64,000 bases of DNA from Burkholderiales bacterium. Lineage in GTDB: Bacteria > Pseudomonadota > Gammaproteobacteria > Burkholderiales > SG8-39. This document shows, piece by piece, positions 1 through 64,000 of this stretch. The DNA is taken from assembly GCA_036560705.1 (NCBI GenBank), contig DATBQR010000016.1, positions 3,133 through 67,132 on the forward strand, read 5' to 3'. Each line of letters starts with the position of its first letter. Position 1 is the stretch's first letter. The translations under genes and the position numbers were made by a program. The notes under the pieces are model-generated. The model had not been told where the DNA came from. It saw nothing but the letters and a program-made list of their open reading frames with translations, and did not search any database.

Positions 1-100
1 CTTCGACCGCCTCGTCGGCGGTGAAGCACGGGAAACCGCGCGGCGTAGCGATGCCGAACTTGCGGAACAGTTCTTTGCCCTGGTACTCGTGGATTTTCAT
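1..100 (-). CDS. sucC: succinate--CoA ligase beta subunit, N-terminal fragment (gene runs off the left edge)
   Basis: Reverse complement of 1-100 reads [33 protein letters not shown], the conserved SucC N-terminus. A GGAGAAGG Shine-Dalgarno (complement of 108-115) lies upstream. Confidence 0.8.
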
Positions 101-174
101 GCGGAAGCCTTCTCCCCTGCGTTTTCGCTCTATCGCGGGATGTTAGCACTCGCCCCCTTGCTAGAATCATTGAC

Positions 175-1686
175 ATGCGTCATGTCCTCGCCCTCGACCA
201 GGGAACCACCAGTTCGCGCGCGATCATATTCGACGAAACCGGCAGGCCGGTGGCTTCCGCCCAGCAGGAATTCAAGCAGCACTACCCGCAGCCCGGCTGG
301 GTGGAGCACGATCCGGACGAAATCTGGCGCTCGCAGCGCGACGTCGCGCGCGCGGCGCTGAGGGATTCCGGCCTCAAGGCCGAAGATCTGGTCGCCTGCG
401 GCATCGCCAACCAGCGCGAAACCGCCGTCGTCTGGGACCGGCAGACCGGCAAGCCGATCTACCCGGCGATCGTGTGGCAGGACCGCCGCACCGCCGCGCG
501 CTGCGCGGAGCTGAAAGAGGTCGGCGCCGAGAGCCTGGTGCGCGAGCGCACCGGCCTGGTGCTCGATCCCTATTTCTCCGGCACCAAGGTGGCGTGGATC
601 CTGGACAATGTCCCCGGTGCGCGGCGCCGCGCCGAGCTGGGCGAACTCGCCTTCGGCACAGTGGACAGCTGGCTGATCTGGAACCTGTCGTACAGCAAGA
701 CGCACGTCACCGATTCCACCAACGCTTCGCGCACCATGCTCTTCAACATCCACATGGGCGACTGGGACCCGGAGCTGCTGCAGCTGATCGGCGTGCCGCG
801 CGCGATGCTGCCCGACGTCTATCCCTCGTCGCATGCCTTCGGCATGATCGCGCCCACGGTGCTGGGCGTGCCGATACCGATCACCGGCGTCGCGGGCGAC
901 CAGCAGGCGGCGCTGTTCGGCCAGGGATGCCACAAGGCCGGCATGGCGAAGAACACCTACGGCACCGGCTGCTTCATGCTCATGAACACCGGCGGCCGGG
1001 TGGTGAAGTCCGCCAACGGGCTGCTCAGCACGGCGGCGGCGCAGGTCGGCCGCGCAGTCGACGCGCGCGACGCCGACAAGGAATACGCGCTGGAGGGCAG
1101 CGTCTTCATCGGCGGCGCGGTGGTGCAGTGGCTGCGCGACGAGCTGAAGTTCTTCGGATCCGCCGCCGACGTCGAAAAAATGGCCTCCGAAGTGCTCGAC
1201 AACGGCGGCGTCTACATCGTGCCCGCCTTCGCCGGCCTGGGCGCGCCGCACTGGGACCCGCACGCGCGCGGCGCGATCATCGGCCTGACGCGCGGCTCGT
1301 CCCGCGCGCACCTTGCCCGCGCGGCGCTTGAATCCATCGCCTACCAGAGCGCCGACCTGCTCGAAGCGATGCAGAAGGACGCGGGCGAGAAGCTGACCGA
1401 GCTGCGCGTGGACGGCGGCGCGGCGGCGAACGACCTGCTGATGCAGTTCCAGGCCGACATCCTCGGCGTGCCGGTGGTGCGGCCGAAGGTGCTCGAAACC
1501 ACCGCGCTGGGCGCCGCCTACCTGGCGGGCCTCGCGACCGACGTCTGGAAATCCCGCGAGGAGATCGCGGCGCAGTGGCAGATGGATCGCCGCTTCACCC
1601 CGGGCATGCCGCGCGACGAAGCGGCGGCGCTGCTGGCGCGCTGGCGCGAGGCGGTGAAACGCTCCCTGGCCTGGTCCCCGGATTAG
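175..1686 (+). CDS. glpK: glycerol kinase
   Basis: 503-aa ORF. N-terminus [20 protein letters not shown] and FGGY-kinase similarity run along the full length. Confidence 0.97.
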
Positions 1687-1692
1687 GGACAG

Positions 1693-2442
1693 TCAGGGAC
1701 GGACGGCGGGGGTTTCCAGCTTCATCCCGCGGGCGCGCCACATCAGGTACAGCTCGAGCTCGACGAATTCGGGCGAACCGTATTCATAAGGCTCCGCACG
1801 CACGCCGATCATGCAGTTGCGCAGCCGGCGCTGCAGCGAGCCCACGCCCTGCCATTCGAGCCGGTAGATCGGGTAGCCGGTCGGATGCGCCTGCGGGATC
1901 GGGTTGCCGGCGAGCCTGGCGCCCCAGCGCTCGTCGTGGCACTGGGCGCAGGCAATATTGAGCTGCCCCTCGCGGCGGTTGAATGCGGCGCGGCCGGATT
2001 CGAGGTACGGCTTCAATTGCTCCGTGACCTCGATGTCGATCGGCATGCCGCGCGACTGGCGGCCGACCCAGGCGGAGAGCGCGAGCAGGTCGCGGCTCTC
2101 GAGTTGCAGGGCCGGCGCTTTCTGCCGCTCGACGCGGCAGGCGTTGATGCGCTGGTCCAGATTGAGCAGTTTCCCGGCATGCAGCGCGGGATAGCGGGCC
2201 GCCACCCCCTTCATGCTGGAGTGGCAATCGGCGCAGGCCTTGCCCGCGGCGCCGGCCTTCTGGTTCCAGAGCGCCTCGCCGTCGAGCACCCAGAGCGTCG
2301 CCGGGTTGGTGGCGTCGTCGTCCTGCATGGCGCGCGTGTCGCGGCCCATGAATTCGTAGCCGGAACGGCGATCGGCAAGGGGAATCTCCGCGCCGGCTGC
2401 CGAACTGCAGATCAGGACCAGAATCAAAAAACGCGCGGTCAC
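1693..2442 (-). CDS. soxA: SoxA-type dihaem cytochrome c (L-cysteine S-thiosulfotransferase subunit)
   Basis: ORF 1693-2496 trimmed to the GTG at 2442 (GTGA overlap with the soxZ stop), giving signal peptide VTARFLILVLICSSAAGA. Two CxxCH sites (CADCH, CAQCH) and SoxA-like GSLQRRLRNCMIGVRAEP...ELYLMWRARG. Confidence 0.9.
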   Translation of the reverse strand: MTARFLILVLICSSAAGAEIPLADRRSGYEFMGRDTRAMQDDDATNPATLWVLDGEALWNQKAGAAGKACADCHSSMKGVAARYPALHAGKLLNLDQRINACRVERQKAPALQLESRDLLALSAWVGRQSRGMPIDIEVTEQLKPYLESGRAAFNRREGQLNIACAQCHDERWGARLAGNPIPQAHPTGYPIYRLEWQGVGSLQRRLRNCMIGVRAEPYEYGSPEFVELELYLMWRARGMKLETPAVRP

Positions 2443-2759
2443 TCGACCGTGATCTCCGCCGACTCGCTCGCCGAGAACAGATTGTCGCCGGTCCACTTGA
2501 ATTCCAGCTTCCCGCTCTCGGTCGCGATGGTGGTGAATTCGATCAGCGGGTTGGCGGCGACCGCGGGATGGAAATCGGCGCGGAGGATTTCCTCGCCGTT
2601 ATAGGTGCAGACGAAGAGGCGAATGATGTCGCGCGGGATCAGGGTGCCGATCTCGGTGCGGCGGAACCCTGTTTCCATGATGTGGCCGACCAGCGCCTTG
2701 ATCTCGATGATCTGGCCCCGTTTCGCCGTCGCGGGAACGCGGACGATCGCACGCGCCAT
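2439..2759 (-). CDS. soxZ: SoxZ sulfur-carrier partner protein
   Basis: 106-aa ORF (…KRGQIIEIKALVGHIMETGFRR…CTYNGEEI…) of SoxZ size and sequence type. It starts 25 nt after the soxY-like gene. Confidence 0.9.
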   Translation of the reverse strand: MARAIVRVPATAKRGQIIEIKALVGHIMETGFRRTEIGTLIPRDIIRLFVCTYNGEEILRADFHPAVAANPLIEFTTIATESGKLEFKWTGDNLFSASESAEITVE

Positions 2760-2784
2760 GTTCAGCGCTCCTCTCCGGCCACGG

Positions 2785-3222
2785 CTACTTCACCTCTTCC
2801 GTGCAGGCCGCGAGCGTCACGACCACCGCCACGCTGTCGGACCAGAAACTGCCGTCGCTGAGCTGCGCGACCGCCAGCAGCGTCTGCGAATCGGCGACGC
2901 GCACGCGGGTCGTGAAGCGCGCCCGCCCCGAGCGCGGGCCCAGGTAGACGCTCACCATGTTGGGCAGCGGGTTCGCCGGCGAAAAGAGGTGGATCGCCTT
3001 CACGTGCTCCGCCGCGGTCATCGGGCTGTCGACGGACACGGAGAGCACGACCGAATTGCCGTTCTCGATCAGCGGCGCAACATCCAGCTTGACCTTCCCC
3101 TTCGTCACCGGCCTGCCGCCAGTCACCTTGCCGACGGCCTCCTGCATGCTGTCCGGCGTGGCGTGCGCGGTCCCGGCCGCGAGGCCGCAGGCAAGCACGA
3201 GAAAATCCCGGCGCGTCGTCAT
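2785..3222 (-). CDS. soxY: SoxY-related carrier protein with non-canonical C-terminal arm (…VVVTLAACTEEVK)
   Basis: 145 aa with a twin-arginine signal (MTTRRDFLVLACGLAAG) and SoxY-like length and body. The C-terminus is AACTEEVK rather than GGCGG. Read directly from codons GCG GCC TGC ACG GAA GAG GTG AAG TAG. Confidence 0.85.
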   Translation of the reverse strand: MTTRRDFLVLACGLAAGTAHATPDSMQEAVGKVTGGRPVTKGKVKLDVAPLIENGNSVVLSVSVDSPMTAAEHVKAIHLFSPANPLPNMVSVYLGPRSGRARFTTRVRVADSQTLLAVAQLSDGSFWSDSVAVVVTLAACTEEVK

Positions 3223-3232
3223 TCCAGGCCCG

Positions 3233-3643
3233 TCATTTCAATGAACTCAGAAAAGCCACCACGTCCTCGATCTGTTGCGCGTTGAGCACCGTCTTGCCCC
3301 GGTATGCGGGGGCGACCCGCGTCAGGCCTTCGTCCCGGAAATACGCCGGCATGACGGTCGCCGGATTGAAGCGCCCCGGGTCGACGATCCTCAGCCGGAT
3401 CTCGCCTTCGGACAGGCGCGCGCCGATTCCGTTCAGGTCCGGCCCGATGCTGCCCTGGAACCGTTCCTCGGGAAACGGCCCGCTGTGGCACAACAGGCAC
3501 AACCCCAGCTGCCGGCTCACCACGATCGCCCGGCCGCGCGCCGGATCGCCCCTGGCGCCGGCCGGCCGGCCGGGCAGGTCGTCGTTCGAGAAAACGCTTC
3601 CTGACAGGGCGAGCAGCAGTGCGAAGGCGCAAGCCCCCTTCAC
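3233..3643 (-). CDS. soxX: SoxX-type monohaem cytochrome c
   Basis: GTG start 4 nt after the upstream stop. Signal peptide, single CLLCH haem site, and C-terminal …GKTVLNAQQIEDVVAFLSSLK as in SoxX. Confidence 0.88.
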   Translation of the reverse strand: MKGACAFALLLALSGSVFSNDDLPGRPAGARGDPARGRAIVVSRQLGLCLLCHSGPFPEERFQGSIGPDLNGIGARLSEGEIRLRIVDPGRFNPATVMPAYFRDEGLTRVAPAYRGKTVLNAQQIEDVVAFLSSLK

Positions 3644-3647
3644 ACCC

Positions 3648-5825
3648 TCACACCATCTCGATGCCGTGATTCTTCAGCGGGAAGGAACGAATGCGCTTGC
3701 CGGTGGCCGCGGCATACGCGTTCAGCACCGCCGGCGCCGCCACGCAGATGGTCGGCTCGCCCACGCCGCCCCAGAACCCGCCCGAGGGCATCACGATGGA
3801 CTGGACCTTCGGCATCTGCGCGATGCGCATCGAGTTGTAGTCGTGGAAGTTCGACTGCTCGATGGCGCCGTCCTTGACCGTGCACGCCTGCATGAATACC
3901 CCCGACAGGCCGTAGACGAACGAGCCGGCGATCTGGCGCTCGATCTGCGCTGGATTCACCGCGTAGCCGGTGTCGGTCGCGGCGACGATTTTATGCACCT
4001 TGACCTTGTTGCCGTCCTTGACGGAAACCTCCGCCAGCGCCGCCACATAGCTGCCGAAGGCCCTGAAGTGCGCGAGGCCGCGGTAGCGCCCGGCCGGCGC
4101 CTTCCTGCCCCAGCCGCCTTTTTCCGCCACCGCGTTCAGCACCGCCAGCGATTTCGGATGATCCGCCATCAGCCTGCGGCGGAATTCCAGCGCGTCCTGG
4201 CCGGCCGCCTGCGCGAGTTCGTCCATGAAGCACTCGAGGAAGATGGCGTTCTGGTTGATGTTCACGCCGCGCCAGAAGCCCGGCGGCACGTGCGTGTTGC
4301 GCATCGCGTGGTCGATCGTCAGGTTCGGCACGCTGTATTCGAGGGAGTGTTCTCCCGTGGGCCAGTAGCCCTGGAAGGTGAAGATATCCTTGCCCTTGTC
4401 CAGCGCCTCGGGGCGCGCGGAAGCGAGGATCGACTGGCCCGACAGGCGGATTTCCAGTCCCACCAGGTTGCCGCTCGCGTCCAGGCCTCCGGTCAGCCTC
4501 GCCTTCATCACCGGGTGGTACCGCCCCTGCGCCATGTCTTCCTCGCGCGACCAGAGCAGCTTCACCGGGGTGCCCGGCATCTCCTTGGCGATCAGCACGG
4601 CCTGGCTCACGTAGTCCGTCATGCCGCGCCGGCCGAAGCCGCCGCCCAGGTGCACCTTCAGCACGTCGCATTTCGCCACCGGCAGGCCGGCGGCTTCGGC
4701 GGCGGCGGCCAGCGCCGCTTCGCCGTTCTGCGTCGGGCACCATACCGTACAGCGGTCGGCCGTGTAGAGCGCTGTCGCGTTCATCGGTTCCATGCAGGCG
4801 TGGTTCTGGTACGGATAGTCGTAGACGGCCTCGATCTTCTTCGCCGCGCCGGCAAGGGCTGCCTTGGAATCGCCTTTCTTGTTGTGGACGAACGACTGGT
4901 CGGCATCCAGGCCCGCGTTCAGCATCGTGTCGATGTCGGCGCTGGAAATGTTCGCCGACGGGCCGCTGTCCCACTCGATCTTGACGGCATCGAGCGCGGT
5001 CTTGGCGTGCCACCACGTGTCGGCGACGACCGCCACTGCGTTGTCGCGCACGCGTACGATTTTTTTCACGCCAGGCATGCTTTCAGCCTTGGCCGAATCG
5101 ACGCTCTTCACTTTGCCGCCGAATACCGGGGAAGCCTTGATCGCCGCGTTCAGCATGCCGGGCAGCTTCAGGTCGGCGCCGTAGACCTGCTTGCCGGTGA
5201 GTTTGTCCGCCGTGTCCAGCCGCTTGAGCGGCTTGCCGATGATCTTCCAGTCCTTCGGGTCTTTCAGCGGCACGTCCTTCGGCACTTCGAGCCTCGCCGC
5301 CGCCTCGGCCACCTTGCCGTAGGTCGTTTTGCGGCCCGAGGCCTTGTGCGTGATCACGCCGAGCGAAACCGCGCATTCGGAGGCGGGCACTTTCCATTCT
5401 TCGGCCGCCGCCTGGATCAGCATGATGCGCGCCGCCGCGCCGCCCTTGCGCACGTAGTCTTGCGAGGTGCGGATGCCGCGGCTGCCGCCGGTGCCGTAGT
5501 CGCCCCAGATGCGCTTGCGGGCCACGTTGGTCCCGGGCGTCGGATATTCCCAGGTGACCTTGTTCCAGTTGCACTCGAGTTCCTCGGCCACCATCTGGGC
5601 AAGGCCGGTAAGCGAGCCCTGGCCCATCTCGGAGCGCGCGATACGCACCACGACGGTGTCGTCCGGGCGGATCACCACCCAGGCGCCGATTTCCGGCGAA
5701 CCGTCCGCCGCGCGAACCACTGCGGTGCCGCTGAAAGGGTTGATGCCGATGGCCAGCCCGCCGCCGACGGCGGCGCTGGTGATGATGAAGGAGCGGCGCG
5801 AAATTTTGGGAGCGTTGATGTTCAT
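3648..5825 (-). CDS. xanthine dehydrogenase/aldehyde oxidase family molybdopterin-binding subunit (IorB-like), TAT-exported
   Basis: 725 aa with a twin-arginine signal (KISRRSFIITSAAVGGG). Similarity to IorB-type Mo-binding large subunits throughout. Confidence 0.9.
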   Translation of the reverse strand: MNINAPKISRRSFIITSAAVGGGLAIGINPFSGTAVVRAADGSPEIGAWVVIRPDDTVVVRIARSEMGQGSLTGLAQMVAEELECNWNKVTWEYPTPGTNVARKRIWGDYGTGGSRGIRTSQDYVRKGGAAARIMLIQAAAEEWKVPASECAVSLGVITHKASGRKTTYGKVAEAAARLEVPKDVPLKDPKDWKIIGKPLKRLDTADKLTGKQVYGADLKLPGMLNAAIKASPVFGGKVKSVDSAKAESMPGVKKIVRVRDNAVAVVADTWWHAKTALDAVKIEWDSGPSANISSADIDTMLNAGLDADQSFVHNKKGDSKAALAGAAKKIEAVYDYPYQNHACMEPMNATALYTADRCTVWCPTQNGEAALAAAAEAAGLPVAKCDVLKVHLGGGFGRRGMTDYVSQAVLIAKEMPGTPVKLLWSREEDMAQGRYHPVMKARLTGGLDASGNLVGLEIRLSGQSILASARPEALDKGKDIFTFQGYWPTGEHSLEYSVPNLTIDHAMRNTHVPPGFWRGVNINQNAIFLECFMDELAQAAGQDALEFRRRLMADHPKSLAVLNAVAEKGGWGRKAPAGRYRGLAHFRAFGSYVAALAEVSVKDGNKVKVHKIVAATDTGYAVNPAQIERQIAGSFVYGLSGVFMQACTVKDGAIEQSNFHDYNSMRIAQMPKVQSIVMPSGGFWGGVGEPTICVAAPAVLNAYAAATGKRIRSFPLKNHGIEMV

Positions 5826-5835
5826 GATTTTCTCC

Positions 5836-6285
5836 CTATGCCTTGGCGGCCGTGTGGATGGCTTCGCGCACCTGCTGGAAGGTGCCGCAGCGGCAGATGT
5901 TGGTCATCGCCGCGTCGATCTGCGCGTCGGTCGGATGCGGCGTTTTCGCAAGCAACGCCGTCGCCGCCATGATCATGCCGGACTGGCAGTAGCCGCACTG
6001 CGGCACATCGTGCGCGAGCCAGGCTTGCTGCACCTTGGTGAGCTTGCCGTTCGCCGCGAGGCCTTCGATGGTAGTGATCTTCTTGCCCACCGCAGCGCTG
6101 GCGGGAATCCCGCAGGAGCGCATCGGCACGCCGTCCATGTGAACCGTGCAGGCGCCGCACTGGGCGATGCCGCAGCCGTACTTGGTGCCCGTCAATCCGA
6201 CCTGTTCCCGGATCGCCCAGAGCAGCGGGGTTTCCGGCTCGACGTCGATGTTGTGGACCTTGCCATTGATGTTCAGGCGGATCAT
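5836..6285 (-). CDS. (2Fe-2S)-binding small subunit (IorA/CoxS-like)
   Basis: 149 aa. Two [2Fe-2S] cysteine clusters ([11 protein letters not shown] and CGYCQSG…CRCG). GAGGAGG Shine-Dalgarno upstream. Confidence 0.92.
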
Positions 6286-6316
6286 TGCGGGTGCCTCCTC
6301 TGATAGTCTTCAGATT

Positions 6317-7030
6317 CTAGCTTTTCCATACGCGGCGGGCGAATTCCGGGTAGTTCTCCGCGATTTGCTCCGCCACCGGGCCGCGCAGCAGGGAAAGTTC
6401 CTCGTTCCCCGGTGCCGGAGTGGTCTTCACCGGCAATGCTCGATCGAATTCAAAACCCGTCAAATCGAGTATCTCCTCCAGCTTGACGCCCGGGTGGATG
6501 CTCTCCAGGCGAAAACGGCGCCGGTCCTTCTGCCACAGGAACAGCGCCTTGCCGGTGAGCAAGGCCTGCGGCCCGCCGCGGCGCTCGACTTCCGGCGGGC
6601 TCCAGCCGGGCGCGGAAATGAAGTCCACCTTCGGCACCAGCACGCGCCTCGAATGCTCTTCGCGGAACAGGATGGTGCGGCCGGCGGCGAAATACATGAA
6701 CGCCGAGCCGAAGGAACCCGGAAAGCGCTTGCCCTCGGCCTGCACCAGATTGATGTTCGCCTCGCCGTCGATCTGCGCGCCGCCGAGGAAGAACAGGTCG
6801 ATGCGGCCCTGCCCCGCGAGGTCGAACAGCTCCCGCGAACCCTCCGTGAACGGGTTGCCGCTGCGCTTCTGCAGCAGGGAAATGCGCAGCTTTGCGTTAT
6901 GGGCGGCCTTGCGGAAAAAAGCGCCGGTAGCGGGGATCGGCGAGGCCGCCCCGACCGCCACGTGGCCCGCGTCGCCGATCAGGCGCGCGATGCAGCAGGC
7001 GAGGAGTTCTTCTTTGGCGTACGGTTCCAT
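6317..7030 (-). CDS. CoA-transferase subunit B (glutaconate/3-oxoacid CoA-transferase family)
   Basis: 237-aa [36 protein letters not shown]… typical of beta subunits. It overlaps the subunit A ORF by 52 nt. Confidence 0.85.
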   Translation of the reverse strand: MEPYAKEELLACCIARLIGDAGHVAVGAASPIPATGAFFRKAAHNAKLRISLLQKRSGNPFTEGSRELFDLAGQGRIDLFFLGGAQIDGEANINLVQAEGKRFPGSFGSAFMYFAAGRTILFREEHSRRVLVPKVDFISAPGWSPPEVERRGGPQALLTGKALFLWQKDRRRFRLESIHPGVKLEEILDLTGFEFDRALPVKTTPAPGNEELSLLRGPVAEQIAENYPEFARRVWKS

Positions 7031-7848
7031 ACGTATTCGTCCAGGTAGCGCTGGAACCCTTCCTTCGTCTTCGCCGCCTTCGCGTAGAGGCCGAGGTGCG
7101 CGTCATCGATCCCGTAGAGCCCGGCGACCGACAGCGGCCACGCGCCGCGCTCCGCCTTCGCCACGCCGCTGACGTACACCGAGGACAGCACGCCCGGCGC
7201 GAGCAGCTCGTCTTCCAGCATGTCGCCCGGCCGCCTTTCCTCGCAGGTGACGAAACACCGGCGGGAGGCGTGCGCGATGGTCGCCAGTTCCTTGCGCCGG
7301 CCGATCCAGACGTTGCCCGCCTCGTCCGCCCAGCGCACGTGGAACAGCGCGACATCGGGCTGGATCGCCGAAACCAGAAGGATCGGATCCTTTTCCTTCA
7401 ACGGATTTTCAATGATTTTCCAGTCCGGTCTGAGCGCAACGAGATCAGACCCGATCACGCCCCGCATGGGCATGAACGGCACGCCCTTCTCCGTCGCCTG
7501 CAGCCCGCCGTGGATCGCCGGACAGGTGGCGTCCCTGACGCGGATTTCGCCGCGCTCGGCCGCCTCGGTGAAGCGCGGCGCGAGGCCCGCTTCGCCCAGC
7601 GATACCGCGCTCGATTCAACCTCGGCGACGCAGCCCGCGCCGATCAGCAGGTCGGCGCTCAAGCCCAGCACCGGCACACCGAGAAGTTTCAGGTTTTTCG
7701 CCTTGCGGCGGATCAGCGCATGAACCACCGCCATCGCCGGCGTCGAGTAATCCGGCGGCAAGCCGAGAAAAGCGCCGTCCGGAATTTGCTCCGCTATTTC
7801 TTCGGCGTCCTTGAAAAAGCGGACTTCATTCGAGGGCAAACCGCTCAA
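6979..7848 (-). CDS. CoA-transferase subunit A
   Basis: 289-aa ORF with TTG start in a TTGA overlap with the tldD stop. Alpha-subunit-like sequence (…[18 protein letters not shown]…[17 protein letters not shown]…). Confidence 0.85.
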
Positions 7849-9287
7849 GCGGTACCACCCACGGTCAAACCATCGATCTTCAATGTAGGCTGGCCGACGC
7901 CCACCGGCACGCTCTGGCCTTCCTTGCCGCAGGTGCCCTGGCCGCCGTCCATGCGCATGTCGTTGCCGATCATGCTGACGCGCGTGAGCGCGTCGGGACC
8001 GTTGCCGATCAAGGTCGCGCCCTTGACCGGGTGCGTGATCTTGCCGTTCTCGATCATGTAGGCTTCAGAGGCCGAGAACACGAACTTGCCGTTGGTGATG
8101 TCCACCTGGCCGCCGGCGAAATTGGCCGCGTACAGGCCCTTCTTCACGCTCCTGATGATTTCCTGCGGATCGCGCGCGCCGGCAAGCATGTAGGTGTTGG
8201 TCATGCGCGGCATCGTCATGTGCGCGAACGATTCGCGGCGCGCGTTCCCAGTCACCGGCATGTTCATCAGCCGCGCGTTCAGGCTGTCTTGCATGTAGCC
8301 GCGCAGGATGCCGTCTTCGATCAGCACGGTGCGCCGAGTCGGATTGCCCTCGTCGTCGACGGTGAGCGAACCGCGCCGGTCCGGCAGCGTGCCGTCGTCC
8401 ACTACCGTGACGCCGCGCGAAGCCACGCGCTCGCCCAGCCGGCCGGAGAACGCGGAACTGCCCTTGCGGTTGAAATCGCCCTCGAGGCCGTGGCCGATCG
8501 CCTCGTGCAGCAGGATGCCCGGCCAGCCGGGTCCCAGCACCACGGTCATGGTGCCCGCGGGCGCGGGCTTCGAATCCAGGTTGACGAGCGCCTGCGCCAC
8601 CGCCTGCCGCGCGTATCCATCGAGCGCCGCGTCGGTGAAATGCGAGTAGTCGGTGCGCCCGCCGCCGCCGGCGAAACCCATTTCGCGCCGGCCGTTCGCC
8701 TCCGCGATCACCTGGACGGAGATGCGCACCAGCGGGCGCACGTCCGCCGCCAGCACGCCGTCCGAACGCGAGATCAGCACCACTTCGTATTCGCCGCCCA
8801 GGCTCGCCATGACCTGCGTGACGCGCGGATCGACGGCGCGGCACATCTGCTCTAACTTCTCCAGCATCCTGATCTTCTGATTCGAATCAAGCGACGCCAG
8901 TGGATCGAGCGGCTCGTAGCGCCGCGGCGCCCGGTTCTTCGCGGCGACTTTCGTCTTCGCGGAAGCGCCGGCATTGCCGATGGCCCGCGTTGCGCGCGCC
9001 GCGTCCTGCAGCGCCGAATAGCTGATTTCGTCCGAATAGGCGAAGGCGGTCTTCTCCCCGGAGATCGCGCGCACGCCCACGCCCTGCTCGATCGAGAAAC
9101 TGCCCGACTTGACGATGCCTTCCTCCAGGCTCCAGCCCTCCGAGCGCGTGTACTGGAAGTAAAGGTCGGCATAGTCGAGCCGGCGCGCGGCAAGCGAGCC
9201 GAACACCGAGTCCAGCTTGCGGCCCTCGAGGTCGAACGGGGCCAGCAGGCAGGCATCCGCGGTGGCAAGAAGAACGTCGGCGTCCAT
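7845..9287 (-). CDS. tldD: metalloprotease TldD
   Basis: 480 aa with the [11 protein letters not shown] zinc motif and TldD/PmbA-family similarity over the full length. Confidence 0.95.
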
Positions 9288-9353
9288 CGGTTCGATTACC
9301 TCACTGGGCCCGGTGCTGCAGCGCGAGCATGGATTGTCTCATTTCGGCCCGCG

Positions 9354-12300
9354 TCATCGGTTCTGGATTCCGGGCCCCTCCAGCGGCCCCGGCGGCGACG
9401 GCGGCGGCGGCGGCAGCAACTTCTCCACCTTTGGGTCCGACCAAGTGCCGGTAATGGCGTAGCGGTAGGCAAAAATCTGTCCGAGCGGATTGTTGAGCAG
9501 GCGCCCCGCGATCAGCGTCGCCACGCCCACCACCGGATTCAGCAGGCCGACGACCGTCGAGGCCGAATCGCCGAACTGCGGGATCACCTTGACGGTCAGA
9601 TTCTCCGTCTCGAGGGAAAGATCGACTTGACCCGACATGTGCACGTCTGCCGCGGGCCCTCGCATGTGGAATTCCTTGAGCGCCATGACGCCGCGCGCGA
9701 TCTCCACGGAACTCCCGATGTGGTCGAACTGGAAGCCCTTGGAGAATACGTCGCGAAAATCGAGCGCGATGCGCCGCGGCAGCATCTGCAGGCTCATCAG
9801 CGACACAAGCTTGCCGATGCCGGGTTCGATCTCGAGGAACTGGCCGTCCTCCACCTGCATCTGCACCGCGCCGCCCAGCGTCGCGTAGTCGAGCGTCACG
9901 GGATCGCCGTTCCAGTTCAGCGTCCCCTCCACCTTGCCGCGCCCGCCCTTGATGTGGTCCGGATTGCCGAAGCGGTCGAGGAACCTGCCCGCATCGCTGA
10001 TGTCGAGCTTGAAGGCGAGCGAAGTGCGCGAGTTCTCGCCCTGCTTCCACAGGCCGCTCGCCGACAGCGCGGAATCCGGATTGGTCATCGCCAGCTTGTC
10101 GATGCGCCAGTCGCGGCCTTCGTGGCGCGCCTGGATTTCGACCCGCCCGAGCTTGCGGCCGCGATGGGTGAAGTCGTCCGCGACGATATCCGCCGCCGGC
10201 AGGTCTTTCAGGCCCTCGCCCGGCCGGGTTCCCGGCGAATCCTCCGGCAGCGAGAAGCGCGAGAAGCGCGCCACCAGCCTGCCGCTGCCCTCGGAGCGGT
10301 ACACCAGGTCGCCGGAGAATTCGGCCGAGGTCATGTTCGCCGACCAGCCGTTGCCTTCGGTCACCCCCTGCATGGTCACCGCCCGCATGCGCTTGCCGAG
10401 CGCGTCCAGTACGCCGACCTTGAGGTCGTAGCTCGTGCCGTCGGCGCTGGCGCCGCCCTCGGCGAGCAGCGGCAGCCAGCGGTCGAGGTCGAGCGCCGGC
10501 AGCGTGCCGCGCAGCGTCATGCCGCGGCGTTCGGGAATCCTCGGCGTCTCGCCCGGAACCGGATTGAGCGTGATCAGCGAGCGCTGCATCTGCATCACGC
10601 CGGCCTGCGCGGCGCTGGTGCCGCCCTGCGCGGCACTGGGCTGCGCAGCACGCAGGAACTCCGCCGAGAAGATGCGCCCTGCCGACGGCCCGAGCGCCAC
10701 CGAAATGCGGTCGCGCCCCTCGCCCGGAAACACTTCGATGCGCAGCGGCAGCGTCTCGCCGGCGGCTTTCGACAGCGGCGCCGGCAGCGCGCTCGACACG
10801 CCCTCGAGCGGAGACTCGAAGTTGAGTTGCGCGCGGCCCTCCTTCACCGTCACGGTGGCGGTATAGCGCGCGCTGCCGGCCAGCCGCTTGCGCCACGGAT
10901 TGTCGAAAAGCGGGCGGATTCCGTCGACGGTAGCCCTGCCCTCGGCAACCACGACCATGCTGGCATCGGGCTTGGTGCCGCCCGAGATCCGCACCTGGTC
11001 GCCGAACAGCTGGCCGCGCATGTCGCGCAGCGACAACGACGCCTCGGTGAAGCCGATGCGGCCGCTCGCGCGCTCGATCGGCGGCAGGCGCGGGTCCACC
11101 GTAAGAGTGTTGGCGGCAAACTGGTACTCGCCCGCGACCTTGCTCTTGGCCATCTCGCGCAGCATCAGTTCCAGACGCAGGCGCAATCTGCCGCGGCCGA
11201 TGGAAGTCATGCCGTCGGTAAAACCGGCGACCATGCGCCGGACCGGGCTCTGCCTGACGTAATCCAGGAACAGCGCCGTGGGTCCCTCGGCGGCGCCCTC
11301 CACCACCAGGCGCGGGTTCTCGTCGCGCATGCTCGGCAGGGTCACGCGGACATTGGCGATCTTCGCGCCCAGGATGCTGCCGCTGCGCCCGACGATGTCG
11401 ATCTTGTCGCGCTCGAACAGCAGGTCGGCCTCGATCGCCTCGATGCGCGGCCAGCCGGCGGCATAGTCGAGCACCCCGTCCGCAACCTTGGCCGTGACCT
11501 CGAACTGGCCCTTCGACGGGTCGACGAACGGAAAGTCGTTCAAGTCGCCCTTCAACCGCATGCGCACGTCGCTCGCCCGGCCCTCGACGACCGCGCTCGC
11601 CACCCAATCGCGCGTGCGCGAGCCCATCACCGTGGAAAGCGGAAGATATTTGGCGGTGCTCTTGCCGTCTGCACGCGCGAGCTGCACGGTGAGATCGACC
11701 ACGCCGCGACCTTCTCCGCTCCATGCGTAGGTGCCGGAAGCGGTGCCCGCGAGATCTTCGTTGGCGAAACTCAGGTTGCCGAGGCGAACGGCGAGCCCCG
11801 CCGCCGCCCCGCCGGTCCCGCCGGTCCCGGCGGTCCCGGTGATCCCAGTGCGCTCCCAGCCGACCTCGCCGTTCAGGGCGTCGAGCTGGATGCGCGGCTC
11901 CGGGAACACCTTGGGCAGGTCGACCTCGCTCTTGCGCGAGATGAGAGCGACCACGCCCTTTTTCTCGGTCGCCTCGAGGGTCCCGGACAGTCCGGCGAAT
12001 CCCGGGATGCTGCGCCATGCGTTCATGGTGAGTCCGGCAAAGCGGGTCTTCGCGGTGAAGTTCGCCCGGTCGGGCAGCTCTCCGGTCCAATCGATCTTCG
12101 CGTCCAGCAGGTTGCCTTGCGGCGCGAGTTCGGCGAGCAGCCTTCTCAGGTCGGCGGGGAACGGCATGAACTCCGCCAGGCGCGCGAGCGGCGCCAGTTC
12201 GATCAGATTGGCGCTGACCGAACCGCGCTGCGCAACCCCGGGCCCTGCGCCGGGATTCCAGACGGCACGAAAGCTGGTGGAATGCATCTCCGGCGCGCCC

Positions 12301-13274
12301 GGGCTCGACAGTGCCAGGCTGCGCACGCCGAAATCGTAGCCTTGCGCGGTCTGGCGGCCGAAAACGCGGCCGCGCACTGCGGACACTTCCAGCACCGGCA
12401 GGTCCTTGGCGAGCTGCGCCGATACGTTCGACAGCGCAACGTCCGCCGTCGCCTGCGAAACCCTGCCGCCGGAAATCGTCGCCCACAGGCGCAGCGCGCC
12501 TTCGCCGCGGCGCACGTCCAGCGGATAGTCCACCCACGAGCGCCAGCCGGCGAGGTCGGTGTAGCCGAATTCGGCGAACACCCTGCCGCTCCAGTTCGCC
12601 GGCTGCTTCACGCTGTTGCCCTCCAGCGCGGCGCGCACTTCCAGGCCCGGGCCGAGTTCGCGCGGCGGACGCGCGGAAAACCCCGCCGCGTGCTCGTCGC
12701 CGTCGTTGCGCAGGCGGAAATTGAGCGCCGACAGCAGGAGCGGCGGCGCCTTGCGGCTCTCGTCGAGCCACTCGACCTCGGCGCCGCGGATGACGATCTC
12801 GCTCTGGTTCAGGAGCCAGTCGGTGAGCTTGCCGTCGCTCTTGTCGCCGGAGATGCGGATGCCGGCGACGTAGAGCTCGCCCTGCGCATCGCGCCGCACG
12901 GCGAGTTTCGGCCCGTCGATGAGGAAGGAATGCAGCCGCAGCTCGCGCGCGATGAGCGAGCGCCACGCCACCACGTTCTCCACCACCGGCAGCACCAGCG
13001 CTTCGCGCCCGTCCTTGTCGTAGATGCGCACGTCGGAGATCGACAGCCGCGGCCGCAGGCCCTGCCAGTCGGTGGCGAGCGCGCCGATCTTCACCTGCAG
13101 GCCGATGGAGCGGGAAATCGCGGCAACGATGTCCCCGCGGTACTGCTCCACGTTCGGCAGCAGCCAGTAGCGCAGCGCGAGGAAGACCATCGCGAAGGCG
13201 AAAAAAGCCGCCCAGGCGAGCATTTCGAGCGCGCGGATGAGGGTGCTGAGCGGGATTTTTAACGGGGTTCGCAT
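9354..13274 (-). CDS. yhdP: YhdP family (AsmA-like) large envelope protein
   Basis: 1322-aa ORF trimmed to the ATG at 13274 (MRTPLKIPLS…), followed by one N-terminal TM helix and a long beta-rich body typical of YhdP. The alternative ATG at 13322 would leave only 11 nt to glnE. Confidence 0.9.
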   Translation of the reverse strand: MRTPLKIPLSTLIRALEMLAWAAFFAFAMVFLALRYWLLPNVEQYRGDIVAAISRSIGLQVKIGALATDWQGLRPRLSISDVRIYDKDGREALVLPVVENVVAWRSLIARELRLHSFLIDGPKLAVRRDAQGELYVAGIRISGDKSDGKLTDWLLNQSEIVIRGAEVEWLDESRKAPPLLLSALNFRLRNDGDEHAAGFSARPPRELGPGLEVRAALEGNSVKQPANWSGRVFAEFGYTDLAGWRSWVDYPLDVRRGEGALRLWATISGGRVSQATADVALSNVSAQLAKDLPVLEVSAVRGRVFGRQTAQGYDFGVRSLALSSPGAPEMHSTSFRAVWNPGAGPGVAQRGSVSANLIELAPLARLAEFMPFPADLRRLLAELAPQGNLLDAKIDWTGELPDRANFTAKTRFAGLTMNAWRSIPGFAGLSGTLEATEKKGVVALISRKSEVDLPKVFPEPRIQLDALNGEVGWERTGITGTAGTGGTGGAAAGLAVRLGNLSFANEDLAGTASGTYAWSGEGRGVVDLTVQLARADGKSTAKYLPLSTVMGSRTRDWVASAVVEGRASDVRMRLKGDLNDFPFVDPSKGQFEVTAKVADGVLDYAAGWPRIEAIEADLLFERDKIDIVGRSGSILGAKIANVRVTLPSMRDENPRLVVEGAAEGPTALFLDYVRQSPVRRMVAGFTDGMTSIGRGRLRLRLELMLREMAKSKVAGEYQFAANTLTVDPRLPPIERASGRIGFTEASLSLRDMRGQLFGDQVRISGGTKPDASMVVVAEGRATVDGIRPLFDNPWRKRLAGSARYTATVTVKEGRAQLNFESPLEGVSSALPAPLSKAAGETLPLRIEVFPGEGRDRISVALGPSAGRIFSAEFLRAAQPSAAQGGTSAAQAGVMQMQRSLITLNPVPGETPRIPERRGMTLRGTLPALDLDRWLPLLAEGGASADGTSYDLKVGVLDALGKRMRAVTMQGVTEGNGWSANMTSAEFSGDLVYRSEGSGRLVARFSRFSLPEDSPGTRPGEGLKDLPAADIVADDFTHRGRKLGRVEIQARHEGRDWRIDKLAMTNPDSALSASGLWKQGENSRTSLAFKLDISDAGRFLDRFGNPDHIKGGRGKVEGTLNWNGDPVTLDYATLGGAVQMQVEDGQFLEIEPGIGKLVSLMSLQMLPRRIALDFRDVFSKGFQFDHIGSSVEIARGVMALKEFHMRGPAADVHMSGQVDLSLETENLTVKVIPQFGDSASTVVGLLNPVVGVATLIAGRLLNNPLGQIFAYRYAITGTWSDPKVEKLLPPPPPSPPGPLEGPGIQNR
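11811..11846. repeat. 4 x 9-nt in-frame tandem repeat inside yhdP
   Basis: Plus strand reads gccggtccc gccggtccc ggcggtccc ggtgatccc. It encodes GITGTAGTGGTG within the YhdP ORF. Confidence 0.6.
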
Positions 13275-13333
13275 TGCGCCTGTCGCGACTCCTATATCCT
13301 CTTTGACAACCGCAACACCCATTTTATCCGTAA

Positions 13334-15886
13334 ATGCCGGATCCGATTCGGAAAATCGCCCTTTCGCGCCACGCCCTCCAGCGTCTCGCCGCGCGTCCGG
13401 AACTGGCGGCGGAAGCCGATGTCGCGCGCGCCGCGCGGGCCCCCTTCGGCGCGGCCGAAATGGCGCTGGCTCTGGCAGGCGCGCAGGACGACGACGAAGC
13501 CGCGCTGAAGCGGCGACTGCGGCGCCTGCGCGAGCGCGTGCTGCTGCGTACCATGGCGCGCGACCTGGAGGGACTCGCCGGCCTCGCCGAGGTGTGCTCG
13601 ACGTTCAGCGACCTGGCGGAACTGGCGATCGGCGCCTGCCTCGCCTGGCTGCGCGACGGCGATCTCATCGTCGTCGCCATGGGCAAGCTCGGCGGGCGCG
13701 AGTTGAACGTGTCCTCCGACATCGACCTCGTTTTCGTCCATCCCCGCCTCGACGAAGATGCGGCCGACCTGCAGCAGATCGAACGCACCGGCCGCAAGCT
13801 GATCGCCCTGCTGAACGATGTCACCGACGACGGCTTCACCTTCCGCGTCGACATGCGGCTGCGGCCCTACGGGGACTCGGGGGCGCTGGTCAGCAGCTTC
13901 GGCGCGCTGGAAGCGTACTTCGTCGCCCAGGGCCGCGAATGGGAGCGCTATGCATGGATCAAGGCGCGCGCCGTTTCAGGCTCCGATCCCGATAAAAAAT
14001 CCCTTGCGGAAATTGTCCGGCCTTTCGTCTACCGCAAGTATCTCGACTACGCGACGCTCGCGGCCATGCGGCGCCTGCACGCCGAGGTGCGGCGCGACGT
14101 CGCGCGGCGCGAGCTTGCCGGGCACGTCAAGCTCGGCCCCGGCGGCATCCGCGAGATCGAGTTCATCGCGCAGGCGCTGCAACTGGTGCGCGGAGGACGT
14201 GATCCGATGCTCATGGCGCGCCCGACGCTGGAAGTGCTGCAGGAACTCGCAAAGAAAAATCTTCTTCCAGGAAGCGCGGCCGACGAGCTGTCCGCCGCCT
14301 ACGTATTTCTGCGCAACGTCGAGCACCGCCTCCAGTACCTGGACGACGCCCAGACCCATGAACTGCCCGCCGACGCGGAGGACAGGGGGCGTCTCGCGCA
14401 GATGGCCGGCTTCAGCTCCTGGGAGTCGTTCTACGTGGCGTTGACCGTGCATCGCCAGGCGGTGACGCGCCAGTTCCAGGCGGTGTTCGCGCAGCCCGGC
14501 GCGGAGCACGAAGCGAAGCCGTGGCCCGACCATCCGCGCCTCGCCGCGCTGCGCTCGAGCCAGCGCTACCTGCAACTGCCCGAAGATTCGAAGCGCCGCT
14601 TCGACGCGCTGATCCCCGCCCTCGCACAGGCCGCGGCGGCGACGCCGGATCCCGCGGCGACGCTGGTGCGCGGCGTCGACCTGATGGAAGCGATCGCGGG
14701 GCGCGCCGCCTATCTGGCGTTGCTCGCCGAACGGCCCGAGGCGCTGCAGCGCGTCACGCGCATGATCGGCGCCTCGAGCTGGGCGGCGGAATACGTGACC
14801 CGGCATCCGCTGCTGCTGGACGAACTTCTGGATGACCGGCTGCTGTACGCGGCGCCCGACTGGGAGGAATTCGAAGGCGGCCTGCGCGCGGCGCTTGCCG
14901 CCGCGGAGGGCGACGTGGAACGCCAGATGAACGTGGTGCGCGAACAGCACCAGTCGCAGCTGTTCCGGCTGCTCGCGCAGGACCTCGCCGGCCTGCTCAC
15001 CGTCGAGCTGCTGGCCGATCATCTCTCGAAGCTCGCCGACCTGGTGCTGCAGGTCTCGCTTGGGTATTGCTGGGCCTGGCTGCCCACCCGCCACCGCGAA
15101 AAACCGCTTTTCTCCGTGATCGCCTACGGCAAGCTCGGCGGCAAGGAACTGGGATACGCCTCGGACCTCGACATCATCTTCGTCTACGAGGACCCGGACG
15201 AGCGCGCGGCGGAGAATTACGCACGCCTCGCCCAGCGCTACAACAACTGGCTGACCGTGCGCACTTCCGCGGGCACGCTGTTCGAGACCGACCTGCAGCT
15301 GCGACCCTCGGGTTCCAGCGGCCTGCTGGTTTCGTCGCTGGCCGCGTTCGAGGAGTACCAGGAGCGCGCCGCCTGGCCCTGGGAGCACCAGGCCCTGACG
15401 CGCGCGCGCTACTGCGCGGGCGAGCGCGACGTCGGGAAAAAATTCGAGCAGATCCGGGAAAAAATCCTCAAGCGCCCCAGGGACCCCGCCCTGCTTGCGC
15501 GGGAGATCCTCGCCATGCGCGAAAAGATGCACGCCGCGCACCCGAACAAATCCGGGCTGCTCGACCTGAAGCACGACCGCGGCGGCATGATCGACGTCGA
15601 ATTCACGGTGCAGTTCCTGGTGCTGGCGCATTCGCATGCCCGCGGCGAACTCACCGCCAACCTCGGCAATATCGCGCTGCTGAAGCTCGCCGGGGAGCTG
15701 GAATTGGTCGACCGGGCGCTGGCGGAGAAATGCGGCAACGCCTACCGGGAATTCAGGCGACTGCAGCACGCGCTGCGGCTGAACGGCGCGCGCTACGCGC
15801 GCGTGCCGCAGCAGCAGGTCGCCACGCACTTCACGGCGGTTCGCGATCTCTGGAAGGCGGTTTTTTCCGCCTACCGGCAGCCGTGA
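13334..15886 (+). CDS. glnE: glutamine synthetase adenylyltransferase/adenylyl-removing enzyme
   Basis: 850 aa with two nucleotidyltransferase modules (…GKLGGRELNVSSDIDLVFV… and …GKLGGKELGYASDLDIIFV…). Confidence 0.95.
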   Translation: MPDPIRKIALSRHALQRLAARPELAAEADVARAARAPFGAAEMALALAGAQDDDEAALKRRLRRLRERVLLRTMARDLEGLAGLAEVCSTFSDLAELAIGACLAWLRDGDLIVVAMGKLGGRELNVSSDIDLVFVHPRLDEDAADLQQIERTGRKLIALLNDVTDDGFTFRVDMRLRPYGDSGALVSSFGALEAYFVAQGREWERYAWIKARAVSGSDPDKKSLAEIVRPFVYRKYLDYATLAAMRRLHAEVRRDVARRELAGHVKLGPGGIREIEFIAQALQLVRGGRDPMLMARPTLEVLQELAKKNLLPGSAADELSAAYVFLRNVEHRLQYLDDAQTHELPADAEDRGRLAQMAGFSSWESFYVALTVHRQAVTRQFQAVFAQPGAEHEAKPWPDHPRLAALRSSQRYLQLPEDSKRRFDALIPALAQAAAATPDPAATLVRGVDLMEAIAGRAAYLALLAERPEALQRVTRMIGASSWAAEYVTRHPLLLDELLDDRLLYAAPDWEEFEGGLRAALAAAEGDVERQMNVVREQHQSQLFRLLAQDLAGLLTVELLADHLSKLADLVLQVSLGYCWAWLPTRHREKPLFSVIAYGKLGGKELGYASDLDIIFVYEDPDERAAENYARLAQRYNNWLTVRTSAGTLFETDLQLRPSGSSGLLVSSLAAFEEYQERAAWPWEHQALTRARYCAGERDVGKKFEQIREKILKRPRDPALLAREILAMREKMHAAHPNKSGLLDLKHDRGGMIDVEFTVQFLVLAHSHARGELTANLGNIALLKLAGELELVDRALAEKCGNAYREFRRLQHALRLNGARYARVPQQQVATHFTAVRDLWKAVFSAYRQP

Positions 15887-15887
15887 C

Positions 15888-16154
15888 TCAGCGGGCCCTG
15901 GGTTTGCGCAGGTTCGGATTGGCCAGGTCGAGATCGGCCTTGACCTTTTCCCGGCTTCTCTCGTAGACGATCTCGCGCCCCATGATGCTGCCGGCGTACG
16001 CCATTCCGTTGCGGGTCGGCGCCAGCACGCACTTCATGTTGTGCATCCCCTCGCCGATGACCACCTCGATCGCCTCGGCGCGCTTGCTGTAGACCACGAC
16101 CTCCATGGTCTTGCCGGTTTCGGTGATGCGTACGGTTATCTTCTCGTTGTTCAT
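15888..16154 (-). CDS. small hypothetical protein (88 aa)
   Basis: 129-aa ORF trimmed to the internal ATG at 16154 (MNNEKITVRITETGKTMEVVVYSK…). The upstream part is Arg/Ala-rich junk. It lies 43 nt downstream of arsR on the same strand. No family recognised. Confidence 0.6.
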   Translation of the reverse strand: MNNEKITVRITETGKTMEVVVYSKRAEAIEVVIGEGMHNMKCVLAPTRNGMAYAGSIMGREIVYERSREKVKADLDLANPNLRKPRAR

Positions 16155-16197
16155 GCGCGGCGATCCCCGCGGTGGTCCCGACCTTCGAAGCCTAGCA

Positions 16198-16518
16198 CTA
16201 GATCGCTTCGCGCGGCGTTCTGAGGGTCGACGCGCTGCGGCGCAGCGGGCCGTCGACTTCGGAGGCGAAGCGCGCAAGCGCGCCGAGCAGCGCGTCGCGC
16301 TGCAGCCGGTACATCACGCGCTGTCCCTGCCGCTCGGAGGTGACGAGCCCGGCCTTCTGCAGCACCGAGAGATGGCGCGACACGGCGGGCGCGCTCAGGC
16401 GGAAGCGCGCCGCCAGGTCGGCGGTCGACAGCGCGGTCTGCGAGAGGAAGGCGAGGATCTGCCGTCGCGGCAGCGAAGCGAGCGCCCGGAAGATTTCGTC
16501 TACAGGATTAACAATCAT
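16198..16518 (-). CDS. ArsR/SmtB family transcriptional regulator
   Basis: 106 aa with a winged-helix core, …RRQILAFLSQTALSTADLAARFRLSAPAVSRHLSVLQKAGLV…. Confidence 0.9.
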   Translation of the reverse strand: MIVNPVDEIFRALASLPRRQILAFLSQTALSTADLAARFRLSAPAVSRHLSVLQKAGLVTSERQGQRVMYRLQRDALLGALARFASEVDGPLRRSASTLRTPREAI

Positions 16519-16524
16519 GTTAAT
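16507..16524. promoter_or_regulatory. 6-6-6 inverted repeat ATTAAC-N6-GTTAAT over the arsR start codon (candidate operator)
   Basis: Seen directly as attaacaatcatgttaat. It sits in the divergent arsR/ilvE region. The function is an inference. Confidence 0.3.
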
Positions 16525-16587
16525 AGTGTAGAGCTTTTTGGCCGGCTGTGGTTAGATGACGCCGTCAACCCAAGGAGAATCGGTTTC

Positions 16588-17556
16588 ATGGCAAAGGCAA
16601 AAGCGGCGGCGCCGCTCTCGATGGCGGACCGCGACGGCTGGATTTGGCACGACGGCAAGCTGGTGCCGTGGCGCTCGGCGACCACGCACGTGCTGACGCA
16701 TTCCCTGCACTACGGCCTCGCCGTATTCGAGGGCGTGCGCGCGTACAAGACGGTGAGCGGCACGCAGATCTACCGGCTGCGCGAGCACACGCAGCGGCTG
16801 ATGAACTCTGGCCACATCTACATGATGAAGATCCCCTACTCGATCGAGCGCCTGATGCAGGCGCAGATCGACGTGGTGGCGGCCAACGGCCATGAGGCCT
16901 GCTACATCCGGCCGATCGCCTTCTACGGCTCGGAGAAGATGGGCGTATCGCCGGTCGGCGCCAAGGTGCATGTGGCGATCGCGGCCTGGCCCTGGGGCGC
17001 CTATCTCGGGCCGGAAGCGCTGAACAAGGGCATCCGCGTGAAGACCGCCTCCGTGGTGCGGCACCATGTCAACGTGACGATGGCGCGCGCGAAAATGTCG
17101 GGTACCTATCCGAACTCGGTGCTGGCGACGCTGGAAGCGACGCAGCACGGCTACGACGAAGGGCTGCTGCTCGACGTCGACGGCTTCGTCGCCGAAGGCG
17201 CCGGCGAGAACATCTTCATCGTCAAGGACGGCAGGATCATCGAGCCCGAGCTCACCTCGGCGCTGACCGGCATCACGCGCTCCTCGGTGATCGAGCTGGC
17301 CGAAGGCCTGGGCTACAAGGTCATGGCCAAACGCCTGACGCGCGACGACATCTACATCGCCGACGAGTGCTTCTTCACCGGCACCGCCGCCGAAGTGACG
17401 CCGATCCGCGAACTGGATGGCCGCGTCATCGGCGCCGGCAAGGCGGGCCCGGTGACGAAGGCGCTGCAAAAGGCGTTTTTCGACGTGGTCACCGGCAAGG
17501 ACCGCAAGCACAAGCACTGGCTGACGCCGGTGCCGATGAAGAAGAGCAAAAAGTGA
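16588..17556 (+). CDS. ilvE: branched-chain amino acid aminotransferase
   Basis: Long ORF trimmed to the ATG at 16588, preceded by AAGGAGA. 322 aa with class IV aminotransferase similarity (…HSLHYGLAVFEGVRAY…EGAGENIF…). Confidence 0.95.
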   Translation: MAKAKAAAPLSMADRDGWIWHDGKLVPWRSATTHVLTHSLHYGLAVFEGVRAYKTVSGTQIYRLREHTQRLMNSGHIYMMKIPYSIERLMQAQIDVVAANGHEACYIRPIAFYGSEKMGVSPVGAKVHVAIAAWPWGAYLGPEALNKGIRVKTASVVRHHVNVTMARAKMSGTYPNSVLATLEATQHGYDEGLLLDVDGFVAEGAGENIFIVKDGRIIEPELTSALTGITRSSVIELAEGLGYKVMAKRLTRDDIYIADECFFTGTAAEVTPIRELDGRVIGAGKAGPVTKALQKAFFDVVTGKDRKHKHWLTPVPMKKSKK

Positions 17557-17747
17557 GCGATACCGATACCTCGCGGCAAGTCGAGCTCACCGAGAAAGAC
17601 CTGCCGCTGCACTGCCCGATGCCCGGCTCGCCGCTGTGGGCGCGGCATCCGCGCGTGTTCCTCGACGTGGTGAAGAACGGAGAAGCGCTTTGTCCCTACT
17701 GCGGGACGAAGTACCTCTACAAAGGCGCTGCGCCGAAGGGCCACTAG
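17553..17747 (+). CDS. zinc-finger (CHCC-type) domain protein
   Basis: GTG at 17553 overlaps the ilvE stop (GTGA). 64 aa with a C…C…C..C pattern (LHCPMPG…ALCPYCGTKY). Its position between ilvE and waaF is typical for betaproteobacteria. Confidence 0.75.
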   Translation: MSDTDTSRQVELTEKDLPLHCPMPGSPLWARHPRVFLDVVKNGEALCPYCGTKYLYKGAAPKGH

Positions 17748-17787
17748 TCTGCCGCGCATCCCCGCCGACGCGCCCCGCCACCTTTTA

Positions 17788-18720
17788 GTGGTGGCTCCCA
17801 ACTGGATCGGCGACGCGCTGATGGCGCAGCCGCTGCTCGCACGCTTGCGCGAAAGGCATCCGGGCAGCCGCATCGAGCTGCTCGCCCCGCCCTGGGTCGC
17901 TCCGGTCGCAAGGCGCATGGCCGAAGTGGACGAGGTGATCGAGGCGGACTTGCGCCACGGCGCGCTGCAGATCGGCGAGCGCTGGCGGCTCGGCCGGATA
18001 TTGAGGCGGCGCGGCTACGACCATGCGGTCGTGCTGCCGAATACCTGGAAATCCGCCCTGGTACCCTTTTTCGCCGGTATCCCGGTACGCGCAGGCTACG
18101 GGCGGCCCGGCCTGCTGAACCGGGTTCATGCAACGACAGAGCCGCGCGAGTCCATGACCGCCCATTACGCGCGCCTTGCGGAAAAACCGGGAACCGATCC
18201 TGCACTTCCTTTGCCGCTACCCCGCTTGAAAGCGGGACCAAGCCACACCGCGGCCCGCTTCGGCATCTCCGGCCCCTACATGGTGCTCTGCCCCGGCGCG
18301 GAGTACGGACCTGCCAAGCGATGGCCGTATTTCCGCGAACTGTCGTCGAAACTGCAAGCGCAGATCGTCGTGCTGGGTGCCGTTTCGGACAAGGAGGCCG
18401 CGGCAGGGATTTCCGGCAGGAATCTCGTCGGGCAAACGACGCTGGATGAGGCGATCGACCTCATTGCCGGCGCCGCTGCAGTCGTCACCAATGATTCCGG
18501 GCTGATGCACGTCGCGGCGGCCACCGGCACGCCGCAAGTGGCGCTGTTCGGCTCCTCCAGCCCGGAGCACACGCCGGCGCTTTCGCCGGCCGCTCGCGTC
18601 CTGTGGCTGAAGGTCGAATGCAGTCCCTGCTTTGCGCGGGTTTGCCCGCTCGGGCACTTCAAGTGCATGAACGAGTTGTCCGTGGAGCGGGTGATCCAGG
18701 AACTCGAGGCGCTGCCATGA
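17788..18720 (+). CDS. waaF: ADP-heptose--LPS heptosyltransferase II
   Basis: 310 aa starting (GTG) VAPNWIGDALMAQP…, GT9 family. The start may be a few codons further upstream at a non-canonical codon. Confidence 0.9.
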   Translation: MVAPNWIGDALMAQPLLARLRERHPGSRIELLAPPWVAPVARRMAEVDEVIEADLRHGALQIGERWRLGRILRRRGYDHAVVLPNTWKSALVPFFAGIPVRAGYGRPGLLNRVHATTEPRESMTAHYARLAEKPGTDPALPLPLPRLKAGPSHTAARFGISGPYMVLCPGAEYGPAKRWPYFRELSSKLQAQIVVLGAVSDKEAAAGISGRNLVGQTTLDEAIDLIAGAAAVVTNDSGLMHVAAATGTPQVALFGSSSPEHTPALSPAARVLWLKVECSPCFARVCPLGHFKCMNELSVERVIQELEALP

Positions 18721-19157
18721 GCGCGAAGATTTTCCCCACCGCCCAGGACGCGGAGAACGCGTTCTACGAGGCGCTCGAGCGCTGCGACCTCGAGGGAATG
18801 ATGGCGGTGTGGTCGGAGGACGAGGAGATCGTCTGCGTGCACCCGGCGGGACAGCGGCTCGCGGGCCAGGCGCAGGTGCGCGAAGTATGGCGGCAGATGT
18901 TCGCCGGCGGGCCCAACATGCGCGTGCAGATCACGCAGCAGGTGGTGATCGCCGGGGTGATGCTCGAAGTGCACAGCGCGCACGAAAACATCACCGTCTC
19001 CGGCGAGCCGCGCCCGCGGCCGCCGATGGTGGCGACCAACGTCTACCTGCGCACCGCGGCCGGCTGGCGCATGATCGTGCACCATGCCTCGCCCGCGCCC
19101 GGCGAGCCGCCCGCCGCGGAACCCGCGCCCGCGTCGTCGCCCAAGATCCTGCATTGA
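18717..19157 (+). CDS. SnoaL-like / NTF2-fold protein (DUF4440-like)
   Basis: ATG at 18717 in an ATGA overlap with the waaF stop. 146 aa, MSAKIFPTAQDAENAFYEALERCDLEGMMAVW…. Confidence 0.8.
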   Translation: MSAKIFPTAQDAENAFYEALERCDLEGMMAVWSEDEEIVCVHPAGQRLAGQAQVREVWRQMFAGGPNMRVQITQQVVIAGVMLEVHSAHENITVSGEPRPRPPMVATNVYLRTAAGWRMIVHHASPAPGEPPAAEPAPASSPKILH

Positions 19158-20134
19158 AACCCGAGGCGGGTTCCACGGCGAGTTCCGCGGCGGGTTCCGG
19201 GGCGGGTTCCTATACAGCACCGTGGTGGCTGCCCGGCGGCCACCTGCAGACCATCGCGGCGGCGCTCGCGCCCGCGCCGCGCATCGACTGGTTCCGCGAG
19301 CGCTGGGAAACGCCGGACGGCGATTTCATCGACCTCGACTGGGCCGGCCGGGACGTCAACGCCGATGGACCGCTGCTCGCGCTGTTCCACGGCCTGGAAG
19401 GCAGCTCCGCCAGCCGTTACGCGCGCGCCATCGCCGCGCAGGCCGTGGCCGGGGGCTGGCGCTGCGTGGTGCCGCACTTTCGCGGCTGCTCGGGGGAACT
19501 CAATCGCCTGCCGCGCGCCTATCACTCCGGCGACAGCGCGGAAATCGGCTGGATCCTGCGCCGCCTGGATGCCCGCCATGCCGCCGGAATTTCCCTGGGA
19601 GGCAACGCCTTGCTCAAGCTGCTGGGAGAACAAGGCGCCGAAGCGCGGCTCGCAAGGGCGGTCGCCATATCGGCCCCGCTCGATCTCGCCGCCGCCGGCC
19701 GTTCGCTGGACCGCGGCCTGAGCCGCGAGATCTACACCCGGATGTTCCTCAAGACGCTCAGGGAAAAGACTTTCGAGAAAATAAGGCGAAACATGATTTC
19801 CGTCGACGCCCGGCGCGTCGCGAACGCCCGCACCTTCTGGGAATTCGACGACGCCGTCACGGCGCCGCTGCATGGCTTCCTCGGCGCCGACGACTACTGG
19901 ACGCGCTCCTCGAGCGGGCCGTGGCTCGGCCGCATCCGCGTGCCGACGCTGGTTCTGAACGCGCGCAACGATCCGTTCATGCCCGCGGCAGCGCTGGATG
20001 CGGTAGCGAACGGGCTTCGTGATATATCTTCGAGGGTGACGCTGGAATTTCCCCGCACCGGCGGCCATGCCGGGTTTCCCGGCCGCAACCGATGGCTGGC
20101 GCGCCGTGTGCTCGAGTTCCTCTCCGCCCCATGA
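19154..20134 (+). CDS. alpha/beta hydrolase (YheT-like)
   Basis: TTG at 19154 overlaps the preceding stop. …YTAPWWLPGGHLQTI… and the GISLGGN nucleophile elbow. No in-frame ATG or GTG is available upstream. Confidence 0.8.
   Translation: MKPEAGSTASSAAGSGAGSYTAPWWLPGGHLQTIAAALAPAPRIDWFRERWETPDGDFIDLDWAGRDVNADGPLLALFHGLEGSSASRYARAIAAQAVAGGWRCVVPHFRGCSGELNRLPRAYHSGDSAEIGWILRRLDARHAAGISLGGNALLKLLGEQGAEARLARAVAISAPLDLAAAGRSLDRGLSREIYTRMFLKTLREKTFEKIRRNMISVDARRVANARTFWEFDDAVTAPLHGFLGADDYWTRSSSGPWLGRIRVPTLVLNARNDPFMPAAALDAVANGLRDISSRVTLEFPRTGGHAGFPGRNRWLARRVLEFLSAP
19166..19213. repeat. 4 x 12-nt in-frame tandem repeat at the 5' end of the hydrolase gene
   Basis: gcgggttccacg gcgagttccgcg gcgggttccggg gcgggttcctat. 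It encodes AGST ASSA AGSG AGSY. Confidence 0.7.
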
Positions 20135-21500
20135 ACCTGCCCGCAGAAATCTTCCGCGCCTACGACATCCGCGGCATCGCCGGCAAAACCCTCACGCCGG
20201 CCGCGGTGTTCGAAATCGGTCGCGCGCTGGGCGCCCTGGGGCGCGAGCGTGAAGCGCCCACCTTCGCCGTCGGCCGCGACGGCCGGCTTTCGGGTCCCGG
20301 GCTGGCTGCCGCGCTGATGGACGGGTTGAACGCCGCGGGCGCGGGCGCGATCGATCTCGGCATGGTGCCGACGCCGGTGGCCTACTTCGCCGCGCACCAC
20401 CTCGGCTGCGCGAGCGCGGTGATGGTGACCGGCAGCCACAATCCGCCCGCGTACAACGGCCTCAAGATGGTGGTCGCGGGCGAAACGCTGTTTGGCGAGG
20501 CGATCCAGGCATTGCGCCGGCGCATAGAGGCAGGCGTCCCCGTCTTGGCGACGGGCAAGAGGACCGCGGCGAACGTGCTGGATGCCTACGTGGACCGCAT
20601 CGCGGGCGACGTCAGGCTCGCGCGGCCCTTCAGGATCGCGGTGGATTGCGGCAACGGGGTCGCCGGCGTAGTCGCGCCGCGCCTGTTCCGGCGCCTGGGC
20701 TGCGAAGTGGAGGAACTGTTCTGCGAAGTCGACGGCAATTTCCCCAACCACCATCCCGACCCTTCCCAGCCCAAGAACCTGGAGGATCTTGTTTCCGCCC
20801 TCGGCGAGGGCCGTTCGGAAATAGGCCTTGCCTTCGACGGCGACGGCGACCGGCTCGGCGTCGTGACACAAAGCGGGAAGGTCATTTTTCCTGACCGCCA
20901 GCTGATGCTCTATGCAAGGGACGTGCTCGCCCGCAACCCCGGCGCCGAAATCATCTACGACGTGAAATGCACCCGGCTGCTGGCACCCTGGATCGAGCGC
21001 CACGGCGGTCGCCCGCTGATCTGGAAGACCGGGCATTCGTTCATCAAGGCAAAGCTGCGGGAAACCGGCGCGCCGCTCGCCGGCGAGATGTCGGGACACA
21101 TCTTCTTCAAGGAGCGCTGGTACGGCTTCGACGACGCGCTCTACTGCGGTGCGCGGCTGCTGGAGATCCTGTCCCGGGAGACGGATGCGAACCTCGCGCT
21201 GGAGAGCCTGCCGGATGCGCCCTCCACGCCGGAGCTGAACTGGAAACTCGCGGAAGGCGAACCGCAGGCGGTCATGGAAAAGCTGAAGGCCCTGAAGCCG
21301 TTTTCCAGCGCAGCCCGCCTGCTGACCATCGACGGCGTGCGCGCCGAATTCAAGGATGGTTTCGGCCTGGCGCGGGCATCGAACACTTCGCCGGTGATCG
21401 TTCTGCGTTTCGAAGGCGACACGCCGCAGGCGCTGGCGCGCATACAAGAGGAATTCCGGGGAGTCCTGCAGCCCTTGAAGCCGGACGCTCCGCTACCCTA

Positions 21501-21504
<4 letters not shown>
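20131..21504 (+). CDS. algC: phosphomannomutase/phosphoglucomutase
   Basis: ATG at 20131 in an ATGA overlap. 457 aa, MNLPAEIFRAYDIRGIAG… with the TGSHNPPAYNG active-site loop. Confidence 0.93.
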
Positions 21505-22973
<1,469 letters not shown>

Positions 22974-23054
22974 GCCCAGTTTTTCGAAACCTGAGCTAAT
23001 GACGTAATGCCTTGAAAACTAAAGAAGTCGGATTATACCCCTTTAGGGGCGCGT

Positions 23055-23459
23055 TTACGGCGAGATCACGAGCTGCGTTTGCGTGACCAAGGCCACCAGC
23101 TTGCCCGCCTCGCTGCGGATCGTGGTCTGGCAAACCACCGTGGTGCGGCCCTTGTGTACCGGGACGGCCTCGCCGGTCACCCGCGTGCCCATCGGCGCAC
23201 CGCCGATGAAATTGGTCTTCGACTCGATCGTCGTAGTGCGCGCCCCCTGCGGCATGTTGAGGATCGCCGCCACCGCGCCCAGCGTGTCGGCAAACGCCAT
23301 GATCGCGCCGCCGTGCAGGCTGTCGCCGATGGTGCACAGGTCCTTGCGCACGGCCAGGCGCGCCACCACCTTGTCGGGCGTCACGTCGGTGAACTCGATC
23401 CCGAGCAGGTCGGGCAGCAGGCCCTTGAAGCGTTCCCGCATCGACGCGGCGAAGTCCAT
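23055..23459 (-). CDS. PaaI-family hotdog-fold thioesterase
   Basis: 134 aa, …LHGGAIMAFADTLGAVAA…TTIESKTNFI… typical of PaaI/YdiI thioesterases. Confidence 0.85.
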   Translation of the reverse strand: MDFAASMRERFKGLLPDLLGIEFTDVTPDKVVARLAVRKDLCTIGDSLHGGAIMAFADTLGAVAAILNMPQGARTTTIESKTNFIGGAPMGTRVTGEAVPVHKGRTTVVCQTTIRSEAGKLVALVTQTQLVISP

Positions 23460-23460
23460 C

Positions 23461-23991
23461 TCAGTTGATGGTGCGCCTGCTGCGCTCGGGCGGCGCTTCC
23501 TGCGGCTCGACGCCGGGAAGCTTCAGATCCATGTCCCAGTCGCTTTTCTTCACCGCCGCCTGCAGCAGGCGGCACACCGAATGCAGCAGCACCGGGTCGA
23601 GCGTGAGGGTGACGCCCTGGCCCTCGGTCGGATGCATCGCCACCACCGGGTGGCCGTTCGGGTCGTGGCCGGTCTGGATGCGGGCGAGCAGCAGCGGCTC
23701 CGCGCCCAGCGGCGTGGCGCGCGTGCTGTCGTCGTAGGGCTTGGAAAAATTCGCCTTCGACACCGCCTGCTCGTGTTCGATGTTGAGCAGCGCCTTGCGC
23801 GCCTCCGGGTTGGGCTGCGTGCGGATGCGCGGACTCGCCTCCTCGGCAAGCTTGACCAGCAGCGGCCAGAGCAGCTTCACGAACCGGCGCGTGAGCCACA
23901 TGCGGACCTCGACCTTTTCGCTCGCCGCGATCAGCATCAGCAGGCGGTCCTGCTCGGCGGCGAAATCGATCTTGACCTGGTGCAGGCGCAT
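23461..23991 (-). CDS. hypothetical protein (176 aa)
   Basis: 302-aa ORF trimmed to the ATG at 23991 (MRLHQVKIDFAAEQDRLLMLIAAS…). The upstream part overlaps the GNAT gene and has junk composition. Its stop is 1 nt before the thioesterase start. Confidence 0.65.
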   Translation of the reverse strand: MRLHQVKIDFAAEQDRLLMLIAASEKVEVRMWLTRRFVKLLWPLLVKLAEEASPRIRTQPNPEARKALLNIEHEQAVSKANFSKPYDDSTRATPLGAEPLLLARIQTGHDPNGHPVVAMHPTEGQGVTLTLDPVLLHSVCRLLQAAVKKSDWDMDLKLPGVEPQEAPPERSRRTIN

Positions 23992-24016
23992 GGGATGAGT
24001 CGAATTGTAGAATGCT

Positions 24017-24487
24017 TTGATGCTGAAAATCGTCCCGGCGGCCACGCCGCAAGATATCGAGGATGTCCGCATGCTGTTCGGCGAATACGCCGGCCTGGTC
24101 GCGGAAGCCCTGAGTTTCCAGAACTTCGACGAGGAACGGGTCGCCCTGCCGGGGGAATATGGCCCGCCTGGGGGCACCCTCCTGATCGCCCGCGACGGGG
24201 AGATGCCTGCGGGTTGCGTAGCGCTGCGGCGGCTGGATTCCCGCACCGGCGAGATGAAGCGGATGTACGTACGCGCGCAGCACCGGGGCAGCGGCCTGGG
24301 ACGGCACCTCGCCGTCGAAGTGATCGAAGCGGCGAGGAAAGCGGGTTGCGCGCGCGTCGTGCTCGACACGCTGCCGAAGCTTGCGCCGGCGATTGCGCTC
24401 TACCGCGACCTCGGATTCCGGGAAACCGGGCCTTACCTGGCGTCGCCGACGCCGGGCGCGATCTGCTTCGAGCTCAAGTTTTCCTGA
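24017..24487 (+). CDS. GNAT family N-acetyltransferase
   Basis: 156 aa with an acetyl-CoA binding stretch, …MYVRAQHRGSGLGRHLAVEVIEAARKAG…. Confidence 0.85.
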   Translation: MMLKIVPAATPQDIEDVRMLFGEYAGLVAEALSFQNFDEERVALPGEYGPPGGTLLIARDGEMPAGCVALRRLDSRTGEMKRMYVRAQHRGSGLGRHLAVEVIEAARKAGCARVVLDTLPKLAPAIALYRDLGFRETGPYLASPTPGAICFELKFS

Positions 24488-24890
24488 TTTTTTCCAGCAA
24501 GGCGGTGCTGGAACGCTGGTGTTCGAAAGGAATCGAGACCACCCGTCCGCCGCGTCGCAGCGTTTCGACCGCGCCGACGATTTTTTCCGCCGGCCAGTCG
24601 CCCCCCTTGACCAGCACTTCCGGGCGCAGGATCTCGATCAGGGCCGCCGGCGTGTCCTCGTCGAACCAGGTGACCGCGTCCACTGCATGCAACGCCGCGA
24701 CCAGCGCCGTGCGGTCCTCGAGTCCGTTGACCGGGCGCCCGTCGCCCTTGCCCAGCCGGCGCGCCGAGTCGTCGCCGTTCAGCGCGACCACCAGCGCGGC
24801 GCCCAGCGCGCGCGCCTGGGCGAGATAGGTGACGTGGCCGCGATGCAGGAGATCGAAAACGCCGTTGGTAAACACCAGCGGCCGCGGCAA
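24474..24890 (-). CDS. hldC: D-glycero-beta-D-manno-heptose 1-phosphate adenylyltransferase (RfaE domain II)
   Basis: …LVFTNGVFDLLHRGHVTYL… cytidylyltransferase motif. The TTG at 24890 is the first canonical start and the true start is uncertain, see findings. Confidence 0.88.
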   Translation of the reverse strand: MPRPLVFTNGVFDLLHRGHVTYLAQARALGAALVVALNGDDSARRLGKGDGRPVNGLEDRTALVAALHAVDAVTWFDEDTPAALIEILRPEVLVKGGDWPAEKIVGAVETLRRGGRVVSIPFEHQRSSTALLEKIRKT

Positions 24891-24961
24891 CGCCGCGGCC
24901 CAGCGCGCGGCCTCGGCGGGCGGGCGGATTTTTGCTTCGAATTCCGGGCGAGCAGCCGCGC

Positions 24962-26256
<1,295 letters not shown>

Positions 26257-26634
26257 TTACTCGATGTACACCTCGAACTCGATCCGGCGTGCCGGATTCG
26301 GATGCTCGGAGAGCTTGCTCACCCTCGCGTGCATCGGCGTGCCCCGGTCCAGTCCCCAGGCGAGCGCCGCATTCTCGCGCCGCGGCACGTAGCCGAGCCT
26401 GCGGCCGCGCCACTCGACGCGCACCGCATTCGCATCGAACGGATTGTCCGCTTCGCGCACCAGATCGAGCGCGTCGCCGACCTGCAGCCTCTCCCAGACC
26501 GCCGCGCCCTCGCCGTAACGGAACCCCGCGAGCGGCGAGCTCTGCACCAGCAGCTGGATACCCTGTGCCTGCGCCGGGAGTGCCAGAAGAAAGAACAGCA
26601 GACTAAGCAGCAAACGCATTGCGGATCCATTCAA
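26257..26634 (-). CDS. HIRAN-domain protein with N-terminal signal peptide
   Basis: 125 aa. MRLLLSLLFFLLALPAQAQG, then a HIRAN-like core (…LAGFRYGEG…VGDALDLVREADNPFDANAVRVEW.GRRLGYVPRRENAAL…). The start may be at 26619. Confidence 0.75.
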   Translation of the reverse strand: MNGSAMRLLLSLLFFLLALPAQAQGIQLLVQSSPLAGFRYGEGAAVWERLQVGDALDLVREADNPFDANAVRVEWRGRRLGYVPRRENAALAWGLDRGTPMHARVSKLSEHPNPARRIEFEVYIE

Positions 26635-26944
26635 TCCGGCCGGCCTCGAGGGAGTCCAGCAGCAGCACGTCGAACCTGCAATCGGCGTCCGGCCGGCGCA
26701 TCAGGTAGAGCCTCGCGGCGGCGATCAGGCGGGCCTGCTTGGCCGTTGTAACGCTCTCGGCGGCACCGCCGAAGCGCCCGTCGCTCCGGTAGCGCACCTC
26801 GGCGAACACCAGGGTGCCGCCCTCCTCGGCCACGAGGTCGATTTCGCCATGCCGGCAGCGCCAGTTGCGCGCCAGCACCCGCAGGCCGGCCTTGTGCAGG
26901 AGTTCCGCACACAGTTCCTCGGCTCGCGCGCCGGCCCGGTTCAT
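26603..26944 (-). CDS. yraN: YraN family (UPF0102) endonuclease-like protein
   Basis: Long ORF trimmed to the ATG at 26944. 113 aa, MNRAGARAEELCAELLHKAGLRVLARNWRCRHGEIDLVAEEGGTLVFAEVRYR…. Confidence 0.85.
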   Translation of the reverse strand: MNRAGARAEELCAELLHKAGLRVLARNWRCRHGEIDLVAEEGGTLVFAEVRYRSDGRFGGAAESVTTAKQARLIAAARLYLMRRPDADCRFDVLLLDSLEAGRIEWIRNAFAA

Positions 26945-26986
26945 GGCAGTCTTAACGATCCGCCGCCGAACAAGGTTGACCCGCCT

Positions 26987-27826
26987 TTGACCTCGAATTT
27001 GCCGCCCCCCTCCGGAACGCTCTACGTCGTCGCTACGCCGATCGGCAATCTCGCCGATTCCAGCCCCCGCTCCATCGACATCCTGCGCGCGGCCGACGTC
27101 ATTGCCTGCGAGGACACCCGCACCTCGCGCACGCTGCTCGCGCACCACGGCATCGCGGCGCGAACTGTCGCGCTGCACGCGCACAACGAACGCGAGGCAG
27201 GCGGAAAACTGCTGCGCGCGCTGCGAGAGGGAAGCAATGTCGCGCTGGTGAGCGACGCGGGAACTCCGGGAATCTCGGATCCGGGCGCGCTGCTGGTGGC
27301 CGCTGCGCACCGCGAAGGACTGCGCGTGGTTCCGCTGCCCGGGCCGAACGCCGCGATTGCCGCGTTTTCCGCCTCGGGGTTTACCTCCGAAAGCTTTCAA
27401 TTCGTGGGCTTTCTTTCCACAAAAAAAAATAATCCATTCCAGGAGCTGGACGTCCCCTGGCCGGTGATCTTCTACGAAGCGCCGCACCGCGTGCTCGAGA
27501 CTGTTGCGGCGCTGCTCGAACGCTTCGGGCCGGCGCGCGAGCTGGTGATTGCCCGCGAGATCAGCAAGAAGTTCGAGGAAGTCGCGCGCATGCGGCTGGA
27601 AGCGGCGCCCACGTGGCTCTCCGGCGGGCCGCACCGCCGGCAGGGGGAATTCGTCCTGGTGCTGGGCCCGGGCGAGGAAAGACCTCCGCAACAGGCGGAA
27701 GGCGAGCGGGTTCTCGGCCTGCTAATGGAAAAAATGCCGGCCAGCGAAGCGGCGAAACTCGCCGCGCGGATCAGCGGGGTCCCCAGGAAAGCGTTGTATG
27801 CGCTGGCGGTGAAGCGATCCAAGTAA
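26987..27826 (+). CDS. rsmI: 16S rRNA (cytidine1402-2'-O)-methyltransferase
   Basis: …GTLYVVATPIGNLADSSPRSIDILRAADVIACEDTR… The start is uncertain (in-frame TTG at 26987 or 26999). Divergent from yraN as in E. coli. Confidence 0.9.
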   Translation: MTSNLPPPSGTLYVVATPIGNLADSSPRSIDILRAADVIACEDTRTSRTLLAHHGIAARTVALHAHNEREAGGKLLRALREGSNVALVSDAGTPGISDPGALLVAAAHREGLRVVPLPGPNAAIAAFSASGFTSESFQFVGFLSTKKNNPFQELDVPWPVIFYEAPHRVLETVAALLERFGPARELVIAREISKKFEEVARMRLEAAPTWLSGGPHRRQGEFVLVLGPGEERPPQQAEGERVLGLLMEKMPASEAAKLAARISGVPRKALYALAVKRSK

Positions 27827-27855
27827 AGCAAAGCGAACCACGTAAAATCCGCCTC

Positions 27856-28887
27856 ATGGACCGATTCACCATCACGCGCCCCGACGACTGGCACCTGCAC
27901 CTGCGCGACGGGCCGGCGATGGCCTCGGTGCTGGGCGACAGCGCGTCGCGCTTCGGGCGCGCCATCATCATGCCGAACCTGAAGTCGCCGGTGCGCACCA
28001 CCCAGCAGGCGCTGCACTATCGCGAACGGATCCTCGCGGAATTGCCGGACGGCTCCGCCTTCGATCCGCTCATGACGCTCTACCTTACCGACGACACGCC
28101 GCCCGAGGAGATCGCCCGCGCCAAGCTGTCCGGCCGCGTGCACGGCGTCAAGCTGTATCCGGCCGGCGCCACCACGCACTCGGATGAGGGCGTAACGCGC
28201 ATCTCGCGCTGCTTCGCGGCGCTGGAGAAGATGGAGCAGCTCGGCCTGCCGCTGCTGATCCACGGCGAAGTGACCGATCCGGCGGTGGACGTCTTCGATC
28301 GCGAGAAGGCGTTCGTCGACGAGGTGCTCGGGCCGATCGTCGAGCGGTTCCGGAACATGAAGGTGGTGCTCGAGCACGTCACCACGCGCGACGCCGTGCA
28401 GTACGTCGAGGTCACCGGTCCCAACGTCGCGGCGACGATCACGCCGCACCACCTGCTGCTCAACCGCAACGCGCTGTTCCTCGGCGGCATCCGCCCGCAC
28501 CACTATTGCCTGCCGGTGCTCAAGCGCGAGGAGCACCGCGAGGCGCTGGTCGAGGCCGCGATCTCCGGCAACCCGAAGTTCTTCCTCGGCACCGACAGCG
28601 CGCCGCATTCGCGCGAAACGAAGGAAGCCGCCTGCGGCTGCGCCGGCGTGTACAACGCGCACGCCGCGATCGAGCTCTACGCCGCGGCGTTCGAGGAGGC
28701 CGGCGCGCTGGACAGGCTGGAGAACTTCGCCAGCCGCTTCGGCGCCGAGTTCTACGGCCTGCCGCTCAACAAGGACACCATCACGCTGGTGCGCAAGGAG
28801 TGGACCGTGCCGAAGACCCTGCCCTTCGGCAAGGAAAAACTGGTGCCGCTGCGCGCGGGCGAAACGGTGCCGTGGAAGCTGGCCTGA
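27856..28887 (+). CDS. pyrC: dihydroorotase (homodimeric type)
   Basis: ATG at 27856. 343 aa, MDRFTITRPDDWHLHLRDG…, E. coli-type PyrC along the full length. Confidence 0.95.
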   Translation: MDRFTITRPDDWHLHLRDGPAMASVLGDSASRFGRAIIMPNLKSPVRTTQQALHYRERILAELPDGSAFDPLMTLYLTDDTPPEEIARAKLSGRVHGVKLYPAGATTHSDEGVTRISRCFAALEKMEQLGLPLLIHGEVTDPAVDVFDREKAFVDEVLGPIVERFRNMKVVLEHVTTRDAVQYVEVTGPNVAATITPHHLLLNRNALFLGGIRPHHYCLPVLKREEHREALVEAAISGNPKFFLGTDSAPHSRETKEAACGCAGVYNAHAAIELYAAAFEEAGALDRLENFASRFGAEFYGLPLNKDTITLVRKEWTVPKTLPFGKEKLVPLRAGETVPWKLA

Positions 28888-29639
28888 AAACGGGGCCCGG
28901 CCTGGTTTCCTGCGCCCACCCGATTTTTGATTCGGTAAGGTTCTGGTTCGAGAGGCTGAACGATTTTTCTCTCGAGAGTTTCAACCGACTGGCAGAAGAA
29001 TCAAAAATCACGACGGAAAGCGGCAAGCCCATCCGCTTTGTTCCGCCCTCGGCTTCCGATCCCTATTACGAAGTTCACGTTTACGAGACCGGGCGCGTGC
29101 AGACCCGCCCCGACAACAGGCACGATCTGTTCAACGCGCTTGCCTGGCTCTCGTTCCCGAAAACGAAGGCGCGCGTCAACGCGATGCATGCAGCGGAGAT
29201 CCCGCGGGAACGGGAGAACGGCGGCGGCAGGCGCGGGCGGCTGCGCGACCTGCTTACCATCTTCGACGAGGGCGGCGCCATCGTGGTTTGCGGCGGGGCG
29301 GTTGCGCAGCTAGTGCGCGAAGCAAGGTGGCGCGAGCTGTTTGTCGAGCGCCACCGCGATTTCCGCATCGTCGTGATCGGACACGCGGTGCTGGAGCAGG
29401 CCCTCGCGCCGCACCCCGGCATCACCTGCAAGGTGGTATTCGCCGAGCCGGGATCCGATCTCGACACGCAGGCCGCAAGCTGGCTCGCGACCGAAGGCAA
29501 GTCGCCCCGCGACCTGCCGCCGCTGCCGGTCTTCGGCTATCCGGGCTGGTTCGAGGGGAGCGGCAAGCCGGGCTTTTACTCGGACGAGCGGTACTTTCGT
29601 CCGCCACGGCACGCCAATGCGCAAGTGCGTTCCTGTTAA
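28872..29639 (+). CDS. conserved hypothetical protein (DUF3025-like, name from memory)
   Basis: The frame continues from inside pyrC. The in-frame GTG at 28872 (16-nt overlap with pyrC) is the closest canonical start before the conserved-looking body (…HDLFNALAWLSFPKTKARVNAMHA…). Confidence 0.7.
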   Translation: MEAGLKTGPGLVSCAHPIFDSVRFWFERLNDFSLESFNRLAEESKITTESGKPIRFVPPSASDPYYEVHVYETGRVQTRPDNRHDLFNALAWLSFPKTKARVNAMHAAEIPRERENGGGRRGRLRDLLTIFDEGGAIVVCGGAVAQLVREARWRELFVERHRDFRIVVIGHAVLEQALAPHPGITCKVVFAEPGSDLDTQAASWLATEGKSPRDLPPLPVFGYPGWFEGSGKPGFYSDERYFRPPRHANAQVRSC

Positions 29640-29648
29640 CATGCTCTC

Positions 29649-29993
29649 GGGAGTCGGCCAGGCAGTCGCTGTACCGCAAGGTGCAGAGGAAAGTCCGGGC
29701 TCCGTAGAGCGGGATGCGGGCTAACGACCCGGCGTGGCGACGCGACGAATAGGGCCACAGAGACGAGTCCCAGCCGCAAGGCTGGGGGTGAAACGCGGCA
29801 ACCTCCATCCGGAGCAACACCAAATAGGCAAGCAGGGCGACGAGGGCAACTTCGGCGCTGGAGGCCGGCTCGGTCGGGCTTGCGGGTAGGTGGCTTGAGC
29901 CCTTGAGCAATCAAGGGCCTAGAGGAATGACTGTCGGGGGGCCCCTCTTCGGAGGGTCTCCCGCCACAGAACCCGGCTTACCGGCCGGCTCCC
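29649..29993 (+). ncRNA. rnpB: RNase P RNA, bacterial type A
   Basis: Hallmark GAGGAAAGTCCGGGCTCC near the 5' end and ACAGAACCCGGCTTA near the 3' end. P1 pairing of GGGAGTCGGCC (29649-) with GGCCGGCTCCC (-29993). Ends are approximate, within a few nt. Confidence 0.92.
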
Positions 29994-30035
29994 ATTTTCC
30001 GCGTCAGATTGTGTGCGACAACGGGATAAATCCAC

Positions 30036-30065
30036 TTGCCCTTACGCCGGGCAGGCAGGGATAAT
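30036..30065 (+). promoter_or_regulatory. candidate sigma70 promoter (TTGCCC-18 nt-GATAAT) for the HD-domain gene
   Basis: Hexamers read directly from the sequence, about 20 nt upstream of the ATG at 30086. No experimental support. Confidence 0.3.
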
Positions 30066-30085
30066 CGTCCAGCTAAGCACCCCCC

Positions 30086-31033
30086 ATGCACGCCCGCCTC
30101 AATCAGAACGACGTCGCGAACCTGATCAACGTTGAAGACGCTGACCAGGTCCGGGATGCCGTGATCGCGCTGTTCGCCGCCCGCTATCCCGGGGCCGACC
30201 TGGCGCCGCTTGCCCGCGCTTTCGATGACGTGAAGGCGCTGTTCGAAGGCCACTACCCGGGCTATCTCCGCTGCGACACGCTGTATCACGATGCCCGCCA
30301 TACGCTGGACATGACCCTGGCGATGGCGCGGCTGGTGGAAGGCCACGACCGGGCGCTCCCCGGCGCCGAGCGGCTGGGCGCGCGCCGCGCCGTGCTGGGC
30401 GTGGTGCTCGCCCTGCTGCACGACTCGGGCTACATGCGCCGCGTCTCCGAATCCGAGGTCGAGAACGGCGCCGTATTCACCAAGGTGCATGTCAGCCGCA
30501 GCGCCGATTTCCTCTCTCGCTACCTGCCCACCATCGGCTTCGGTGCCGAGGCGGAAACGGCGGCCCGCCTGGTGCATTTCACCGGCTACGAAATGGACGT
30601 GGACGACATCAAGGTGTCGGAACCGAAAGACCGGCTGCTCGGCTACATGGTCGGCACCGCCGACCTGATCGGTCAGATGTCGGATCGCATGTATCTGGAG
30701 AAATGCCGCGAGTTTCTCTACCAGGAATTCGTGCTGGGCTCGATCGCGCGCGAGCAGCTTCCCGACGGGCGCGAAATCGTGCGCTACTCGTCGCCCGAGG
30801 ACCTCATCTACAAGACGCCCGGCTTCTACGAATACGTCGCGCGCGACCGCATCAACCGCAAGCTTGGCGCGGCCGACCGCTGGGCCGAAGCGCATTTCGA
30901 CGGCCCGAACCTCTACCAGGCGGAAATCGACAGCAACATGAGCTACCTGCGCGAAGCGATCGAAAGCGCGGACCTCAACCGCCTGCGCCGTACCTGCTAC
31001 TCGCTGTCCAGCCGGCACATTAAAGCCGCCTGA
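30086..31033 (+). CDS. HD-superfamily (metal-dependent phosphohydrolase-like) protein
   Basis: 315 aa. Candidate HD-type residues …LYHDARHTLD…, …ALLHDSGY…, …GTADLIGQ…. No finer family recognised. Confidence 0.8.
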   Translation: MHARLNQNDVANLINVEDADQVRDAVIALFAARYPGADLAPLARAFDDVKALFEGHYPGYLRCDTLYHDARHTLDMTLAMARLVEGHDRALPGAERLGARRAVLGVVLALLHDSGYMRRVSESEVENGAVFTKVHVSRSADFLSRYLPTIGFGAEAETAARLVHFTGYEMDVDDIKVSEPKDRLLGYMVGTADLIGQMSDRMYLEKCREFLYQEFVLGSIAREQLPDGREIVRYSSPEDLIYKTPGFYEYVARDRINRKLGAADRWAEAHFDGPNLYQAEIDSNMSYLREAIESADLNRLRRTCYSLSSRHIKAA

Positions 31034-31126
31034 GTTTGTGGGGTTTATCACACCCCGCTGAATTTTCTGCCCTTTTTGCCATTTGCCCACTTGTCGGTGG
31101 GGGTATCGGCGTGGCAAAAGCAGGGC

Positions 31127-31588
31127 ATGACACTTTCTGACAAGCTGCCTAACGGCGCCAAGCCGGCGCCGGCTCTCGCCCGCCTGCTGTCGGACAGCGC
31201 GCTCAGCCGCGCCGCCCTGGCGGCCTGCGGCTTCCCCGTTGCGCTCGCCGACGCAACCGCGAAAGGCCGCCCGTTCACCTACGCCAATCCGGCCTTCGAA
31301 TCGTTCTTCGGCTACCGCGCCGACGAGGTCGTCGGCCGCCCGGCGATCACGCTGCTGTTTCCTGAAGACGAAACGGCATCGAGCATGTTCAACGAGGCGC
31401 CAGCGCGGGTGCACATGCGCGCCCGGCGCAAGGACGGCTCGGCAGCGGAGGTCGAACTGTCCATCGGCATGGTGCACGGCGTCGACGGGCGCCTGACCCA
31501 CTGGGTGCTCGCCTTCGCCGACCGCGGCGAAATCGAGCGCATGCGCGAAGAACTGCGCGTGCTGAGGGCAATAGCTGCCGCTCCGTAG
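31127..31588 (+). CDS. stand-alone PAS-domain protein
   Basis: ATG at 31127 (the ORF opens with a TTG at 31076). PAS core …PFTYANPAFESFFGYRADEVVGRPAITLLFPEDE…. No output domain. Confidence 0.75.
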   Translation: MTLSDKLPNGAKPAPALARLLSDSALSRAALAACGFPVALADATAKGRPFTYANPAFESFFGYRADEVVGRPAITLLFPEDETASSMFNEAPARVHMRARRKDGSAAEVELSIGMVHGVDGRLTHWVLAFADRGEIERMREELRVLRAIAAAP

Positions 31589-31658
31589 AAATCGGGGTCA
31601 GAGCCCGATTTCTGGACAATTCCCGAAGGACAGAAGAATCGGTCTCTGACCCCGATTT
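31589..31658. repeat. two inverted copies of a 23-nt palindromic unit forming a long hairpin; probable bidirectional terminator
   Basis: AAATCGGGGTCAGAGCCCGATTT (31589-31611), and the reverse complement of GAATCGGTCTCTGACCCCGATTT (31636-31658) matches it at 21/23. The outer 15 nt are a perfect inverted repeat. The element fills the gap between the convergent PAS and dctM genes. Confidence 0.6.
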
Positions 31659-31661
31659 GTA

Positions 31662-33536
31662 TCAGCCGCCGCCGTAGAGGTAGTTCGGCAGCCACAGCGT
31701 CATTCCCGGCCAGATATACATGAAGACCATGCAGATGATCACGATGATCATGTACGGCATCATGCCGGCGAATATCTGGTTCAGCGTGACGTGCTTGGGT
31801 GCGACGCCTTTCAGGTAAAACGCCGACATCGCCACCGGCGGGCTGAGGAACGCCGCCTGCAGGTTGACGAACACCAGCGTGCCCCAGAGGATCGGGTCGA
31901 TCTGGAAGTGCTTCAGCAGCGGCAGGAAGATCGGCACGAAGATGACGATGATCTCGGTCCATTCCAGCGGCCAGCCGAGCACGAATATGATCGCCTGCGA
32001 CAGGATCATGAACTGGATCGGCGTCATGTTCAGGCTCAGCACCCAGGTCTCGACCAGCTGCTGCCCGCCCAGAATCGCGAACACCCCGGAAAACAGCGCC
32101 GAGCCGATGAACAGCCAGCACACCATGGCGGTGGTCTTGGCGGTGAGGAACACCGACTGCTTCATGCGTTCCCAGCTGAACGTGCCGGCCTGCAGCGCCA
32201 GTATGAAGGCCCCCGCGGAGCCGATCGCCGCCGATTCGGTGGCGGTGGTGATCCCGAAAAGGATCACGGCAAGGACCACGATGGTGAGGATTCCGAGCGG
32301 CATCACCGACGAGATCAGCAGCTTCAGCAGCTCGAAAGACTCGGCCTCCAGCTTCCAGTAGTACCAGAGCAGAAGCAGCGCGGTCGCCGCCACGGTCAGC
32401 CAGAAATAGGTGAAGAATCCCTGCGGCGGGCCGGATTCCGACGGCGCAGCCGCGCCTTGCTTGAGAAACTCCGGCGTGCCGACCTGTTCCACGCCTTCCG
32501 CCTCCTGCGGCTGGTCGGAACTGGCGTCGCTCTCGGCGCTGCCCAGTTCCTGCGGCTTGTCCTGATCCGCCGGCGAGGCCGTGGCGGGGGACGCCTGCTG
32601 CTGCCTGATCACCATGCCCGCGGTCGCCTGGGTATCTGCCTGCTGGTGGATCACCACATACCACCAGATTCCCCACAGCGTTACCGCCGAAAGAATGACC
32701 GGGAACAGCGCGGCAAGAAGGTTCTTCCAGATCACCGCATAAGACAACCGGCGGCCGTCGTTCTCGATGGCGAACGCCTTGCCAGGCATGACCGCCGCAA
32801 GCAGCAACCCGACCATCATGTTGCGCGAGTAGGCCTGGGCGAATTTCCGCACCCACTCGGACACCGGCACTTTCTGCTGTTCCGGCGGCAGGGGCGGCGC
32901 GATCTTGGGGTTGATCAGCGCCCAGCCGATGATGTACACGAGGTACAGGAACGACAGGAAGAAGCCGGGAAACATCGCCGACGCATACAGCTTGACCACC
33001 GACTGCCCGGCCACCGCCGCGTAGACGATGATCATGACGGAGGGCGGGATCAGGATGCCCAGCGTCCCGCCCGCGGTGATGACACCCGAAGCCAGCTTCA
33101 CGTCGTACCCGGCCTTCAGCATCGGATTGAACGCGATCACGCCCATCAACACCACGACGGCCCCCACCAGGCCGCTGGCGATGCCCCAGAACGTGCACAC
33201 GATCAGCGTGGCGACGGCGAGCGAGGCGGGCACGCGGCGGAACGCGAGCTGGATGCTGTAGAACATCTTGTCCACCAGCGCCCCGCGTTCCATCACGTAT
33301 CCCATCAGCACGAACAGCGGGATCGAGATCAGCGTGTCGTTGTTCATCGCCCCGTAGGTACGCTCGACCATCAGGTCGAAGACGCGGTTGTCCAGCCAGG
33401 GGTGCGACGGGTCGTAGAGCGCGATGTAGCCGAAGACCATCCCCAGCCCCATCAGGGTGAACGCCGTCGGAAAGCCCATCATGATCACGATCACGATGAG
33501 CGCGAGCATGGTCAGCCCGAGTGCCGGATCGCTCAT
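31662..33536 (-). CDS. dctM: TRAP transporter large permease (DctM family) with a ~190-aa internal insertion
   Basis: 624 aa. DctM similarity at both ends, interrupted by extra TM helices and a Q/A/S/D/E-rich loop (…QQADTQATAG…QQQASPATASPADQDKPQELGSAESDASSDQPQEAEG…). Confidence 0.92.
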   Translation of the reverse strand: MSDPALGLTMLALIVIVIMMGFPTAFTLMGLGMVFGYIALYDPSHPWLDNRVFDLMVERTYGAMNNDTLISIPLFVLMGYVMERGALVDKMFYSIQLAFRRVPASLAVATLIVCTFWGIASGLVGAVVVLMGVIAFNPMLKAGYDVKLASGVITAGGTLGILIPPSVMIIVYAAVAGQSVVKLYASAMFPGFFLSFLYLVYIIGWALINPKIAPPLPPEQQKVPVSEWVRKFAQAYSRNMMVGLLLAAVMPGKAFAIENDGRRLSYAVIWKNLLAALFPVILSAVTLWGIWWYVVIHQQADTQATAGMVIRQQQASPATASPADQDKPQELGSAESDASSDQPQEAEGVEQVGTPEFLKQGAAAPSESGPPQGFFTYFWLTVAATALLLLWYYWKLEAESFELLKLLISSVMPLGILTIVVLAVILFGITTATESAAIGSAGAFILALQAGTFSWERMKQSVFLTAKTTAMVCWLFIGSALFSGVFAILGGQQLVETWVLSLNMTPIQFMILSQAIIFVLGWPLEWTEIIVIFVPIFLPLLKHFQIDPILWGTLVFVNLQAAFLSPPVAMSAFYLKGVAPKHVTLNQIFAGMMPYMIIVIICMVFMYIWPGMTLWLPNYLYGGG

Positions 33537-34234
33537 TTGCCTTCCCCCTTTGGATGCCGTCCGACCTCTTCGACGGCCCGGTCGCCGAGGCCGCGCGCGT
33601 GCGCGGCGTCGTCGATCTCGTGGACGCTTTCGATCGCCCGCTTGCGCGATTCCTCGTCCACGTAGGTGCTGCCGGCGAGCTGCTGCTCGACGACATCGAT
33701 TTCCTCGGCGTCCTTAAGGCGCTCGGGCCACTCGCCGGTCTTCAGGCATACGATGCAGCGCACGATCTCGGCCACGCCCTGGATCAGCACCAGCACGCCG
33801 GCGATCGGGATCACGGTCTTGAACGGGTAGACCGCCGGTCCGTTCGAAGTCACGTTCGAGTGCTCCTGGATGCGCCACGAGTCGCCCGCGTAGTCGATGC
33901 CCGCCTTGATCAGGGCGATGACGCCGGGAAGAAAGAACAGGATGTACAGGATCAGGTCCAGCGTCGCCTGGGTGCGCGGCTTCATCGAACCATAGAGGAA
34001 GTCGCCCCTGACGTGGGCGTCCTGCGCCAGCGTGTAGGCGCCGCACATCATGAACAGCGTGCCGTACATCATGTTGGTGGCGTCGAATATCCACGCCGTG
34101 GGCATGTTGAGGATGTAGCGCTTGAACACCTCGACGCAGACCGTGGTCATCAGCAGGATGATCAGCCAGGCAACCGCCTTGCCGGCCCAGGTACTGATGT
34201 GGTCGGCCGTAAGAAGAAATTTCTGAATGTTCAT
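33533..34234 (-). CDS. dctQ: TRAP transporter small permease (DctQ family) with acidic C-terminal extension
   Basis: 233 aa. Four TM helices, then a ~70-aa charged tail. ATGA overlap with dctM. Confidence 0.88.
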   Translation of the reverse strand: MNIQKFLLTADHISTWAGKAVAWLIILLMTTVCVEVFKRYILNMPTAWIFDATNMMYGTLFMMCGAYTLAQDAHVRGDFLYGSMKPRTQATLDLILYILFFLPGVIALIKAGIDYAGDSWRIQEHSNVTSNGPAVYPFKTVIPIAGVLVLIQGVAEIVRCIVCLKTGEWPERLKDAEEIDVVEQQLAGSTYVDEESRKRAIESVHEIDDAAHARGLGDRAVEEVGRHPKGEGK

Positions 34235-34270
34235 AATTTGGTGCGGCTAGTCCGTGGCGGAAAACCGGCT

Positions 34271-34315
34271 GAAAAAATGAGGCACCACTCTGGCCATGCG
34301 CCCGAGTGGTGCCTC
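34271..34315 (-). terminator. rho-independent terminator/attenuator between dctP and dctQ
   Basis: On the minus strand: GAGGCACCACTC, 13-nt loop, GAGTGGTGCCTC (perfect 12-bp stem), followed by ATTTTTTC. It lies 18 nt after the dctP stop. Confidence 0.75.
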
Positions 34316-34332
34316 GCTTGGATCGACCAGGA

Positions 34333-35472
34333 TCAGGCTTTCTTCGGCGCGGCCTTGCCGAAATAGTGGTTGTAGGCCATGGCGCGGTTGACGACCACGT
34401 CCTGCTCCCACTTCACCGCACGCTCGGCGAACTTCTTCTGCGATTCGGTGATTTCCTTGACCAGCGGGGTGCTCATCTTCTTCTCGAGCGCCTGGTCGTA
34501 GGCAACCAGTTCCGCCTGCAGCACCGAGGCGGGCGTCTTGTAGAACTTGACCTTGTCGACGGTCTGCAGCGTGATGTAGTCCTGCGAGTTGCGGTCGATC
34601 GCCTTCCACATCATGTTCGCCGACGCCGCGTCGACGGCGCTGGCGATGATCGCCTTCATCTTCCCGGGCAGCGCGTCGTACTTGGTCTTGTTGAAGGTGA
34701 TCTCGAGCTGCTCGGCGTTCTGGTGGTAGCTCTGCAGCATGCACACCTTGGACACGTCGGCGAAGCCGAGCGCGCGGTCGGAAGACGTGTTGTTGAATTC
34801 CGCGGCATCCAGCAGGCCACGGTCGATCGCGGGGACGATCTCGCCGCCCGGCAGCGCGTTGACCGCGGCGCCCATGGCGGTGAAGACGTCGATCGAAATG
34901 CCGACCGTGCGGAATTTCAGGCCCTTGAAGTCCGCGGGCTTGGTGATCGGCTTCTTGTACCAGCCCAGCGGCTGGGTATAGAGCGGCGCGTAGGGGAACG
35001 AAACCACATTGCCGCCGATCGACGCATACAGCTTCTCCAGCAGTTCCTTGCCACCGCCCCACCTGTGCCAGGCGAGCAGCATGTTGGCGTCCATGCCGTA
35101 GGCCGGGCCCGAACCCCAGAGCGCGAGCGCGTTGCTCTTGCCGTAGGAGTAGACCAGCACGCCGTGGCCGCCGTCGAGGGTGCCCTTGGACACCGCTTCC
35201 AGCAGGCCGAACGCCGGCACCACCGCGCCCGCGGGCAGCACTTCGATCTTCAGGTCGCCGCCGGTCATGTCGTTGACGATCTTGGCGTAGTCGAGCGCGT
35301 ACTCGTGGAAAATGTCTTTCGACGGCCATGTGCTCTGGAAGCGCATGCTGATCGGGCCCTGGGCCTTCGCGATCATCGGGAAGCCGAGGGTCGCCGCGCC
35401 AGCCGTTGCCGCTGCCGCGCCCGACAGGAACTTGCGGCGCGAAGCGATGGATTTCTCTTTCTGATTATTCAT
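34333..35472 (-). CDS. dctP: TRAP transporter substrate-binding protein (DctP family, TAT signal)
   Basis: 379 aa with SRRKFLSGAAAATAGAATLG twin-arginine signal, a DctP-like body and a GGAGGAGG Shine-Dalgarno. Confidence 0.92.
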   Translation of the reverse strand: MNNQKEKSIASRRKFLSGAAAATAGAATLGFPMIAKAQGPISMRFQSTWPSKDIFHEYALDYAKIVNDMTGGDLKIEVLPAGAVVPAFGLLEAVSKGTLDGGHGVLVYSYGKSNALALWGSGPAYGMDANMLLAWHRWGGGKELLEKLYASIGGNVVSFPYAPLYTQPLGWYKKPITKPADFKGLKFRTVGISIDVFTAMGAAVNALPGGEIVPAIDRGLLDAAEFNNTSSDRALGFADVSKVCMLQSYHQNAEQLEITFNKTKYDALPGKMKAIIASAVDAASANMMWKAIDRNSQDYITLQTVDKVKFYKTPASVLQAELVAYDQALEKKMSTPLVKEITESQKKFAERAVKWEQDVVVNRAMAYNHYFGKAAPKKA

Positions 35473-35585
35473 TTGGTGCCTCCTCCCAGGAAGTTTGCTC
35501 TAGCTCGGGGCGACGCCCCGCCGGACAAGCCTCGCGATTCTACTCTGCCGTTCGCGCGCGCCGCAAGGCAACTTCACGATGTGAA

Positions 35586-36884
35586 ATGAAATCGCCGCGC
35601 CGCGGAATAGAATCCAGCCTCAACTGTGGGAACGGGGGGTGGGGCGTGGAGCCAGGCAGCGCAGTCGAGGTCGCCAAGCAGGTGCTGGTCGTGTTCGGAG
35701 CCATCCTCGCCACCGGAACGCTGAGCGGGCTGGTCGCGCAGAAAACCGGGATCCCGGACGTCGCGGTGTTCCTGATCGCCGGCATGCTGCTGGGCCCGGA
35801 GGCCGCCAATCTGGTGCATGTCGGCGCCGATTCGACGCTCAACCAGCTGATCCTGATTTTCGGCTCTTCCTACATCCTGTTCGACGGCGGCGCCTCGCTG
35901 CGCCTCAAGGTAATGAAGGAGGTCTGGATCACCATCGTCGTGATCTCCACCGCCGGGGTCGTCATCACGGCGCTCATCACCGGGTACGTCGCGCACCTCG
36001 TTCTCGGGGTGCCGCTGATCGTGGCGATGCTGCTCGGCGCGACGCTCGCCTCCACCGACCCGGCGACGCTGGTGCCGATCTTCAAGCAGGTGCGCGTACG
36101 GGAACGCGTGGCGCAGACCGTGATGTCGGAATCGGCGTTCAATGACGCCATGGGCGCGATCGCCACCTTCACCGTGCTCGGCATCGCCATGGGAACGGGC
36201 GAGTTCTCGCTTGGCGCGGCCGGTTTCAAGCTGGGTAAGGACCTGCTGCTCGGCATCGTCGCGGGAGGCGCGCTCGGCTACCTGGCCGCGCTGCTGATCG
36301 CGCACGAGAAATGGGATTTCCTCGCCGAGTACGCGCCGGTCGTGACCCTCATGGCGGTGATCGGCGCCTACATGGCGGCGGACGGGCTGGCCGCCTCGGG
36401 CTTCATGGCGGTATTCGTGTTCGGCATCGTCGTCGGCAACAAGGACGCCTTCGGCTTTGCCATGGAAGCGGACGAGGAGCGCCGGCTGTCGGAGTTCGTG
36501 GCGACCACCGCGCTCGTCATGCGCATGTTCATCTTCATCCTGCTCGGCACCCAGGTGGATTTCAGCCTGATGAACCGCTATCTCGCCGGCGGGGCCACCG
36601 TCATCGCGGTGTTCATGCTCGTCGCCCGGCCGGTGACGGTTTTCCTGTGCGCGTTGCCGGACCGCCGCGCGCGCTGGACGCTGCAGGAACTGCTGTTCAT
36701 GTGCTGGACGCGCGAGACCGGGGTCATCCCGGCCGCGCTCGCGGGCATGCTGGTCGGCATGAAGGCGCCGGGCGCCGAGATGATCGCCTCAGTCACCTTC
36801 ATCGCGGTATTGATGACCATCCTGATACAGGCGCCGACGACGCGCTGGCTTGCCGGGCGGCTGGGCCTGCTGGAGGAACGCTAG
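35586..36884 (+). CDS. cation:proton antiporter (Na+/H+ exchanger, CPA1-like)
   Basis: ATG at 35586 (a later start is possible). Polytopic membrane protein with …ATLASTDPATLVPIF… and …MSESAFNDAMGA… exchanger motifs. Confidence 0.88.
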   Translation: MKSPRRGIESSLNCGNGGWGVEPGSAVEVAKQVLVVFGAILATGTLSGLVAQKTGIPDVAVFLIAGMLLGPEAANLVHVGADSTLNQLILIFGSSYILFDGGASLRLKVMKEVWITIVVISTAGVVITALITGYVAHLVLGVPLIVAMLLGATLASTDPATLVPIFKQVRVRERVAQTVMSESAFNDAMGAIATFTVLGIAMGTGEFSLGAAGFKLGKDLLLGIVAGGALGYLAALLIAHEKWDFLAEYAPVVTLMAVIGAYMAADGLAASGFMAVFVFGIVVGNKDAFGFAMEADEERRLSEFVATTALVMRMFIFILLGTQVDFSLMNRYLAGGATVIAVFMLVARPVTVFLCALPDRRARWTLQELLFMCWTRETGVIPAALAGMLVGMKAPGAEMIASVTFIAVLMTILIQAPTTRWLAGRLGLLEER

Positions 36885-38002
36885 GGCCCGGAGGGCGGTC
36901 GCGCCCATAGCGCGCTGGCCTCGCGCACCACGTCCGGCAGCGAGCCGGAGGCGGCGAGCCGCGAACGCAGCCAGCCCGCGTCCGAGTCTCCGCGCCGCAC
37001 GCCGTCCGCGAGCTCCCGCACGGCCTCCACGCACCCCAGCCGCGCCGCGTGCGGCATCACCGCCGCCGCGGTATCGAGGACGTCGGCGCCGATGTCCTTC
37101 TTCCTGCGCTCGAAGGGGTCGACCATTTGACCGAGGCAGCCGAAACGGCAGGCCTCGAAGCGGTTGAACGCGTTGACCTGGTAGACCGCCGGCGACGGCG
37201 AGCGCGTGCGCTCCGCGAGCAGCCAGGCGGCGAGCGCCTGCGCATAGCCCGCAAGCAGCGCCGCGCGGCGCACCGTGAGCGGCGTGTCGCAGACGCGGAT
37301 CTCGATGGTGCCGTATTCGGGCTTGGGGCGGATGTCCCAGTAGAAATCCTTCATGCCTTCGACGATGCCGTAGCCGCGCATGGTTTCGAAGTATTCGAGA
37401 AACGCCGCCCAGTCCGGCACGAAAGGCATGTGCCCCGAGAGCGGAAAAGCGCTTACTGCCGTGAGGCGCGAGGACTGGAAGGACGTGTCCTCGCCCTGGG
37501 AAAAGGGCGACGAGGCCGACAGCGCGATGAAGTGCGGCATGTAGCGCGTCAGCATGTGCACCAGGTACACCGCCTCGTCGCCGCTCGCGCAGCCGAGGTG
37601 GATGTGCTGGCCGAACACGGTGAACTGCTTGGCGAGGTAGCCGTAGCGCTCCGTCACCGCCTGGAAGCGCGGGTCCGGGTAGACGCGCCGCTCGGCCCAG
37701 TCGTGGAACGGATGCGCGCCGCCGCCGCAGACGCCCAGGTTCAGCACGCCCGCGGCCTCGCACACCGCGGCGCGCTGCGCATGCAGTTCGGCGAGCGCAC
37801 CCGCGAACGAGGCCTGGATCGAACTGTTCAGCTCGATCATGCTGAGCGTCACCTCGGGCTTGACCGCGCCCGGGACTTTCATCTTCGCCAGGCGCTCGAT
37901 CAGGTCGCCCGCCTCGTGCGCCAGGTCGCGGTCGTGGGCGCGCACCAGCTGGAGCTCGATCTCGATGCCGAGGCTGAGGCTTTGCGAGGGGCCGAATTCC
38001 AT
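36881..38002 (-). CDS. ybdK: carboxylate-amine ligase, YbdK / glutamate-cysteine ligase family 2
   Basis: 373 aa, …LGIEIELQLV…FGQHIHLGC…FYWDIRPKPEYGTIEIRVCD… typical of GCS2/YbdK. Confidence 0.9.
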   Translation of the reverse strand: MEFGPSQSLSLGIEIELQLVRAHDRDLAHEAGDLIERLAKMKVPGAVKPEVTLSMIELNSSIQASFAGALAELHAQRAAVCEAAGVLNLGVCGGGAHPFHDWAERRVYPDPRFQAVTERYGYLAKQFTVFGQHIHLGCASGDEAVYLVHMLTRYMPHFIALSASSPFSQGEDTSFQSSRLTAVSAFPLSGHMPFVPDWAAFLEYFETMRGYGIVEGMKDFYWDIRPKPEYGTIEIRVCDTPLTVRRAALLAGYAQALAAWLLAERTRSPSPAVYQVNAFNRFEACRFGCLGQMVDPFERRKKDIGADVLDTAAAVMPHAARLGCVEAVRELADGVRRGDSDAGWLRSRLAASGSLPDVVREASALWARPPSGP

Positions 38003-38003
38003 G

Positions 38004-39212
38004 TCAGGCTTCAGGGTGCGTTTCGCCGGCGTGCTTCAGGGCGAACTGCGTGGCGAGCGGCCCGATGATCTCGAGCACCGCCACCGCCGAGAGCACGACC
38101 GCGGCGAGTTCCCCGCCAAAACGCGGATAGAGCGCGGCCGTGTCGTAGACCATCACCACCGCGAGCCCCGACATCGGCAGCAGCGACAGCGACAGCAGCC
38201 CGGCGCCGCCGGCGCGCAGCCCCGACAGGCGCCCCAGCGAGAGGATCGCCACCGCCTTGCCGAGGAAACGCACGACGACGAACACCGTGGTGACCGCGGC
38301 GACGGTCCCCAGTCCGCCGAAATCGAGGCTGGCGCCGGAGAGGACGAACAGGACCACGAACAACAGCTGGCCCGCATGCCCGAACCGCAGCGGCAGCAGC
38401 ACGTGGTCGTAGTCGAGATTGCGGGCCAGCATGCCGAGGGTCAGCAGGGCCACGACCACCGGAACATTCGCGGTGCGCGCAAGACCCACTACCAGCACCA
38501 GCAGCGCCACCAGCAGGATGAACTGGCGGTCCTCGCGCTTGCCGAGCCACTTGGCGACCCCGAGCAACAGCTGGCTGCCGACGAAGCCAAGCAGCGCGGC
38601 TCCGCCAAGAAGGTACAGCGGGTGCAGGATCGCCGAGCGCCAGCCGGTTTCATGCTCCAGGTGCACCAGCGGCATGAACAGCATCAACGCGACATAGGCG
38701 AACACGCAATTGACCGCCGTAAACAGCAGCATGCGTTCGGTGATCTGGCCCGAAGCCCGCAGTTCGTGGGAAACCACCATCACCACCGCGGGCGAGGTCG
38801 CAGTACCGACCGCCGCGGCGCAGGCGGCCAGCAGGGGCGCATGGTCGAAATAGCGCAGGCCGGCGTAAATGGCGAAGAACGCTCCGAGGCTCTCGCCGAC
38901 GGCGGCGACCGCGAGCCAGCGGTTGCGGCCCAGCCAATCCAGGTCGAAGCGGTGGCCGAGTTCGAACATGATGAGACCGAGCGCGAGATCAACGAACACG
39001 CGCGTGCCGGCGAGCAGCGGCGCGTGCACAAGGTCGAACACATGTGGGCCGCAGGCGACGCCGACGAGAACGTAGCCGGTGACGCGCGGCAGCGCGACGA
39101 AGCGGTGCAGCGCCTCTCCCCCGAGGAGGCCGGCGCCAAGCAGCCCGCCGAACAGGACGAGGTCGCCGAGGGCAGGGGGCCAACCGGGCAGGAACCACAG
39201 CAGATCCGACAT
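38004..39212 (-). CDS. cation:proton antiporter (CPA2-like, no KTN domain)
   Basis: ORF trimmed to the ATG at 39212, preceded by GGAGGG. About 12 TM helices. Its stop is 1 nt before the ybdK ATG. Confidence 0.85.
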   Translation of the reverse strand: MSDLLWFLPGWPPALGDLVLFGGLLGAGLLGGEALHRFVALPRVTGYVLVGVACGPHVFDLVHAPLLAGTRVFVDLALGLIMFELGHRFDLDWLGRNRWLAVAAVGESLGAFFAIYAGLRYFDHAPLLAACAAAVGTATSPAVVMVVSHELRASGQITERMLLFTAVNCVFAYVALMLFMPLVHLEHETGWRSAILHPLYLLGGAALLGFVGSQLLLGVAKWLGKREDRQFILLVALLVLVVGLARTANVPVVVALLTLGMLARNLDYDHVLLPLRFGHAGQLLFVVLFVLSGASLDFGGLGTVAAVTTVFVVVRFLGKAVAILSLGRLSGLRAGGAGLLSLSLLPMSGLAVVMVYDTAALYPRFGGELAAVVLSAVAVLEIIGPLATQFALKHAGETHPEA

Positions 39213-39418
39213 TCCGCACCCTCCTCGTCGCCCGATCGGCGCGGCCTTAAGCAAGGACGCGGAGAGGGCGTCAGACTTGCGGGAGCAAGGCCCGGTTTCC
39301 GACGCTGCCAGTCCTGCCGGACGCGCATTTGGCGCTGGCGCGACCTGCTTCAGCGCATAGAATTATGCCTTACGCAGCGGCCATCGCGCGGCCGCCGCGA
39401 TGTCTCCGGCCCCCGACG

Positions 39419-41671
39419 ATGCGACTATCGCTTCGCTTCATCATTCCACTGGCGCTCGCTCTGGGTGCGATCGCCTACGGCGTGGTCCCGCTGGTGGATG
39501 ATTTGACCCTCAAGTGGTTCATGCGCGATCTCGACATCCGCGGCAAGCTGATCGCCGGCGCGGCGCGCGAGCCCCTTGTCGAGATGCTCACCGACAAGAC
39601 CCGCGACAAGGTGCGCCTGCAGCGTGTCCAGGATTTCTTCGCCCGCGTGCTGCAGGACGAACGCCTGTTCGCGGTCGGCTTCTGCGATGCCGCCGGCAAA
39701 CTCGTGTACCGCACGCCCGCCCTGCCGAAGGACATCGGCTGCCGCAAGCCGGGATCGCCGCCGGAGGAAGCCGGGCGGATCATCCATCACCCGAGCGGAC
39801 CGCTGCACGTCGCCGAAAGCCCGGTCTCCGTCGACGGACAGATACTCGGCGACCTGCTGATCGTGCACGATATGAGCTTTGTCGAGCGGCGCAGCGCCGA
39901 CACCAAGAAATATGTCGTCTATCTCTTTGCTGCCATTGGCGCGGTGATCGCCCTGATTACCGTCGTCATCGCGGAGCTGTCGTTCCGCGGCTGGATGGCC
40001 GGCATCAAGGCGCTGATTCGCGGGCAGTCGCTCGCGCTCTCCCCGGAACCCAAGGCGCGCGAACTGCGGCCGATCGCGCGCGACTTGGAAGCGATGGTGC
40101 GCGAACTCGAAGGCGAACGTCGCATGCGCGACGAGTCGCAAATCAGCTGGACAGCGGAAAACCTGCGCGGCATCCTGCGCGAAGATCTGAAAGGCGACGA
40201 AATCCTGATTGTCTCCAACCGCGAGCCCTACATTCACATACAGAGGGACGGGAAGGTTGAAGTACAGCGCCCGGCCAGCGGCCTGGTCACGGCGATGGAA
40301 CCCGTGCTGCGGGCCTGCTCGGGCACCTGGATCGCGCACGGATCGGGAAGCGCGGACCGCGACGTCGTGGACGCCCAGGACCGCGTCATGGTTCCGCCGG
40401 AGAAACCCGCCTACCGCATCCGCCGGGTCTGGCTAAGCCGGGAGGAGGAAGCCGGGTATTACTACGGCTTCGCCAACGAAGGACTGTGGCCTCTGTGCCA
40501 CATCGCCCATACGCGTCCGGTGTTCCGCGCCTCCGACTGGGAGCACTACCGTACCGTCAACCAGCGCTTCGCGCAGACCGTGGTGCAGGAAACGCGCACC
40601 GACAATCCGATCATTCTGGTGCAGGATTATCACCTTGCGCTGGTGCCGCGCCTGATCCGCGAACGCCTGCCGCAGGCGACGATCATCGCTTTCTGGCACA
40701 TCCCTTGGCCGAATCCGGAAGCGTTCGGCGTCTGCCCGTGGCGCGCCGAGCTGCTCGAGGGCCTGCTGGGCTCTTCCATCGTCGGGTTCCACACCCAGGT
40801 CCACTGCAACAACTTCTTCGACACCGTGGACCGCACGCTGGAAGCCCGCGTCGATCGCGAGACTTCCAGCATCCACTATGGCGGCGACCCCACCGAGGTG
40901 AGACGCTATCCGATCTCGATCGAGTGGCCGCCCGCGCCGCTGGCGACGCAGCCGCCGGTACCGGAATGTCGTTCGGCGGTGCGCATGGCGCTCGGCTTGA
41001 AGCCGGAGGTCTATCTGGGCGTCGGCGTCGACCGCCTGGACTACACCAAAGGCATACTCGAGCGCTTCGCCGCCGTCGAACGCCTCCTCGAGCTCGAGCC
41101 GCAATGGATCGGGCGCTTCGCTTTCCTGCAGGTCGCCGCCCCCTCGCGTTCCAGCATCGAGGAATATCAGAGCCTGGACGCCCGCGTGCGCTCGGCGGCG
41201 ACGCGCATCAACGACCGTTTCGGATCGGCCGGCTACCAGCCGATCGTGCTCAAGATAGAGCACCATGACGCCGACCGGATCTACACCCTTTACCGCGCAT
41301 CGGACCTGTGCTTCGTTTCGAGCCTGCACGACGGCATGAACCTGGTCGCCAAGGAATTCGTGGCCGCGCGCGACGACGAGCGCGGCGTGCTGGTGCTGTC
41401 GCAGTTCACTGGGGCGGCGCGCGAACTGTCCGAAGCCCTGATCGTCAATCCCTACGACACGGAACAATGCGCGGCGGCCCTGCGGGTGGCCCTAACCATG
41501 CCGCCGGACCAACAGCGCCATCGCATGCGCAGCATGCGCAGCCTGATCCAAGAGTTCAATGTCTATCGCTGGGCCGGGCGAATGCTGCTCGACGCGGCGC
41601 GCATGCGCAACCGCCGGCGCGTTTCCGGCCCGCGCAATGCCGCCAGGGTCATCGATCTGCGGCGCGCATGA
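39419..41671 (+). CDS. otsA: trehalose-6-phosphate synthase with N-terminal two-TM sensor-like module
   Basis: ATG at 39419 ([21 protein letters not shown]…), 750 aa. Residues ~261-750 are GT20/OtsA (…[10 protein letters not shown]…[12 protein letters not shown]…DYHLALVP…[14 protein letters not shown]…). Confidence 0.92.
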
Positions 41672-42435
41672 TGACGCGCCGCATGCCGCCATTCGCGGCG
41701 GATTGGGCCTTTTTTCTCGATATCGACGGCACACTGCTTGAATTCGCGGCGCGTCCGCAGGAAGTCCGCGTGGAAAGCGCGCTGCTCGGCCTCCTGGCGG
41801 GGCTGCACTCGGCCACGGGCGGCGCGCTCGCGCTGGTCAGCGGCCGTTCGGTGGAAGACATCGACCAGCTGTTCGCGCCGATCGCGTTTGCCGCGGCCGG
41901 CCAGCATGGCACCGAGCGCCGCGCCGCCGACGGCACGGTCCGTCGCCACGCGCCGCCGCTGCAGGAACTCGGCCGCGCCTGCGCGCAAATCGTGCGGTTG
42001 ACTGCGGCCCACTCCGGCCTGGTGTTCGAGAACAAAGGCATGGCGCTTGCGCTGCATTACCGCCTTGCGCCGGCGCTGAGAGCCCTGGCGGAACGCGAAA
42101 TGCGCGCCATCGCCGCCGACCTGGGCGACGGGTTCGAGCTGCAAGGCGGAAAATTCGTCATCGAGATCAAGCCGAGCGGCAAGAACAAGGGCAGCGCCAT
42201 CGCCGAGTTCGCCGCGGAGGCGCCGTTCGCCGGCCGCCGGCCGGTGTTCATCGGCGACGACCTCACCGATGAACCGGGCTTCGAGGTGGTCAACCGCCTC
42301 GGCGGCCACTCCGTGAAGGTCGGTCCCGGCATTACACGGGCGCGCTGGCACCTCTTCGACGCCGTCGCGGTGCGGCGCTGGCTCACCGACTACGCTGGGC
42401 AATTCGCTCCCAGCGCGACGCGAGCGACGCAATGA
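41668..42435 (+). CDS. otsB: trehalose-phosphatase
   Basis: ATGA overlap with otsA. 255 aa, HAD motif FFLDIDGTL and …KPSGKNKG…FIGDDLTDE…. Confidence 0.9.
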   Translation: MMTRRMPPFAADWAFFLDIDGTLLEFAARPQEVRVESALLGLLAGLHSATGGALALVSGRSVEDIDQLFAPIAFAAAGQHGTERRAADGTVRRHAPPLQELGRACAQIVRLTAAHSGLVFENKGMALALHYRLAPALRALAEREMRAIAADLGDGFELQGGKFVIEIKPSGKNKGSAIAEFAAEAPFAGRRPVFIGDDLTDEPGFEVVNRLGGHSVKVGPGITRARWHLFDAVAVRRWLTDYAGQFAPSATRATQ

Positions 42436-44216
42436 ACGGCCTCGACCTCGGCATCGTCGGCAACGCCAACATCAACGCGCTGATCACCGCCACCGGCGAG
42501 ATCTGCTGGGCGTGCATGCCGCGGGTGGACGCCGACGCCGTGTTCTGCTCGCTGCTGCGCGAGCGCGGCGGCGAGCAGGATTTCGGTTTCCTTGCCGTGG
42601 ACCTCGAAGGCATGGCGCGCGCCGAGCAGGAGTACCTGCCGCACACGCCGGTGCTCGTGACGCGCCTTTTCGACGCCGGCGGAGGGGTGGTCGAGATCAC
42701 CGACTTTGCCCCGAGATTCCGCCAGTTCGGCCGGCTGTTCAGTCCGAGCCAGCTGGTGCGAGCGGTCCGGCCGCTCGCGGGCAGCCCGAGACTGCGGCTG
42801 CGGGTGCGGCCGGCGCTCGACTACGGCCGCGCGCGCCGCCAGACCACCTGGGGCTCCAATCACGTGCGCTACCTGGGACCCGATTTCGTCGTCCGCCTGA
42901 CCACCGATGGCTCGATCACGGCGATTCTCGAGGAAACGCCGTTCGTGCTGCGCGAGCCGTTCGCGTTGATCCTGGGATCGGATGAAACGCTTCAGGGCTC
43001 GGTGGCGGAGGTCGCCCGGCGCTTCCTGGAACAGACGGTCGACTACTGGCAGGATTGGGTGCGCGACCTGCTGATCCCGTTCGAGTGGCAGGAGGAGATC
43101 ATCCGCGCGGCGATCACGATCAAGCTCGCCGCCTACGACGACACCGGGGCGATCATCGCGGCGCCGACCACTTCGATCCCGGAGGCCGCGGCAAGCGGAC
43201 GCAACTGGGACTACCGCTACTGCTGGCTGCGCGACGCCTATTTCGTGGTCAACGCCCTGAACCGGCTGAACGCCACGCGCACGATGGAGCGCTATCTCGG
43301 CTACATCATCAACGTCGCTTCGCGTGGCGACGGCGCGCTGCAGCCTGTCTACCGGGTGAGCGGCAGTCCGGAGGTCGATGAACACGAAGTGCCGACCTTG
43401 CCCGGTTATCGCGGCATGGGTCCGGTGCGCGTCGGCAATCAGGCGTACCGCCAGGTGCAGAACGACGTCTACGGTTCGACCGTCCTCGCGGCCACGCACG
43501 CTTTCTTCGATCGCCGGCTGGGCGCGATCGGCAACGAGCACCTGTTCCGCCAACTCGAACCGCTGGGCGAGCGCGCGGTCGCGGCGCACGCGCTGCCCGA
43601 TGCAGGGCTGTGGGAATTGCGCGGCACCGAGCGCGTCCACACCTTCTCCAGCGTCATGTGCTGGGTTGCCTGCGACCGCCTGGCGAAAATCGCCACCCGG
43701 CTGCGGCTGCCGGAGCGCGGCCGCTACTGGCGTGCGCACTCGGACCGCATCCACGCCGCGGTCTGCGCGCGCGCCTGGAGCGGGCGACGCTCAAGCTTCG
43801 TCGCCTCGTTCGAAGGCGACACGCTGGACGCGAGCCTGCTGCTGCTGGCCGAGCTGGGCTTCCTGCGCGCCGATGACCCGCGTTTCGCGGCCACCGTCGC
43901 TGCGGTCGAAAGCGAGCTCAAGCGCGGCGATTTCGTCTTTCGCTACACCGAGCCGGACGATTTCGGCGCTCCCGCCAACGCCTTCCTCGTCTGCACTTTC
44001 TGGTACGTCGATGCGCTTGCCGTCCTCGGCCGCCGCGACGAGGCGCGCGCCCTGTTCGAGGCGACGCTCGCGCGCTGCAACCGGCTCGGCCTGCTTTCCG
44101 AGCACATCGATCCGGCCTCGGGCGAACTGTGGGGCAACTACCCGCAGACCTACAGCATGGTGGGAATGATCAACAGCGCGACCCGGCTCAGCATTCCCTG
44201 GGGCCAGGCGTACTGA
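42432..44216 (+). CDS. glycoside hydrolase family 15 (glucoamylase/trehalase-like)
   Basis: ATGA overlap with otsB. 594 aa, …AAPTTSIPEAAASGRNWDYRYCWLRDA…, GH15 catalytic (alpha/alpha)6 region. Confidence 0.92.
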   Translation: MNGLDLGIVGNANINALITATGEICWACMPRVDADAVFCSLLRERGGEQDFGFLAVDLEGMARAEQEYLPHTPVLVTRLFDAGGGVVEITDFAPRFRQFGRLFSPSQLVRAVRPLAGSPRLRLRVRPALDYGRARRQTTWGSNHVRYLGPDFVVRLTTDGSITAILEETPFVLREPFALILGSDETLQGSVAEVARRFLEQTVDYWQDWVRDLLIPFEWQEEIIRAAITIKLAAYDDTGAIIAAPTTSIPEAAASGRNWDYRYCWLRDAYFVVNALNRLNATRTMERYLGYIINVASRGDGALQPVYRVSGSPEVDEHEVPTLPGYRGMGPVRVGNQAYRQVQNDVYGSTVLAATHAFFDRRLGAIGNEHLFRQLEPLGERAVAAHALPDAGLWELRGTERVHTFSSVMCWVACDRLAKIATRLRLPERGRYWRAHSDRIHAAVCARAWSGRRSSFVASFEGDTLDASLLLLAELGFLRADDPRFAATVAAVESELKRGDFVFRYTEPDDFGAPANAFLVCTFWYVDALAVLGRRDEARALFEATLARCNRLGLLSEHIDPASGELWGNYPQTYSMVGMINSATRLSIPWGQAY

Positions 44217-44221
44217 GACGC

Positions 44222-45148
44222 ATGGCGCTGCGGATCGGGCTGGACATCGGCGGCACCAAGACCGAACTGGCGGCGCTCGACCCGGAGGGCCGCGAATGCC
44301 TCAGGCGCCGCGTGCCGACGCCACACGGAAGCTACGAACAGGCGCTCGCGCATCTCGCGGCAACGGTGCTGGATGCCGAATCGGAACTGGGCGAGCGCGC
44401 GAGCGTGGGAATCGGCCTGCCGGGCGCCGTTTCGCGCGCCTCCGGCCTGGTGAAAAGCGCCTTCGCGACGCCGTACAACGGCCGCCCGCTGAAGCGCGAC
44501 CTCGAGCGCCTGCTCGCGCGCGAACTGCGGTTCGAGAACGACGCCAACTGCTTTGCGCTGTCCGAAACCGCCGACGGCGCTGCGTGCGGGGCGGGCAGCG
44601 TGTTCGGCGCAATTCTCGGCACCGGGGCGGGCGGCGGCCTCGTGATCGACGGGCGCGTAGTCGGCGGCGCGAACGGCATCGGCGGCGAATGGGGCCACAA
44701 CCCCTTGCCCTGGATGGAGCCCGGCGAGTACCCGGGCCCGCCCTGCTACTGCGGCCGGCGGGGATGCATCGAACAATTCGTCTCCGGACCGGCGCTTGCC
44801 GCCGACCACGAGCGAAGCGAGCGGGAGCGCCTGGAGCCGGCGGCCATCGCCGCGCGGGCGGCGGCGGGCAACGCCGGCTGTCGGCGCAGCCTCGCGCGCC
44901 TGGAGAGCCGCCTGGCGCGCGCGTTCGCGCATGTCATCAACCTGCTCGACCCGGAGATCATCGTCGTCGGCGGCGGGCTGTCGACCGTGGCGCGCATCTA
45001 CGCGAACGTGCCGAAACTCTGGGGCGCGTTCATCTATTCGGACTCGGTCGCGACGAAGCTGCTACCCGCCGCGCACGGCGACGCGAGCGGCGTGCGCGGC
45101 GCGGCGCGGCTGTGGGACGCGCCCGCCGGCCAGGGCATCAAACCCTGA
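44222..45148 (+). CDS. ROK family sugar kinase (glucokinase/N-acetylglucosamine kinase-like)
   Basis: ATG at 44222. 308 aa, [15 protein letters not shown]…, GEWGHN and zinc motif [10 protein letters not shown]. Confidence 0.88.
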
Positions 45149-46550
45149 GCGCCGCGAGCACCTCTTCCAGCATCTTCTTCGCGTCGCCGAACAGCATGCG
45201 GTTGTTCTCTTTGTAGAAGAGCGGATTGTCGACGCCCGCGTAGCCGGAAGCCATGCTGCGCTTCATGACGACCGAGGTTTTCGCTTTCCAGACTTCGAGG
45301 ACCGGCATACCGGCGATCGGGCTGGCCGGGTCTTCCTGCGCGGCCGGGTTCACGATGTCGTTCGCGCCGATCACCATGGCGACGTCGGTCTCCGGGAAAT
45401 CGCCGTTGATCTCGTCCATCTCCATCACGATGTCGTACGGGACCTTGGCTTCCGCCAGCAGCACGTTCATGTGGCCGGGCATGCGGCCGGCGACCGGGTG
45501 GATGCCAAAGCGCACGTTCACGCCCTTCTCGCGCAGGTGCCGCGTGATCTCGTACACCGTGTGCTGGGCCTGCGCCACCGCCATGCCGTAGCCCGGCACG
45601 ATGATCACGCTCTTGGCCTCGCGCAGCAGCTCGGCGGTCTCGGCCGCCGTGATCGGCATTACCTCGCCTGCCGGCTGCGCGCCTGCCGCTGCGGGCGTGC
45701 CGCCCGAGGTGCCGAACCCGCCCGCGATCACGCTGATGAAGTTGCGATTCATGGCATTGCACATAATGTAGGAAAGGATGGCGCCGCTCGAGCCCACCAG
45801 CGCGCCGATCACGATCAGCAGGTCGTTCGACAGCATGAAGCCGGTGGCCGCCGCCGCCCAGCCGGAATAGCTGTTCAGCATCGACACCACCACCGGCATG
45901 TCCGCGCCGCCGATCGCCATCACCATGTGGATGCCGAAAAGGAGCGCGATCACCGTCATCACGACGAGCGGCTTGATGCCGTCCTGCATGGATTCGGCGT
46001 GCAGGAACTCGCGGCCGAAATAAATCACGATCAGCAGGCCCGCCAGGTTCAGCCAGTGGCGCCCCGGCAGCAGGAGCGGCTTGCCGCCAATCTTGCCGGA
46101 GAGCTTGCCGAAGGCGATCACCGAGCCGGAGAAAGTGACCGCGCCGATCAGGATGCCGACGTAGATCTCCATCTCGTGGATCGCCTTGGCCGCGCCGGTG
46201 AACTCGGCCGAGGCCGCCGGATCGATGTAGGTGGCGAAGCCGACCAGCATGGCCGCGAGACCCACCAGGCTGTGCATCAGCGCCACCAGTTCGGGCATCT
46301 GCGTCATCTGCACGGTGCGCGCGGCGTAGAGGCCGATGCCGCCGCCCGCCACCATGGCGCCGACGATCCAGGGAACGCCGGCAGCGGTGACGCGCGGCCC
46401 GAGCACGGTCGCCAGCACGGCGATCGTCATGCCGATGATGCCGTAGAGGTTGCCGCGGCGCGACGTCTCCGGGTTGCTTAGCCCGCCGAGGCTGAGGATG
46501 AACAGGATGGTGGCGCCGATATAGGCGACGCTTGCGAGGCTCTGTGACAC
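45138..46550 (-). CDS. pntB: NAD(P) transhydrogenase subunit beta
   Basis: 941-aa ORF trimmed to the GTG at 46550, 11 nt after the pntA stop. 470 aa, [24 protein letters not shown]… to …[10 protein letters not shown]…. Confidence 0.93.
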
Positions 46551-46561
46551 GTCCGTGGCCC

Positions 46562-48160
46562 CTATTTCCGGAACATCGCCAGCATGCGCTGGGTGACCGC
46601 GAAGCCGCCGAACATGTTGACCGCGGTGAGCGCGATGCCCGCCACCGCCAGCCAGCGGATCCATTCGTCGGGTCGGCCAGCGCCCGCTGCAGTTGCCAAT
46701 GCGGCGGGCGGCGCGATCTGCACCAGCGCGCCGATGGCGATGATGCTGCTGATGGCGTTGGTCACGCTCATCAGCGGCGTATGCAGCGCAGGCGTGACGT
46801 TCCAGACCACCATGTAGCCAACGAAACAGGCCAGCACGAAGACCGTGAAGTGGCCGAGGAAGGCCGCGGGCGCAAAGGCGCCGATGAACCAGAACAGCGC
46901 CGCGGCGACGCCGAACATGACCGCCAGGCGATTGCCCGCCATCGGCGCGCCGCCGCCATGCGCATGTGTTTTCGCGGGCGCCGAAATTTTCTTTTCGGAA
47001 GGAACCGGCTTGGGCGGCGCGGGAAGTTTCGGCGGCGGCGCCGGCCAGGTGACGGTGCCGTCCTTGATCACGGTGAGGCCGCGGATGGCGTCGTCGTCCA
47101 TGTTGACGTTGATGACGCCGTCCTTGGTCTTGCAGAGTTCCTCGGCCAGCCGGAAGAGATTCGTCGCGTAGAGCGTGGAGGACTGCCGCGCGAGGCGGCT
47201 CGGCAGGTCGGTGTAGCCGACGATGGTCACGCCATGCCTGACCACGACCTTGCCGGGCTCGGTCAATTCGCAGTTGCCGCCCTGCTCCGCCGCAAGGTCC
47301 ACGATCACGCTGCCGGGCTTCATGGACTTCACCATGTCGGCGCTGATCAGCTTCGGCGCGGGTTTGCCGGGAATCAGGGCGGTGGTGATGATGATGTCCA
47401 CCTCCCTTGCCTGCTTGGCGTACATCTCGCGCTGCGCCTTCTGGAAGCCTTCGCTCATCACCTTGGCGTAGCCGCCGCCGCCGGATCCTTCTTCCTCGTA
47501 GTCGACCTTCACGAACTCGCCGCCGAGGGACACCACCTGGTCGGCCACTTCGGCACGCGTATCGTTCGCCCGCACGATGGCGCCCAGGCTGGCGGCGGTG
47601 CCGATCGCCGCCAGGCCGGCGACGCCGGCGCCGGCGATGAAAACCTTGGCCGGCGGAACCTTGCCGGCGGCGGTGATCTGCCCGGTGAGGAAACGGCCGA
47701 ATGCGTGTGCAGCCTCGATCACCGCGCGGTAGCCCGTGATGCCGGCCATGGAGGTGAGCGCGTCCATCTTCTGCGCGCGGCTCAGCATGCGCGGCAGGGC
47801 ATCCATCGCCAGCACCGTGACCTTGCGCGAGGCGAGCTGCTGCATAAGTTCGGGGTTCTGCGCAGGCCAGATGAAGCCGATCAGGGCCTGGCCCCCGTGC
47901 ATCAGTCCCACTTCCTCGGCGCTCGGCGCGCGCACCTTGAACACGACGTCGGCGGCGGCCCACACGCCAGGCGCATCGGCGATGACCTGCGCGCCGGCGG
48001 CCTGATATGCGTCATCGCTGAAATTCGCCGCGTCGCCGGCGCCCGACTGCACGGCGACCTTGAAGCCCAGCTTGATGAGTTTTTCGACCACCTCCGGAAC
48101 GGTGGCCACGCGCTTTTCGCCCGCGAAGGTCTCGCGCGGCACTCCGATGACCTGTGACAT
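46562..48160 (-). CDS. pntA: NAD(P) transhydrogenase subunit alpha (dI plus membrane dII part)
   Basis: 532 aa, [19 protein letters not shown]…, Rossmann GAGVAGLAA, and C-terminal TM helices. Confidence 0.95.
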
Positions 48161-48205
48161 GAAAATCCCTGATTGGCCGACCCGGAATGATACCGAGGTT
48201 TGGTC

Positions 48206-48628
48206 TTACTTGACCTTCTGGCGATAAAGGTCCGCCGCCTGCATGAACTGCTTGCGCAGCATCAAGGGAGCGGAAATATTCCTGATCGGCTCTGTCGTGG
48301 TGCCGGTGCCGTGAATAGTGATCGTGCCGAAATCGAATATCCGGCCCGGCACGCTTTGCTCGACATGCAGGCTCTCGACCTTGTCGAGGAACAACTCCGT
48401 CGTATTGCGGGAAACCAGGCCGGTCTTGGCGATGATCCTCTTGTCGGTAACCGCGAACTCCGTAGTCCGGTAGCGGATGTATGCCCAGACGAGAATTCCG
48501 ATTCCCACCACCACGACCGCCAGAAGCACGCCGAGGACGATCAGGTGGGCGAGCGACCAAAGGCTGATCCGCGCGCGGTAGAGGACCATCTCTCCCTGCA
48601 ACAAAGTACTGTCAACGTAGGACGCCAT
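48206..48628 (-). CDS. bacterial PH-domain (bPH_2/YdbS-like) membrane protein
   Basis: 140 aa. Two TM helices, then …TTEFAVTDKRIIAKTGLVSRNTTELFLDKVES…. GC looks locally lower than the neighbours. Confidence 0.8.
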   Translation of the reverse strand: MASYVDSTLLQGEMVLYRARISLWSLAHLIVLGVLLAVVVVGIGILVWAYIRYRTTEFAVTDKRIIAKTGLVSRNTTELFLDKVESLHVEQSVPGRIFDFGTITIHGTGTTTEPIRNISAPLMLRKQFMQAADLYRQKVK

Positions 48629-48640
48629 CTTCGCCTCCCG

Positions 48641-48970
48641 TCAATCCACCACGAACAGTTTGGCACCGATTGCAGTGAAGGAGCGATGCGGTTCCGCGTT
48701 GTCCGCGACCTGGTAGCTCATGCCCGGCTTGAGCACGAACTTGCGGCCATCCTTGAGTTCGGTTTCCAGCTCTCCCTCCACGCAGAAGAGGATGTGCCCT
48801 TTCACGCACCAGTGATCCGCGAGATAGCCGGGCATGTACTCGACCAGGCGGACGCGGATGGCGCCGAAATGCCGCGTACGCCACCAGGCTGTTCCCGTCT
48901 CGCCCTTGTGCTCGGTGCGCTCGACCGCCGACCAGTCAGTCGTGCCAAAGGGAATGTCCGACATCTGCAT
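48641..48970 (-). CDS. DHCW-motif cupin-fold protein
   Basis: ORF trimmed to the ATG at 48970, preceded by AGGAG. 109 aa containing …YLADHWCVKGHILFCVEGE…. Confidence 0.8.
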   Translation of the reverse strand: MQMSDIPFGTTDWSAVERTEHKGETGTAWWRTRHFGAIRVRLVEYMPGYLADHWCVKGHILFCVEGELETELKDGRKFVLKPGMSYQVADNAEPHRSFTAIGAKLFVVD

Positions 48971-49039
48971 GGTGCGCTCCTGTACCCGTTCGTCCGCGCT
49001 GCATTTCCCGGCCGCCGGCAACGCCGTCAGCCGGCGCCG

Positions 49040-49681
49040 CTATCCCGCGAGCCCCGGAAAAAGCGCTCTCAAGCCCTCGGCCATCGTCTGCACCGCCATT
49101 GCCGCGAGCAAAAGTCCGAGGATGCGCGTGGCGATGTTGAGGCCGGTGACGCCAAGCCGGTCCGCAATCGCGTTCGCTTGGCGAAGCGCCCACCAGGTCA
49201 GCAGGGCCACGAGCGCAATGCAGCCGATAAGCACCGCGAGATGCGCGGCGCCGCCCTTTTCAGCCGCGATGATGGTGGTGCTGATGGCACCGGGGCCGGC
49301 CAGCAGCGGAATTGCGAGCGGCACGACGCCGCCCACTTCGCCGCTTTTCAGTTCGTGCGCCTCGTCCCTGGACTGCCGCACCCCGCCCACCTGCGCGTTC
49401 AGCATCGCGAGCGCCATCAAGAGCAGCACCAGACCGCCGCCGACCCGGAACGCCGGCAAGCTGGCGCCGATCAGGAGCAGCAGGGATTCGCCGACGACGC
49501 CGGACACCGCCAATACCGCGAAGACGGTAATCGCCACCACCCGCGAAAGAACCTTGCGCTGTTCTTCGGTGCGCGCTCCCTCGAACGCCAGAAAAAAGGG
49601 CACGGCAAGAAACGGGTCCACCACCGCCGTCAGCGTGACGACGAAGCGCAGGTAGTCGTTCATGCTCTGCACGGCTTCCAC
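49040..49681 (-). CDS. MarC family (UPF0056) integral membrane protein
   Basis: 213 aa with six hydrophobic segments, …VVDPFLAVPFFLA… as in MarC. Confidence 0.85.
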   Translation of the reverse strand: MEAVQSMNDYLRFVVTLTAVVDPFLAVPFFLAFEGARTEEQRKVLSRVVAITVFAVLAVSGVVGESLLLLIGASLPAFRVGGGLVLLLMALAMLNAQVGGVRQSRDEAHELKSGEVGGVVPLAIPLLAGPGAISTTIIAAEKGGAAHLAVLIGCIALVALLTWWALRQANAIADRLGVTGLNIATRILGLLLAAMAVQTMAEGLRALFPGLAG

Positions 49682-49687
49682 TTTTCT

Positions 49688-51352
49688 TCAGCCCTTCTTT
49701 TCCCGCGCAGGGTGAGGATGGGCGCGGCGTATGGTCGGCGACAGCACCTTGTCCGAGACGTGGAAGTCCCAGACCGCGGCGCCGCCGGTGGCGGCGAACT
49801 CCGCGACGAGCTTCGGCAGGTCCTTCAAGTCCTTGAAGGTCTTTCCCGCAAGCCCGAAGCCGCGCGCGATGCCGGCGAAATCGGAGTAGCCGAACACCGA
49901 GCCGTCCTCGGGCATGCCTTCCGAGCGCAGCTTGTGAACCTCGGACCCGTACGCGCCGTCGTTCATCACGACGACCAGGATCTTCAGTCCATGGCGCTTG
50001 ATGGTTTCGAGCTCCTGCACGTGCATCATCAGGCTGCCGTCGCCGTCGAACAGCACGACGGTCCGGTCGGGGCGCGCTGCCGCCACGCCCATCGCGAAGG
50101 AGATGCCGTTGCCGATCGCGCCAAACTCGCGGATGGTGAGGAACCTTTCCTGCGGGCGCGAGGGCATCTGCGCGAAAAACCACGAGCAGTGGCCGCCCGA
50201 GTTCACCATCTCCCAGTCCCGCGGCAGGGCCTTCTCCAGCGCCTCGACCACGTCGCGCGGGTCGAGCAGGCCGGGCGCGATATCGAACTTCATGCTGTCG
50301 GGTTTTGTGGCGCGAATGCGCGCGGCCATCGCATCGGTGCGCCAGCTTTGTTTGCGAGCCGGCAAAGCTGCAGTCAATGCCTCCACACCAAGACGCGCGT
50401 CGGCCCGCAGGTGATGGCGCGCCACTTCCTGGCCCTGGCTGACCGCCACGGGATCGATGTCGATCTGCAGCATCTTCGCCTTCGGCCAGAGCTGGCCGCC
50501 GCCGCCCGCGTGGTAGGCGAGCGAGCAGCCGACCGCGACGACGAGATCGGCTTCCTTCAGGTACTCGAGGCCCACCTCGGGCGTGAAACTGCCCGAGATG
50601 CCGATGCAGAAAGGATCGTCGTGGAACAGGCCTCTCGCGGGCAGCGTCGTCGACAGCAGCCCGCCCGTCTTCGCGGCCAGCGCCCGGCAGGCGGGCCCGG
50701 CGCCGGCATCGACCGCGCCCAGGCCGGCGAACACGACGACCCGCTCAGCGCCCGCCAGCAGTTGCGCGGCCTTCGCCACGTCGTCGGGATGCGGCGGAAT
50801 CGGCGAAGGGCGCGGCAACAGCTCGCGCGAAGGCTTCGGCAGCTTTTCCGGTCCGTCCCATGGACGCGCCTGCAGGTCGAACGGCACGCCGACCACCACG
50901 GGCCGGCGTTCGCGGCGCGCCTGCAGGAAGGCGTCGCGTATCTCGACCGGCATGCGTTCCACCATATGCAAGCGACGGTACGCGGCGCCCGTCGCGGTGA
51001 TGAGCGGCGCCTGGTCGATTTCCTGGTTGTACCAGCCGCTCTTCAGCGGCGCTTCCCCCGCGAACACCACCAGCGGCAGGTGCGCGCGCACGGCCGCGGG
51101 AAGCGCGGTGATCAATTGCGTTACGCCGGGCCCGCAGGTGACCGTCGCCACGCCCACGTCCGAATTCTTTCGCGCATACGCCATAGCGGCGGCGAGCGCG
51201 CAATGCTCGTGCCGGACGTAGATCATGCGGCAGCCCTGCTCCATCAGCCGCGAAGCCCAGTTCATGTTCGCGTCGCCGAGGAGCGCGAAGCAGTCCTTCA
51301 CGCCCTCCTGTATGAAAGCCTGGGCGAGGATGTCAAAAACGTGGAGCTTCAT
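49688..51352 (-). CDS. thiamine-pyrophosphate-dependent enzyme (acetolactate synthase-like)
   Basis: 554 aa with the three-domain TPP enzyme layout and C-terminal TPP motif …GAIGNGISFAMG…DGDGSLMM…. Confidence 0.9.
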   Translation of the reverse strand: MKLHVFDILAQAFIQEGVKDCFALLGDANMNWASRLMEQGCRMIYVRHEHCALAAAMAYARKNSDVGVATVTCGPGVTQLITALPAAVRAHLPLVVFAGEAPLKSGWYNQEIDQAPLITATGAAYRRLHMVERMPVEIRDAFLQARRERRPVVVGVPFDLQARPWDGPEKLPKPSRELLPRPSPIPPHPDDVAKAAQLLAGAERVVVFAGLGAVDAGAGPACRALAAKTGGLLSTTLPARGLFHDDPFCIGISGSFTPEVGLEYLKEADLVVAVGCSLAYHAGGGGQLWPKAKMLQIDIDPVAVSQGQEVARHHLRADARLGVEALTAALPARKQSWRTDAMAARIRATKPDSMKFDIAPGLLDPRDVVEALEKALPRDWEMVNSGGHCSWFFAQMPSRPQERFLTIREFGAIGNGISFAMGVAAARPDRTVVLFDGDGSLMMHVQELETIKRHGLKILVVVMNDGAYGSEVHKLRSEGMPEDGSVFGYSDFAGIARGFGLAGKTFKDLKDLPKLVAEFAATGGAAVWDFHVSDKVLSPTIRRAHPHPAREKKG

Positions 51353-52134
51353 TTCAAGGGCGAAAGGCCCTGGACGCCATTCCGTTCGATCGAGCGGGCG
51401 ATGAATCCCGAGGCGTTCAGGTCCTGCACGAACTGCTTGAGATACTCGTCCGCCGCCGGCCGCCCGCGCGGGATGCTGAGACCATGGTTCACGGTCATGA
51501 AGCGACCGTCCAGCAATCGCGCGTCCGGCATCTTCGGCATGGAGTCGATCAGCATGGGCTTCAGCGCCGCCATCGCCTCCGCCTTGCGCTCGTTGATCAT
51601 GTCGATCGAACCCTGCAGGCTCTTCGAGTCGACCAGCGTGGCGTGCTTCAGCGCGCCGCGCAGGTAGAGTTCATAGCCCGCCTTCGCCGGCGCGGCGATA
51701 CGGACGCCGGAGGAATCCACCTGGTCGACCGAGCGCAGCGGCGAGTCCTTGCGCACCACGTAAGTCGCCTCGATCGCGCTGATCGGCGGCGAAAAAGAGA
51801 TCGTCTTCGCACGCGACGCCTCGATGGCGAGGATCGCGACGTCCCAGGTGCCCTTGTTGACCGTGTCCGCCACTTCGGCCGGCGTCGAGTGCACAACCAT
51901 CTGCACCGGCACGCCCAGGCGCGACCCGAGCTCGCGCATCACGTCCACCGCCACCCCGCGAAGTTCCCCGGTCGCGGGATCTTTCGTCGTGAAGAGCGTA
52001 TTGGTGAGGTTCATCCCAGCGCGCAGCGTGCCGGTGGGCGCCAGTTCCGCGCGCGCCGCGGCGGGCACGTCGGGCGATGTCGCGCATCCGGTCATGGAAA
52101 GCACCGCCATAGTTGCCGCAAATAGTCTGAGCAT
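51349..52134 (-). CDS. family-3 solute-binding lipoprotein (amino-acid type SBP), no cognate permease nearby
   Basis: 261 aa with lipobox LSMTGC. SBP_bac_3-like body. ATGA overlap with the TPP enzyme gene. Confidence 0.85.
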   Translation of the reverse strand: MLRLFAATMAVLSMTGCATSPDVPAAARAELAPTGTLRAGMNLTNTLFTTKDPATGELRGVAVDVMRELGSRLGVPVQMVVHSTPAEVADTVNKGTWDVAILAIEASRAKTISFSPPISAIEATYVVRKDSPLRSVDQVDSSGVRIAAPAKAGYELYLRGALKHATLVDSKSLQGSIDMINERKAEAMAALKPMLIDSMPKMPDARLLDGRFMTVNHGLSIPRGRPAADEYLKQFVQDLNASGFIARSIERNGVQGLSPLK

Positions 52135-52203
52135 TTCATTCTCCGATTCTCCAAGGCTTCAATTTTTCAAATGTCGCTGTTGCGTCGCCAGTATCCAACT
52201 TCT

Positions 52204-53691
52204 CTACGGCGCGCGCACCTTTGCCATCCAGCCGAAGCGTTTCTCGCCAAGCTCGAAGGCGCCCTGTACGATGAGCGCGAGCGCCGCGGCGGGAATGGCG
52301 CCGGCCAGCAGCGTCATATTGTCGTTCAGCGCCAGGCCGGAGACGATGCGCTCGCCGTAGCCGCCGGCGCCGACAAAGGCGGCAATGGTCGCGGTGCCGA
52401 CGTTGATCACGGCGGAGGTCTTGATGCCGGCGAGGATGGAGGGCATGGCGAGGGGAATCTCGATGCGCCAGAGCCGGTCCTGCTTTGCGAGGCCCAGGGC
52501 GAGTGCAGCCTGGCGCATGCCCTTGCCGATCGCCTCCAGCCCCGCATAGGTATTGCGCACGATCGGCAGCAGCGCATACAGGAACAGCGCGATCAGCGCC
52601 GGCACGGTGCCGATGGTGCCGAGCAGCGCGATGAGGAACGCGAAGAGCGCGAGCGACGGGATGGTCTGGATGACGCCGACCGCGCCGAGAACGACCTGGG
52701 TCAGCGCCCTCACTTTGTGGGAAAGAATCCCCAGGGGAACCCCGACGGCGATGCTGGCGGCCAGCGAGACGAACACCAGCACCAGGTGTTCGCCGGTCAG
52801 GCGCCAGAAGTCGGGGCCGAACAGGACGGAGGTGAATTTCCTGTCCGTTTTATTTTCCGATTTGAATCCGGAACTGAAAAGCGCAGCCGCTTCCGCGAAG
52901 CTCCTGCCCTGCAGCTCGGCGGCGGCGTTCAGGCGGATCATGGTCCGCTCGTCGATGCGGCCTGCCAGCTTCTGCAGTGCCCGCCACGCTTCCGGCAGGC
53001 GCGCCGGCACGTCGAGCCGGTAGAGCAGCACGGCGTCGTAGCGCGGAAAGAACTTGCGGTCGTCTTCGAGCACGCGCAGCTTGTAGCGCTCGATCTTGGC
53101 GTCCGTCGTGTAGATGTCCATGACGTCGATCTTGCCGGCGGCGATCGCTTCATAGGCAAGACCGTGATCCAGCCCGGAAGGCGCCGCGAACGGCATTCCA
53201 TACGCCGACGCCAGCCCGGGCCAACCGTCTCCACGGCCGATGAATTCCTGCGACAGGCCGAGCTTGAGTTCCGCGTGTTTCGCCAGATCGGAGAGCGAGC
53301 GGATGCCGAGTTCCTGCGCGCGCTCCTCGCGCATCGCCAGCGCGTAGCTGTTGTTGAAGCCCAGCGGCACGGCGACGCCCAAGCCCATGGGCGCGAGCGC
53401 CCGGTTCAATTCGGCCATGCCCGGATTGCCGTCCAGCTTGAGGATTTCCTTGGCGATGGTGCCGGTGTATTCCGGATACAGGTCGATGGAGCCCGCCTTG
53501 AGCGCGGCGAAAACGATGCCGGTATTGCCGAGGCCCTGCCGGTGCGTGACGGTGACCTGCGCGTCGCCCGCCGCCCTGGCGATGATCTCGCCGAGGATGT
53601 ACGACTCGGTGAAGCGCTTGGAGCCGACTTTCAGGGTTTCGGCGTTGGCGGGAAAAATGAAAACGGAGAATAAAAGCAAAAGCCACTTCAT
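52204..53691 (-). CDS. glycine betaine/choline-type ABC transporter, fused substrate-binding domain and permease
   Basis: 495 aa. Signal peptide, then an OpuAC-like SBP (…GSKRFTESYILGEI…), then a BPD-type permease (…ALGLAKQDRLWRIEIPLAMPSILAGIK…). Confidence 0.9.
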   Translation of the reverse strand: MKWLLLLFSVFIFPANAETLKVGSKRFTESYILGEIIARAAGDAQVTVTHRQGLGNTGIVFAALKAGSIDLYPEYTGTIAKEILKLDGNPGMAELNRALAPMGLGVAVPLGFNNSYALAMREERAQELGIRSLSDLAKHAELKLGLSQEFIGRGDGWPGLASAYGMPFAAPSGLDHGLAYEAIAAGKIDVMDIYTTDAKIERYKLRVLEDDRKFFPRYDAVLLYRLDVPARLPEAWRALQKLAGRIDERTMIRLNAAAELQGRSFAEAAALFSSGFKSENKTDRKFTSVLFGPDFWRLTGEHLVLVFVSLAASIAVGVPLGILSHKVRALTQVVLGAVGVIQTIPSLALFAFLIALLGTIGTVPALIALFLYALLPIVRNTYAGLEAIGKGMRQAALALGLAKQDRLWRIEIPLAMPSILAGIKTSAVINVGTATIAAFVGAGGYGERIVSGLALNDNMTLLAGAIPAAALALIVQGAFELGEKRFGWMAKVRAP

Positions 53692-55457
53692 GCCGCGCGT
53701 TCGAGCCGTTTCGTCTCGCTGTCGAGGAACTGCAGCGCCGCCAGGTTGGCGTAGAGGCCGCCCTGCTTCATCAAATCCGCGTGCGCGCCCTGCGCGACGA
53801 TGGCGCCGCGGTCCATCACCACGATGCGGTCGGCGTGCTGCACGGTGGCGAGGCGGTGCGCGATCACCAGCGAAGTGCGGCCCCGCTCGAGCGCTTCCAG
53901 CGCCTGCTGCACCATGCGCTCGCTCGCCGCGTCCAGCGAACTGGTCGCCTCGTCCAGCAGCAGGATCGGCCGATCGGCGAGCAATGCCCGCGCGATCGAC
54001 AGGCGCTGGCGCTGGCCGCCCGAGAGCGTGACGCCGCGCTCGCCGAGCAGCGTGTCCATGCCCTGCGGCAGCCGGTGGATGAATTCGAGCGCAAACGCCT
54101 GTTCGCAGGCGCGTTCCGCCTCTTCGCGGCTCGCCTCGGGCCGGCCGTAGCGGATGTTATCCATCACGCTGGCGGCGAAAATCACCGGGTCCTGCGGCAC
54201 CACGGCGATCAGGCGCCGCAGCGCGGCGGGATCAAATTCGCGCAGGTCGGTGCCGCCGATGCGCACCGCGCCCGATTGCGGATCGTAAAAGCGCAGCAGC
54301 AGCGCGAGCACCGTGGTCTTGCCCGCGCCCGAGGGGCCCACCAGCGCCACCCGCTCGCCCTGCGAGATGACCAGCGAGAAGCGGTCCAGAGCGGGCGTGC
54401 CGGGCCGCGCGGGATAGGCGAAGCCGACGGCGTCGAAGGCGATCTCGGTGTGCACCGGGCGCGGCGCGGGCAACGCCGGCGCGCGAATGGCGGGTTGCGT
54501 ATCGAGGATCTCCATCAGCCGCTCGGTCGCGCCCGCGGCGCGCTGCAGCTCGCCCCAGACTTCCGACACGGTGCCGGCGCCCGTCGCCACCACGAAGGCG
54601 TAGAACACGAAGGCGGACAACTCGCCCGCCGTCAGGCGCCCGGCGAACACGTCGTGCCCGCCGACCCACAGGATCACGCCCACCGCGCTGAACGCGATCA
54701 GCATCACCAGCGCGATCAGCGCCGCCTTCTGGCCGATACGCGAAACCCCCGACCGGTAGGCCGCCTCGGCGTGCCGGCCGAAGGCCGCGCGGTCCGCCTC
54801 CTCGTGCGCATAGGCCTGCACGGTGCGGATCTCGTGCACCGCCTCATCGACGTAGGACGAGACATCGGCGACGCGGTCCTGGTTGTCGCGCGACAGGCGC
54901 CGCACGCGGCGGCCGAGCAGCAGCAGCGGCACCAGCGTGGCGGGGATGCCGAGCAGCACGCAGGCCGCCAGCTTCCAGCTCACCACGACCATCATCACCG
55001 CGGCGCCCAGCATCATCAGCAGGCTGCGCACGAACATCGACAGGCCGTAGCCGATCACCTGCTGCAGCAGCGTGGTGTCGTTGGTCAGGCGCGAGATCAC
55101 TTCGCCGGTGCGGGTGGCTTCGAAATAGCCCGGCTCGAGCGCGAGGATGTGATTGAACACCGTCCGGCGCAGGTCGGTGACCACGCGCTCGCCGATCGTC
55201 ATCATCAGGTAGAAGCGCACGAAGGTCGCCGCCGACAGCAGCGCCGCGACGCCGACCATCGCCGCGAGCGCGCCGTTCAGCAGCTGCGGATTGGCGCTGC
55301 CGAAGCCGTTGTCCACCACGTGCCGCAGGCCCTGGCCGAGCGCCAGCACGCAGCCCGCGGCCACCACCAGCGCGAGCAGCGCCGTAAAAATTTTCAATCG
55401 ATACGGCGCGATAAAACGCGCCAAGCGCAGCGCATGCTTCATGGGAGTACTGTACAT
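53688..55457 (-). CDS. ABC transporter, fused transmembrane and ATP-binding domains (exporter type, ABCB/MsbA-like)
   Basis: 589 aa. Six-TM exporter domain, then Walker A GPSGAGKTT, signature LSGGQRQR and Walker B ILLLDEATS. The start may be the second Met at 55442. Confidence 0.92.
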   Translation of the reverse strand: MYSTPMKHALRLARFIAPYRLKIFTALLALVVAAGCVLALGQGLRHVVDNGFGSANPQLLNGALAAMVGVAALLSAATFVRFYLMMTIGERVVTDLRRTVFNHILALEPGYFEATRTGEVISRLTNDTTLLQQVIGYGLSMFVRSLLMMLGAAVMMVVVSWKLAACVLLGIPATLVPLLLLGRRVRRLSRDNQDRVADVSSYVDEAVHEIRTVQAYAHEEADRAAFGRHAEAAYRSGVSRIGQKAALIALVMLIAFSAVGVILWVGGHDVFAGRLTAGELSAFVFYAFVVATGAGTVSEVWGELQRAAGATERLMEILDTQPAIRAPALPAPRPVHTEIAFDAVGFAYPARPGTPALDRFSLVISQGERVALVGPSGAGKTTVLALLLRFYDPQSGAVRIGGTDLREFDPAALRRLIAVVPQDPVIFAASVMDNIRYGRPEASREEAERACEQAFALEFIHRLPQGMDTLLGERGVTLSGGQRQRLSIARALLADRPILLLDEATSSLDAASERMVQQALEALERGRTSLVIAHRLATVQHADRIVVMDRGAIVAQGAHADLMKQGGLYANLAALQFLDSETKRLERAA

Positions 55458-55496
55458 GGGTCCCCGCCTTCGCGGGGACGGCGGCGAAGAAAGCGT

Positions 55497-57812
55497 CTAC
55501 CGGCCGTAGAAGCGGTAGTTGTTGCGGCCCAGTTCCTTGGCGCGGTACATGGCGACGTCGGCGTTGCGCAGCAGCGCCTCGCCGTCGCCCGCGTCGAGCG
55601 GGTAGAGCGACACGCCGATGCTCGCGCCGATGACGAAGTCGCGCCCGTCGACCTGGAACGGCGGCACCAGCGAGCGCAGGATCTTCTCCGCCACCACCTG
55701 GCAGTCGCCCTCCTGCTGCAGGTCGGGGATCACCACCACGAATTCGTCGCCGCCGTGGCGCGCGAGCGTGTCGGCCTTGCGCAGGCAGCCCGCGACGCGG
55801 TGCGCCGCCTCGCGCAGCACCGCGTCGCCCGCGCGGTGGCCGAGCGCGTCGTTCACCTGCTTGAAACGGTCGAGGTCGACGACCATCAGCGCGATGCGCG
55901 AGTCGCGGCGCTGGGCGAGGAAGATGGCCTGCCGCAGGCGGTCGTCCAGGAGCCGGCGGTTGGGCAGCCCGGTCAGCGTGTCGTGGTAGGCGAGGAAGCG
56001 CGCTTCCTCCTCCTGGCGCTTCCTCTCGGTGATGTCCTGCGACACGCCGATCATGCGGTGCACCCGGCCGGAGGCGTCGGCAAGCGTCTTGGCGTGCGAA
56101 GACAGCCAGGCGATGCGGCCGTCCTGGCGGATCACGCGGTATTCGTTGGTGCAGGGGCCCACCTGCTCCCACGCCGTGCCCACGACGTTCAGGTACCGTT
56201 CGCGGTCCTCCGGGTGCACCATTTCCAGGTACTCCGACCAGCGCGTGGTGGTGCCCCCGGCGGTGCCGACGATCGACGAAGGATCGCGGCCCCAGTGCAG
56301 CTGGTCGGAATCGCGGTCCCATTCCCAGTACATGAGTTCGGCGGCGTCCACGGCGAGGCGCAATTTCTCGACGTTTTCGTACAGCGCGGCGGCGGCGGTT
56401 TTCTCCGCGGTGATGTCGCGCGCGGTGCCGGTCGCGCCGATCACGCCTCCTTTCGCGTCGCGCAGCGGCACCGCGTTGAAAGACAGGTCCACGCGGCTGC
56501 CGTCGCGCCGCATATGGCGCGTTTCGTAATCGAATATCGATTCGCCCGACAGGACGCGGCCGAAGGTCGCCTGGTCGCGGTCGCTCACTTCCGGCGCGAG
56601 CAGATCAGTCGCGCTGCGGCCGATCATCTCGCTCGCCTGCACGCCGTAGATGCGCCGCACGGCGTCCGGGTTCAGGTAGGTCCAGAGCCCTGCTGCGTCG
56701 ACCGCCCAGATCAGGTCGTTCGAGGTCTCGACCAGGTTACGGTACATGGCTTCGCTCTTCCTCAGCGCGCGCTCCGCGGCGTGCCGCTCGCTGGTGTCGC
56801 TGTAGGTGACGACCACCGAGGCCTGCGGCAGGTCGGGATTCAGGGCGCGGCCGACCGCCCGGCACCATAGCGGGCTTCCGTTCTTTACCCGCATCTTGAA
56901 TTCCCCGTCGAGCACCTGCCCGCCGGCAAGCAGTTTGTAGCGCTCGCCCGCCTCGTTCCAGAGCTCTTCGGTGGGATACAGCACGCGCGAGGACTGGCCC
57001 TGCAGTTCCCCGGGGCCGTAGCCGAGCATCTGCTCCAGGCGCCGGTTGCAGCGCACGATGACGCGGTCGGACATGAACGCGACGCCGACCGGCAGCAGGT
57101 CGAGCACCAGTTTTTCCTCGACCAGCACCCGTTCGTAGGCGTCGCGCGCCTGCTGCAGCTCCTTCACGTCGTGCAGCGCGCCGTCGATCGCTCCCTGCAG
57201 CTGCGCCTCGCTCTGCGCCAGCCTGCCCACCAGGTCGTCGTTCTCGATGCGGGTGCGCAGCGTGCGCAGGATGCCGTCATGCAGATTACGGTAGACGCGC
57301 GCCATCACCGCGCCGAACACGGCCACCATGAGCGCAAGCAGGTAGTAGGTGCGGCCTCCCTGCAGCGCGAGCTGGAGCACCACGCTGAGGAACGGCAGCG
57401 CGCCGAAGCTGTAGAACGCCGCGCGGCTGGGGGCGTACACCCCCGCCGCCCCGATGATATTGCCGCCGACGACGAAGATGACCGCCAGCTGCAGCAGCGG
57501 ATCGCCGGCGGGGAAGAAAACCAGCGGCGGCAAGCTCCACAGCGCGCCGGCGGCAAGGGCGCCGAGCGCGAAATATGCCTCGTGGCGCCGCGGGTCCGGA
57601 TCGGGCGCCGCGGACAGGTGCCGATGCAGGCCGATGCGAACGGCGGTCAGCGCCACCAGCGTACCGAACCAGGTGAGCAGCAGCTCCGCGGGAAACGCTT
57701 CCCACAGGACGAGCAGCAGCAGTCCCGCATTCGCGACCGTCGCGTAATACGCGGGCCGCGACACGTTGAACAGCGCCGCGACGCGCGCGGCAACGAGGCG
57801 TTCGTCAGCCAT
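55497..57812 (-). CDS. membrane-anchored PAS-PAS-PAS-GGDEF diguanylate cyclase
   Basis: 771 aa. N-terminal polytopic membrane region, three PAS-like repeats, and a C-terminal GGDEF domain (…RHGGDEFVVV…). Confidence 0.92.
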   Translation of the reverse strand: MADERLVAARVAALFNVSRPAYYATVANAGLLLLVLWEAFPAELLLTWFGTLVALTAVRIGLHRHLSAAPDPDPRRHEAYFALGALAAGALWSLPPLVFFPAGDPLLQLAVIFVVGGNIIGAAGVYAPSRAAFYSFGALPFLSVVLQLALQGGRTYYLLALMVAVFGAVMARVYRNLHDGILRTLRTRIENDDLVGRLAQSEAQLQGAIDGALHDVKELQQARDAYERVLVEEKLVLDLLPVGVAFMSDRVIVRCNRRLEQMLGYGPGELQGQSSRVLYPTEELWNEAGERYKLLAGGQVLDGEFKMRVKNGSPLWCRAVGRALNPDLPQASVVVTYSDTSERHAAERALRKSEAMYRNLVETSNDLIWAVDAAGLWTYLNPDAVRRIYGVQASEMIGRSATDLLAPEVSDRDQATFGRVLSGESIFDYETRHMRRDGSRVDLSFNAVPLRDAKGGVIGATGTARDITAEKTAAAALYENVEKLRLAVDAAELMYWEWDRDSDQLHWGRDPSSIVGTAGGTTTRWSEYLEMVHPEDRERYLNVVGTAWEQVGPCTNEYRVIRQDGRIAWLSSHAKTLADASGRVHRMIGVSQDITERKRQEEEARFLAYHDTLTGLPNRRLLDDRLRQAIFLAQRRDSRIALMVVDLDRFKQVNDALGHRAGDAVLREAAHRVAGCLRKADTLARHGGDEFVVVIPDLQQEGDCQVVAEKILRSLVPPFQVDGRDFVIGASIGVSLYPLDAGDGEALLRNADVAMYRAKELGRNNYRFYGR

Positions 57813-57927
57813 GCGTCAAGCTATCCGCGGCGGCGGGGAGACGGCCGGAACTGCTGCACGTGGATGACCATTCCTTGCAAAACACCGATAGACGGCATTC
57901 TATTTCCGACGCACGCCGGCCGGAGGG

Positions 57928-59994
57928 TCAAGCGACGCGCTCTACTTCCACCAGGCAGTCGTAGAAAGTCGCCGCACCGCCGAGGTCGGCGACCCGCTGC
58001 GAGGTAAGGTCGTTGGCGTTCCGGCGGTCGCGCGCGAACTTCTTCCACCAGACGGAGGGCGCCACCACCACGCCGCGGCGCGGCTTGTCGTTGACGCGCG
58101 CCTTCAGCGTGAAGCTGCCGCGGTCGTTGAACAACCGGACCCGGTCGCCGTCGCGTATCCCGCGCGGCCCGGCGTCGGCGGAATGCAGCTCGAGGCTGGG
58201 TTCGCCCTCCGCGTCGCGAAAGCGCGGCAGGTTGGCGAACGAGGAATTGAGGAAGTTGCGCACCGGCGGCGAAATGAAATTGAGCGGGTATTTCTTCGCC
58301 AGCTGCGGATTGCTGGAGGGCAGCTCGGCGGGCGGGTTGTAGAACGGCAGCGGATCGATCCCCTGCTGCTTCAGCGCCTCGCTGTAGAACTCGCACTTGC
58401 CCGAGGGCGTGTGGAAGCCGCCCTGCGCGAAAGGCGCGAACTTCTGCGGCAGCGCCAGCCGCTGCCAGCCGTTCTTCTTCAGCGTCTCCCAGTCCATGCC
58501 GGCGAGGTTGGCGTGGCCCGAGCCGATCGCCTGGCGCGCCAGCTCGTCGTCGGAATCGCGAAAGCACGGCTCTTCGAAGCCCATGCGCGCGGCGAGGCGC
58601 CGGAATACCTCGACGTTCGGCAGCGATTCGCCGACCGGCGCGATCGCCGGATTGTTCGCCAGCACGTACAGGTGGCCGTAAGCCTTGTGGATGTCGGTGT
58701 GCTCGAGCTGCGTGGTCGCCGGCAGCACGATGTCCGCATAGTCGGCGGTGTCGGTGAGGAACGAGTCCATCACCACGCAGAACAGGTCTTCGCGCGAAAA
58801 CCCGGCGATCACCTTTGTCGAATCCGGACAGACCGCCACGGGGTTGTTGTTGTAGACGATCACCGCGCGCACCGGCGGGTCGCCGGCAGTGAGCGCATCG
58901 CCGACCTGGGAATGATTGATGACGCGCGGGGACTTCGCCGGCATCAGGTCCGGACGCTCCAGCGTGGCATGGTCGAACTTGAAGTTGTCGGCCGTAGTCA
59001 ACAGGATGCCGCCCGCGGGATCGCGCCAGGCACCCGTGAGCGCGGGCAGGCAGGCGATGGTGCGCGCGGCGATGCCGCCGCCGGCATGGCGCTGCATGCC
59101 GTAGTTGAGCCGGATCGCCGCCGGCTTCGCCCTCCCGTAATCGCGCGCCAATTGCACCACTTCTTCCACCGGGATGCCGCAGATTTCCGCCGCCCATCCC
59201 GGGGAATACTGCTTCACCTGTTCTTTCAATTCGTCGTACCCGAGGGTGTACTTCGCAACATAGTCCTCGTCGACGAGGCCCTCCGCGATCAGGACATGCA
59301 TCATGCCGAGCGCGAGCGCGCCGTCGGTGCCGGGCAGGAGCGCGATGTGCTGGGTGCATTTCTCGGCAGTCAGGCTGCGGTAGGGGTCGATCGCCACCAG
59401 CTTCGCGCCGCGCCGCTTGGCCTCCTGCGCGCGCGTCCAGAAATGCAGGTTGGAAGTGATCGGATTGGAGCCCCAGATGATGATCAGCTTCGCGTCCGGG
59501 TAGTTCTCCGGATCCATGCCGTAGTTGCCGCCGAGCGTCGCCTTGATCCCCGCCTTGCCCGCCGAGGAGCACAGCGTGCGCTCCAGCTGGGAAGCACCGA
59601 GCTTGTGGAAGAAGCGCCGGTCCATCGAACTGAACTGCAGCATGCCCATCGTCCCGGCGTAGCTGAGCGGCAGGATCGTCTCCGGGTTTTCGGCGGCGAG
59701 AACCTTCAGCCGCGCGGCGATTTCATCGAGCGCCTCGTCCCAGCTCACGCGCCTGAATTCGCCCTTGCCTTTCGGCCCGACGCGCTTGAGCGGATGCAGC
59801 AGGCGGTCCGGCGAGTAGGTGCGCTCGGCGTAGTGGCTGACCTTGGTACACAGCGAACCGTCGGTAAACGGGTGCGACGGATCGCCCTGCACTTTTATCG
59901 CGACGCCGTCCTTCACCGTGACCAGCATCGCGCAGGTGTCGGGGCAGTCGTGCGGGCAGGCCGCGCGCACAACGGTTTCGGTCGCGGTTTCCAT
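57928..59994 (-). CDS. molybdopterin (bis-MGD) oxidoreductase family protein, cytoplasmic
   Basis: 688 aa with the N-terminal 4Fe-4S motif CPHDCPDTC…C and no signal peptide. COG0243-type body. Substrate not inferable. Confidence 0.9.
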   Translation of the reverse strand: METATETVVRAACPHDCPDTCAMLVTVKDGVAIKVQGDPSHPFTDGSLCTKVSHYAERTYSPDRLLHPLKRVGPKGKGEFRRVSWDEALDEIAARLKVLAAENPETILPLSYAGTMGMLQFSSMDRRFFHKLGASQLERTLCSSAGKAGIKATLGGNYGMDPENYPDAKLIIIWGSNPITSNLHFWTRAQEAKRRGAKLVAIDPYRSLTAEKCTQHIALLPGTDGALALGMMHVLIAEGLVDEDYVAKYTLGYDELKEQVKQYSPGWAAEICGIPVEEVVQLARDYGRAKPAAIRLNYGMQRHAGGGIAARTIACLPALTGAWRDPAGGILLTTADNFKFDHATLERPDLMPAKSPRVINHSQVGDALTAGDPPVRAVIVYNNNPVAVCPDSTKVIAGFSREDLFCVVMDSFLTDTADYADIVLPATTQLEHTDIHKAYGHLYVLANNPAIAPVGESLPNVEVFRRLAARMGFEEPCFRDSDDELARQAIGSGHANLAGMDWETLKKNGWQRLALPQKFAPFAQGGFHTPSGKCEFYSEALKQQGIDPLPFYNPPAELPSSNPQLAKKYPLNFISPPVRNFLNSSFANLPRFRDAEGEPSLELHSADAGPRGIRDGDRVRLFNDRGSFTLKARVNDKPRRGVVVAPSVWWKKFARDRRNANDLTSQRVADLGGAATFYDCLVEVERVA

Positions 59995-60003
59995 CCGGAA
60001 AGT

Positions 60004-61239
60004 CTACTCCAGCAGTTCGATCCAGTGCACGACGCGGACTCGCGTTCCGCTCGGCAGCACCGGCGCGCCGCCCTGCAGATGGGAGAGGCAGCCGATGTTC
60101 GCGGTAGCGATGTACTCGGGACCACCGGCCGGCCCGCCCGCGCACAGCGCCGCAAGCTTGCGTTCGCGCAGTTTCCCGGACAGTTCCGCCTGCAGGATCG
60201 AGTAGGTCCCGGCCGAGCCGCAGCACAGGTGGCCGTCGGCGACGGGCGTGAGTTCGTGGCCGGCCGCCTGCAGCAGCGCCTCGACCTTGCCGCGCAGTTG
60301 CTGGCCGTGCTGCAGCGAGCAGGGCGACTGGAAAGCGACGCGGGCGGATCCGGCCTTTTTCTCTATCGCACTTGCCGGGACGACCTCGCAAAGGTCCTTC
60401 GTCATCGACGAAATCCGTTCCGCCTTCTCCCGGTAAGCCGGGTCGTTCTGCAGCAAAAGCCCGTATTCCCGCACGGTCGCGCCGCAACCGCTGGCCGTCA
60501 TGACGATCGCCTCGATCTCGCCGCGCTCGACCTGCGGCCACCAGCGGTCGATCAGCGCGCGCATGTCGTCCCGGCCCGCCTCCTGCTCGTTCAGGTGAAA
60601 GCGCAGCGCGCCACAGCAGCCCGCGCCCTCGGCTTCGATAAGCGATATCCCGGCGCGATCGAGCACGCGCGCCGCGGCGGCGTTGATGGCGGGCGCCAGG
60701 GCCGGCTGCACGCAGCCGGCGAGAACAAGCATCTTCCGCGCGTGGCGCGGCGCGGGCCATACGCCCGCGGGTTCGATGCTTGCAGGGATTTTGCTTTTCA
60801 GGCTCCCCGGGAGAAATCCCCGGAAGATTCTTCCCGCAAAAAGAAAAAGTGAAAACAATCCCGTCCTCGGCAGCACCGCCGACAGCAGCTTTCTTTGCGC
60901 GCTGTCCCAGGTTCCGCGCCCGACCTTCTCCTCGACGACGGCGCGGCCGATGTCGGCGAGCCGCCCGTACTGCACGCCCGAGGGGCAGGTGGTCTCGCAG
61001 GCGCGGCAGGTGAGGCAGCGGTCCAGGTGCAGGCGCGTCTTCCGCGTCGGCTCCACGCCTTCGAGGACCTGCTTGATGAGATAGATGCGGCCGCGCGGCC
61101 CGTCCAGCTCGTCGCCGAGCAGCTGGTAGGTCGGGCAAGTCGCGCTGCAAAAGCCGCAATGCACGCATTTGCGCAGGATGGCGTCGGCTTCGCGTCCCTC
61201 CGGGGTATCGCGGATAAATTCGGCAAGCTCGGTCTGCAC
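60004..61239 (-). CDS. glcF: glycolate oxidase iron-sulfur subunit
   Basis: GTG start. 411 aa, (M)QTELAEFIRDTPEGREADAILRKCVHCGFCSATCPTYQ… and CLTCRACETTCP ferredoxin motifs, plus CCG domains. Confidence 0.93.
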   Translation of the reverse strand: MQTELAEFIRDTPEGREADAILRKCVHCGFCSATCPTYQLLGDELDGPRGRIYLIKQVLEGVEPTRKTRLHLDRCLTCRACETTCPSGVQYGRLADIGRAVVEEKVGRGTWDSAQRKLLSAVLPRTGLFSLFLFAGRIFRGFLPGSLKSKIPASIEPAGVWPAPRHARKMLVLAGCVQPALAPAINAAAARVLDRAGISLIEAEGAGCCGALRFHLNEQEAGRDDMRALIDRWWPQVERGEIEAIVMTASGCGATVREYGLLLQNDPAYREKAERISSMTKDLCEVVPASAIEKKAGSARVAFQSPCSLQHGQQLRGKVEALLQAAGHELTPVADGHLCCGSAGTYSILQAELSGKLRERKLAALCAGGPAGGPEYIATANIGCLSHLQGGAPVLPSGTRVRVVHWIELLE

Positions 61240-61258
61240 GGCTCGCTATACTTTCCGG

Positions 61259-61657
61259 ATGGGAACCATGGTCTGGCTGGTGCTGCTCGCGTTCGCGGCA
61301 GCGGCGGGATGGCTGTTCAGGCAGCGCCTGCGGCAATGGGAAGACCGCAAACGGGCGGAAGAGGAGCGCTTCGCGGCCTTCATGGCGGAAACCTCGGCTG
61401 CGAAAGCGAAAGCCGCCGGGCCCATGCCACTACCTGCGCCACCTGCTCCTGCCGCGACGCCCGCGCCGCATGCGGCCGACGGGCTCGCCCAGCAAAAGAT
61501 GCTTTTCGAGGCGGCCCACAAAGCGGGAGAGGCCGGCGAGCCCGCGCTCGCCATCCAGCTGTACGGCCGGCTGCTGGCCCGGTACCCCGCCACCGCCTTT
61601 GCGGACCAGGCGCGCGCGGGCGCGGCGGCGCTGAAAAAAAAGCTCGTCAAGACCTAG
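61259..61657 (+). CDS. small membrane-anchored protein with Pro/Ala linker and TPR/YbgF-like C-terminus
   Basis: ATG at 61259, 132 aa. TM helix VWLVLLAFAAAAGWLF, a charged helix, PMPLPAPPAPAATPAP, then …AIQLYGRLLARYPATAFADQARAG…. Strong G/C third-position bias in this frame. Confidence 0.65.
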   Translation: MGTMVWLVLLAFAAAAGWLFRQRLRQWEDRKRAEEERFAAFMAETSAAKAKAAGPMPLPAPPAPAATPAPHAADGLAQQKMLFEAAHKAGEAGEPALAIQLYGRLLARYPATAFADQARAGAAALKKKLVKT

Positions 61658-62724
61658 AACTCCGCATACAGGCGCCCGGGATTGAGAATCCCGGCCGGAT
61701 CGAAGGCGGCTTTCAGTTCGCGTTGCAGGCGCGCGAGCGCCGCCGGCAGCGGCGCGAACGCCTGCACCGTCTTCCGCGCCGAGCGGAACAGCGCCGCATG
61801 GCCGCCCAGGCGGACCGCCGCGGCGCGCACCACGGCCGCGTCGGCGCTGGTTTTCAGCCAGCGCAGCGCGCCGCCCCATTCGATCAGTTGCGCGCCCGGC
61901 AGATCGATGCGCGGCGCGTGCGAAGGCAGCGACAGCCGCCACAGCGGCCCCTCGCCCGCGAAGAACGGATAGGTCTGCTCGCGGACGCCGGTCCAGAAGC
62001 CCGCCGCCTCGTCAGGCGCGATTCCTTCGCCGCCGATCTTCCCCGCCGCCGCGCGGATGCCGCTCTCCGAACCCGAAAGGCGCACGCAAAGTTCGCCGTC
62101 CTGCCAGGTGCTCGCGGAAACCGGCAACGGCTGCCCGCCCCAGCGGTTCAGATTCTCCAGCGCCTTGCCCTCCGGCGCCTCCAGCTTCAGCGTCAGCTCG
62201 GCCGGCGGCCGCGGCAGCACCTTGAGCGAAACCTCGAGGATCAGGCCGAGGGTGCCGAGCGAGCCGGCGAGCAGGCGCGACACGTCGTAGCCGGCGACGT
62301 TCTTCATCACCTGGCCGCCGAAGACGAGCGGTTCGCCGCGCCCGTCGAGGATTTTCGCGCCCAGCACGAAGTCGCGTACCGCCCCCGCGCTGGCGCGGCG
62401 CGGGCCGGAGAGTCCCGCCGCGACGCAGCCGCCGAGAGTGGCGCCCGGGCCGAAGCCGGGCGGTTCGAACGGCAGGAATTGCTTTTGCTCCAGAAGTATT
62501 TTCTGCAGATCGGAAAGCAAAGTGCCGCAGCGCGCGGTGACCACCAGCTCCGTCGGCTCGTAATCGACGATGCCGGCATGGGCGCGCGTGTCGAGCAGTT
62601 CGCCGCGCGGCTCGTTGCCGTAGAAATCCTTGGTGCCGCCGCCGCGGATGCGCAACGGGCGCCGCGCCGCGGCGGCTTCCTTTATTTTTTCGGAAAAAGA
62701 ATTCAATGCTGCAAGGTTCGACAA
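61654..62724 (-). CDS. glcE: glycolate oxidase FAD-binding subunit
   Basis: TTG start 1 nt after the glcD stop. 356 aa, …RIRGGGTKDFYG…GGQVMKNVAGYDVSRLL…. Confidence 0.92.
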   Translation of the reverse strand: MSNLAALNSFSEKIKEAAAARRPLRIRGGGTKDFYGNEPRGELLDTRAHAGIVDYEPTELVVTARCGTLLSDLQKILLEQKQFLPFEPPGFGPGATLGGCVAAGLSGPRRASAGAVRDFVLGAKILDGRGEPLVFGGQVMKNVAGYDVSRLLAGSLGTLGLILEVSLKVLPRPPAELTLKLEAPEGKALENLNRWGGQPLPVSASTWQDGELCVRLSGSESGIRAAAGKIGGEGIAPDEAAGFWTGVREQTYPFFAGEGPLWRLSLPSHAPRIDLPGAQLIEWGGALRWLKTSADAAVVRAAAVRLGGHAALFRSARKTVQAFAPLPAALARLQRELKAAFDPAGILNPGRLYAEF

Positions 62725-62725
62725 A

Positions 62726-64000
62726 TCAGAACCTCGGCAGGTCCGGATGGTTCAGCTTGCCGCCGTGCACGTGCATGCGCCCGAACTCGGCGCAGCGCGT
62801 GAGCGCGGGAACCGCCTTGCCCGGGTTGAGCAGGCCCTGCGGATCGAAGACGCGCTTGATGGCGTGGAAGCTCGCCAGTTCCGCCGAGCCGAACTGCGCG
62901 CACATCTGGTCGATCTTCTCCACGCCCACGCCGTGCTCGCCGGTAATGGTGCCGCCGACTTCGACGCACTTCTCCAGCACTTCGCCGGCGAACGCCTCGG
63001 TTCGCTTGAGCTGCGCCGGGTCGTTGGCGTCGAACAGGATCAGCGGGTGCAGGTTGCCGTCGCCGGCGTGGAACACGTTCGGGCAGCGCAGGCCGTACTT
63101 CTTCTCCATGGCGCAGATGAAGGTGAGCATTTCGCCCAGGCGCTTGCGCGGAATCGTGCCGTCCATGCAGTAGTAGTCGGGCGATATGCGGCCCACTGCC
63201 GGAAACGCCGCCTTGCGCCCGGACCAGAAGCGCAGCCGCTCGGCCTCGTTGCGCGACACCGTGCAGCGCGTCGCACCTGCCGCGGCGAGCACTTGTTCCA
63301 TGTGCGCGATCTCCTCCTCGACCTCCGCGGCGCTGCCGTCGGACTCGCACAGAAGGATGGCCGCCGCGTCAAGGTCGTACCCGGCGTGCACGAACTGCTC
63401 GACGGCCGCCGTCGCCGGCTTGTCCATCATCTCCAGGCCGGCGGGGATGATGCCGGCCGCGATCACCGCGGCAACCGCGTCGCCCGCTTTCTCCACGTCG
63501 TCGAACGAGGCCATGACCACGCGAGCCGTCTCCGGTTTCGGCAGCAGCTTCACGGTCACTTCGGTCGTCACCGCGAGCAGGCCCTCGGAACCGATGGCGA
63601 GCGCGAGCAGGTCGTAGCCCGGCGAATCGAGCGCCTCGGAGCCGAAATCGACCGGTTCGCCGGCGATGGTGTAGCCCCGGACCCGCAGCACGTTGTGCAC
63701 GGTCAGCCCGTATTTCAGGCAATGCACGCCGCCCGAATTCTCGGCGACATTGCCGCCGATGGTGCAGGCGATCTGGCTGGAGGGGTCCGGCGCGTAATAC
63801 AGGCCGAAAGGCGCCACCACGTCCGAAATCGCCGCGTTGCGCACACCCGGCTGCACCACCGCGAGGCGCGCGAGCGGATCGATGCGCACCACGCGCATGA
63901 ATTTCGCCAGCGACAGCAGCACGCCCTCCCCCGACGGCAGCGCGCCTCCCGAGAGTCCGGTACCGGCGCCGCGCGGCACCACCGGCACGCCGAGCGCGTG
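62726..64000 (-). CDS. glcD: glycolate oxidase subunit GlcD (N-terminus beyond the right edge)
   Basis: …VVPRGAGTGLSGGALP…TGEHGVGVEKI…. The frame stays open to position 64000, so the Met at 63988 is internal. Confidence 0.93.
   Translation of the reverse strand, partial: HALGVPVVPRGAGTGLSGGALPSGEGVLLSLAKFMRVVRIDPLARLAVVQPGVRNAAISDVVAPFGLYYAPDPSSQIACTIGGNVAENSGGVHCLKYGLTVHNVLRVRGYTIAGEPVDFGSEALDSPGYDLLALAIGSEGLLAVTTEVTVKLLPKPETARVVMASFDDVEKAGDAVAAVIAAGIIPAGLEMMDKPATAAVEQFVHAGYDLDAAAILLCESDGSAAEVEEEIAHMEQVLAAAGATRCTVSRNEAERLRFWSGRKAAFPAVGRISPDYYCMDGTIPRKRLGEMLTFICAMEKKYGLRCPNVFHAGDGNLHPLILFDANDPAQLKRTEAFAGEVLEKCVEVGGTITGEHGVGVEKIDQMCAQFGSAELASFHAIKRVFDPQGLLNPGKAVPALTRCAEFGRMHVHGGKLNHPDLPRF

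Follow-up and report, generated by a model that had tools for sequence, protein, structure and literature searches.

A cluster of the kind described here has been reported once, in Starkeya novella, where a second sox cluster, soxX2Y2Z2A2F2 (Snov_1982-1977), is accompanied by a Mo enzyme of the xanthine-oxidase (XO) family (Snov_1975/1976; Kappler et al. 2013, PMC3797975). Its expression on thiosulfate, methanol or glucose was minimal, and the authors regarded it as a weakly expressed duplicate of that single species, not as a module that is conserved and has a non-canonical arm (PMC3797975). In Bradyrhizobium diazoefficiens, a soxY2, of whichever arm type, is dispensable for thiosulfate oxidation (PMC5748708). 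The locus analysed here lies in a 64-kb stretch of DNA, referred to as the window. It shares with the S. novella cluster SoxXA, SoxYZ and a two-gene XO-family Mo enzyme, and SoxB and SoxCD are absent from both; S. novella also has a SoxF, of which there is none in the window, and the gene order differs. This likeness is one of gene content. The linkage's prior mention in S. novella was absent from an earlier note on this DNA.

With the canonical Sox system of Paracoccus and Rhodovulum the locus has in common a TAT-exported SoxYZ whose flexible C-terminal arm bears a reactive Cys, and a monohaem SoxX together with a dihaem SoxA of type I, in which the Cys haem ligands are kept. It differs in the arm, which is AAC-T-E-E-V-K instead of GGCGG, and in having an XO-family Mo enzyme where canonical Sox has the SoxB hydrolase and SoxCD. 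The role predicted for this enzyme is that of the SoxCD sulfane dehydrogenase, namely oxidation of the outer sulfur of a SoxY-persulfide with electrons passing to cytochrome c. However, SoxCD belongs to the SUOX (sulfite-oxidase) family and has a haem subunit, whereas the window enzyme has the unrelated fold and cofactor environment of the XO family. The proposed net reaction, R-S-SH to R-SH plus sulfite via an S-sulfinate, is also that of persulfide dioxygenase (ETHE1/PDO), by analogy and not homology: PDO uses O2, iron and glutathione persulfide, while the route proposed here would be a water-dependent dehydrogenation of a protein-bound persulfide. Another divergent carrier tied to a non-Sox periplasmic dehydrogenase is the quinoprotein-dehydrogenase-associated SoxYZ (TIGR04557; PP_2677 of the Pseudomonas ped cluster; SoxYZ-S2/S4). 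In these, SoxY is fused to SoxZ and the neighbours are PQQ enzymes and SoxH, whereas the SoxY-like protein of the window (SoxY') is unfused and paired with a Mo enzyme.

Layout of the operon and its products

Read from the sequence, six tightly packed minus-strand genes occupy 1693-6285 in the order 2Fe-2S subunit, Mo subunit, soxX, soxY', soxZ and soxA (Table 1). They are separated by 10, 4, 10 and 25 nt and by one GTGA overlap, in which the soxA GTG start (2442-2440) overlaps the soxZ TGA (2441-2439). On the soxA side the unit is bounded by the convergent glpK, the two stop codons being 6 nt apart; loci L001, L002, L005 and L008 share this flank. Neither SoxB, SoxCD nor a GGCGG-type SoxY is encoded in the 64-kb window, and no hydrolase was found in the module or the window. 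Coordinates, gaps and motifs thus bear out the anatomy given in the earlier note (six genes, their spacings, signals and CxxCH sites) as well as its statement that the unit holds no soxB or soxCD. The six-gene unit likewise stands, but its start may not: two CoA-transferase-like genes and tldD lie directly upstream of iorA on the same strand, with a 31-nt gap followed by overlaps, so that these genes may be co-transcribed with the six and the transcription unit could begin upstream of iorA. Only L001-L008, the Burkholderiales loci nearest to this one, have this upstream flank, and these genes lie outside the conserved module.

Table 1. Features of the iorAB-sox locus and its flanks (window coordinates).
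Feature	Position	Strand	Basis or context
2Fe-2S subunit (iorA-like)	5836-6285	-	Pfam Fer2 + Fer2_2
Mo subunit (iorB / membrane-ALDH-type, MCD)	3648-5825	-	Pfam MoCoBD_2, Ald_Xan_dh_C, MoCoBD_1, MoCoBD_2
soxX	3233-3643	-	TIGR04485
soxY' (soxY-like)	2785-3222	-	TIGR04487
Swinging-arm codons, VVVTLAACTEEVK	2788-2826	-	direct sequence reading
soxZ	2439-2759	-	TIGR04490, Pfam SoxZ
soxA	1693-2442	-	TIGR04484
CoA-transferase-like genes (two)	6317-7030, 6979-7848	-	weak Pfam CoA_trans matches
tldD	7845-9287	-	context upstream of iorA
glpK	175-1686	+	downstream boundary of module

The IorAB-like enzyme belongs to the XO family, with an MCD cofactor, a sulfido ligand and 2Fe-2S clusters. Its small subunit has two [2Fe-2S] domains by Pfam and no signal peptide, and is presumably exported bound to the Mo subunit, which carries the twin-arginine motif KISRRSFII. 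The small subunit gave only sub-cutoff NCBIfam matches (to XdhC, PaoA and glyceraldehyde-DH gamma) and is 70-93% identical across 69 related loci. The 725-aa Mo subunit reached no equivalog cutoff in the NCBIfam profile search. Among solved structures, the nearest to it is 8gy3_C ('Large subunit of aldehyde dehydrogenase'; E 3e-73, residues 4-719), the large subunit of the membrane-bound aldehyde dehydrogenase of acetic acid bacteria, to which it is homologous along its full length. With this enzyme and the IorAB-type exported hydroxylases it shares a 2Fe-2S small subunit, absence of an FAD subunit and TAT export; unlike them, it is consistently encoded with a SoxYZ-type carrier. It also lacks the trihaem cytochrome c subunit of the 8gy3-type dehydrogenase, and the pocket motifs differ (EMGQG versus EMGQH, GRRG versus GRRL, ACMEP versus YQLEP). 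EMGQG, GGGFGRRG and GVGEP are conserved at a level of at least 70-95% in 64 orthologues, and across phyla IorB identity is 63-95% with the catalytic-Glu motif GVGEP retained.

SoxY' carries the twin-arginine motif MTTRRDFLVL and ends in VVVTLAACTEEVK, where Cys140 is encoded at 2803-2805 (-) and Glu142, the acidic residue at Cys+2, at 2797-2799 (-). GGC or GGCGG is encoded in no frame of 2601-3400, confirming the non-GGCGG end read before, and nowhere in the window does an ORF end in GGCG(G). SoxY' passes TIGR04487 (186.4 bits, cutoff 172), which carries the family name 'SoxY-related AACIE arm protein' that the earlier note had mentioned; it fails TIGR04488, the true GGCGG SoxY (81.8 bits, cutoff 125), and scores 46 bits against TIGR04557 (cutoff 140). 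In an alignment with Paracoccus SoxY (2oxg), Cys140 falls on the Cys of its GGC. AF2 models SoxY' as a beta-sandwich with a flexible arm, residues 139-145 having pLDDT <50. All related loci keep the arm core VT[LI]AAC[ILVT][ED]; the acid at Cys+2 is invariant in them and may occupy the place of the C-terminal carboxylate of the canonical GGC-G-G arm.

SoxX is a monohaem cytochrome c with a Sec-type signal (MKGACAFALLLALSGSVFS) and one CxxCH; it scores 77.6 bits against TIGR04485 (cutoff 61), matches 1h31_B (E 7e-20), and its CLLCH and MP Met ligand are conserved. SoxZ, which partners the carrier, has no signal peptide and, besides its Pfam match, just passes TIGR04490 (76.7 bits, cutoff 76). 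SoxA is a dihaem cytochrome with a Sec-type signal (MTARFLILVLICSSAAGA) and two CxxCH. It scores 215.5 bits against TIGR04484, about twice the equivalog cutoff of 110, and matches Rhodovulum SoxA (1h31_A, E 3.5e-46), with which both Cys haem-ligand positions align (INAC; RLRNC versus RFRGC).

Conservation of the enzyme-carrier pair

Where a genome locus extends 5 kb or more upstream of the AAC-arm soxY, iorA-iorB adjoin that gene on the same strand in 60 of 61 cases, and the same was found in all 22 metagenome contigs that reach 4.7 kb or more upstream. Because the arrangement recurs in so many independent loci, the linkage is far beyond chance. The neighbourhood comparison proposed in the earlier note thus comes out in its favour: soxY genes with an AAC arm almost always sit beside iorAB-type genes, not within clusters of the soxXYZAB(CD) kind. 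The single locus with soxXY'ZA but without iorAB is L005. In every locus with room for it, soxZ follows soxY' (72/72). The linkage spans Burkholderiales, Bradyrhizobium, Hyphomicrobiales and Methylomirabilota, with synteny preserved in >80 independent loci and a relative encoded in 477 GTDB species genomes. In Ca. Filomicrobium marinum, whose genome is complete, the six genes stand in the same order as in the window and the arm reads AACIDGG. The arrangement is conserved in hundreds of soil bacterial species.

The linkage withstands rearrangement. Most relatives have a flavocytochrome-c sulfide dehydrogenase (FCSD)-type flavoprotein within the module, a component absent from the earlier note; this FCSD/SoxF flavoprotein is encoded in the module of most relatives from Alphaproteobacteria and Methylomirabilota, and its gene either separates iorB from soxX or follows soxA, depending on the locus. 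Many modules have a separate small cytochrome c as well as the FCSD, L007 and L011 have duplicated modules, and the flanking genes vary from lineage to lineage. PQQ alcohol-type dehydrogenases flank the module in 5/80 loci (L007, L011, L036, L052 and L057). No XdhC/PaoD-type sulfuration chaperone is encoded within the module. In nine loci the module is reduced to iorAB-soxY'Z, without soxX, soxA or a credible module cytochrome gene; the conserved pair is therefore the Mo enzyme and the carrier. Where soxXA does stand beside iorAB, soxY'Z is never missing.

Proposed oxidation of a carrier-bound persulfide and competing readings

Two roles had been proposed earlier for this combination. The enzyme-carrier core of the nine loci favours the one in which the Mo enzyme works on a group bound to the carrier, and with it a direct functional tie between enzyme and carrier. 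The other, SoxXA merely as the cytochrome acceptor of the hydroxylase, is weakened, since loci without soxXA mean that it cannot account for the linkage. We tentatively prefer a reading, plausible though short of probable, in which the IorAB-type enzyme and SoxY'Z form a periplasmic module that oxidizes a carrier-bound persulfide and releases sulfite. SoxXA would load Cys140 oxidatively with sulfane sulfur, the FCSD/SoxF-type flavoprotein would share in this loading in most relatives, and minimal iorAB-soxY'Z modules could be loaded spontaneously from polysulfide. The arm would then carry the persulfide to the Mo centre, where its outer sulfur would be oxidized in two-electron steps with oxygen from water, and the two [2Fe-2S] clusters would pass the electrons on to c-type cytochromes of the periplasm. 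Sulfite would then come off the S-sulfinate or S-sulfonate so formed, spontaneously or by thiol/sulfide exchange; such release would regenerate the carrier, so that SoxB and SoxCD would be unneeded. Gene content, export signals, the integrity of the catalytic motifs and the enzyme-carrier linkage across phyla are established here; that the arm is the substrate of the Mo enzyme, and all of the sulfur chemistry, we infer.

This persulfide reading is consistent with the iorAB-soxY' linkage (60/61 and 22/22) and the core pair alone in nine loci, with the intact IorB motifs, SoxA haems and Cys ligands, with the modelled flexibility of the arm and its invariant Cys+2 acid, and with the presence of FCSD/SoxF in most modules and the absence of SoxB, SoxCD and a hydrolase. 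Against it, sulfur oxidation is to our knowledge without precedent in the XO family, whose mechanism, hydride transfer from an sp2 C-H to Mo=S, is a poor simple fit to a persulfide. The closest solved relative is an aldehyde dehydrogenase, the PQQ neighbours hint at carbonyl and not sulfur chemistry, and L005 lacks iorAB. The weak expression in S. novella (PMC3797975) and the dispensable B. diazoefficiens soxY2 (PMC5748708) also count against it.

The aldehyde dehydrogenase relationship and the PQQ neighbours of five loci would be accommodated if the SoxY' thiol traps an aldehyde or C1 compound as a hemithioacetal, which the Mo enzyme converts to a thioester or acid, SoxXA and FCSD being electron acceptors or carrier-maintenance factors. 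Other divergent SoxYZ are tied to periplasmic PQQ alcohol/methanol dehydrogenases (TIGR04557; PMC11237559; PMC12997753), and minimal modules would need no loading enzyme. We nevertheless consider this unlikely: Mo hydroxylases oxidize free aldehydes without a thiol, SoxA has the full thiosulfate-coupling signature with an equivalog-level score, most modules contain a sulfide-dehydrogenase-type flavoprotein, and PQQ neighbours are few (5/80). The carrier might instead be a sulfur donor, its persulfide installing or repairing the cyanolysable Mo=S of the hydroxylase, or feeding S-transfer at Mo, after loading by SoxXA and FCSD, while IorAB acts on a small molecule. Such a role would suit the conserved enzyme-carrier pair, the lack of a sulfuration chaperone in the module and a periplasmic enzyme beyond the reach of the cytoplasmic sulfuration established for XO-family maturation. 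It lacks precedent, however; PaoABC, membrane ALDH and ordinary IorAB are exported and cope without such a system, and four to six dedicated genes are a high cost for cofactor upkeep, which makes it improbable.

Were IorAB an ordinary aldehyde or N-heterocycle hydroxylase without its own cytochrome subunit, passing electrons to SoxXA with the carrier incidental, the missing ALDH-like trihaem subunit and the start of soxX 4 nt past the Mo subunit gene would be accounted for. The nine loci with soxY'Z and no soxX or soxA, the separate cytochrome c and FCSD of many modules, and the retention of soxY'Z wherever soxXA stays beside iorAB render this distinctly improbable. That the locus is a redundant or decaying sox duplicate, lying by accident beside an unrelated Mo enzyme and with no function of its own, was prompted by S. 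novella, whose authors weighed 'no functional significance' for their very weakly expressed cluster (PMC3797975), and by the dispensable soxY2 (PMC5748708). It is barely credible here: every reading frame, export signal, haem site and Cys ligand is intact, sequence identity across phyla is 63-95%, and the arrangement recurs in >80 syntenic loci with relatives in 477 species genomes.

The sox/ior operon and its AAC-arm carrier

Reading of the minus strand across 1600-6420, together with the ORF list, placed six genes in one compact unit (see the table): iorA and iorB, encoding the 2Fe-2S small subunit and the Mo large subunit of an enzyme of the xanthine oxidase (XO) family, followed by soxX, a soxY paralogue denoted soxY', soxZ and soxA. 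The intergenic spacers measure 10, 4, 10 and 25 nt, and the TGA stop codon of soxZ is overlapped by the GTG start codon of soxA. Twin-arginine motifs are present on the Mo subunit (KISRRSFII) and on SoxY' (MTTRRDFLVL), while SoxX and SoxA carry Sec-type leaders and CxxCH sites (one in SoxX, two in SoxA). An earlier note had described the six genes, their gaps, export signals and haem sites in just this way; to its account of the operon's extent we add two CoA-transferase-like genes (weak Pfam CoA_trans matches) and tldD, which lie directly upstream of iorA on the same strand, with a 31-nt gap and overlaps of 4-52 nt. This flank is restricted to the closest Burkholderiales relatives (loci L001-L008), and a longer transcript that starts before iorA may have the sox/ior genes at its end. 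No promoter-like site was found within the operon by a promoter scan. Five terminator-like matches were obtained against a shuffled expectation of 4.5, including a hit at 2449-2436 that falls inside the signal-peptide codons of soxA. Rfam searches gave no credible RNA element in 1-16000, whether a riboswitch (such as that for Moco) or one of another kind. The convergent genes glpK and soxA have stop codons separated by just 6 nt (window 1687-1692), and any terminator of one gene must fall inside the other.

Positions of the operon genes, of other window features, and of module variants and neighbours in related genome loci (L-numbers)
Feature	Sequence	Position	Strand	Basis
iorA, 2Fe-2S protein, 149 aa	window	5836-6285	-	minus-strand reading and ORF list
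iorB, Mo subunit, 725 aa	window	3648-5825	-	minus-strand reading and ORF list
soxX	window	3233-3643	-	minus-strand reading and ORF list
soxY', 145 aa	window	2785-3222	-	minus-strand reading and ORF list
soxZ	window	2439-2759	-	minus-strand reading and ORF list
soxA	window	1693-2442	-	minus-strand reading and ORF list
two CoA-transferase-like genes and tldD	window	6317-9287	-	
bis-MGD molybdopterin oxidoreductase	window	57928-61239	-	
FCSD-type flavoprotein	L048	8248-9528		
FCSD-type flavoprotein	L083	2129-3397		
FCSD-type flavoprotein or accompanying small cytochrome c	L034	7932-8231		
tandem double module	L007	7314-15832		
tandem double module	L011	7362-13132		
soxX-soxY'-soxZ-soxA without iorAB	L005	8793-11518		
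PQQ dehydrogenase	L007	17147-19405		
PQQ dehydrogenase	L011	13489-16377		
PQQ dehydrogenase, with cytochrome c	L036	739-2818		
PQQ dehydrogenase	L052	15893-18738		
PQQ dehydrogenase	L057			

The Mo subunit contains the Pfam domains MoCoBD_1/2 and Ald_Xan_dh_C and keeps the EMGQG, GGGFGRRG and GVGEP (catalytic Glu) motifs. Its best solved relative is 8gy3 chain C ('Large subunit of aldehyde dehydrogenase'), and this full-length match (E 3e-73) settles the fold. IorA, encoded by a separate gene, combines Fer2 and Fer2_2, i.e. two [2Fe-2S] domains, and the module contains no FAD-binding gene. Together with the TAT motif SRRSF on the large subunit, these features place the enzyme in the XO/aldehyde oxidase family, subtype IorAB/membrane aldehyde dehydrogenase (ALDH). 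Membrane ALDH has a trihaem cytochrome subunit, whereas the operon encodes no dedicated multihaem cytochrome c of this type, its only haem genes being soxX and soxA. The Mo subunit reached the cutoff of none of the curated Mo-hydroxylase equivalogs (XdhA, PaoC, PucD, 4-HBCR alpha, CoxL and others); its best score was 200 bits against the XdhA cutoff of 780, the others being far under theirs.

SoxY' ends in VVVTLAACTEEVK, with an AAC-x-acidic arm replacing GGCGG. It passed NCBIfam TIGR04487 with 186.4 bits (cutoff 172), and the name 'SoxY-related AACIE arm protein', which the earlier note had given, is indeed that of this family. The model for true SoxY (TIGR04488, GGCGG arm) was failed with 81.8 bits against a cutoff of 125, as was that for quinoprotein-associated SoxYZ carriers (cutoff 140; SoxY' 46 bits, SoxZ 32.9 bits), and soxY' and soxZ are two separate genes, not a SoxY-SoxZ fusion. 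A sequencing error or frameshift masking a GGCGG end was considered and ruled out: neither GGC nor GGCGG is encoded in any frame of 2601-3400, which bears out the earlier note on alternative frames, none of the window's ORFs terminates in GGCG(G), and the AAC arm characterises the family, its AAC-x-acidic core being common to all relatives.

The invariant core of the arm reads VT[LI]AAC[ILVT][ED], and its carrier cysteine, Cys140, aligns to the GGC cysteine of Paracoccus SoxY. In the AF2 model SoxY' forms a beta-sandwich whose final seven residues have a pLDDT below 50, as would be expected for a flexible arm. The acidic side chain at Cys+2 would occupy the position of the C-terminal carboxylate of GGC-G-G in canonical SoxY, and may thereby preserve recognition by SoxXA-type partners. 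Natural SoxY-SoxZ fusions in the representative library carry the arm internally and followed by a linker (GACAELNQAGGG... in protein P0306, GGCGAAG... in protein P0331), so a free C-terminus is not essential for such arms.

The remaining Sox proteins reached their curated equivalog cutoffs: SoxA with 215.5 bits (cutoff 110), SoxX with 77.6 bits (cutoff 61) and SoxZ with 76.7 bits (cutoff 76). SoxA matched the dihaem Rhodovulum SoxA (1h31) most closely (E 3.5e-46), with both Cys haem-ligand positions aligned, and the window genes encode a SoxXA cytochrome complex with Cys-ligated haems, as in canonical Sox systems.

Conservation of the linkage and variants of the module

A first search for the SoxY' family returned 5924 clusters at E <= 1e-5, and the representative library contained 1586 SoxY' representatives. 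Among the best 150 of these 1586, [AS]AC[ILVT][ED] arms predominate, and GGCGG-type arms occur only lower in the list. When GTDB species were scanned, each represented by one genome, 477 stretches encoding a relative emerged; 80 loci were fetched and the window proteins mapped onto them by tblastn; counts were drawn from tblastn because the crude GC3-based gene caller gave antisense artefacts (clusters c15, c16, c34 and c36). The neighbourhood comparison proposed in the earlier note bore out its reading: iorA-iorB lies upstream of soxY' on the same strand in 60 of the 61 loci with at least 5 kb of upstream sequence, with no soxB conserved beside them. Where there was room, soxZ was present in 72/72 loci and soxA in 64/72. 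These loci derive from Burkholderiales and other Betaproteobacteria, Bradyrhizobium, Tardiphaga, Hyphomicrobiales and Methylomirabilota/Rokubacteria. In a second, independent survey, metagenome contigs were scanned with an alignment of more distant AACIDGG-type carriers, and iorAB was present on every one of the 22 contigs that had at least 4.7 kb of upstream sequence; arms on the metagenome contigs include AACLEDGI, AACVEGI, AACLEYN, AACIDGG and AACLDGS. A gene order identical to that of the window, iorA-iorB-soxX-soxY(AACIDGG)-soxZ-soxA, occurs in the complete Ca. Filomicrobium marinum genome. The single exception among the 61 loci, in a betaproteobacterial MAG (L005), is a soxX-soxY'(AACLEELK)-soxZ-soxA set lacking iorAB; its flanks are those of the window (CoA-transferase B ... 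glpK), with only 131 nt at the expected iorAB site.

Beyond iorA to soxA the flanking genes differ from lineage to lineage (PrpD, isopropylmalate-DH-like, branched-chain ABC transporter, Bug/TctC, glpK). The boundaries of the module are therefore sharp and conserved, and SoxB and SoxCD are not members. Conserved accessory genes outside these boundaries (a hydrolase, an XdhC-type chaperone, a regulator or a transporter) were likewise rejected given the lineage-specific flanks. In canonical Sox systems SoxB is encoded with the carrier, and SoxCD in complete systems, whereas the module has neither. The earlier note's statement that no soxB or soxCD belongs to the unit thus holds more widely: a SoxB-like gene is absent from the module and from the 64-kb window and none is conserved beside the module in related loci, and no SoxCD sulfane dehydrogenase was found in the window or related loci. 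A GC3-guided gene list with Pfam checks revealed no additional sox, haem or SoxB-like gene across the 64 kb, and the window has no sulfur-oxidation genes besides the sox/ior operon. The window also encodes a cytoplasmic bis-MGD molybdopterin oxidoreductase (Fe4S4, Molybdopterin and Molydop_binding domains) beside a CCG/4Fe-4S protein, which looks unrelated to the operon.

Most alphaproteobacterial and Methylomirabilota loci include in the module a flavoprotein gene of about 1.5 kb (Pfam FCSD_central and FCSD-flav_bind) of the flavocytochrome-c sulfide dehydrogenase type (FCSD/SoxF). It separates iorB from soxX or, in AACIDGG loci, follows soxA, and is sometimes accompanied by a small cytochrome c; the window has no such flavoprotein gene. 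At the other extreme, nine Burkholderiales loci set among Bug/TctC-type genes have a minimal module of only iorA-iorB-soxY'-soxZ (L016, L018, L036, L039, L041, L056, L063, L071 and L077), with arms ending AACLEELP., AACLEEL, AACLEELA or AACLEEAPV. These nine gave no soxX or soxA match at any coverage and no credible CxxCH ORF, except in L036, where a cytochrome c gene adjoins that of a PQQ dehydrogenase. Tandem double modules occur in L007 and L011, where iorAB-soxY'(AACLEEL.)-soxZ is followed by soxX-soxY''(SACLD..)-soxZ-soxA, preceded in L007 only by a second iorAB pair; the SACLD ending is a third arm type.

Readings of the enzyme-carrier pair

The conserved pair is the Mo enzyme and the carrier, while SoxXA and the flavoprotein are frequent, dispensable additions. 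The earlier note had left two options: that the Mo enzyme acts on a carrier-bound group, or that SoxXA serves as the hydroxylase's cytochrome acceptor. The nine minimal modules, which keep enzyme and carrier without soxXA, rule out the latter as the reason for the linkage and favour the former, namely that SoxY' holds whatever the Mo enzyme acts on. The mechanism we consider most likely, while giving it somewhat less than an even chance, is persulfide oxidation. Cys140 would receive a sulfane sulfur, either drawn from sulfide or a similar donor by SoxXA (together with the flavoprotein in modules that have one) or taken up spontaneously from polysulfide. The Mo enzyme would then oxidise the outer sulfur in two-electron steps with water-derived oxygen, passing electrons through its 2Fe-2S clusters to periplasmic cytochromes, and sulfite would leave the resulting S-sulfinate or S-sulfonate without a hydrolase, which would account for the missing SoxB and SoxCD. 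We know of no XO-family enzyme that oxidises sulfur, and the claim at the core of this scheme, that the exported enzyme's substrate is a protein-bound Cys140 persulfide on the SoxY' swinging arm, is advanced more tentatively still.

What has been published on expression and knockouts speaks against thiosulfate being the physiological trigger: a second sox cluster of the same gene content in Starkeya novella is barely expressed on thiosulfate (PMC3797975), and soxY2 of B. diazoefficiens, which may not be of the AAC-arm type, is dispensable for thiosulfate oxidation (PMC5748708). Apart from sulfur, SoxY' could carry a carbonyl group, for example as a hemithioacetal. This would fit the ALDH homology of the Mo subunit and the PQQ beta-propeller (alcohol/glucose-type) dehydrogenases that adjoin the module in 5 of the 80 genome loci, neighbours that recall the published link of other SoxYZ-like carriers with PQQ dehydrogenases (PMC11237559; PMC12997753). 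SoxY' might also be a persulfide donor that upholds the exported enzyme's Mo=S ligand. That the module is a functionless duplicate is contradicted by its conservation across phyla. If persulfide oxidation is the true reaction, the enzyme would be the first carrier-protein-dependent Mo hydroxylase, and hundreds of soil bacterial species, including Bradyrhizobium, Burkholderiales and Methylomirabilota, would have a route of periplasmic sulfur oxidation that needs neither SoxB nor SoxCD. Should the Mo enzyme truly work on the carrier, the XO family would gain a new chemistry, and abundant soil bacteria a new branch of either the sulfur cycle or periplasmic carbonyl metabolism.

Earlier records and annotation of the family

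The window operon belongs to an uncharacterised variant of the Sox carrier system. Kappler et al. (2013) reported the S. novella cluster as soxX2Y2Z2A2F2, together with the XO-family Mo enzyme Snov_1975/1976, with very low expression and no function assigned (PMC3797975). With this report and TIGR04487, there is one earlier sighting of the gene association and a curated name for the carrier family. The literature searched contained no paper with 'AACIE' and none combining iorA/iorB with soxY/soxZ; we found no earlier description of the near-universal, cross-phylum linkage of AAC-arm carriers to IorAB, of the minimal modules or of the conserved acidic residue at Cys+2. The system is testable, widespread among soil bacteria and possibly new enzymology, if not wholly unprecedented, and S. 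novella, Bradyrhizobium lablabi and, if an isolate exists, Filomicrobium are cultured strains open to testing.

The family is large, counting thousands of metagenomic clusters and 477 matches in the scanned GTDB species genomes. AAC-arm proteins are named 'thiosulfate oxidation carrier protein SoxY' or 'sulfur-oxidizing protein SoxY' in the sources (P0391/P0392 from Filomicrobium; JGI names), and surveys using such names probably over-count thiosulfate oxidation capacity. A 2024 SoxY survey, on the other hand, discarded all sequences without a GGC motif (PMC11237559). Between such routine labels and this filter, a large family of AAC-arm carriers is either taken for thiosulfate oxidation capacity or passed over.

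Follow-up and report, generated by a model that had tools for sequence, protein, structure and literature searches.

A trehalose-6-phosphate synthase with a receptor-like N-terminal membrane module encoded in a Burkholderiales bacterium

In a 64,000-nt window, i.e., the whole stretch of Burkholderiales DNA analyzed here, we identified a gene for a receptor-like trehalose-6-phosphate (T6P) synthase (whole CDS, 39419..41671; this and all features below are on the + strand). In the encoded protein of 750 aa, a transmembrane helix (TM1), an inter-TM domain, a second transmembrane helix (TM2), a helical linker, and a GT20 catalytic domain follow each other in a single polypeptide. This layout is real and conserved. 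The architecture is previously undescribed, and the literature searched does not describe any membrane or sensor OtsA. The best explanation, to which we assign a rough probability of 0.55, is that the protein is an inner-membrane T6P synthase whose GT20 domain is switched by a receptor-type input module.

The open reading frame begins at TTG 39329 or ATG 39419 and extends to 41671, and translation from the ATG gives 750 aa plus the stop codon. In agreement with the earlier note on this DNA, which had placed the start at this ATG, a protein from a Burkholderiales MAG (HEY8067582.1) is 100% identical over 750 aa and annotated with the same start, and the N-terminal sequence MRLSLRF is conserved among 51 aligned homologs. 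We considered the alternative that translation starts at about residue 250 and that the upstream module is an untranslated leader or a separate small gene. The observations that no obvious Shine-Dalgarno sequence was seen before ATG 39419 and that the mechanical ORF call starts further upstream, at TTG 39329, would fit such an artifact. Against it, dN/dS is 0.14 to 0.31 across codons 1-260 (versus 0.08 to 0.19 for GT20), protein-level conservation extends from the same Met across phyla, module and GT20 domain share one uninterrupted frame in the 10 complete proteins of ~750 aa that were checked by Pfam scan, and the first 260 residues are modeled with confidence by AF2 (pLDDT 83). Moreover, the best 120 hits in each of two full-length searches are almost all 740 to 770 aa long, their N-termini not having been individually inspected. 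A start near residue 250 is, therefore, effectively refuted, and sequence comparison indicates that the module is translated and that purifying selection acts on it.

The GT20 domain (aa 262-725; 40202..41593) was identified using Pfam PF00982 (E 5e-121; 405 bits versus a cut-off of 32.5) and covers profile positions 3-470 of 473, so that the catalytic region begins where the earlier note had placed it, at about residue 261. It can be aligned end to end with solved OtsA and Tps1 structures (E. coli 1UQT/1GZ5, mycobacterial 5JIJ, and fungal Tps1 6JBI/5HVO) with E values of 1e-85 to 1e-67, and the motifs VSNR, GFANxxLWPL, DYHL, HxPxP, (V)DRLDYxKG, and DGMNLVAKE are kept in comparison with 6JBI and 5HVO. 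As in these enzymes, the GT-B domain is complete, and the gene is followed by otsB. The solved OtsA/Tps1 proteins are soluble, have ~455-515 aa, and begin at the first beta-strand; unlike them, the protein described here is extended at its N-terminus by 261 residues, which include two TM helices and a predicted periplasmic domain. The protein does not reach the NCBIfam OtsA equivalog cut-offs (TIGR02400, 418 versus 564.85 bits) and is also below those of PRK10117 (271 versus 759 bits) and PRK14501 (476 versus 634 bits), which places it in a divergent subfamily; we assign it as a T6P synthase because of the conserved motifs and the adjacent otsB. The scores for TIGR02400 and PRK14501 could also fit a non-catalytic GT20 domain that, like plant class II TPS, senses sugar phosphates, in which case the protein would be a signal transducer and not an enzyme. 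This is very improbable given that the domain matches active Tps1/OtsA structures over its entire length with the motifs kept, that a bona fide T6P phosphatase gene comes next in most loci, and that no second GT20 gene was seen in the 64,000-nt window. Based on these comparisons, the GT20 domain is intact. The statement in the earlier note that E. coli OtsA is regulated transcriptionally is incomplete, as the activity of the enzyme is reportedly also stimulated by K+ in vitro.

Using Kyte-Doolittle hydrophobicity in 19-residue windows and a level of 1.6, we identified two peaks, at 2.27 (aa 8-26) and 2.85 (aa 166-184), and no other segment above this level. The first corresponds to TM1 (aa 7-26; 39437..39496), which follows a short, predicted cytoplasmic MRLSLR sequence and is helical in the AF2 model, where it runs on as one helix into periplasmic helix 1. 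The second corresponds to TM2 (aa 166-188; 39914..39982). Both segments are hydrophobic in 51/51 homologs (median values of 2.44 for TM1 and 2.33 for TM2), and invariant residues are found in the TM1 region (R6, F7, P10, L11, and P24) as well as in TM2 (T181, A185, and S188). Together, they flank a hydrophilic segment of 139 aa (aa 27-165), consistent with the order of TM helix, ~135-aa domain, and TM helix proposed earlier. Counting K and R on either side of the TM helices does not give a clear match to the positive-inside rule. The GT20 substrates UDP-glucose and glucose-6-phosphate are cytoplasmic. Based on this requirement and on a fixed Cys pair in aa 27-165, which fits an oxidizing compartment, we infer that this segment is periplasmic and that both termini are cytoplasmic.

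The Cys pair was already noticed in the earlier note; it consists of C89, which is present in 50/51 homologs, and C108, which is present in 51/51, and 49/51 members have exactly two Cys at fixed positions. In addition, the domain (39497..39913) contains the very conserved membrane-proximal motif HDMSFVxRRSxDTKKY. The earlier note had suggested predicting the structure of residues 1-260 and searching the periplasmic segment with HMMs. The AF2 model of these residues (pLDDT 83 overall and ~90 across the inter-TM domain) has helices at 2-58 and 63-81 and five strands within aa 85-151, i.e., two helices and a five-stranded sheet. In Foldseek, the structure is matched best by a full-length model of WalK (9a5d_A; E 2.6e-8 over 270 columns). 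Next come the sensor domains of WalK, DctB, CitA, and KinD (E 1e-4 to 1e-3), and the matched chains include 5is1, 4ywz, 7dud, 3by9, 8bgb, and 1p0z (E 1e-4 to 2e-3). The Foldseek probability is 1.00 for the WalK, DctB, CitA, KinD, and Tlp3 domains, and the target-normalized TM-score is 0.59-0.69 on single-domain WalK and CitA chains, with 12-20% sequence identity to the kinase domains. As modeled, the domain between the TM helices thus folds like the PDC/PAS-like input domains of sensor kinases.

The HMM searches had a different outcome. Among the 51 members, the periplasmic domain has no significant match to the Pfam Cache, sCache, dCache, PAS, or CHASE families, and marginal matches are to CHASE4 (4/51; best E 0.025), the CusS sensor (1/51), and PAS_4 (1/51). 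Pfam and NCBIfam identify no domain in aa 1-260 apart from a weak match to NCBIfam CreC (aa 128-235; E 8e-5). Sensor-kinase models are touched by 10/51 members, with weak CreC and CztS-type matches over TM2 plus the linker. Searches of the PDB with single sequences and profiles returned OtsA chains and designed coiled coils only. We discarded a recurrent Pfam match to Adeno_E3B, which covers TM2 and reflects only hydrophobic composition, as well as the JGI label "membrane protein affecting hemolysin expression" (COG3726/YtjB, Smp), for which hhalign gave a probability of 1.3% (P 0.039) against E. coli YtjB; the JGI-labeled members P0468 and P0500 have no Pfam match over the module. The N-terminal module has no Pfam family, and databases label these proteins plainly as "trehalose-6-phosphate synthase". 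There are no Pfam matches to HisKA/DHp or HATPase_c, and GT20 fills the whole cytoplasmic part. The protein is, therefore, built like the input region of a kinase and yet is not a kinase.

The domain resembles the ligand-binding domains of CitA, DctB, KinD, and Tlp3 in fold and has a strictly conserved Cys pair. These features raise the alternative that the module senses a particular chemical or redox cue in the periplasm, either with a ligand as in CitA/DctB or with C89-C108 as a redox switch, and that this cue, and not a physical osmotic signal, would control synthesis. We consider this alternative unlikely. The most variable part of the module is the loop of aa 99-119, which corresponds to the pocket-forming region of PDC sensors and carries indels, so that no ligand can be proposed. 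The conserved residues cluster by the membrane and not in the pocket, and the related loci show no conserved neighboring gene for a transporter or binding protein.

The cytoplasmic linker comprises 73 aa (aa 189-261; 39983..40201). Based on AF2 secondary structure and conservation, helices at 189-202 (AS1-like) and 215-241 (AS2-like) are separated by a variable connector (203-214) and followed by an amphipathic helix (246-257) and then by G259, which is invariant; G202, E215, P218, D222, L223, W244, L249, L253, L257, and G259 are conserved. AF2 predicts, at low confidence (pLDDT 39-76), a helix to aa 200-205, a break, and a helix from aa 214-217 to 236-241. The pLDDT was 59-76 in one run and <50 in the full-length monomer run, which is, therefore, uninformative on the junction between linker and GT20. 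Pfam HAMP (PF00672) matches 0/51 members at E<=1, and no HAMP-containing chain in the PDB was matched by the linker profile at E<=10. Using hhalign against eight canonical HAMPs, we obtained probabilities of 4-5.5% (P 0.007-0.009). In this low-probability register, G202 and E215, which are at least 90% conserved, align with the Gly of the HAMP connector and the Glu of AS2. Unlike in canonical HAMPs, the connector varies in length within the family. Because the register is right but the probability at most 5.5%, we do not call the linker a HAMP domain. Of the HAMP-like linker of the earlier note, the position after TM2 and the predicted helix-loop-helix stand, while membership of the HAMP family is not demonstrable by sequence.

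The gene is the first in a cluster of trehalose genes. The downstream otsB for T6P phosphatase (41668..42435; Pfam Trehalose_PPase, E 8e-31; TIGR00685, 156 bits versus a cut-off of 68) starts with an ATG at 41668 that overlaps the otsA stop codon as ATGA, and its own stop codon overlaps in the same manner, at 42432-42435, with the ATG of a gene for a trehalase-like GH15 glycoside hydrolase (42432..44216; Pfam GH15 plus TREH_N). The translational coupling from otsA through otsB to GH15 suggested earlier is thus matched by ATGA overlaps at both junctions. For the GH15 protein, the best NCBIfam models are those of the archaeal trehalases TreH1 (308 bits) and TreH2 (243 bits), with each score under the equivalog cut-off. 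A gene for a ROK-family sugar kinase (44222..45148; Pfam ROK, E 5e-71), with matches to NCBIfam fructokinase and glucokinase-type models, begins 5 nt past the GH15 stop codon. Among 65 related loci, otsB is downstream in 50-59 and GH15 is present in 41 (33 downstream and 8 upstream), and the ROK kinase gene is downstream in the closest loci. The four genes would form a closed trehalose cycle, in which the GH15 protein is trehalase-like by family match. The co-translation of synthesis and breakdown points to control at the enzyme level. Na+/H+ exchanger genes neighbor the locus and recur in only four related loci, all from closely related betaproteobacterial/Burkholderiales MAGs. An Rfam scan of the locus identified no riboswitch, and promoter and terminator scans of the locus gave no signal above chance. 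Clusters of otsB, GH15, and otsA occur in Betaproteobacteria. In Ramlibacter tataouinensis, for example, Rta_36480-36500 form an otsB-GH15-otsA cluster in which GH15 is a candidate trehalase, and a membrane or sensor module on the synthase is not mentioned (PMC3164672). That cluster has the same set of genes for T6P synthase, T6P phosphatase, and GH15 (PMC3164672); unlike in R. tataouinensis, the gene order here is otsA-otsB-GH15, and a ROK kinase gene is appended.

The module matches 884 representative clusters at E<=1e-3. Across Burkholderiales, Rhodocyclaceae, Geobacter, Syntrophales, Nitrospirota, and further groups, it retains an identity of 46-83%. Its identity tracks that of GT20 (Spearman 0.91; n=66). 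All nine complete or near-complete members with any Pfam match have GT20 (9/9), and no other output domain was seen on the module among full-length representatives of the best 150 of the 884 clusters; more distant relatives in kinases may exist beyond these. One apparent divergent GT20 (L073) was rejected as a frameshifted assembly. Members of the family are abundant among bacteria of soils and sediments, i.e., Burkholderiales/Usitatibacteraceae, Rhodocyclaceae, Geobacteraceae, Syntrophales, Nitrospirota, and Gemmatimonadota, and includes GSU2337 of Geobacter sulfurreducens.

The most conserved parts of the module are TM1, aa 149-165, TM2, and aa 189-202, and the conservation of the TM helices, the juxtamembrane part, and the first linker helix is more than a plain anchor would need. 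This bears on the alternative that the module is only a membrane tether or scaffold, which anchors and perhaps dimerizes OtsA and passes no signal across the membrane. We regard this alternative as possible and clearly less probable than a switched enzyme. It would fit the lack of a match to a recognized signaling-domain HMM (HAMP, Cache, or PAS) in the 51 members, the low conservation of the loop of aa 99-119, the low confidence of the linker model, and the finding that no partner signaling genes are conserved nearby in the related loci. However, for a simple anchor, one hydrophobic helix would do, and a folded 139-aa periplasmic domain with a conserved Cys pair would be superfluous, as would the residues that are invariant in TM1, TM2, the juxtamembrane motif, and the first helix on the cytoplasmic side. 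Also, the fold and the order of elements of a sensor-kinase input region are kept, and the fusion of module and GT20 is maintained across distant phyla. We note that a tether would place trehalose synthesis beside the membrane that it protects, or beside partner proteins.

In the switched T6P synthase that we favor, the GT20 domain would hang from a receptor-type input module in the inner membrane, with N- and C-termini in the cytoplasm. The periplasmic PDC/PAS-like domain would probably be stapled by a C89-C108 disulfide, and the amphipathic linker helix would continue into the strand with which the GT-B fold begins. The protein probably dimerizes, as sensor kinases do. Envelope changes would shift TM2 and the linker helices, this shift would alter how active the GT20 domain is or how it assembles, and T6P synthesis would thereby be switched post-translationally. 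Together with the phosphatase, the trehalase-like GH15 protein, and the sugar kinase, such a switch could set the net direction of the operon. We infer that direct gating by an envelope signal is plausible. The likeliest signal would be a physical one that accompanies water stress, for example, ionic strength, crowding, or the state of the membrane, and the higher conservation of the TM and juxtamembrane parts than of the putative pocket fits a physical signal. That the signal is osmolarity is a guess drawn only from the role of trehalose and the neighboring Na+/H+ exchanger genes.

In its order and sizes of elements and its extracytoplasmic fold, the module resembles the input regions of WalK/YycG- and CitA/DctB-type kinases (TM1, PAS/PDC, TM2, and HAMP). 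Unlike those kinases, the protein lacks HisKA, HATPase, and a phosphorelay and has a metabolic glycosyltransferase as its output; moreover, no HAMP is detectable in the linker, and the identity of the domains is low. In the mycobacterial adenylyl cyclase Rv3645, a HAMP-linked membrane enzyme, TM helices and a helical linker are joined directly to the catalytic domain in one polypeptide. Unlike Rv3645-type enzymes, which make a second messenger, the T6P synthase would make a stress metabolite directly, and no downstream signaling step would, therefore, be needed. Protein-intrinsic post-translational control of the supply of compatible solutes is known for the transporters ProP, BetP, and OpuA and for the soluble, salt-activated GT20 enzyme GgpS, and similar behavior would be expected here; none of these four is known to combine a synthase with a periplasmic PDC domain. 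We tentatively suggest, at somewhat less than even odds, that the family is a widespread and unrecognized class of one-protein sensor-effectors, in which a kinase-type TM input directly gates a trehalose-making glycosyltransferase without a phosphorelay or second messenger.

It is only partly clear how bacteria sense water or osmotic stress and rapidly respond with the synthesis of compatible solutes. Fast responses are known for osmosensing transporters and channels, and synthesis is mostly described as regulated transcriptionally. Because GSU2337 is encoded by the genetically tractable G. sulfurreducens, the idea of a receptor-type T6P synthase is directly testable. If true, it would represent a direct post-translational route from the envelope to metabolism, linking envelope or water stress to compatible-solute synthesis inside a single polypeptide, and it would extend the outputs of kinase-like input modules from signaling enzymes to a biosynthetic enzyme.

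The fused otsA ORF extends on the plus strand from a TTG at 39329 to 41671, with an in-frame ATG at 39365, and encodes 750 aa when read from the ATG at 39419. We assigned the start of the fused synthase to ATG 39419 because a protein from a Burkholderiales MAG that is 100% identical over 750 aa (HEY8067582.1) is annotated from the same Met and because the N-terminus, MRLSLRF, is conserved across 51 aligned homologs; the residues upstream of MRLSLRF are not conserved. No clear Shine-Dalgarno sequence was found ahead of this ATG (CCCCCGACGATG). As in the earlier note, which had described a 750-aa ORF with a late GT20 domain, Pfam assigns aa 262-725 to PF00982 (E 5e-121) and finds no domain in aa 1-260. 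Relative to ten related loci, dN/dS is 0.14-0.31 for codons 1-260 versus 0.08-0.19 for the first 400 GT20 codons. Searching with the module alone, i.e., aa 1-260, returned 345 clusters from the 90% database and 884 representative clusters at E≤1e-3, and 218 loci with the module were identified by a sequence pattern when each species was represented by one genome. The hosts named in the database entries are Burkholderiales/Usitatibacteraceae, Rhodocyclaceae, Sideroxyarcus, Geobacter and other Desulfuromonadales, Syntrophales, Nitrospirota, Methylomirabilota, Gemmatimonadota, and Bdellovibrionota. Across 66 loci, module identity correlates with GT20 identity (Spearman 0.91), and both parts have therefore evolved as one unit. 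Taken together, these data show that the N-terminal region forms a genuine protein module under constraint. The alternative raised in the earlier note, that translation starts near residue 250, which would make the upstream region a start-site artefact, is essentially excluded by the constraint on aa 1-260, their wide conservation, and their coevolution with GT20.

Among ten complete or near-complete members scanned with Pfam, nine carry GT20 and no other output domain, and the remaining protein (P0267) has zero matches. In this 887-aa ENA entry, the module occupies residues 511-726 behind 510 residues without a Pfam match, and either a mis-called ORF or another type of fusion may account for P0267. 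In a related locus from a long-read MAG (L073, 6001-8400), fused otsA is split over three frames, for which frameshift errors in the assembly seem a better explanation than divergence of the domain.

Alignments of residues 251-750 to solved Tps1/OtsA enzymes run from end to end (E 1e-85 to 1e-67) and show the motifs known from these enzymes to be intact. The fused synthase scores below the NCBIfam OtsA equivalog cut-offs and therefore represents a divergent subfamily. By alignment and motif content, it is a member of GT20, and a GT20 domain without catalytic function is essentially excluded.

Exactly two segments exceed the usual hydropathy threshold of 1.6, aa 7-26 (TM1, peak 2.27) and aa 165-188 (TM2, peak 2.85), and both are strongly hydrophobic in 51/51 homologs. 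They flank, as had been read from the sequence alone, a hydrophilic segment with two Cys; it comprises 139 residues, C89 and C108 are kept in 50 and 51 of the 51 homologs, respectively, and the Cys count is exactly two in 49. AlphaFold2 prediction of aa 1-260 with the 51-sequence alignment (mean pLDDT 83) gave a helix at aa 2-58 comprising TM1 and its continuation into the periplasm, a helix at aa 63-81, five strands within aa 85-151, and a long helix that starts at aa 153 and passes through TM2 to approximately aa 200. In Foldseek searches against the PDB, the best match was 9a5d_A, an integrative model of full-length WalK, a sensor kinase (E 2.6e-8 over 270 aligned columns), followed by the extracytoplasmic PAS/PDC domains of WalK/YycG (5is1, 4ywz, 7dud), DctB (3by9, 3e4p), CitA (8bgb, 1p0z, 2j80), KinD, and Tlp3, the latter matches having a probability of 1.00 and target-normalised TM-scores of ≤0.69. 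Based on these matches, the inter-TM segment is predicted to have a PDC/PAS-like sensor-type fold. The structure prediction proposed in the earlier note returned a sensor-type input fold, and the proposed family search was negative, with no significant match to the Pfam Cache, PAS, or CHASE profiles in any of the 51 members. At the sequence level, the link to kinase input regions is weak and consists of a CreC model over aa 128-235 (E 8e-5) and of weak matches to CztS, CreC, AtoS, or LiaS models in 10 of the 51 members. We consider the architecture and topology described here highly probable. Two related 746-aa proteins (P0468 and P0500) are named by JGI 'trehalose-6-phosphate synthase/uncharacterized membrane protein affecting hemolysin expression' (COG3726, YtjB/Smp-like). 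Escherichia coli YtjB shares the outline of TM, ~140 aa, and TM, but profile comparison gave a probability of 1.3%, and we rejected this kinship.

The segment after TM2 begins with a conserved helix at aa 189-202 (SWRGWxAGxRALLRG) and a connector at aa 203-214 that varies in both sequence and length. An amphipathic helix starting at aa 215 is again conserved and shows clean heptad spacing (L216, I219, L223, L226, and L230). Beyond a break at W244 lie a second amphipathic helix (aa 246-257), in which L249, L253, and L257 are invariant, and the invariant G259, ahead of the first GT20 strand at aa 262. The position and helix-loop-helix outline of this linker are those of a HAMP domain. Low-probability hhalign alignments (4-5.5%) to eight HAMP reference sequences place G202 on the HAMP connector Gly and E215 on the AS2 Glu. 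Pfam HAMP matched 0/51 members at E≤1, the linker profile found no HAMP chain in the PDB, and in both AlphaFold2 runs, which treated the protein as a monomer, confidence in the linker was low. Because these four approaches do not establish HAMP membership, we refer to a HAMP-position linker and not to a HAMP. Of the TM-sensor-TM-HAMP layout suggested previously, the architecture and the sensor-type fold are retained, and the HAMP assignment is not.

Within the module, conservation is highest in TM1, in the membrane-proximal motif HDMSFVxRRSxDTKKY (aa 149-165), in TM2, and in the helix that opens the cytoplasmic part. R6, F7, P10, L11, P24, W33, D37, R41, R82, C108, D151, S153, R158, Y165, T181, A185, S188, R190, G191, and G195 are among the invariant residues. 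Least conserved are the connector and the loop at aa 99-119, the region in which PDC sensors form their pocket. This pattern suggests that the functional core lies in the parts embedded in or next to the membrane, which would make a physical or membrane-related cue more likely than a diffusible ligand; a variant in which a specific chemical or redox cue is sensed appears improbable. We propose that the fused synthase is an inner-membrane receptor-type enzyme, probably dimeric, in which the cytoplasmic GT20 domain would be switched via TM2 and the helical linker by a change sensed in the periplasmic, juxtamembrane, and TM region, most likely one tied to water stress. We estimate the probability that the module transmits a signal to the enzyme at roughly 0.55; that this signal is osmotic or ionic is a tentative suggestion. 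The main competing explanation, that the module is purely a tether or dimerisation scaffold, is distinctly less likely than signal transmission, and the observed conservation pattern is not needed by a simple anchor.

In its layout, the fused synthase corresponds to the input half of kinases of the WalK, CitA, and DctB types; unlike these proteins, it has no kinase domains and, therefore, is not a sensor kinase. HAMP-linked cyclases and the osmosensing transporters ProP, BetP, and OpuA are conceptually similar, with different outputs. The family includes GSU2337 of G. sulfurreducens PCA (AAR35712.2, 747 aa); the one paper in the searched literature that names this gene states that it 'contains a domain 37% identical' to the enzyme of mycobacteria and nothing further (PMC2700814). 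The fused synthase combines a known enzyme with an input module of a known type, and this combination carries no domain annotation in databases. The full-text literature searched, which covers few subscription journals and gives absence of evidence only, does not describe an OtsA that is bound to the membrane or fused to a sensor.

The region directly upstream of fused otsA contains a Na+/H+ exchanger-family gene (35691-36884, plus strand), a GCS2 carboxylate-amine ligase gene (36881-38002, minus strand), and a second Na+/H+ exchanger-family gene (38004-39254, minus strand), which may represent an ion or osmotic-stress neighborhood. The antiporter and GCS2 pair also adjoins fused otsA in the related loci L006, L012, and L031 and, in L034, lies downstream. 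Fused otsA, otsB, a gene for a trehalase-like GH15 protein, and a ROK kinase gene follow each other on the plus strand (39419-45148). The translational coupling to otsB and GH15 that had been noted is evident at both junctions, where the otsA stop and the otsB ATG at 41668 share an ATGA (41668-41671), as do the otsB stop and the GH15 ATG (42432-42435); the ROK kinase gene starts 5 nt past the GH15 stop. The checkable details of the earlier description, this coupling included, all proved correct. A GC-rich hairpin of 18 pairs followed by a T-rich stretch within the GH15 coding region (42542-42581, plus strand) is probably meaningless, with the terminator scan at chance level (4 found versus 3.8 expected). 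Convergent with the operon end, a gene for PntB, the NAD(P) transhydrogenase beta subunit (45138-46562, minus strand), overlaps the final 11 nt of the ROK coding sequence (45138-45148); its long minus-strand ORF extends upstream to 47963, and this upstream part is possibly pntA.

OtsB matches TIGR00685 above cut-off, the best models for the GH15 protein, which has a trehalase-like N-terminal domain, are the archaeal trehalases TreH1/TreH2, and the last gene encodes a ROK sugar kinase by family match. Downstream otsB is present in 50/65 loci by a strict rule and in ~59/65 once overlapping or interrupted matches count, and GH15 is present in 41/65, with a downstream position in Betaproteobacteria and an upstream one in loci of the Syntrophales type. 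A cluster of otsB, a GH15 'candidate trehalase', and otsA has been described in the betaproteobacterium Ramlibacter, with the membrane module unmentioned (PMC3164672). The four genes are predicted to encode a closed cycle from glucose-6-P and NDP-glucose via T6P, trehalose, and glucose back to glucose-6-P. Their coexpression without control at the enzyme level would give a futile cycle; if they are cotranslated, at least one step would have to be controlled at the protein level, and this need would give the sensor module an obvious job.
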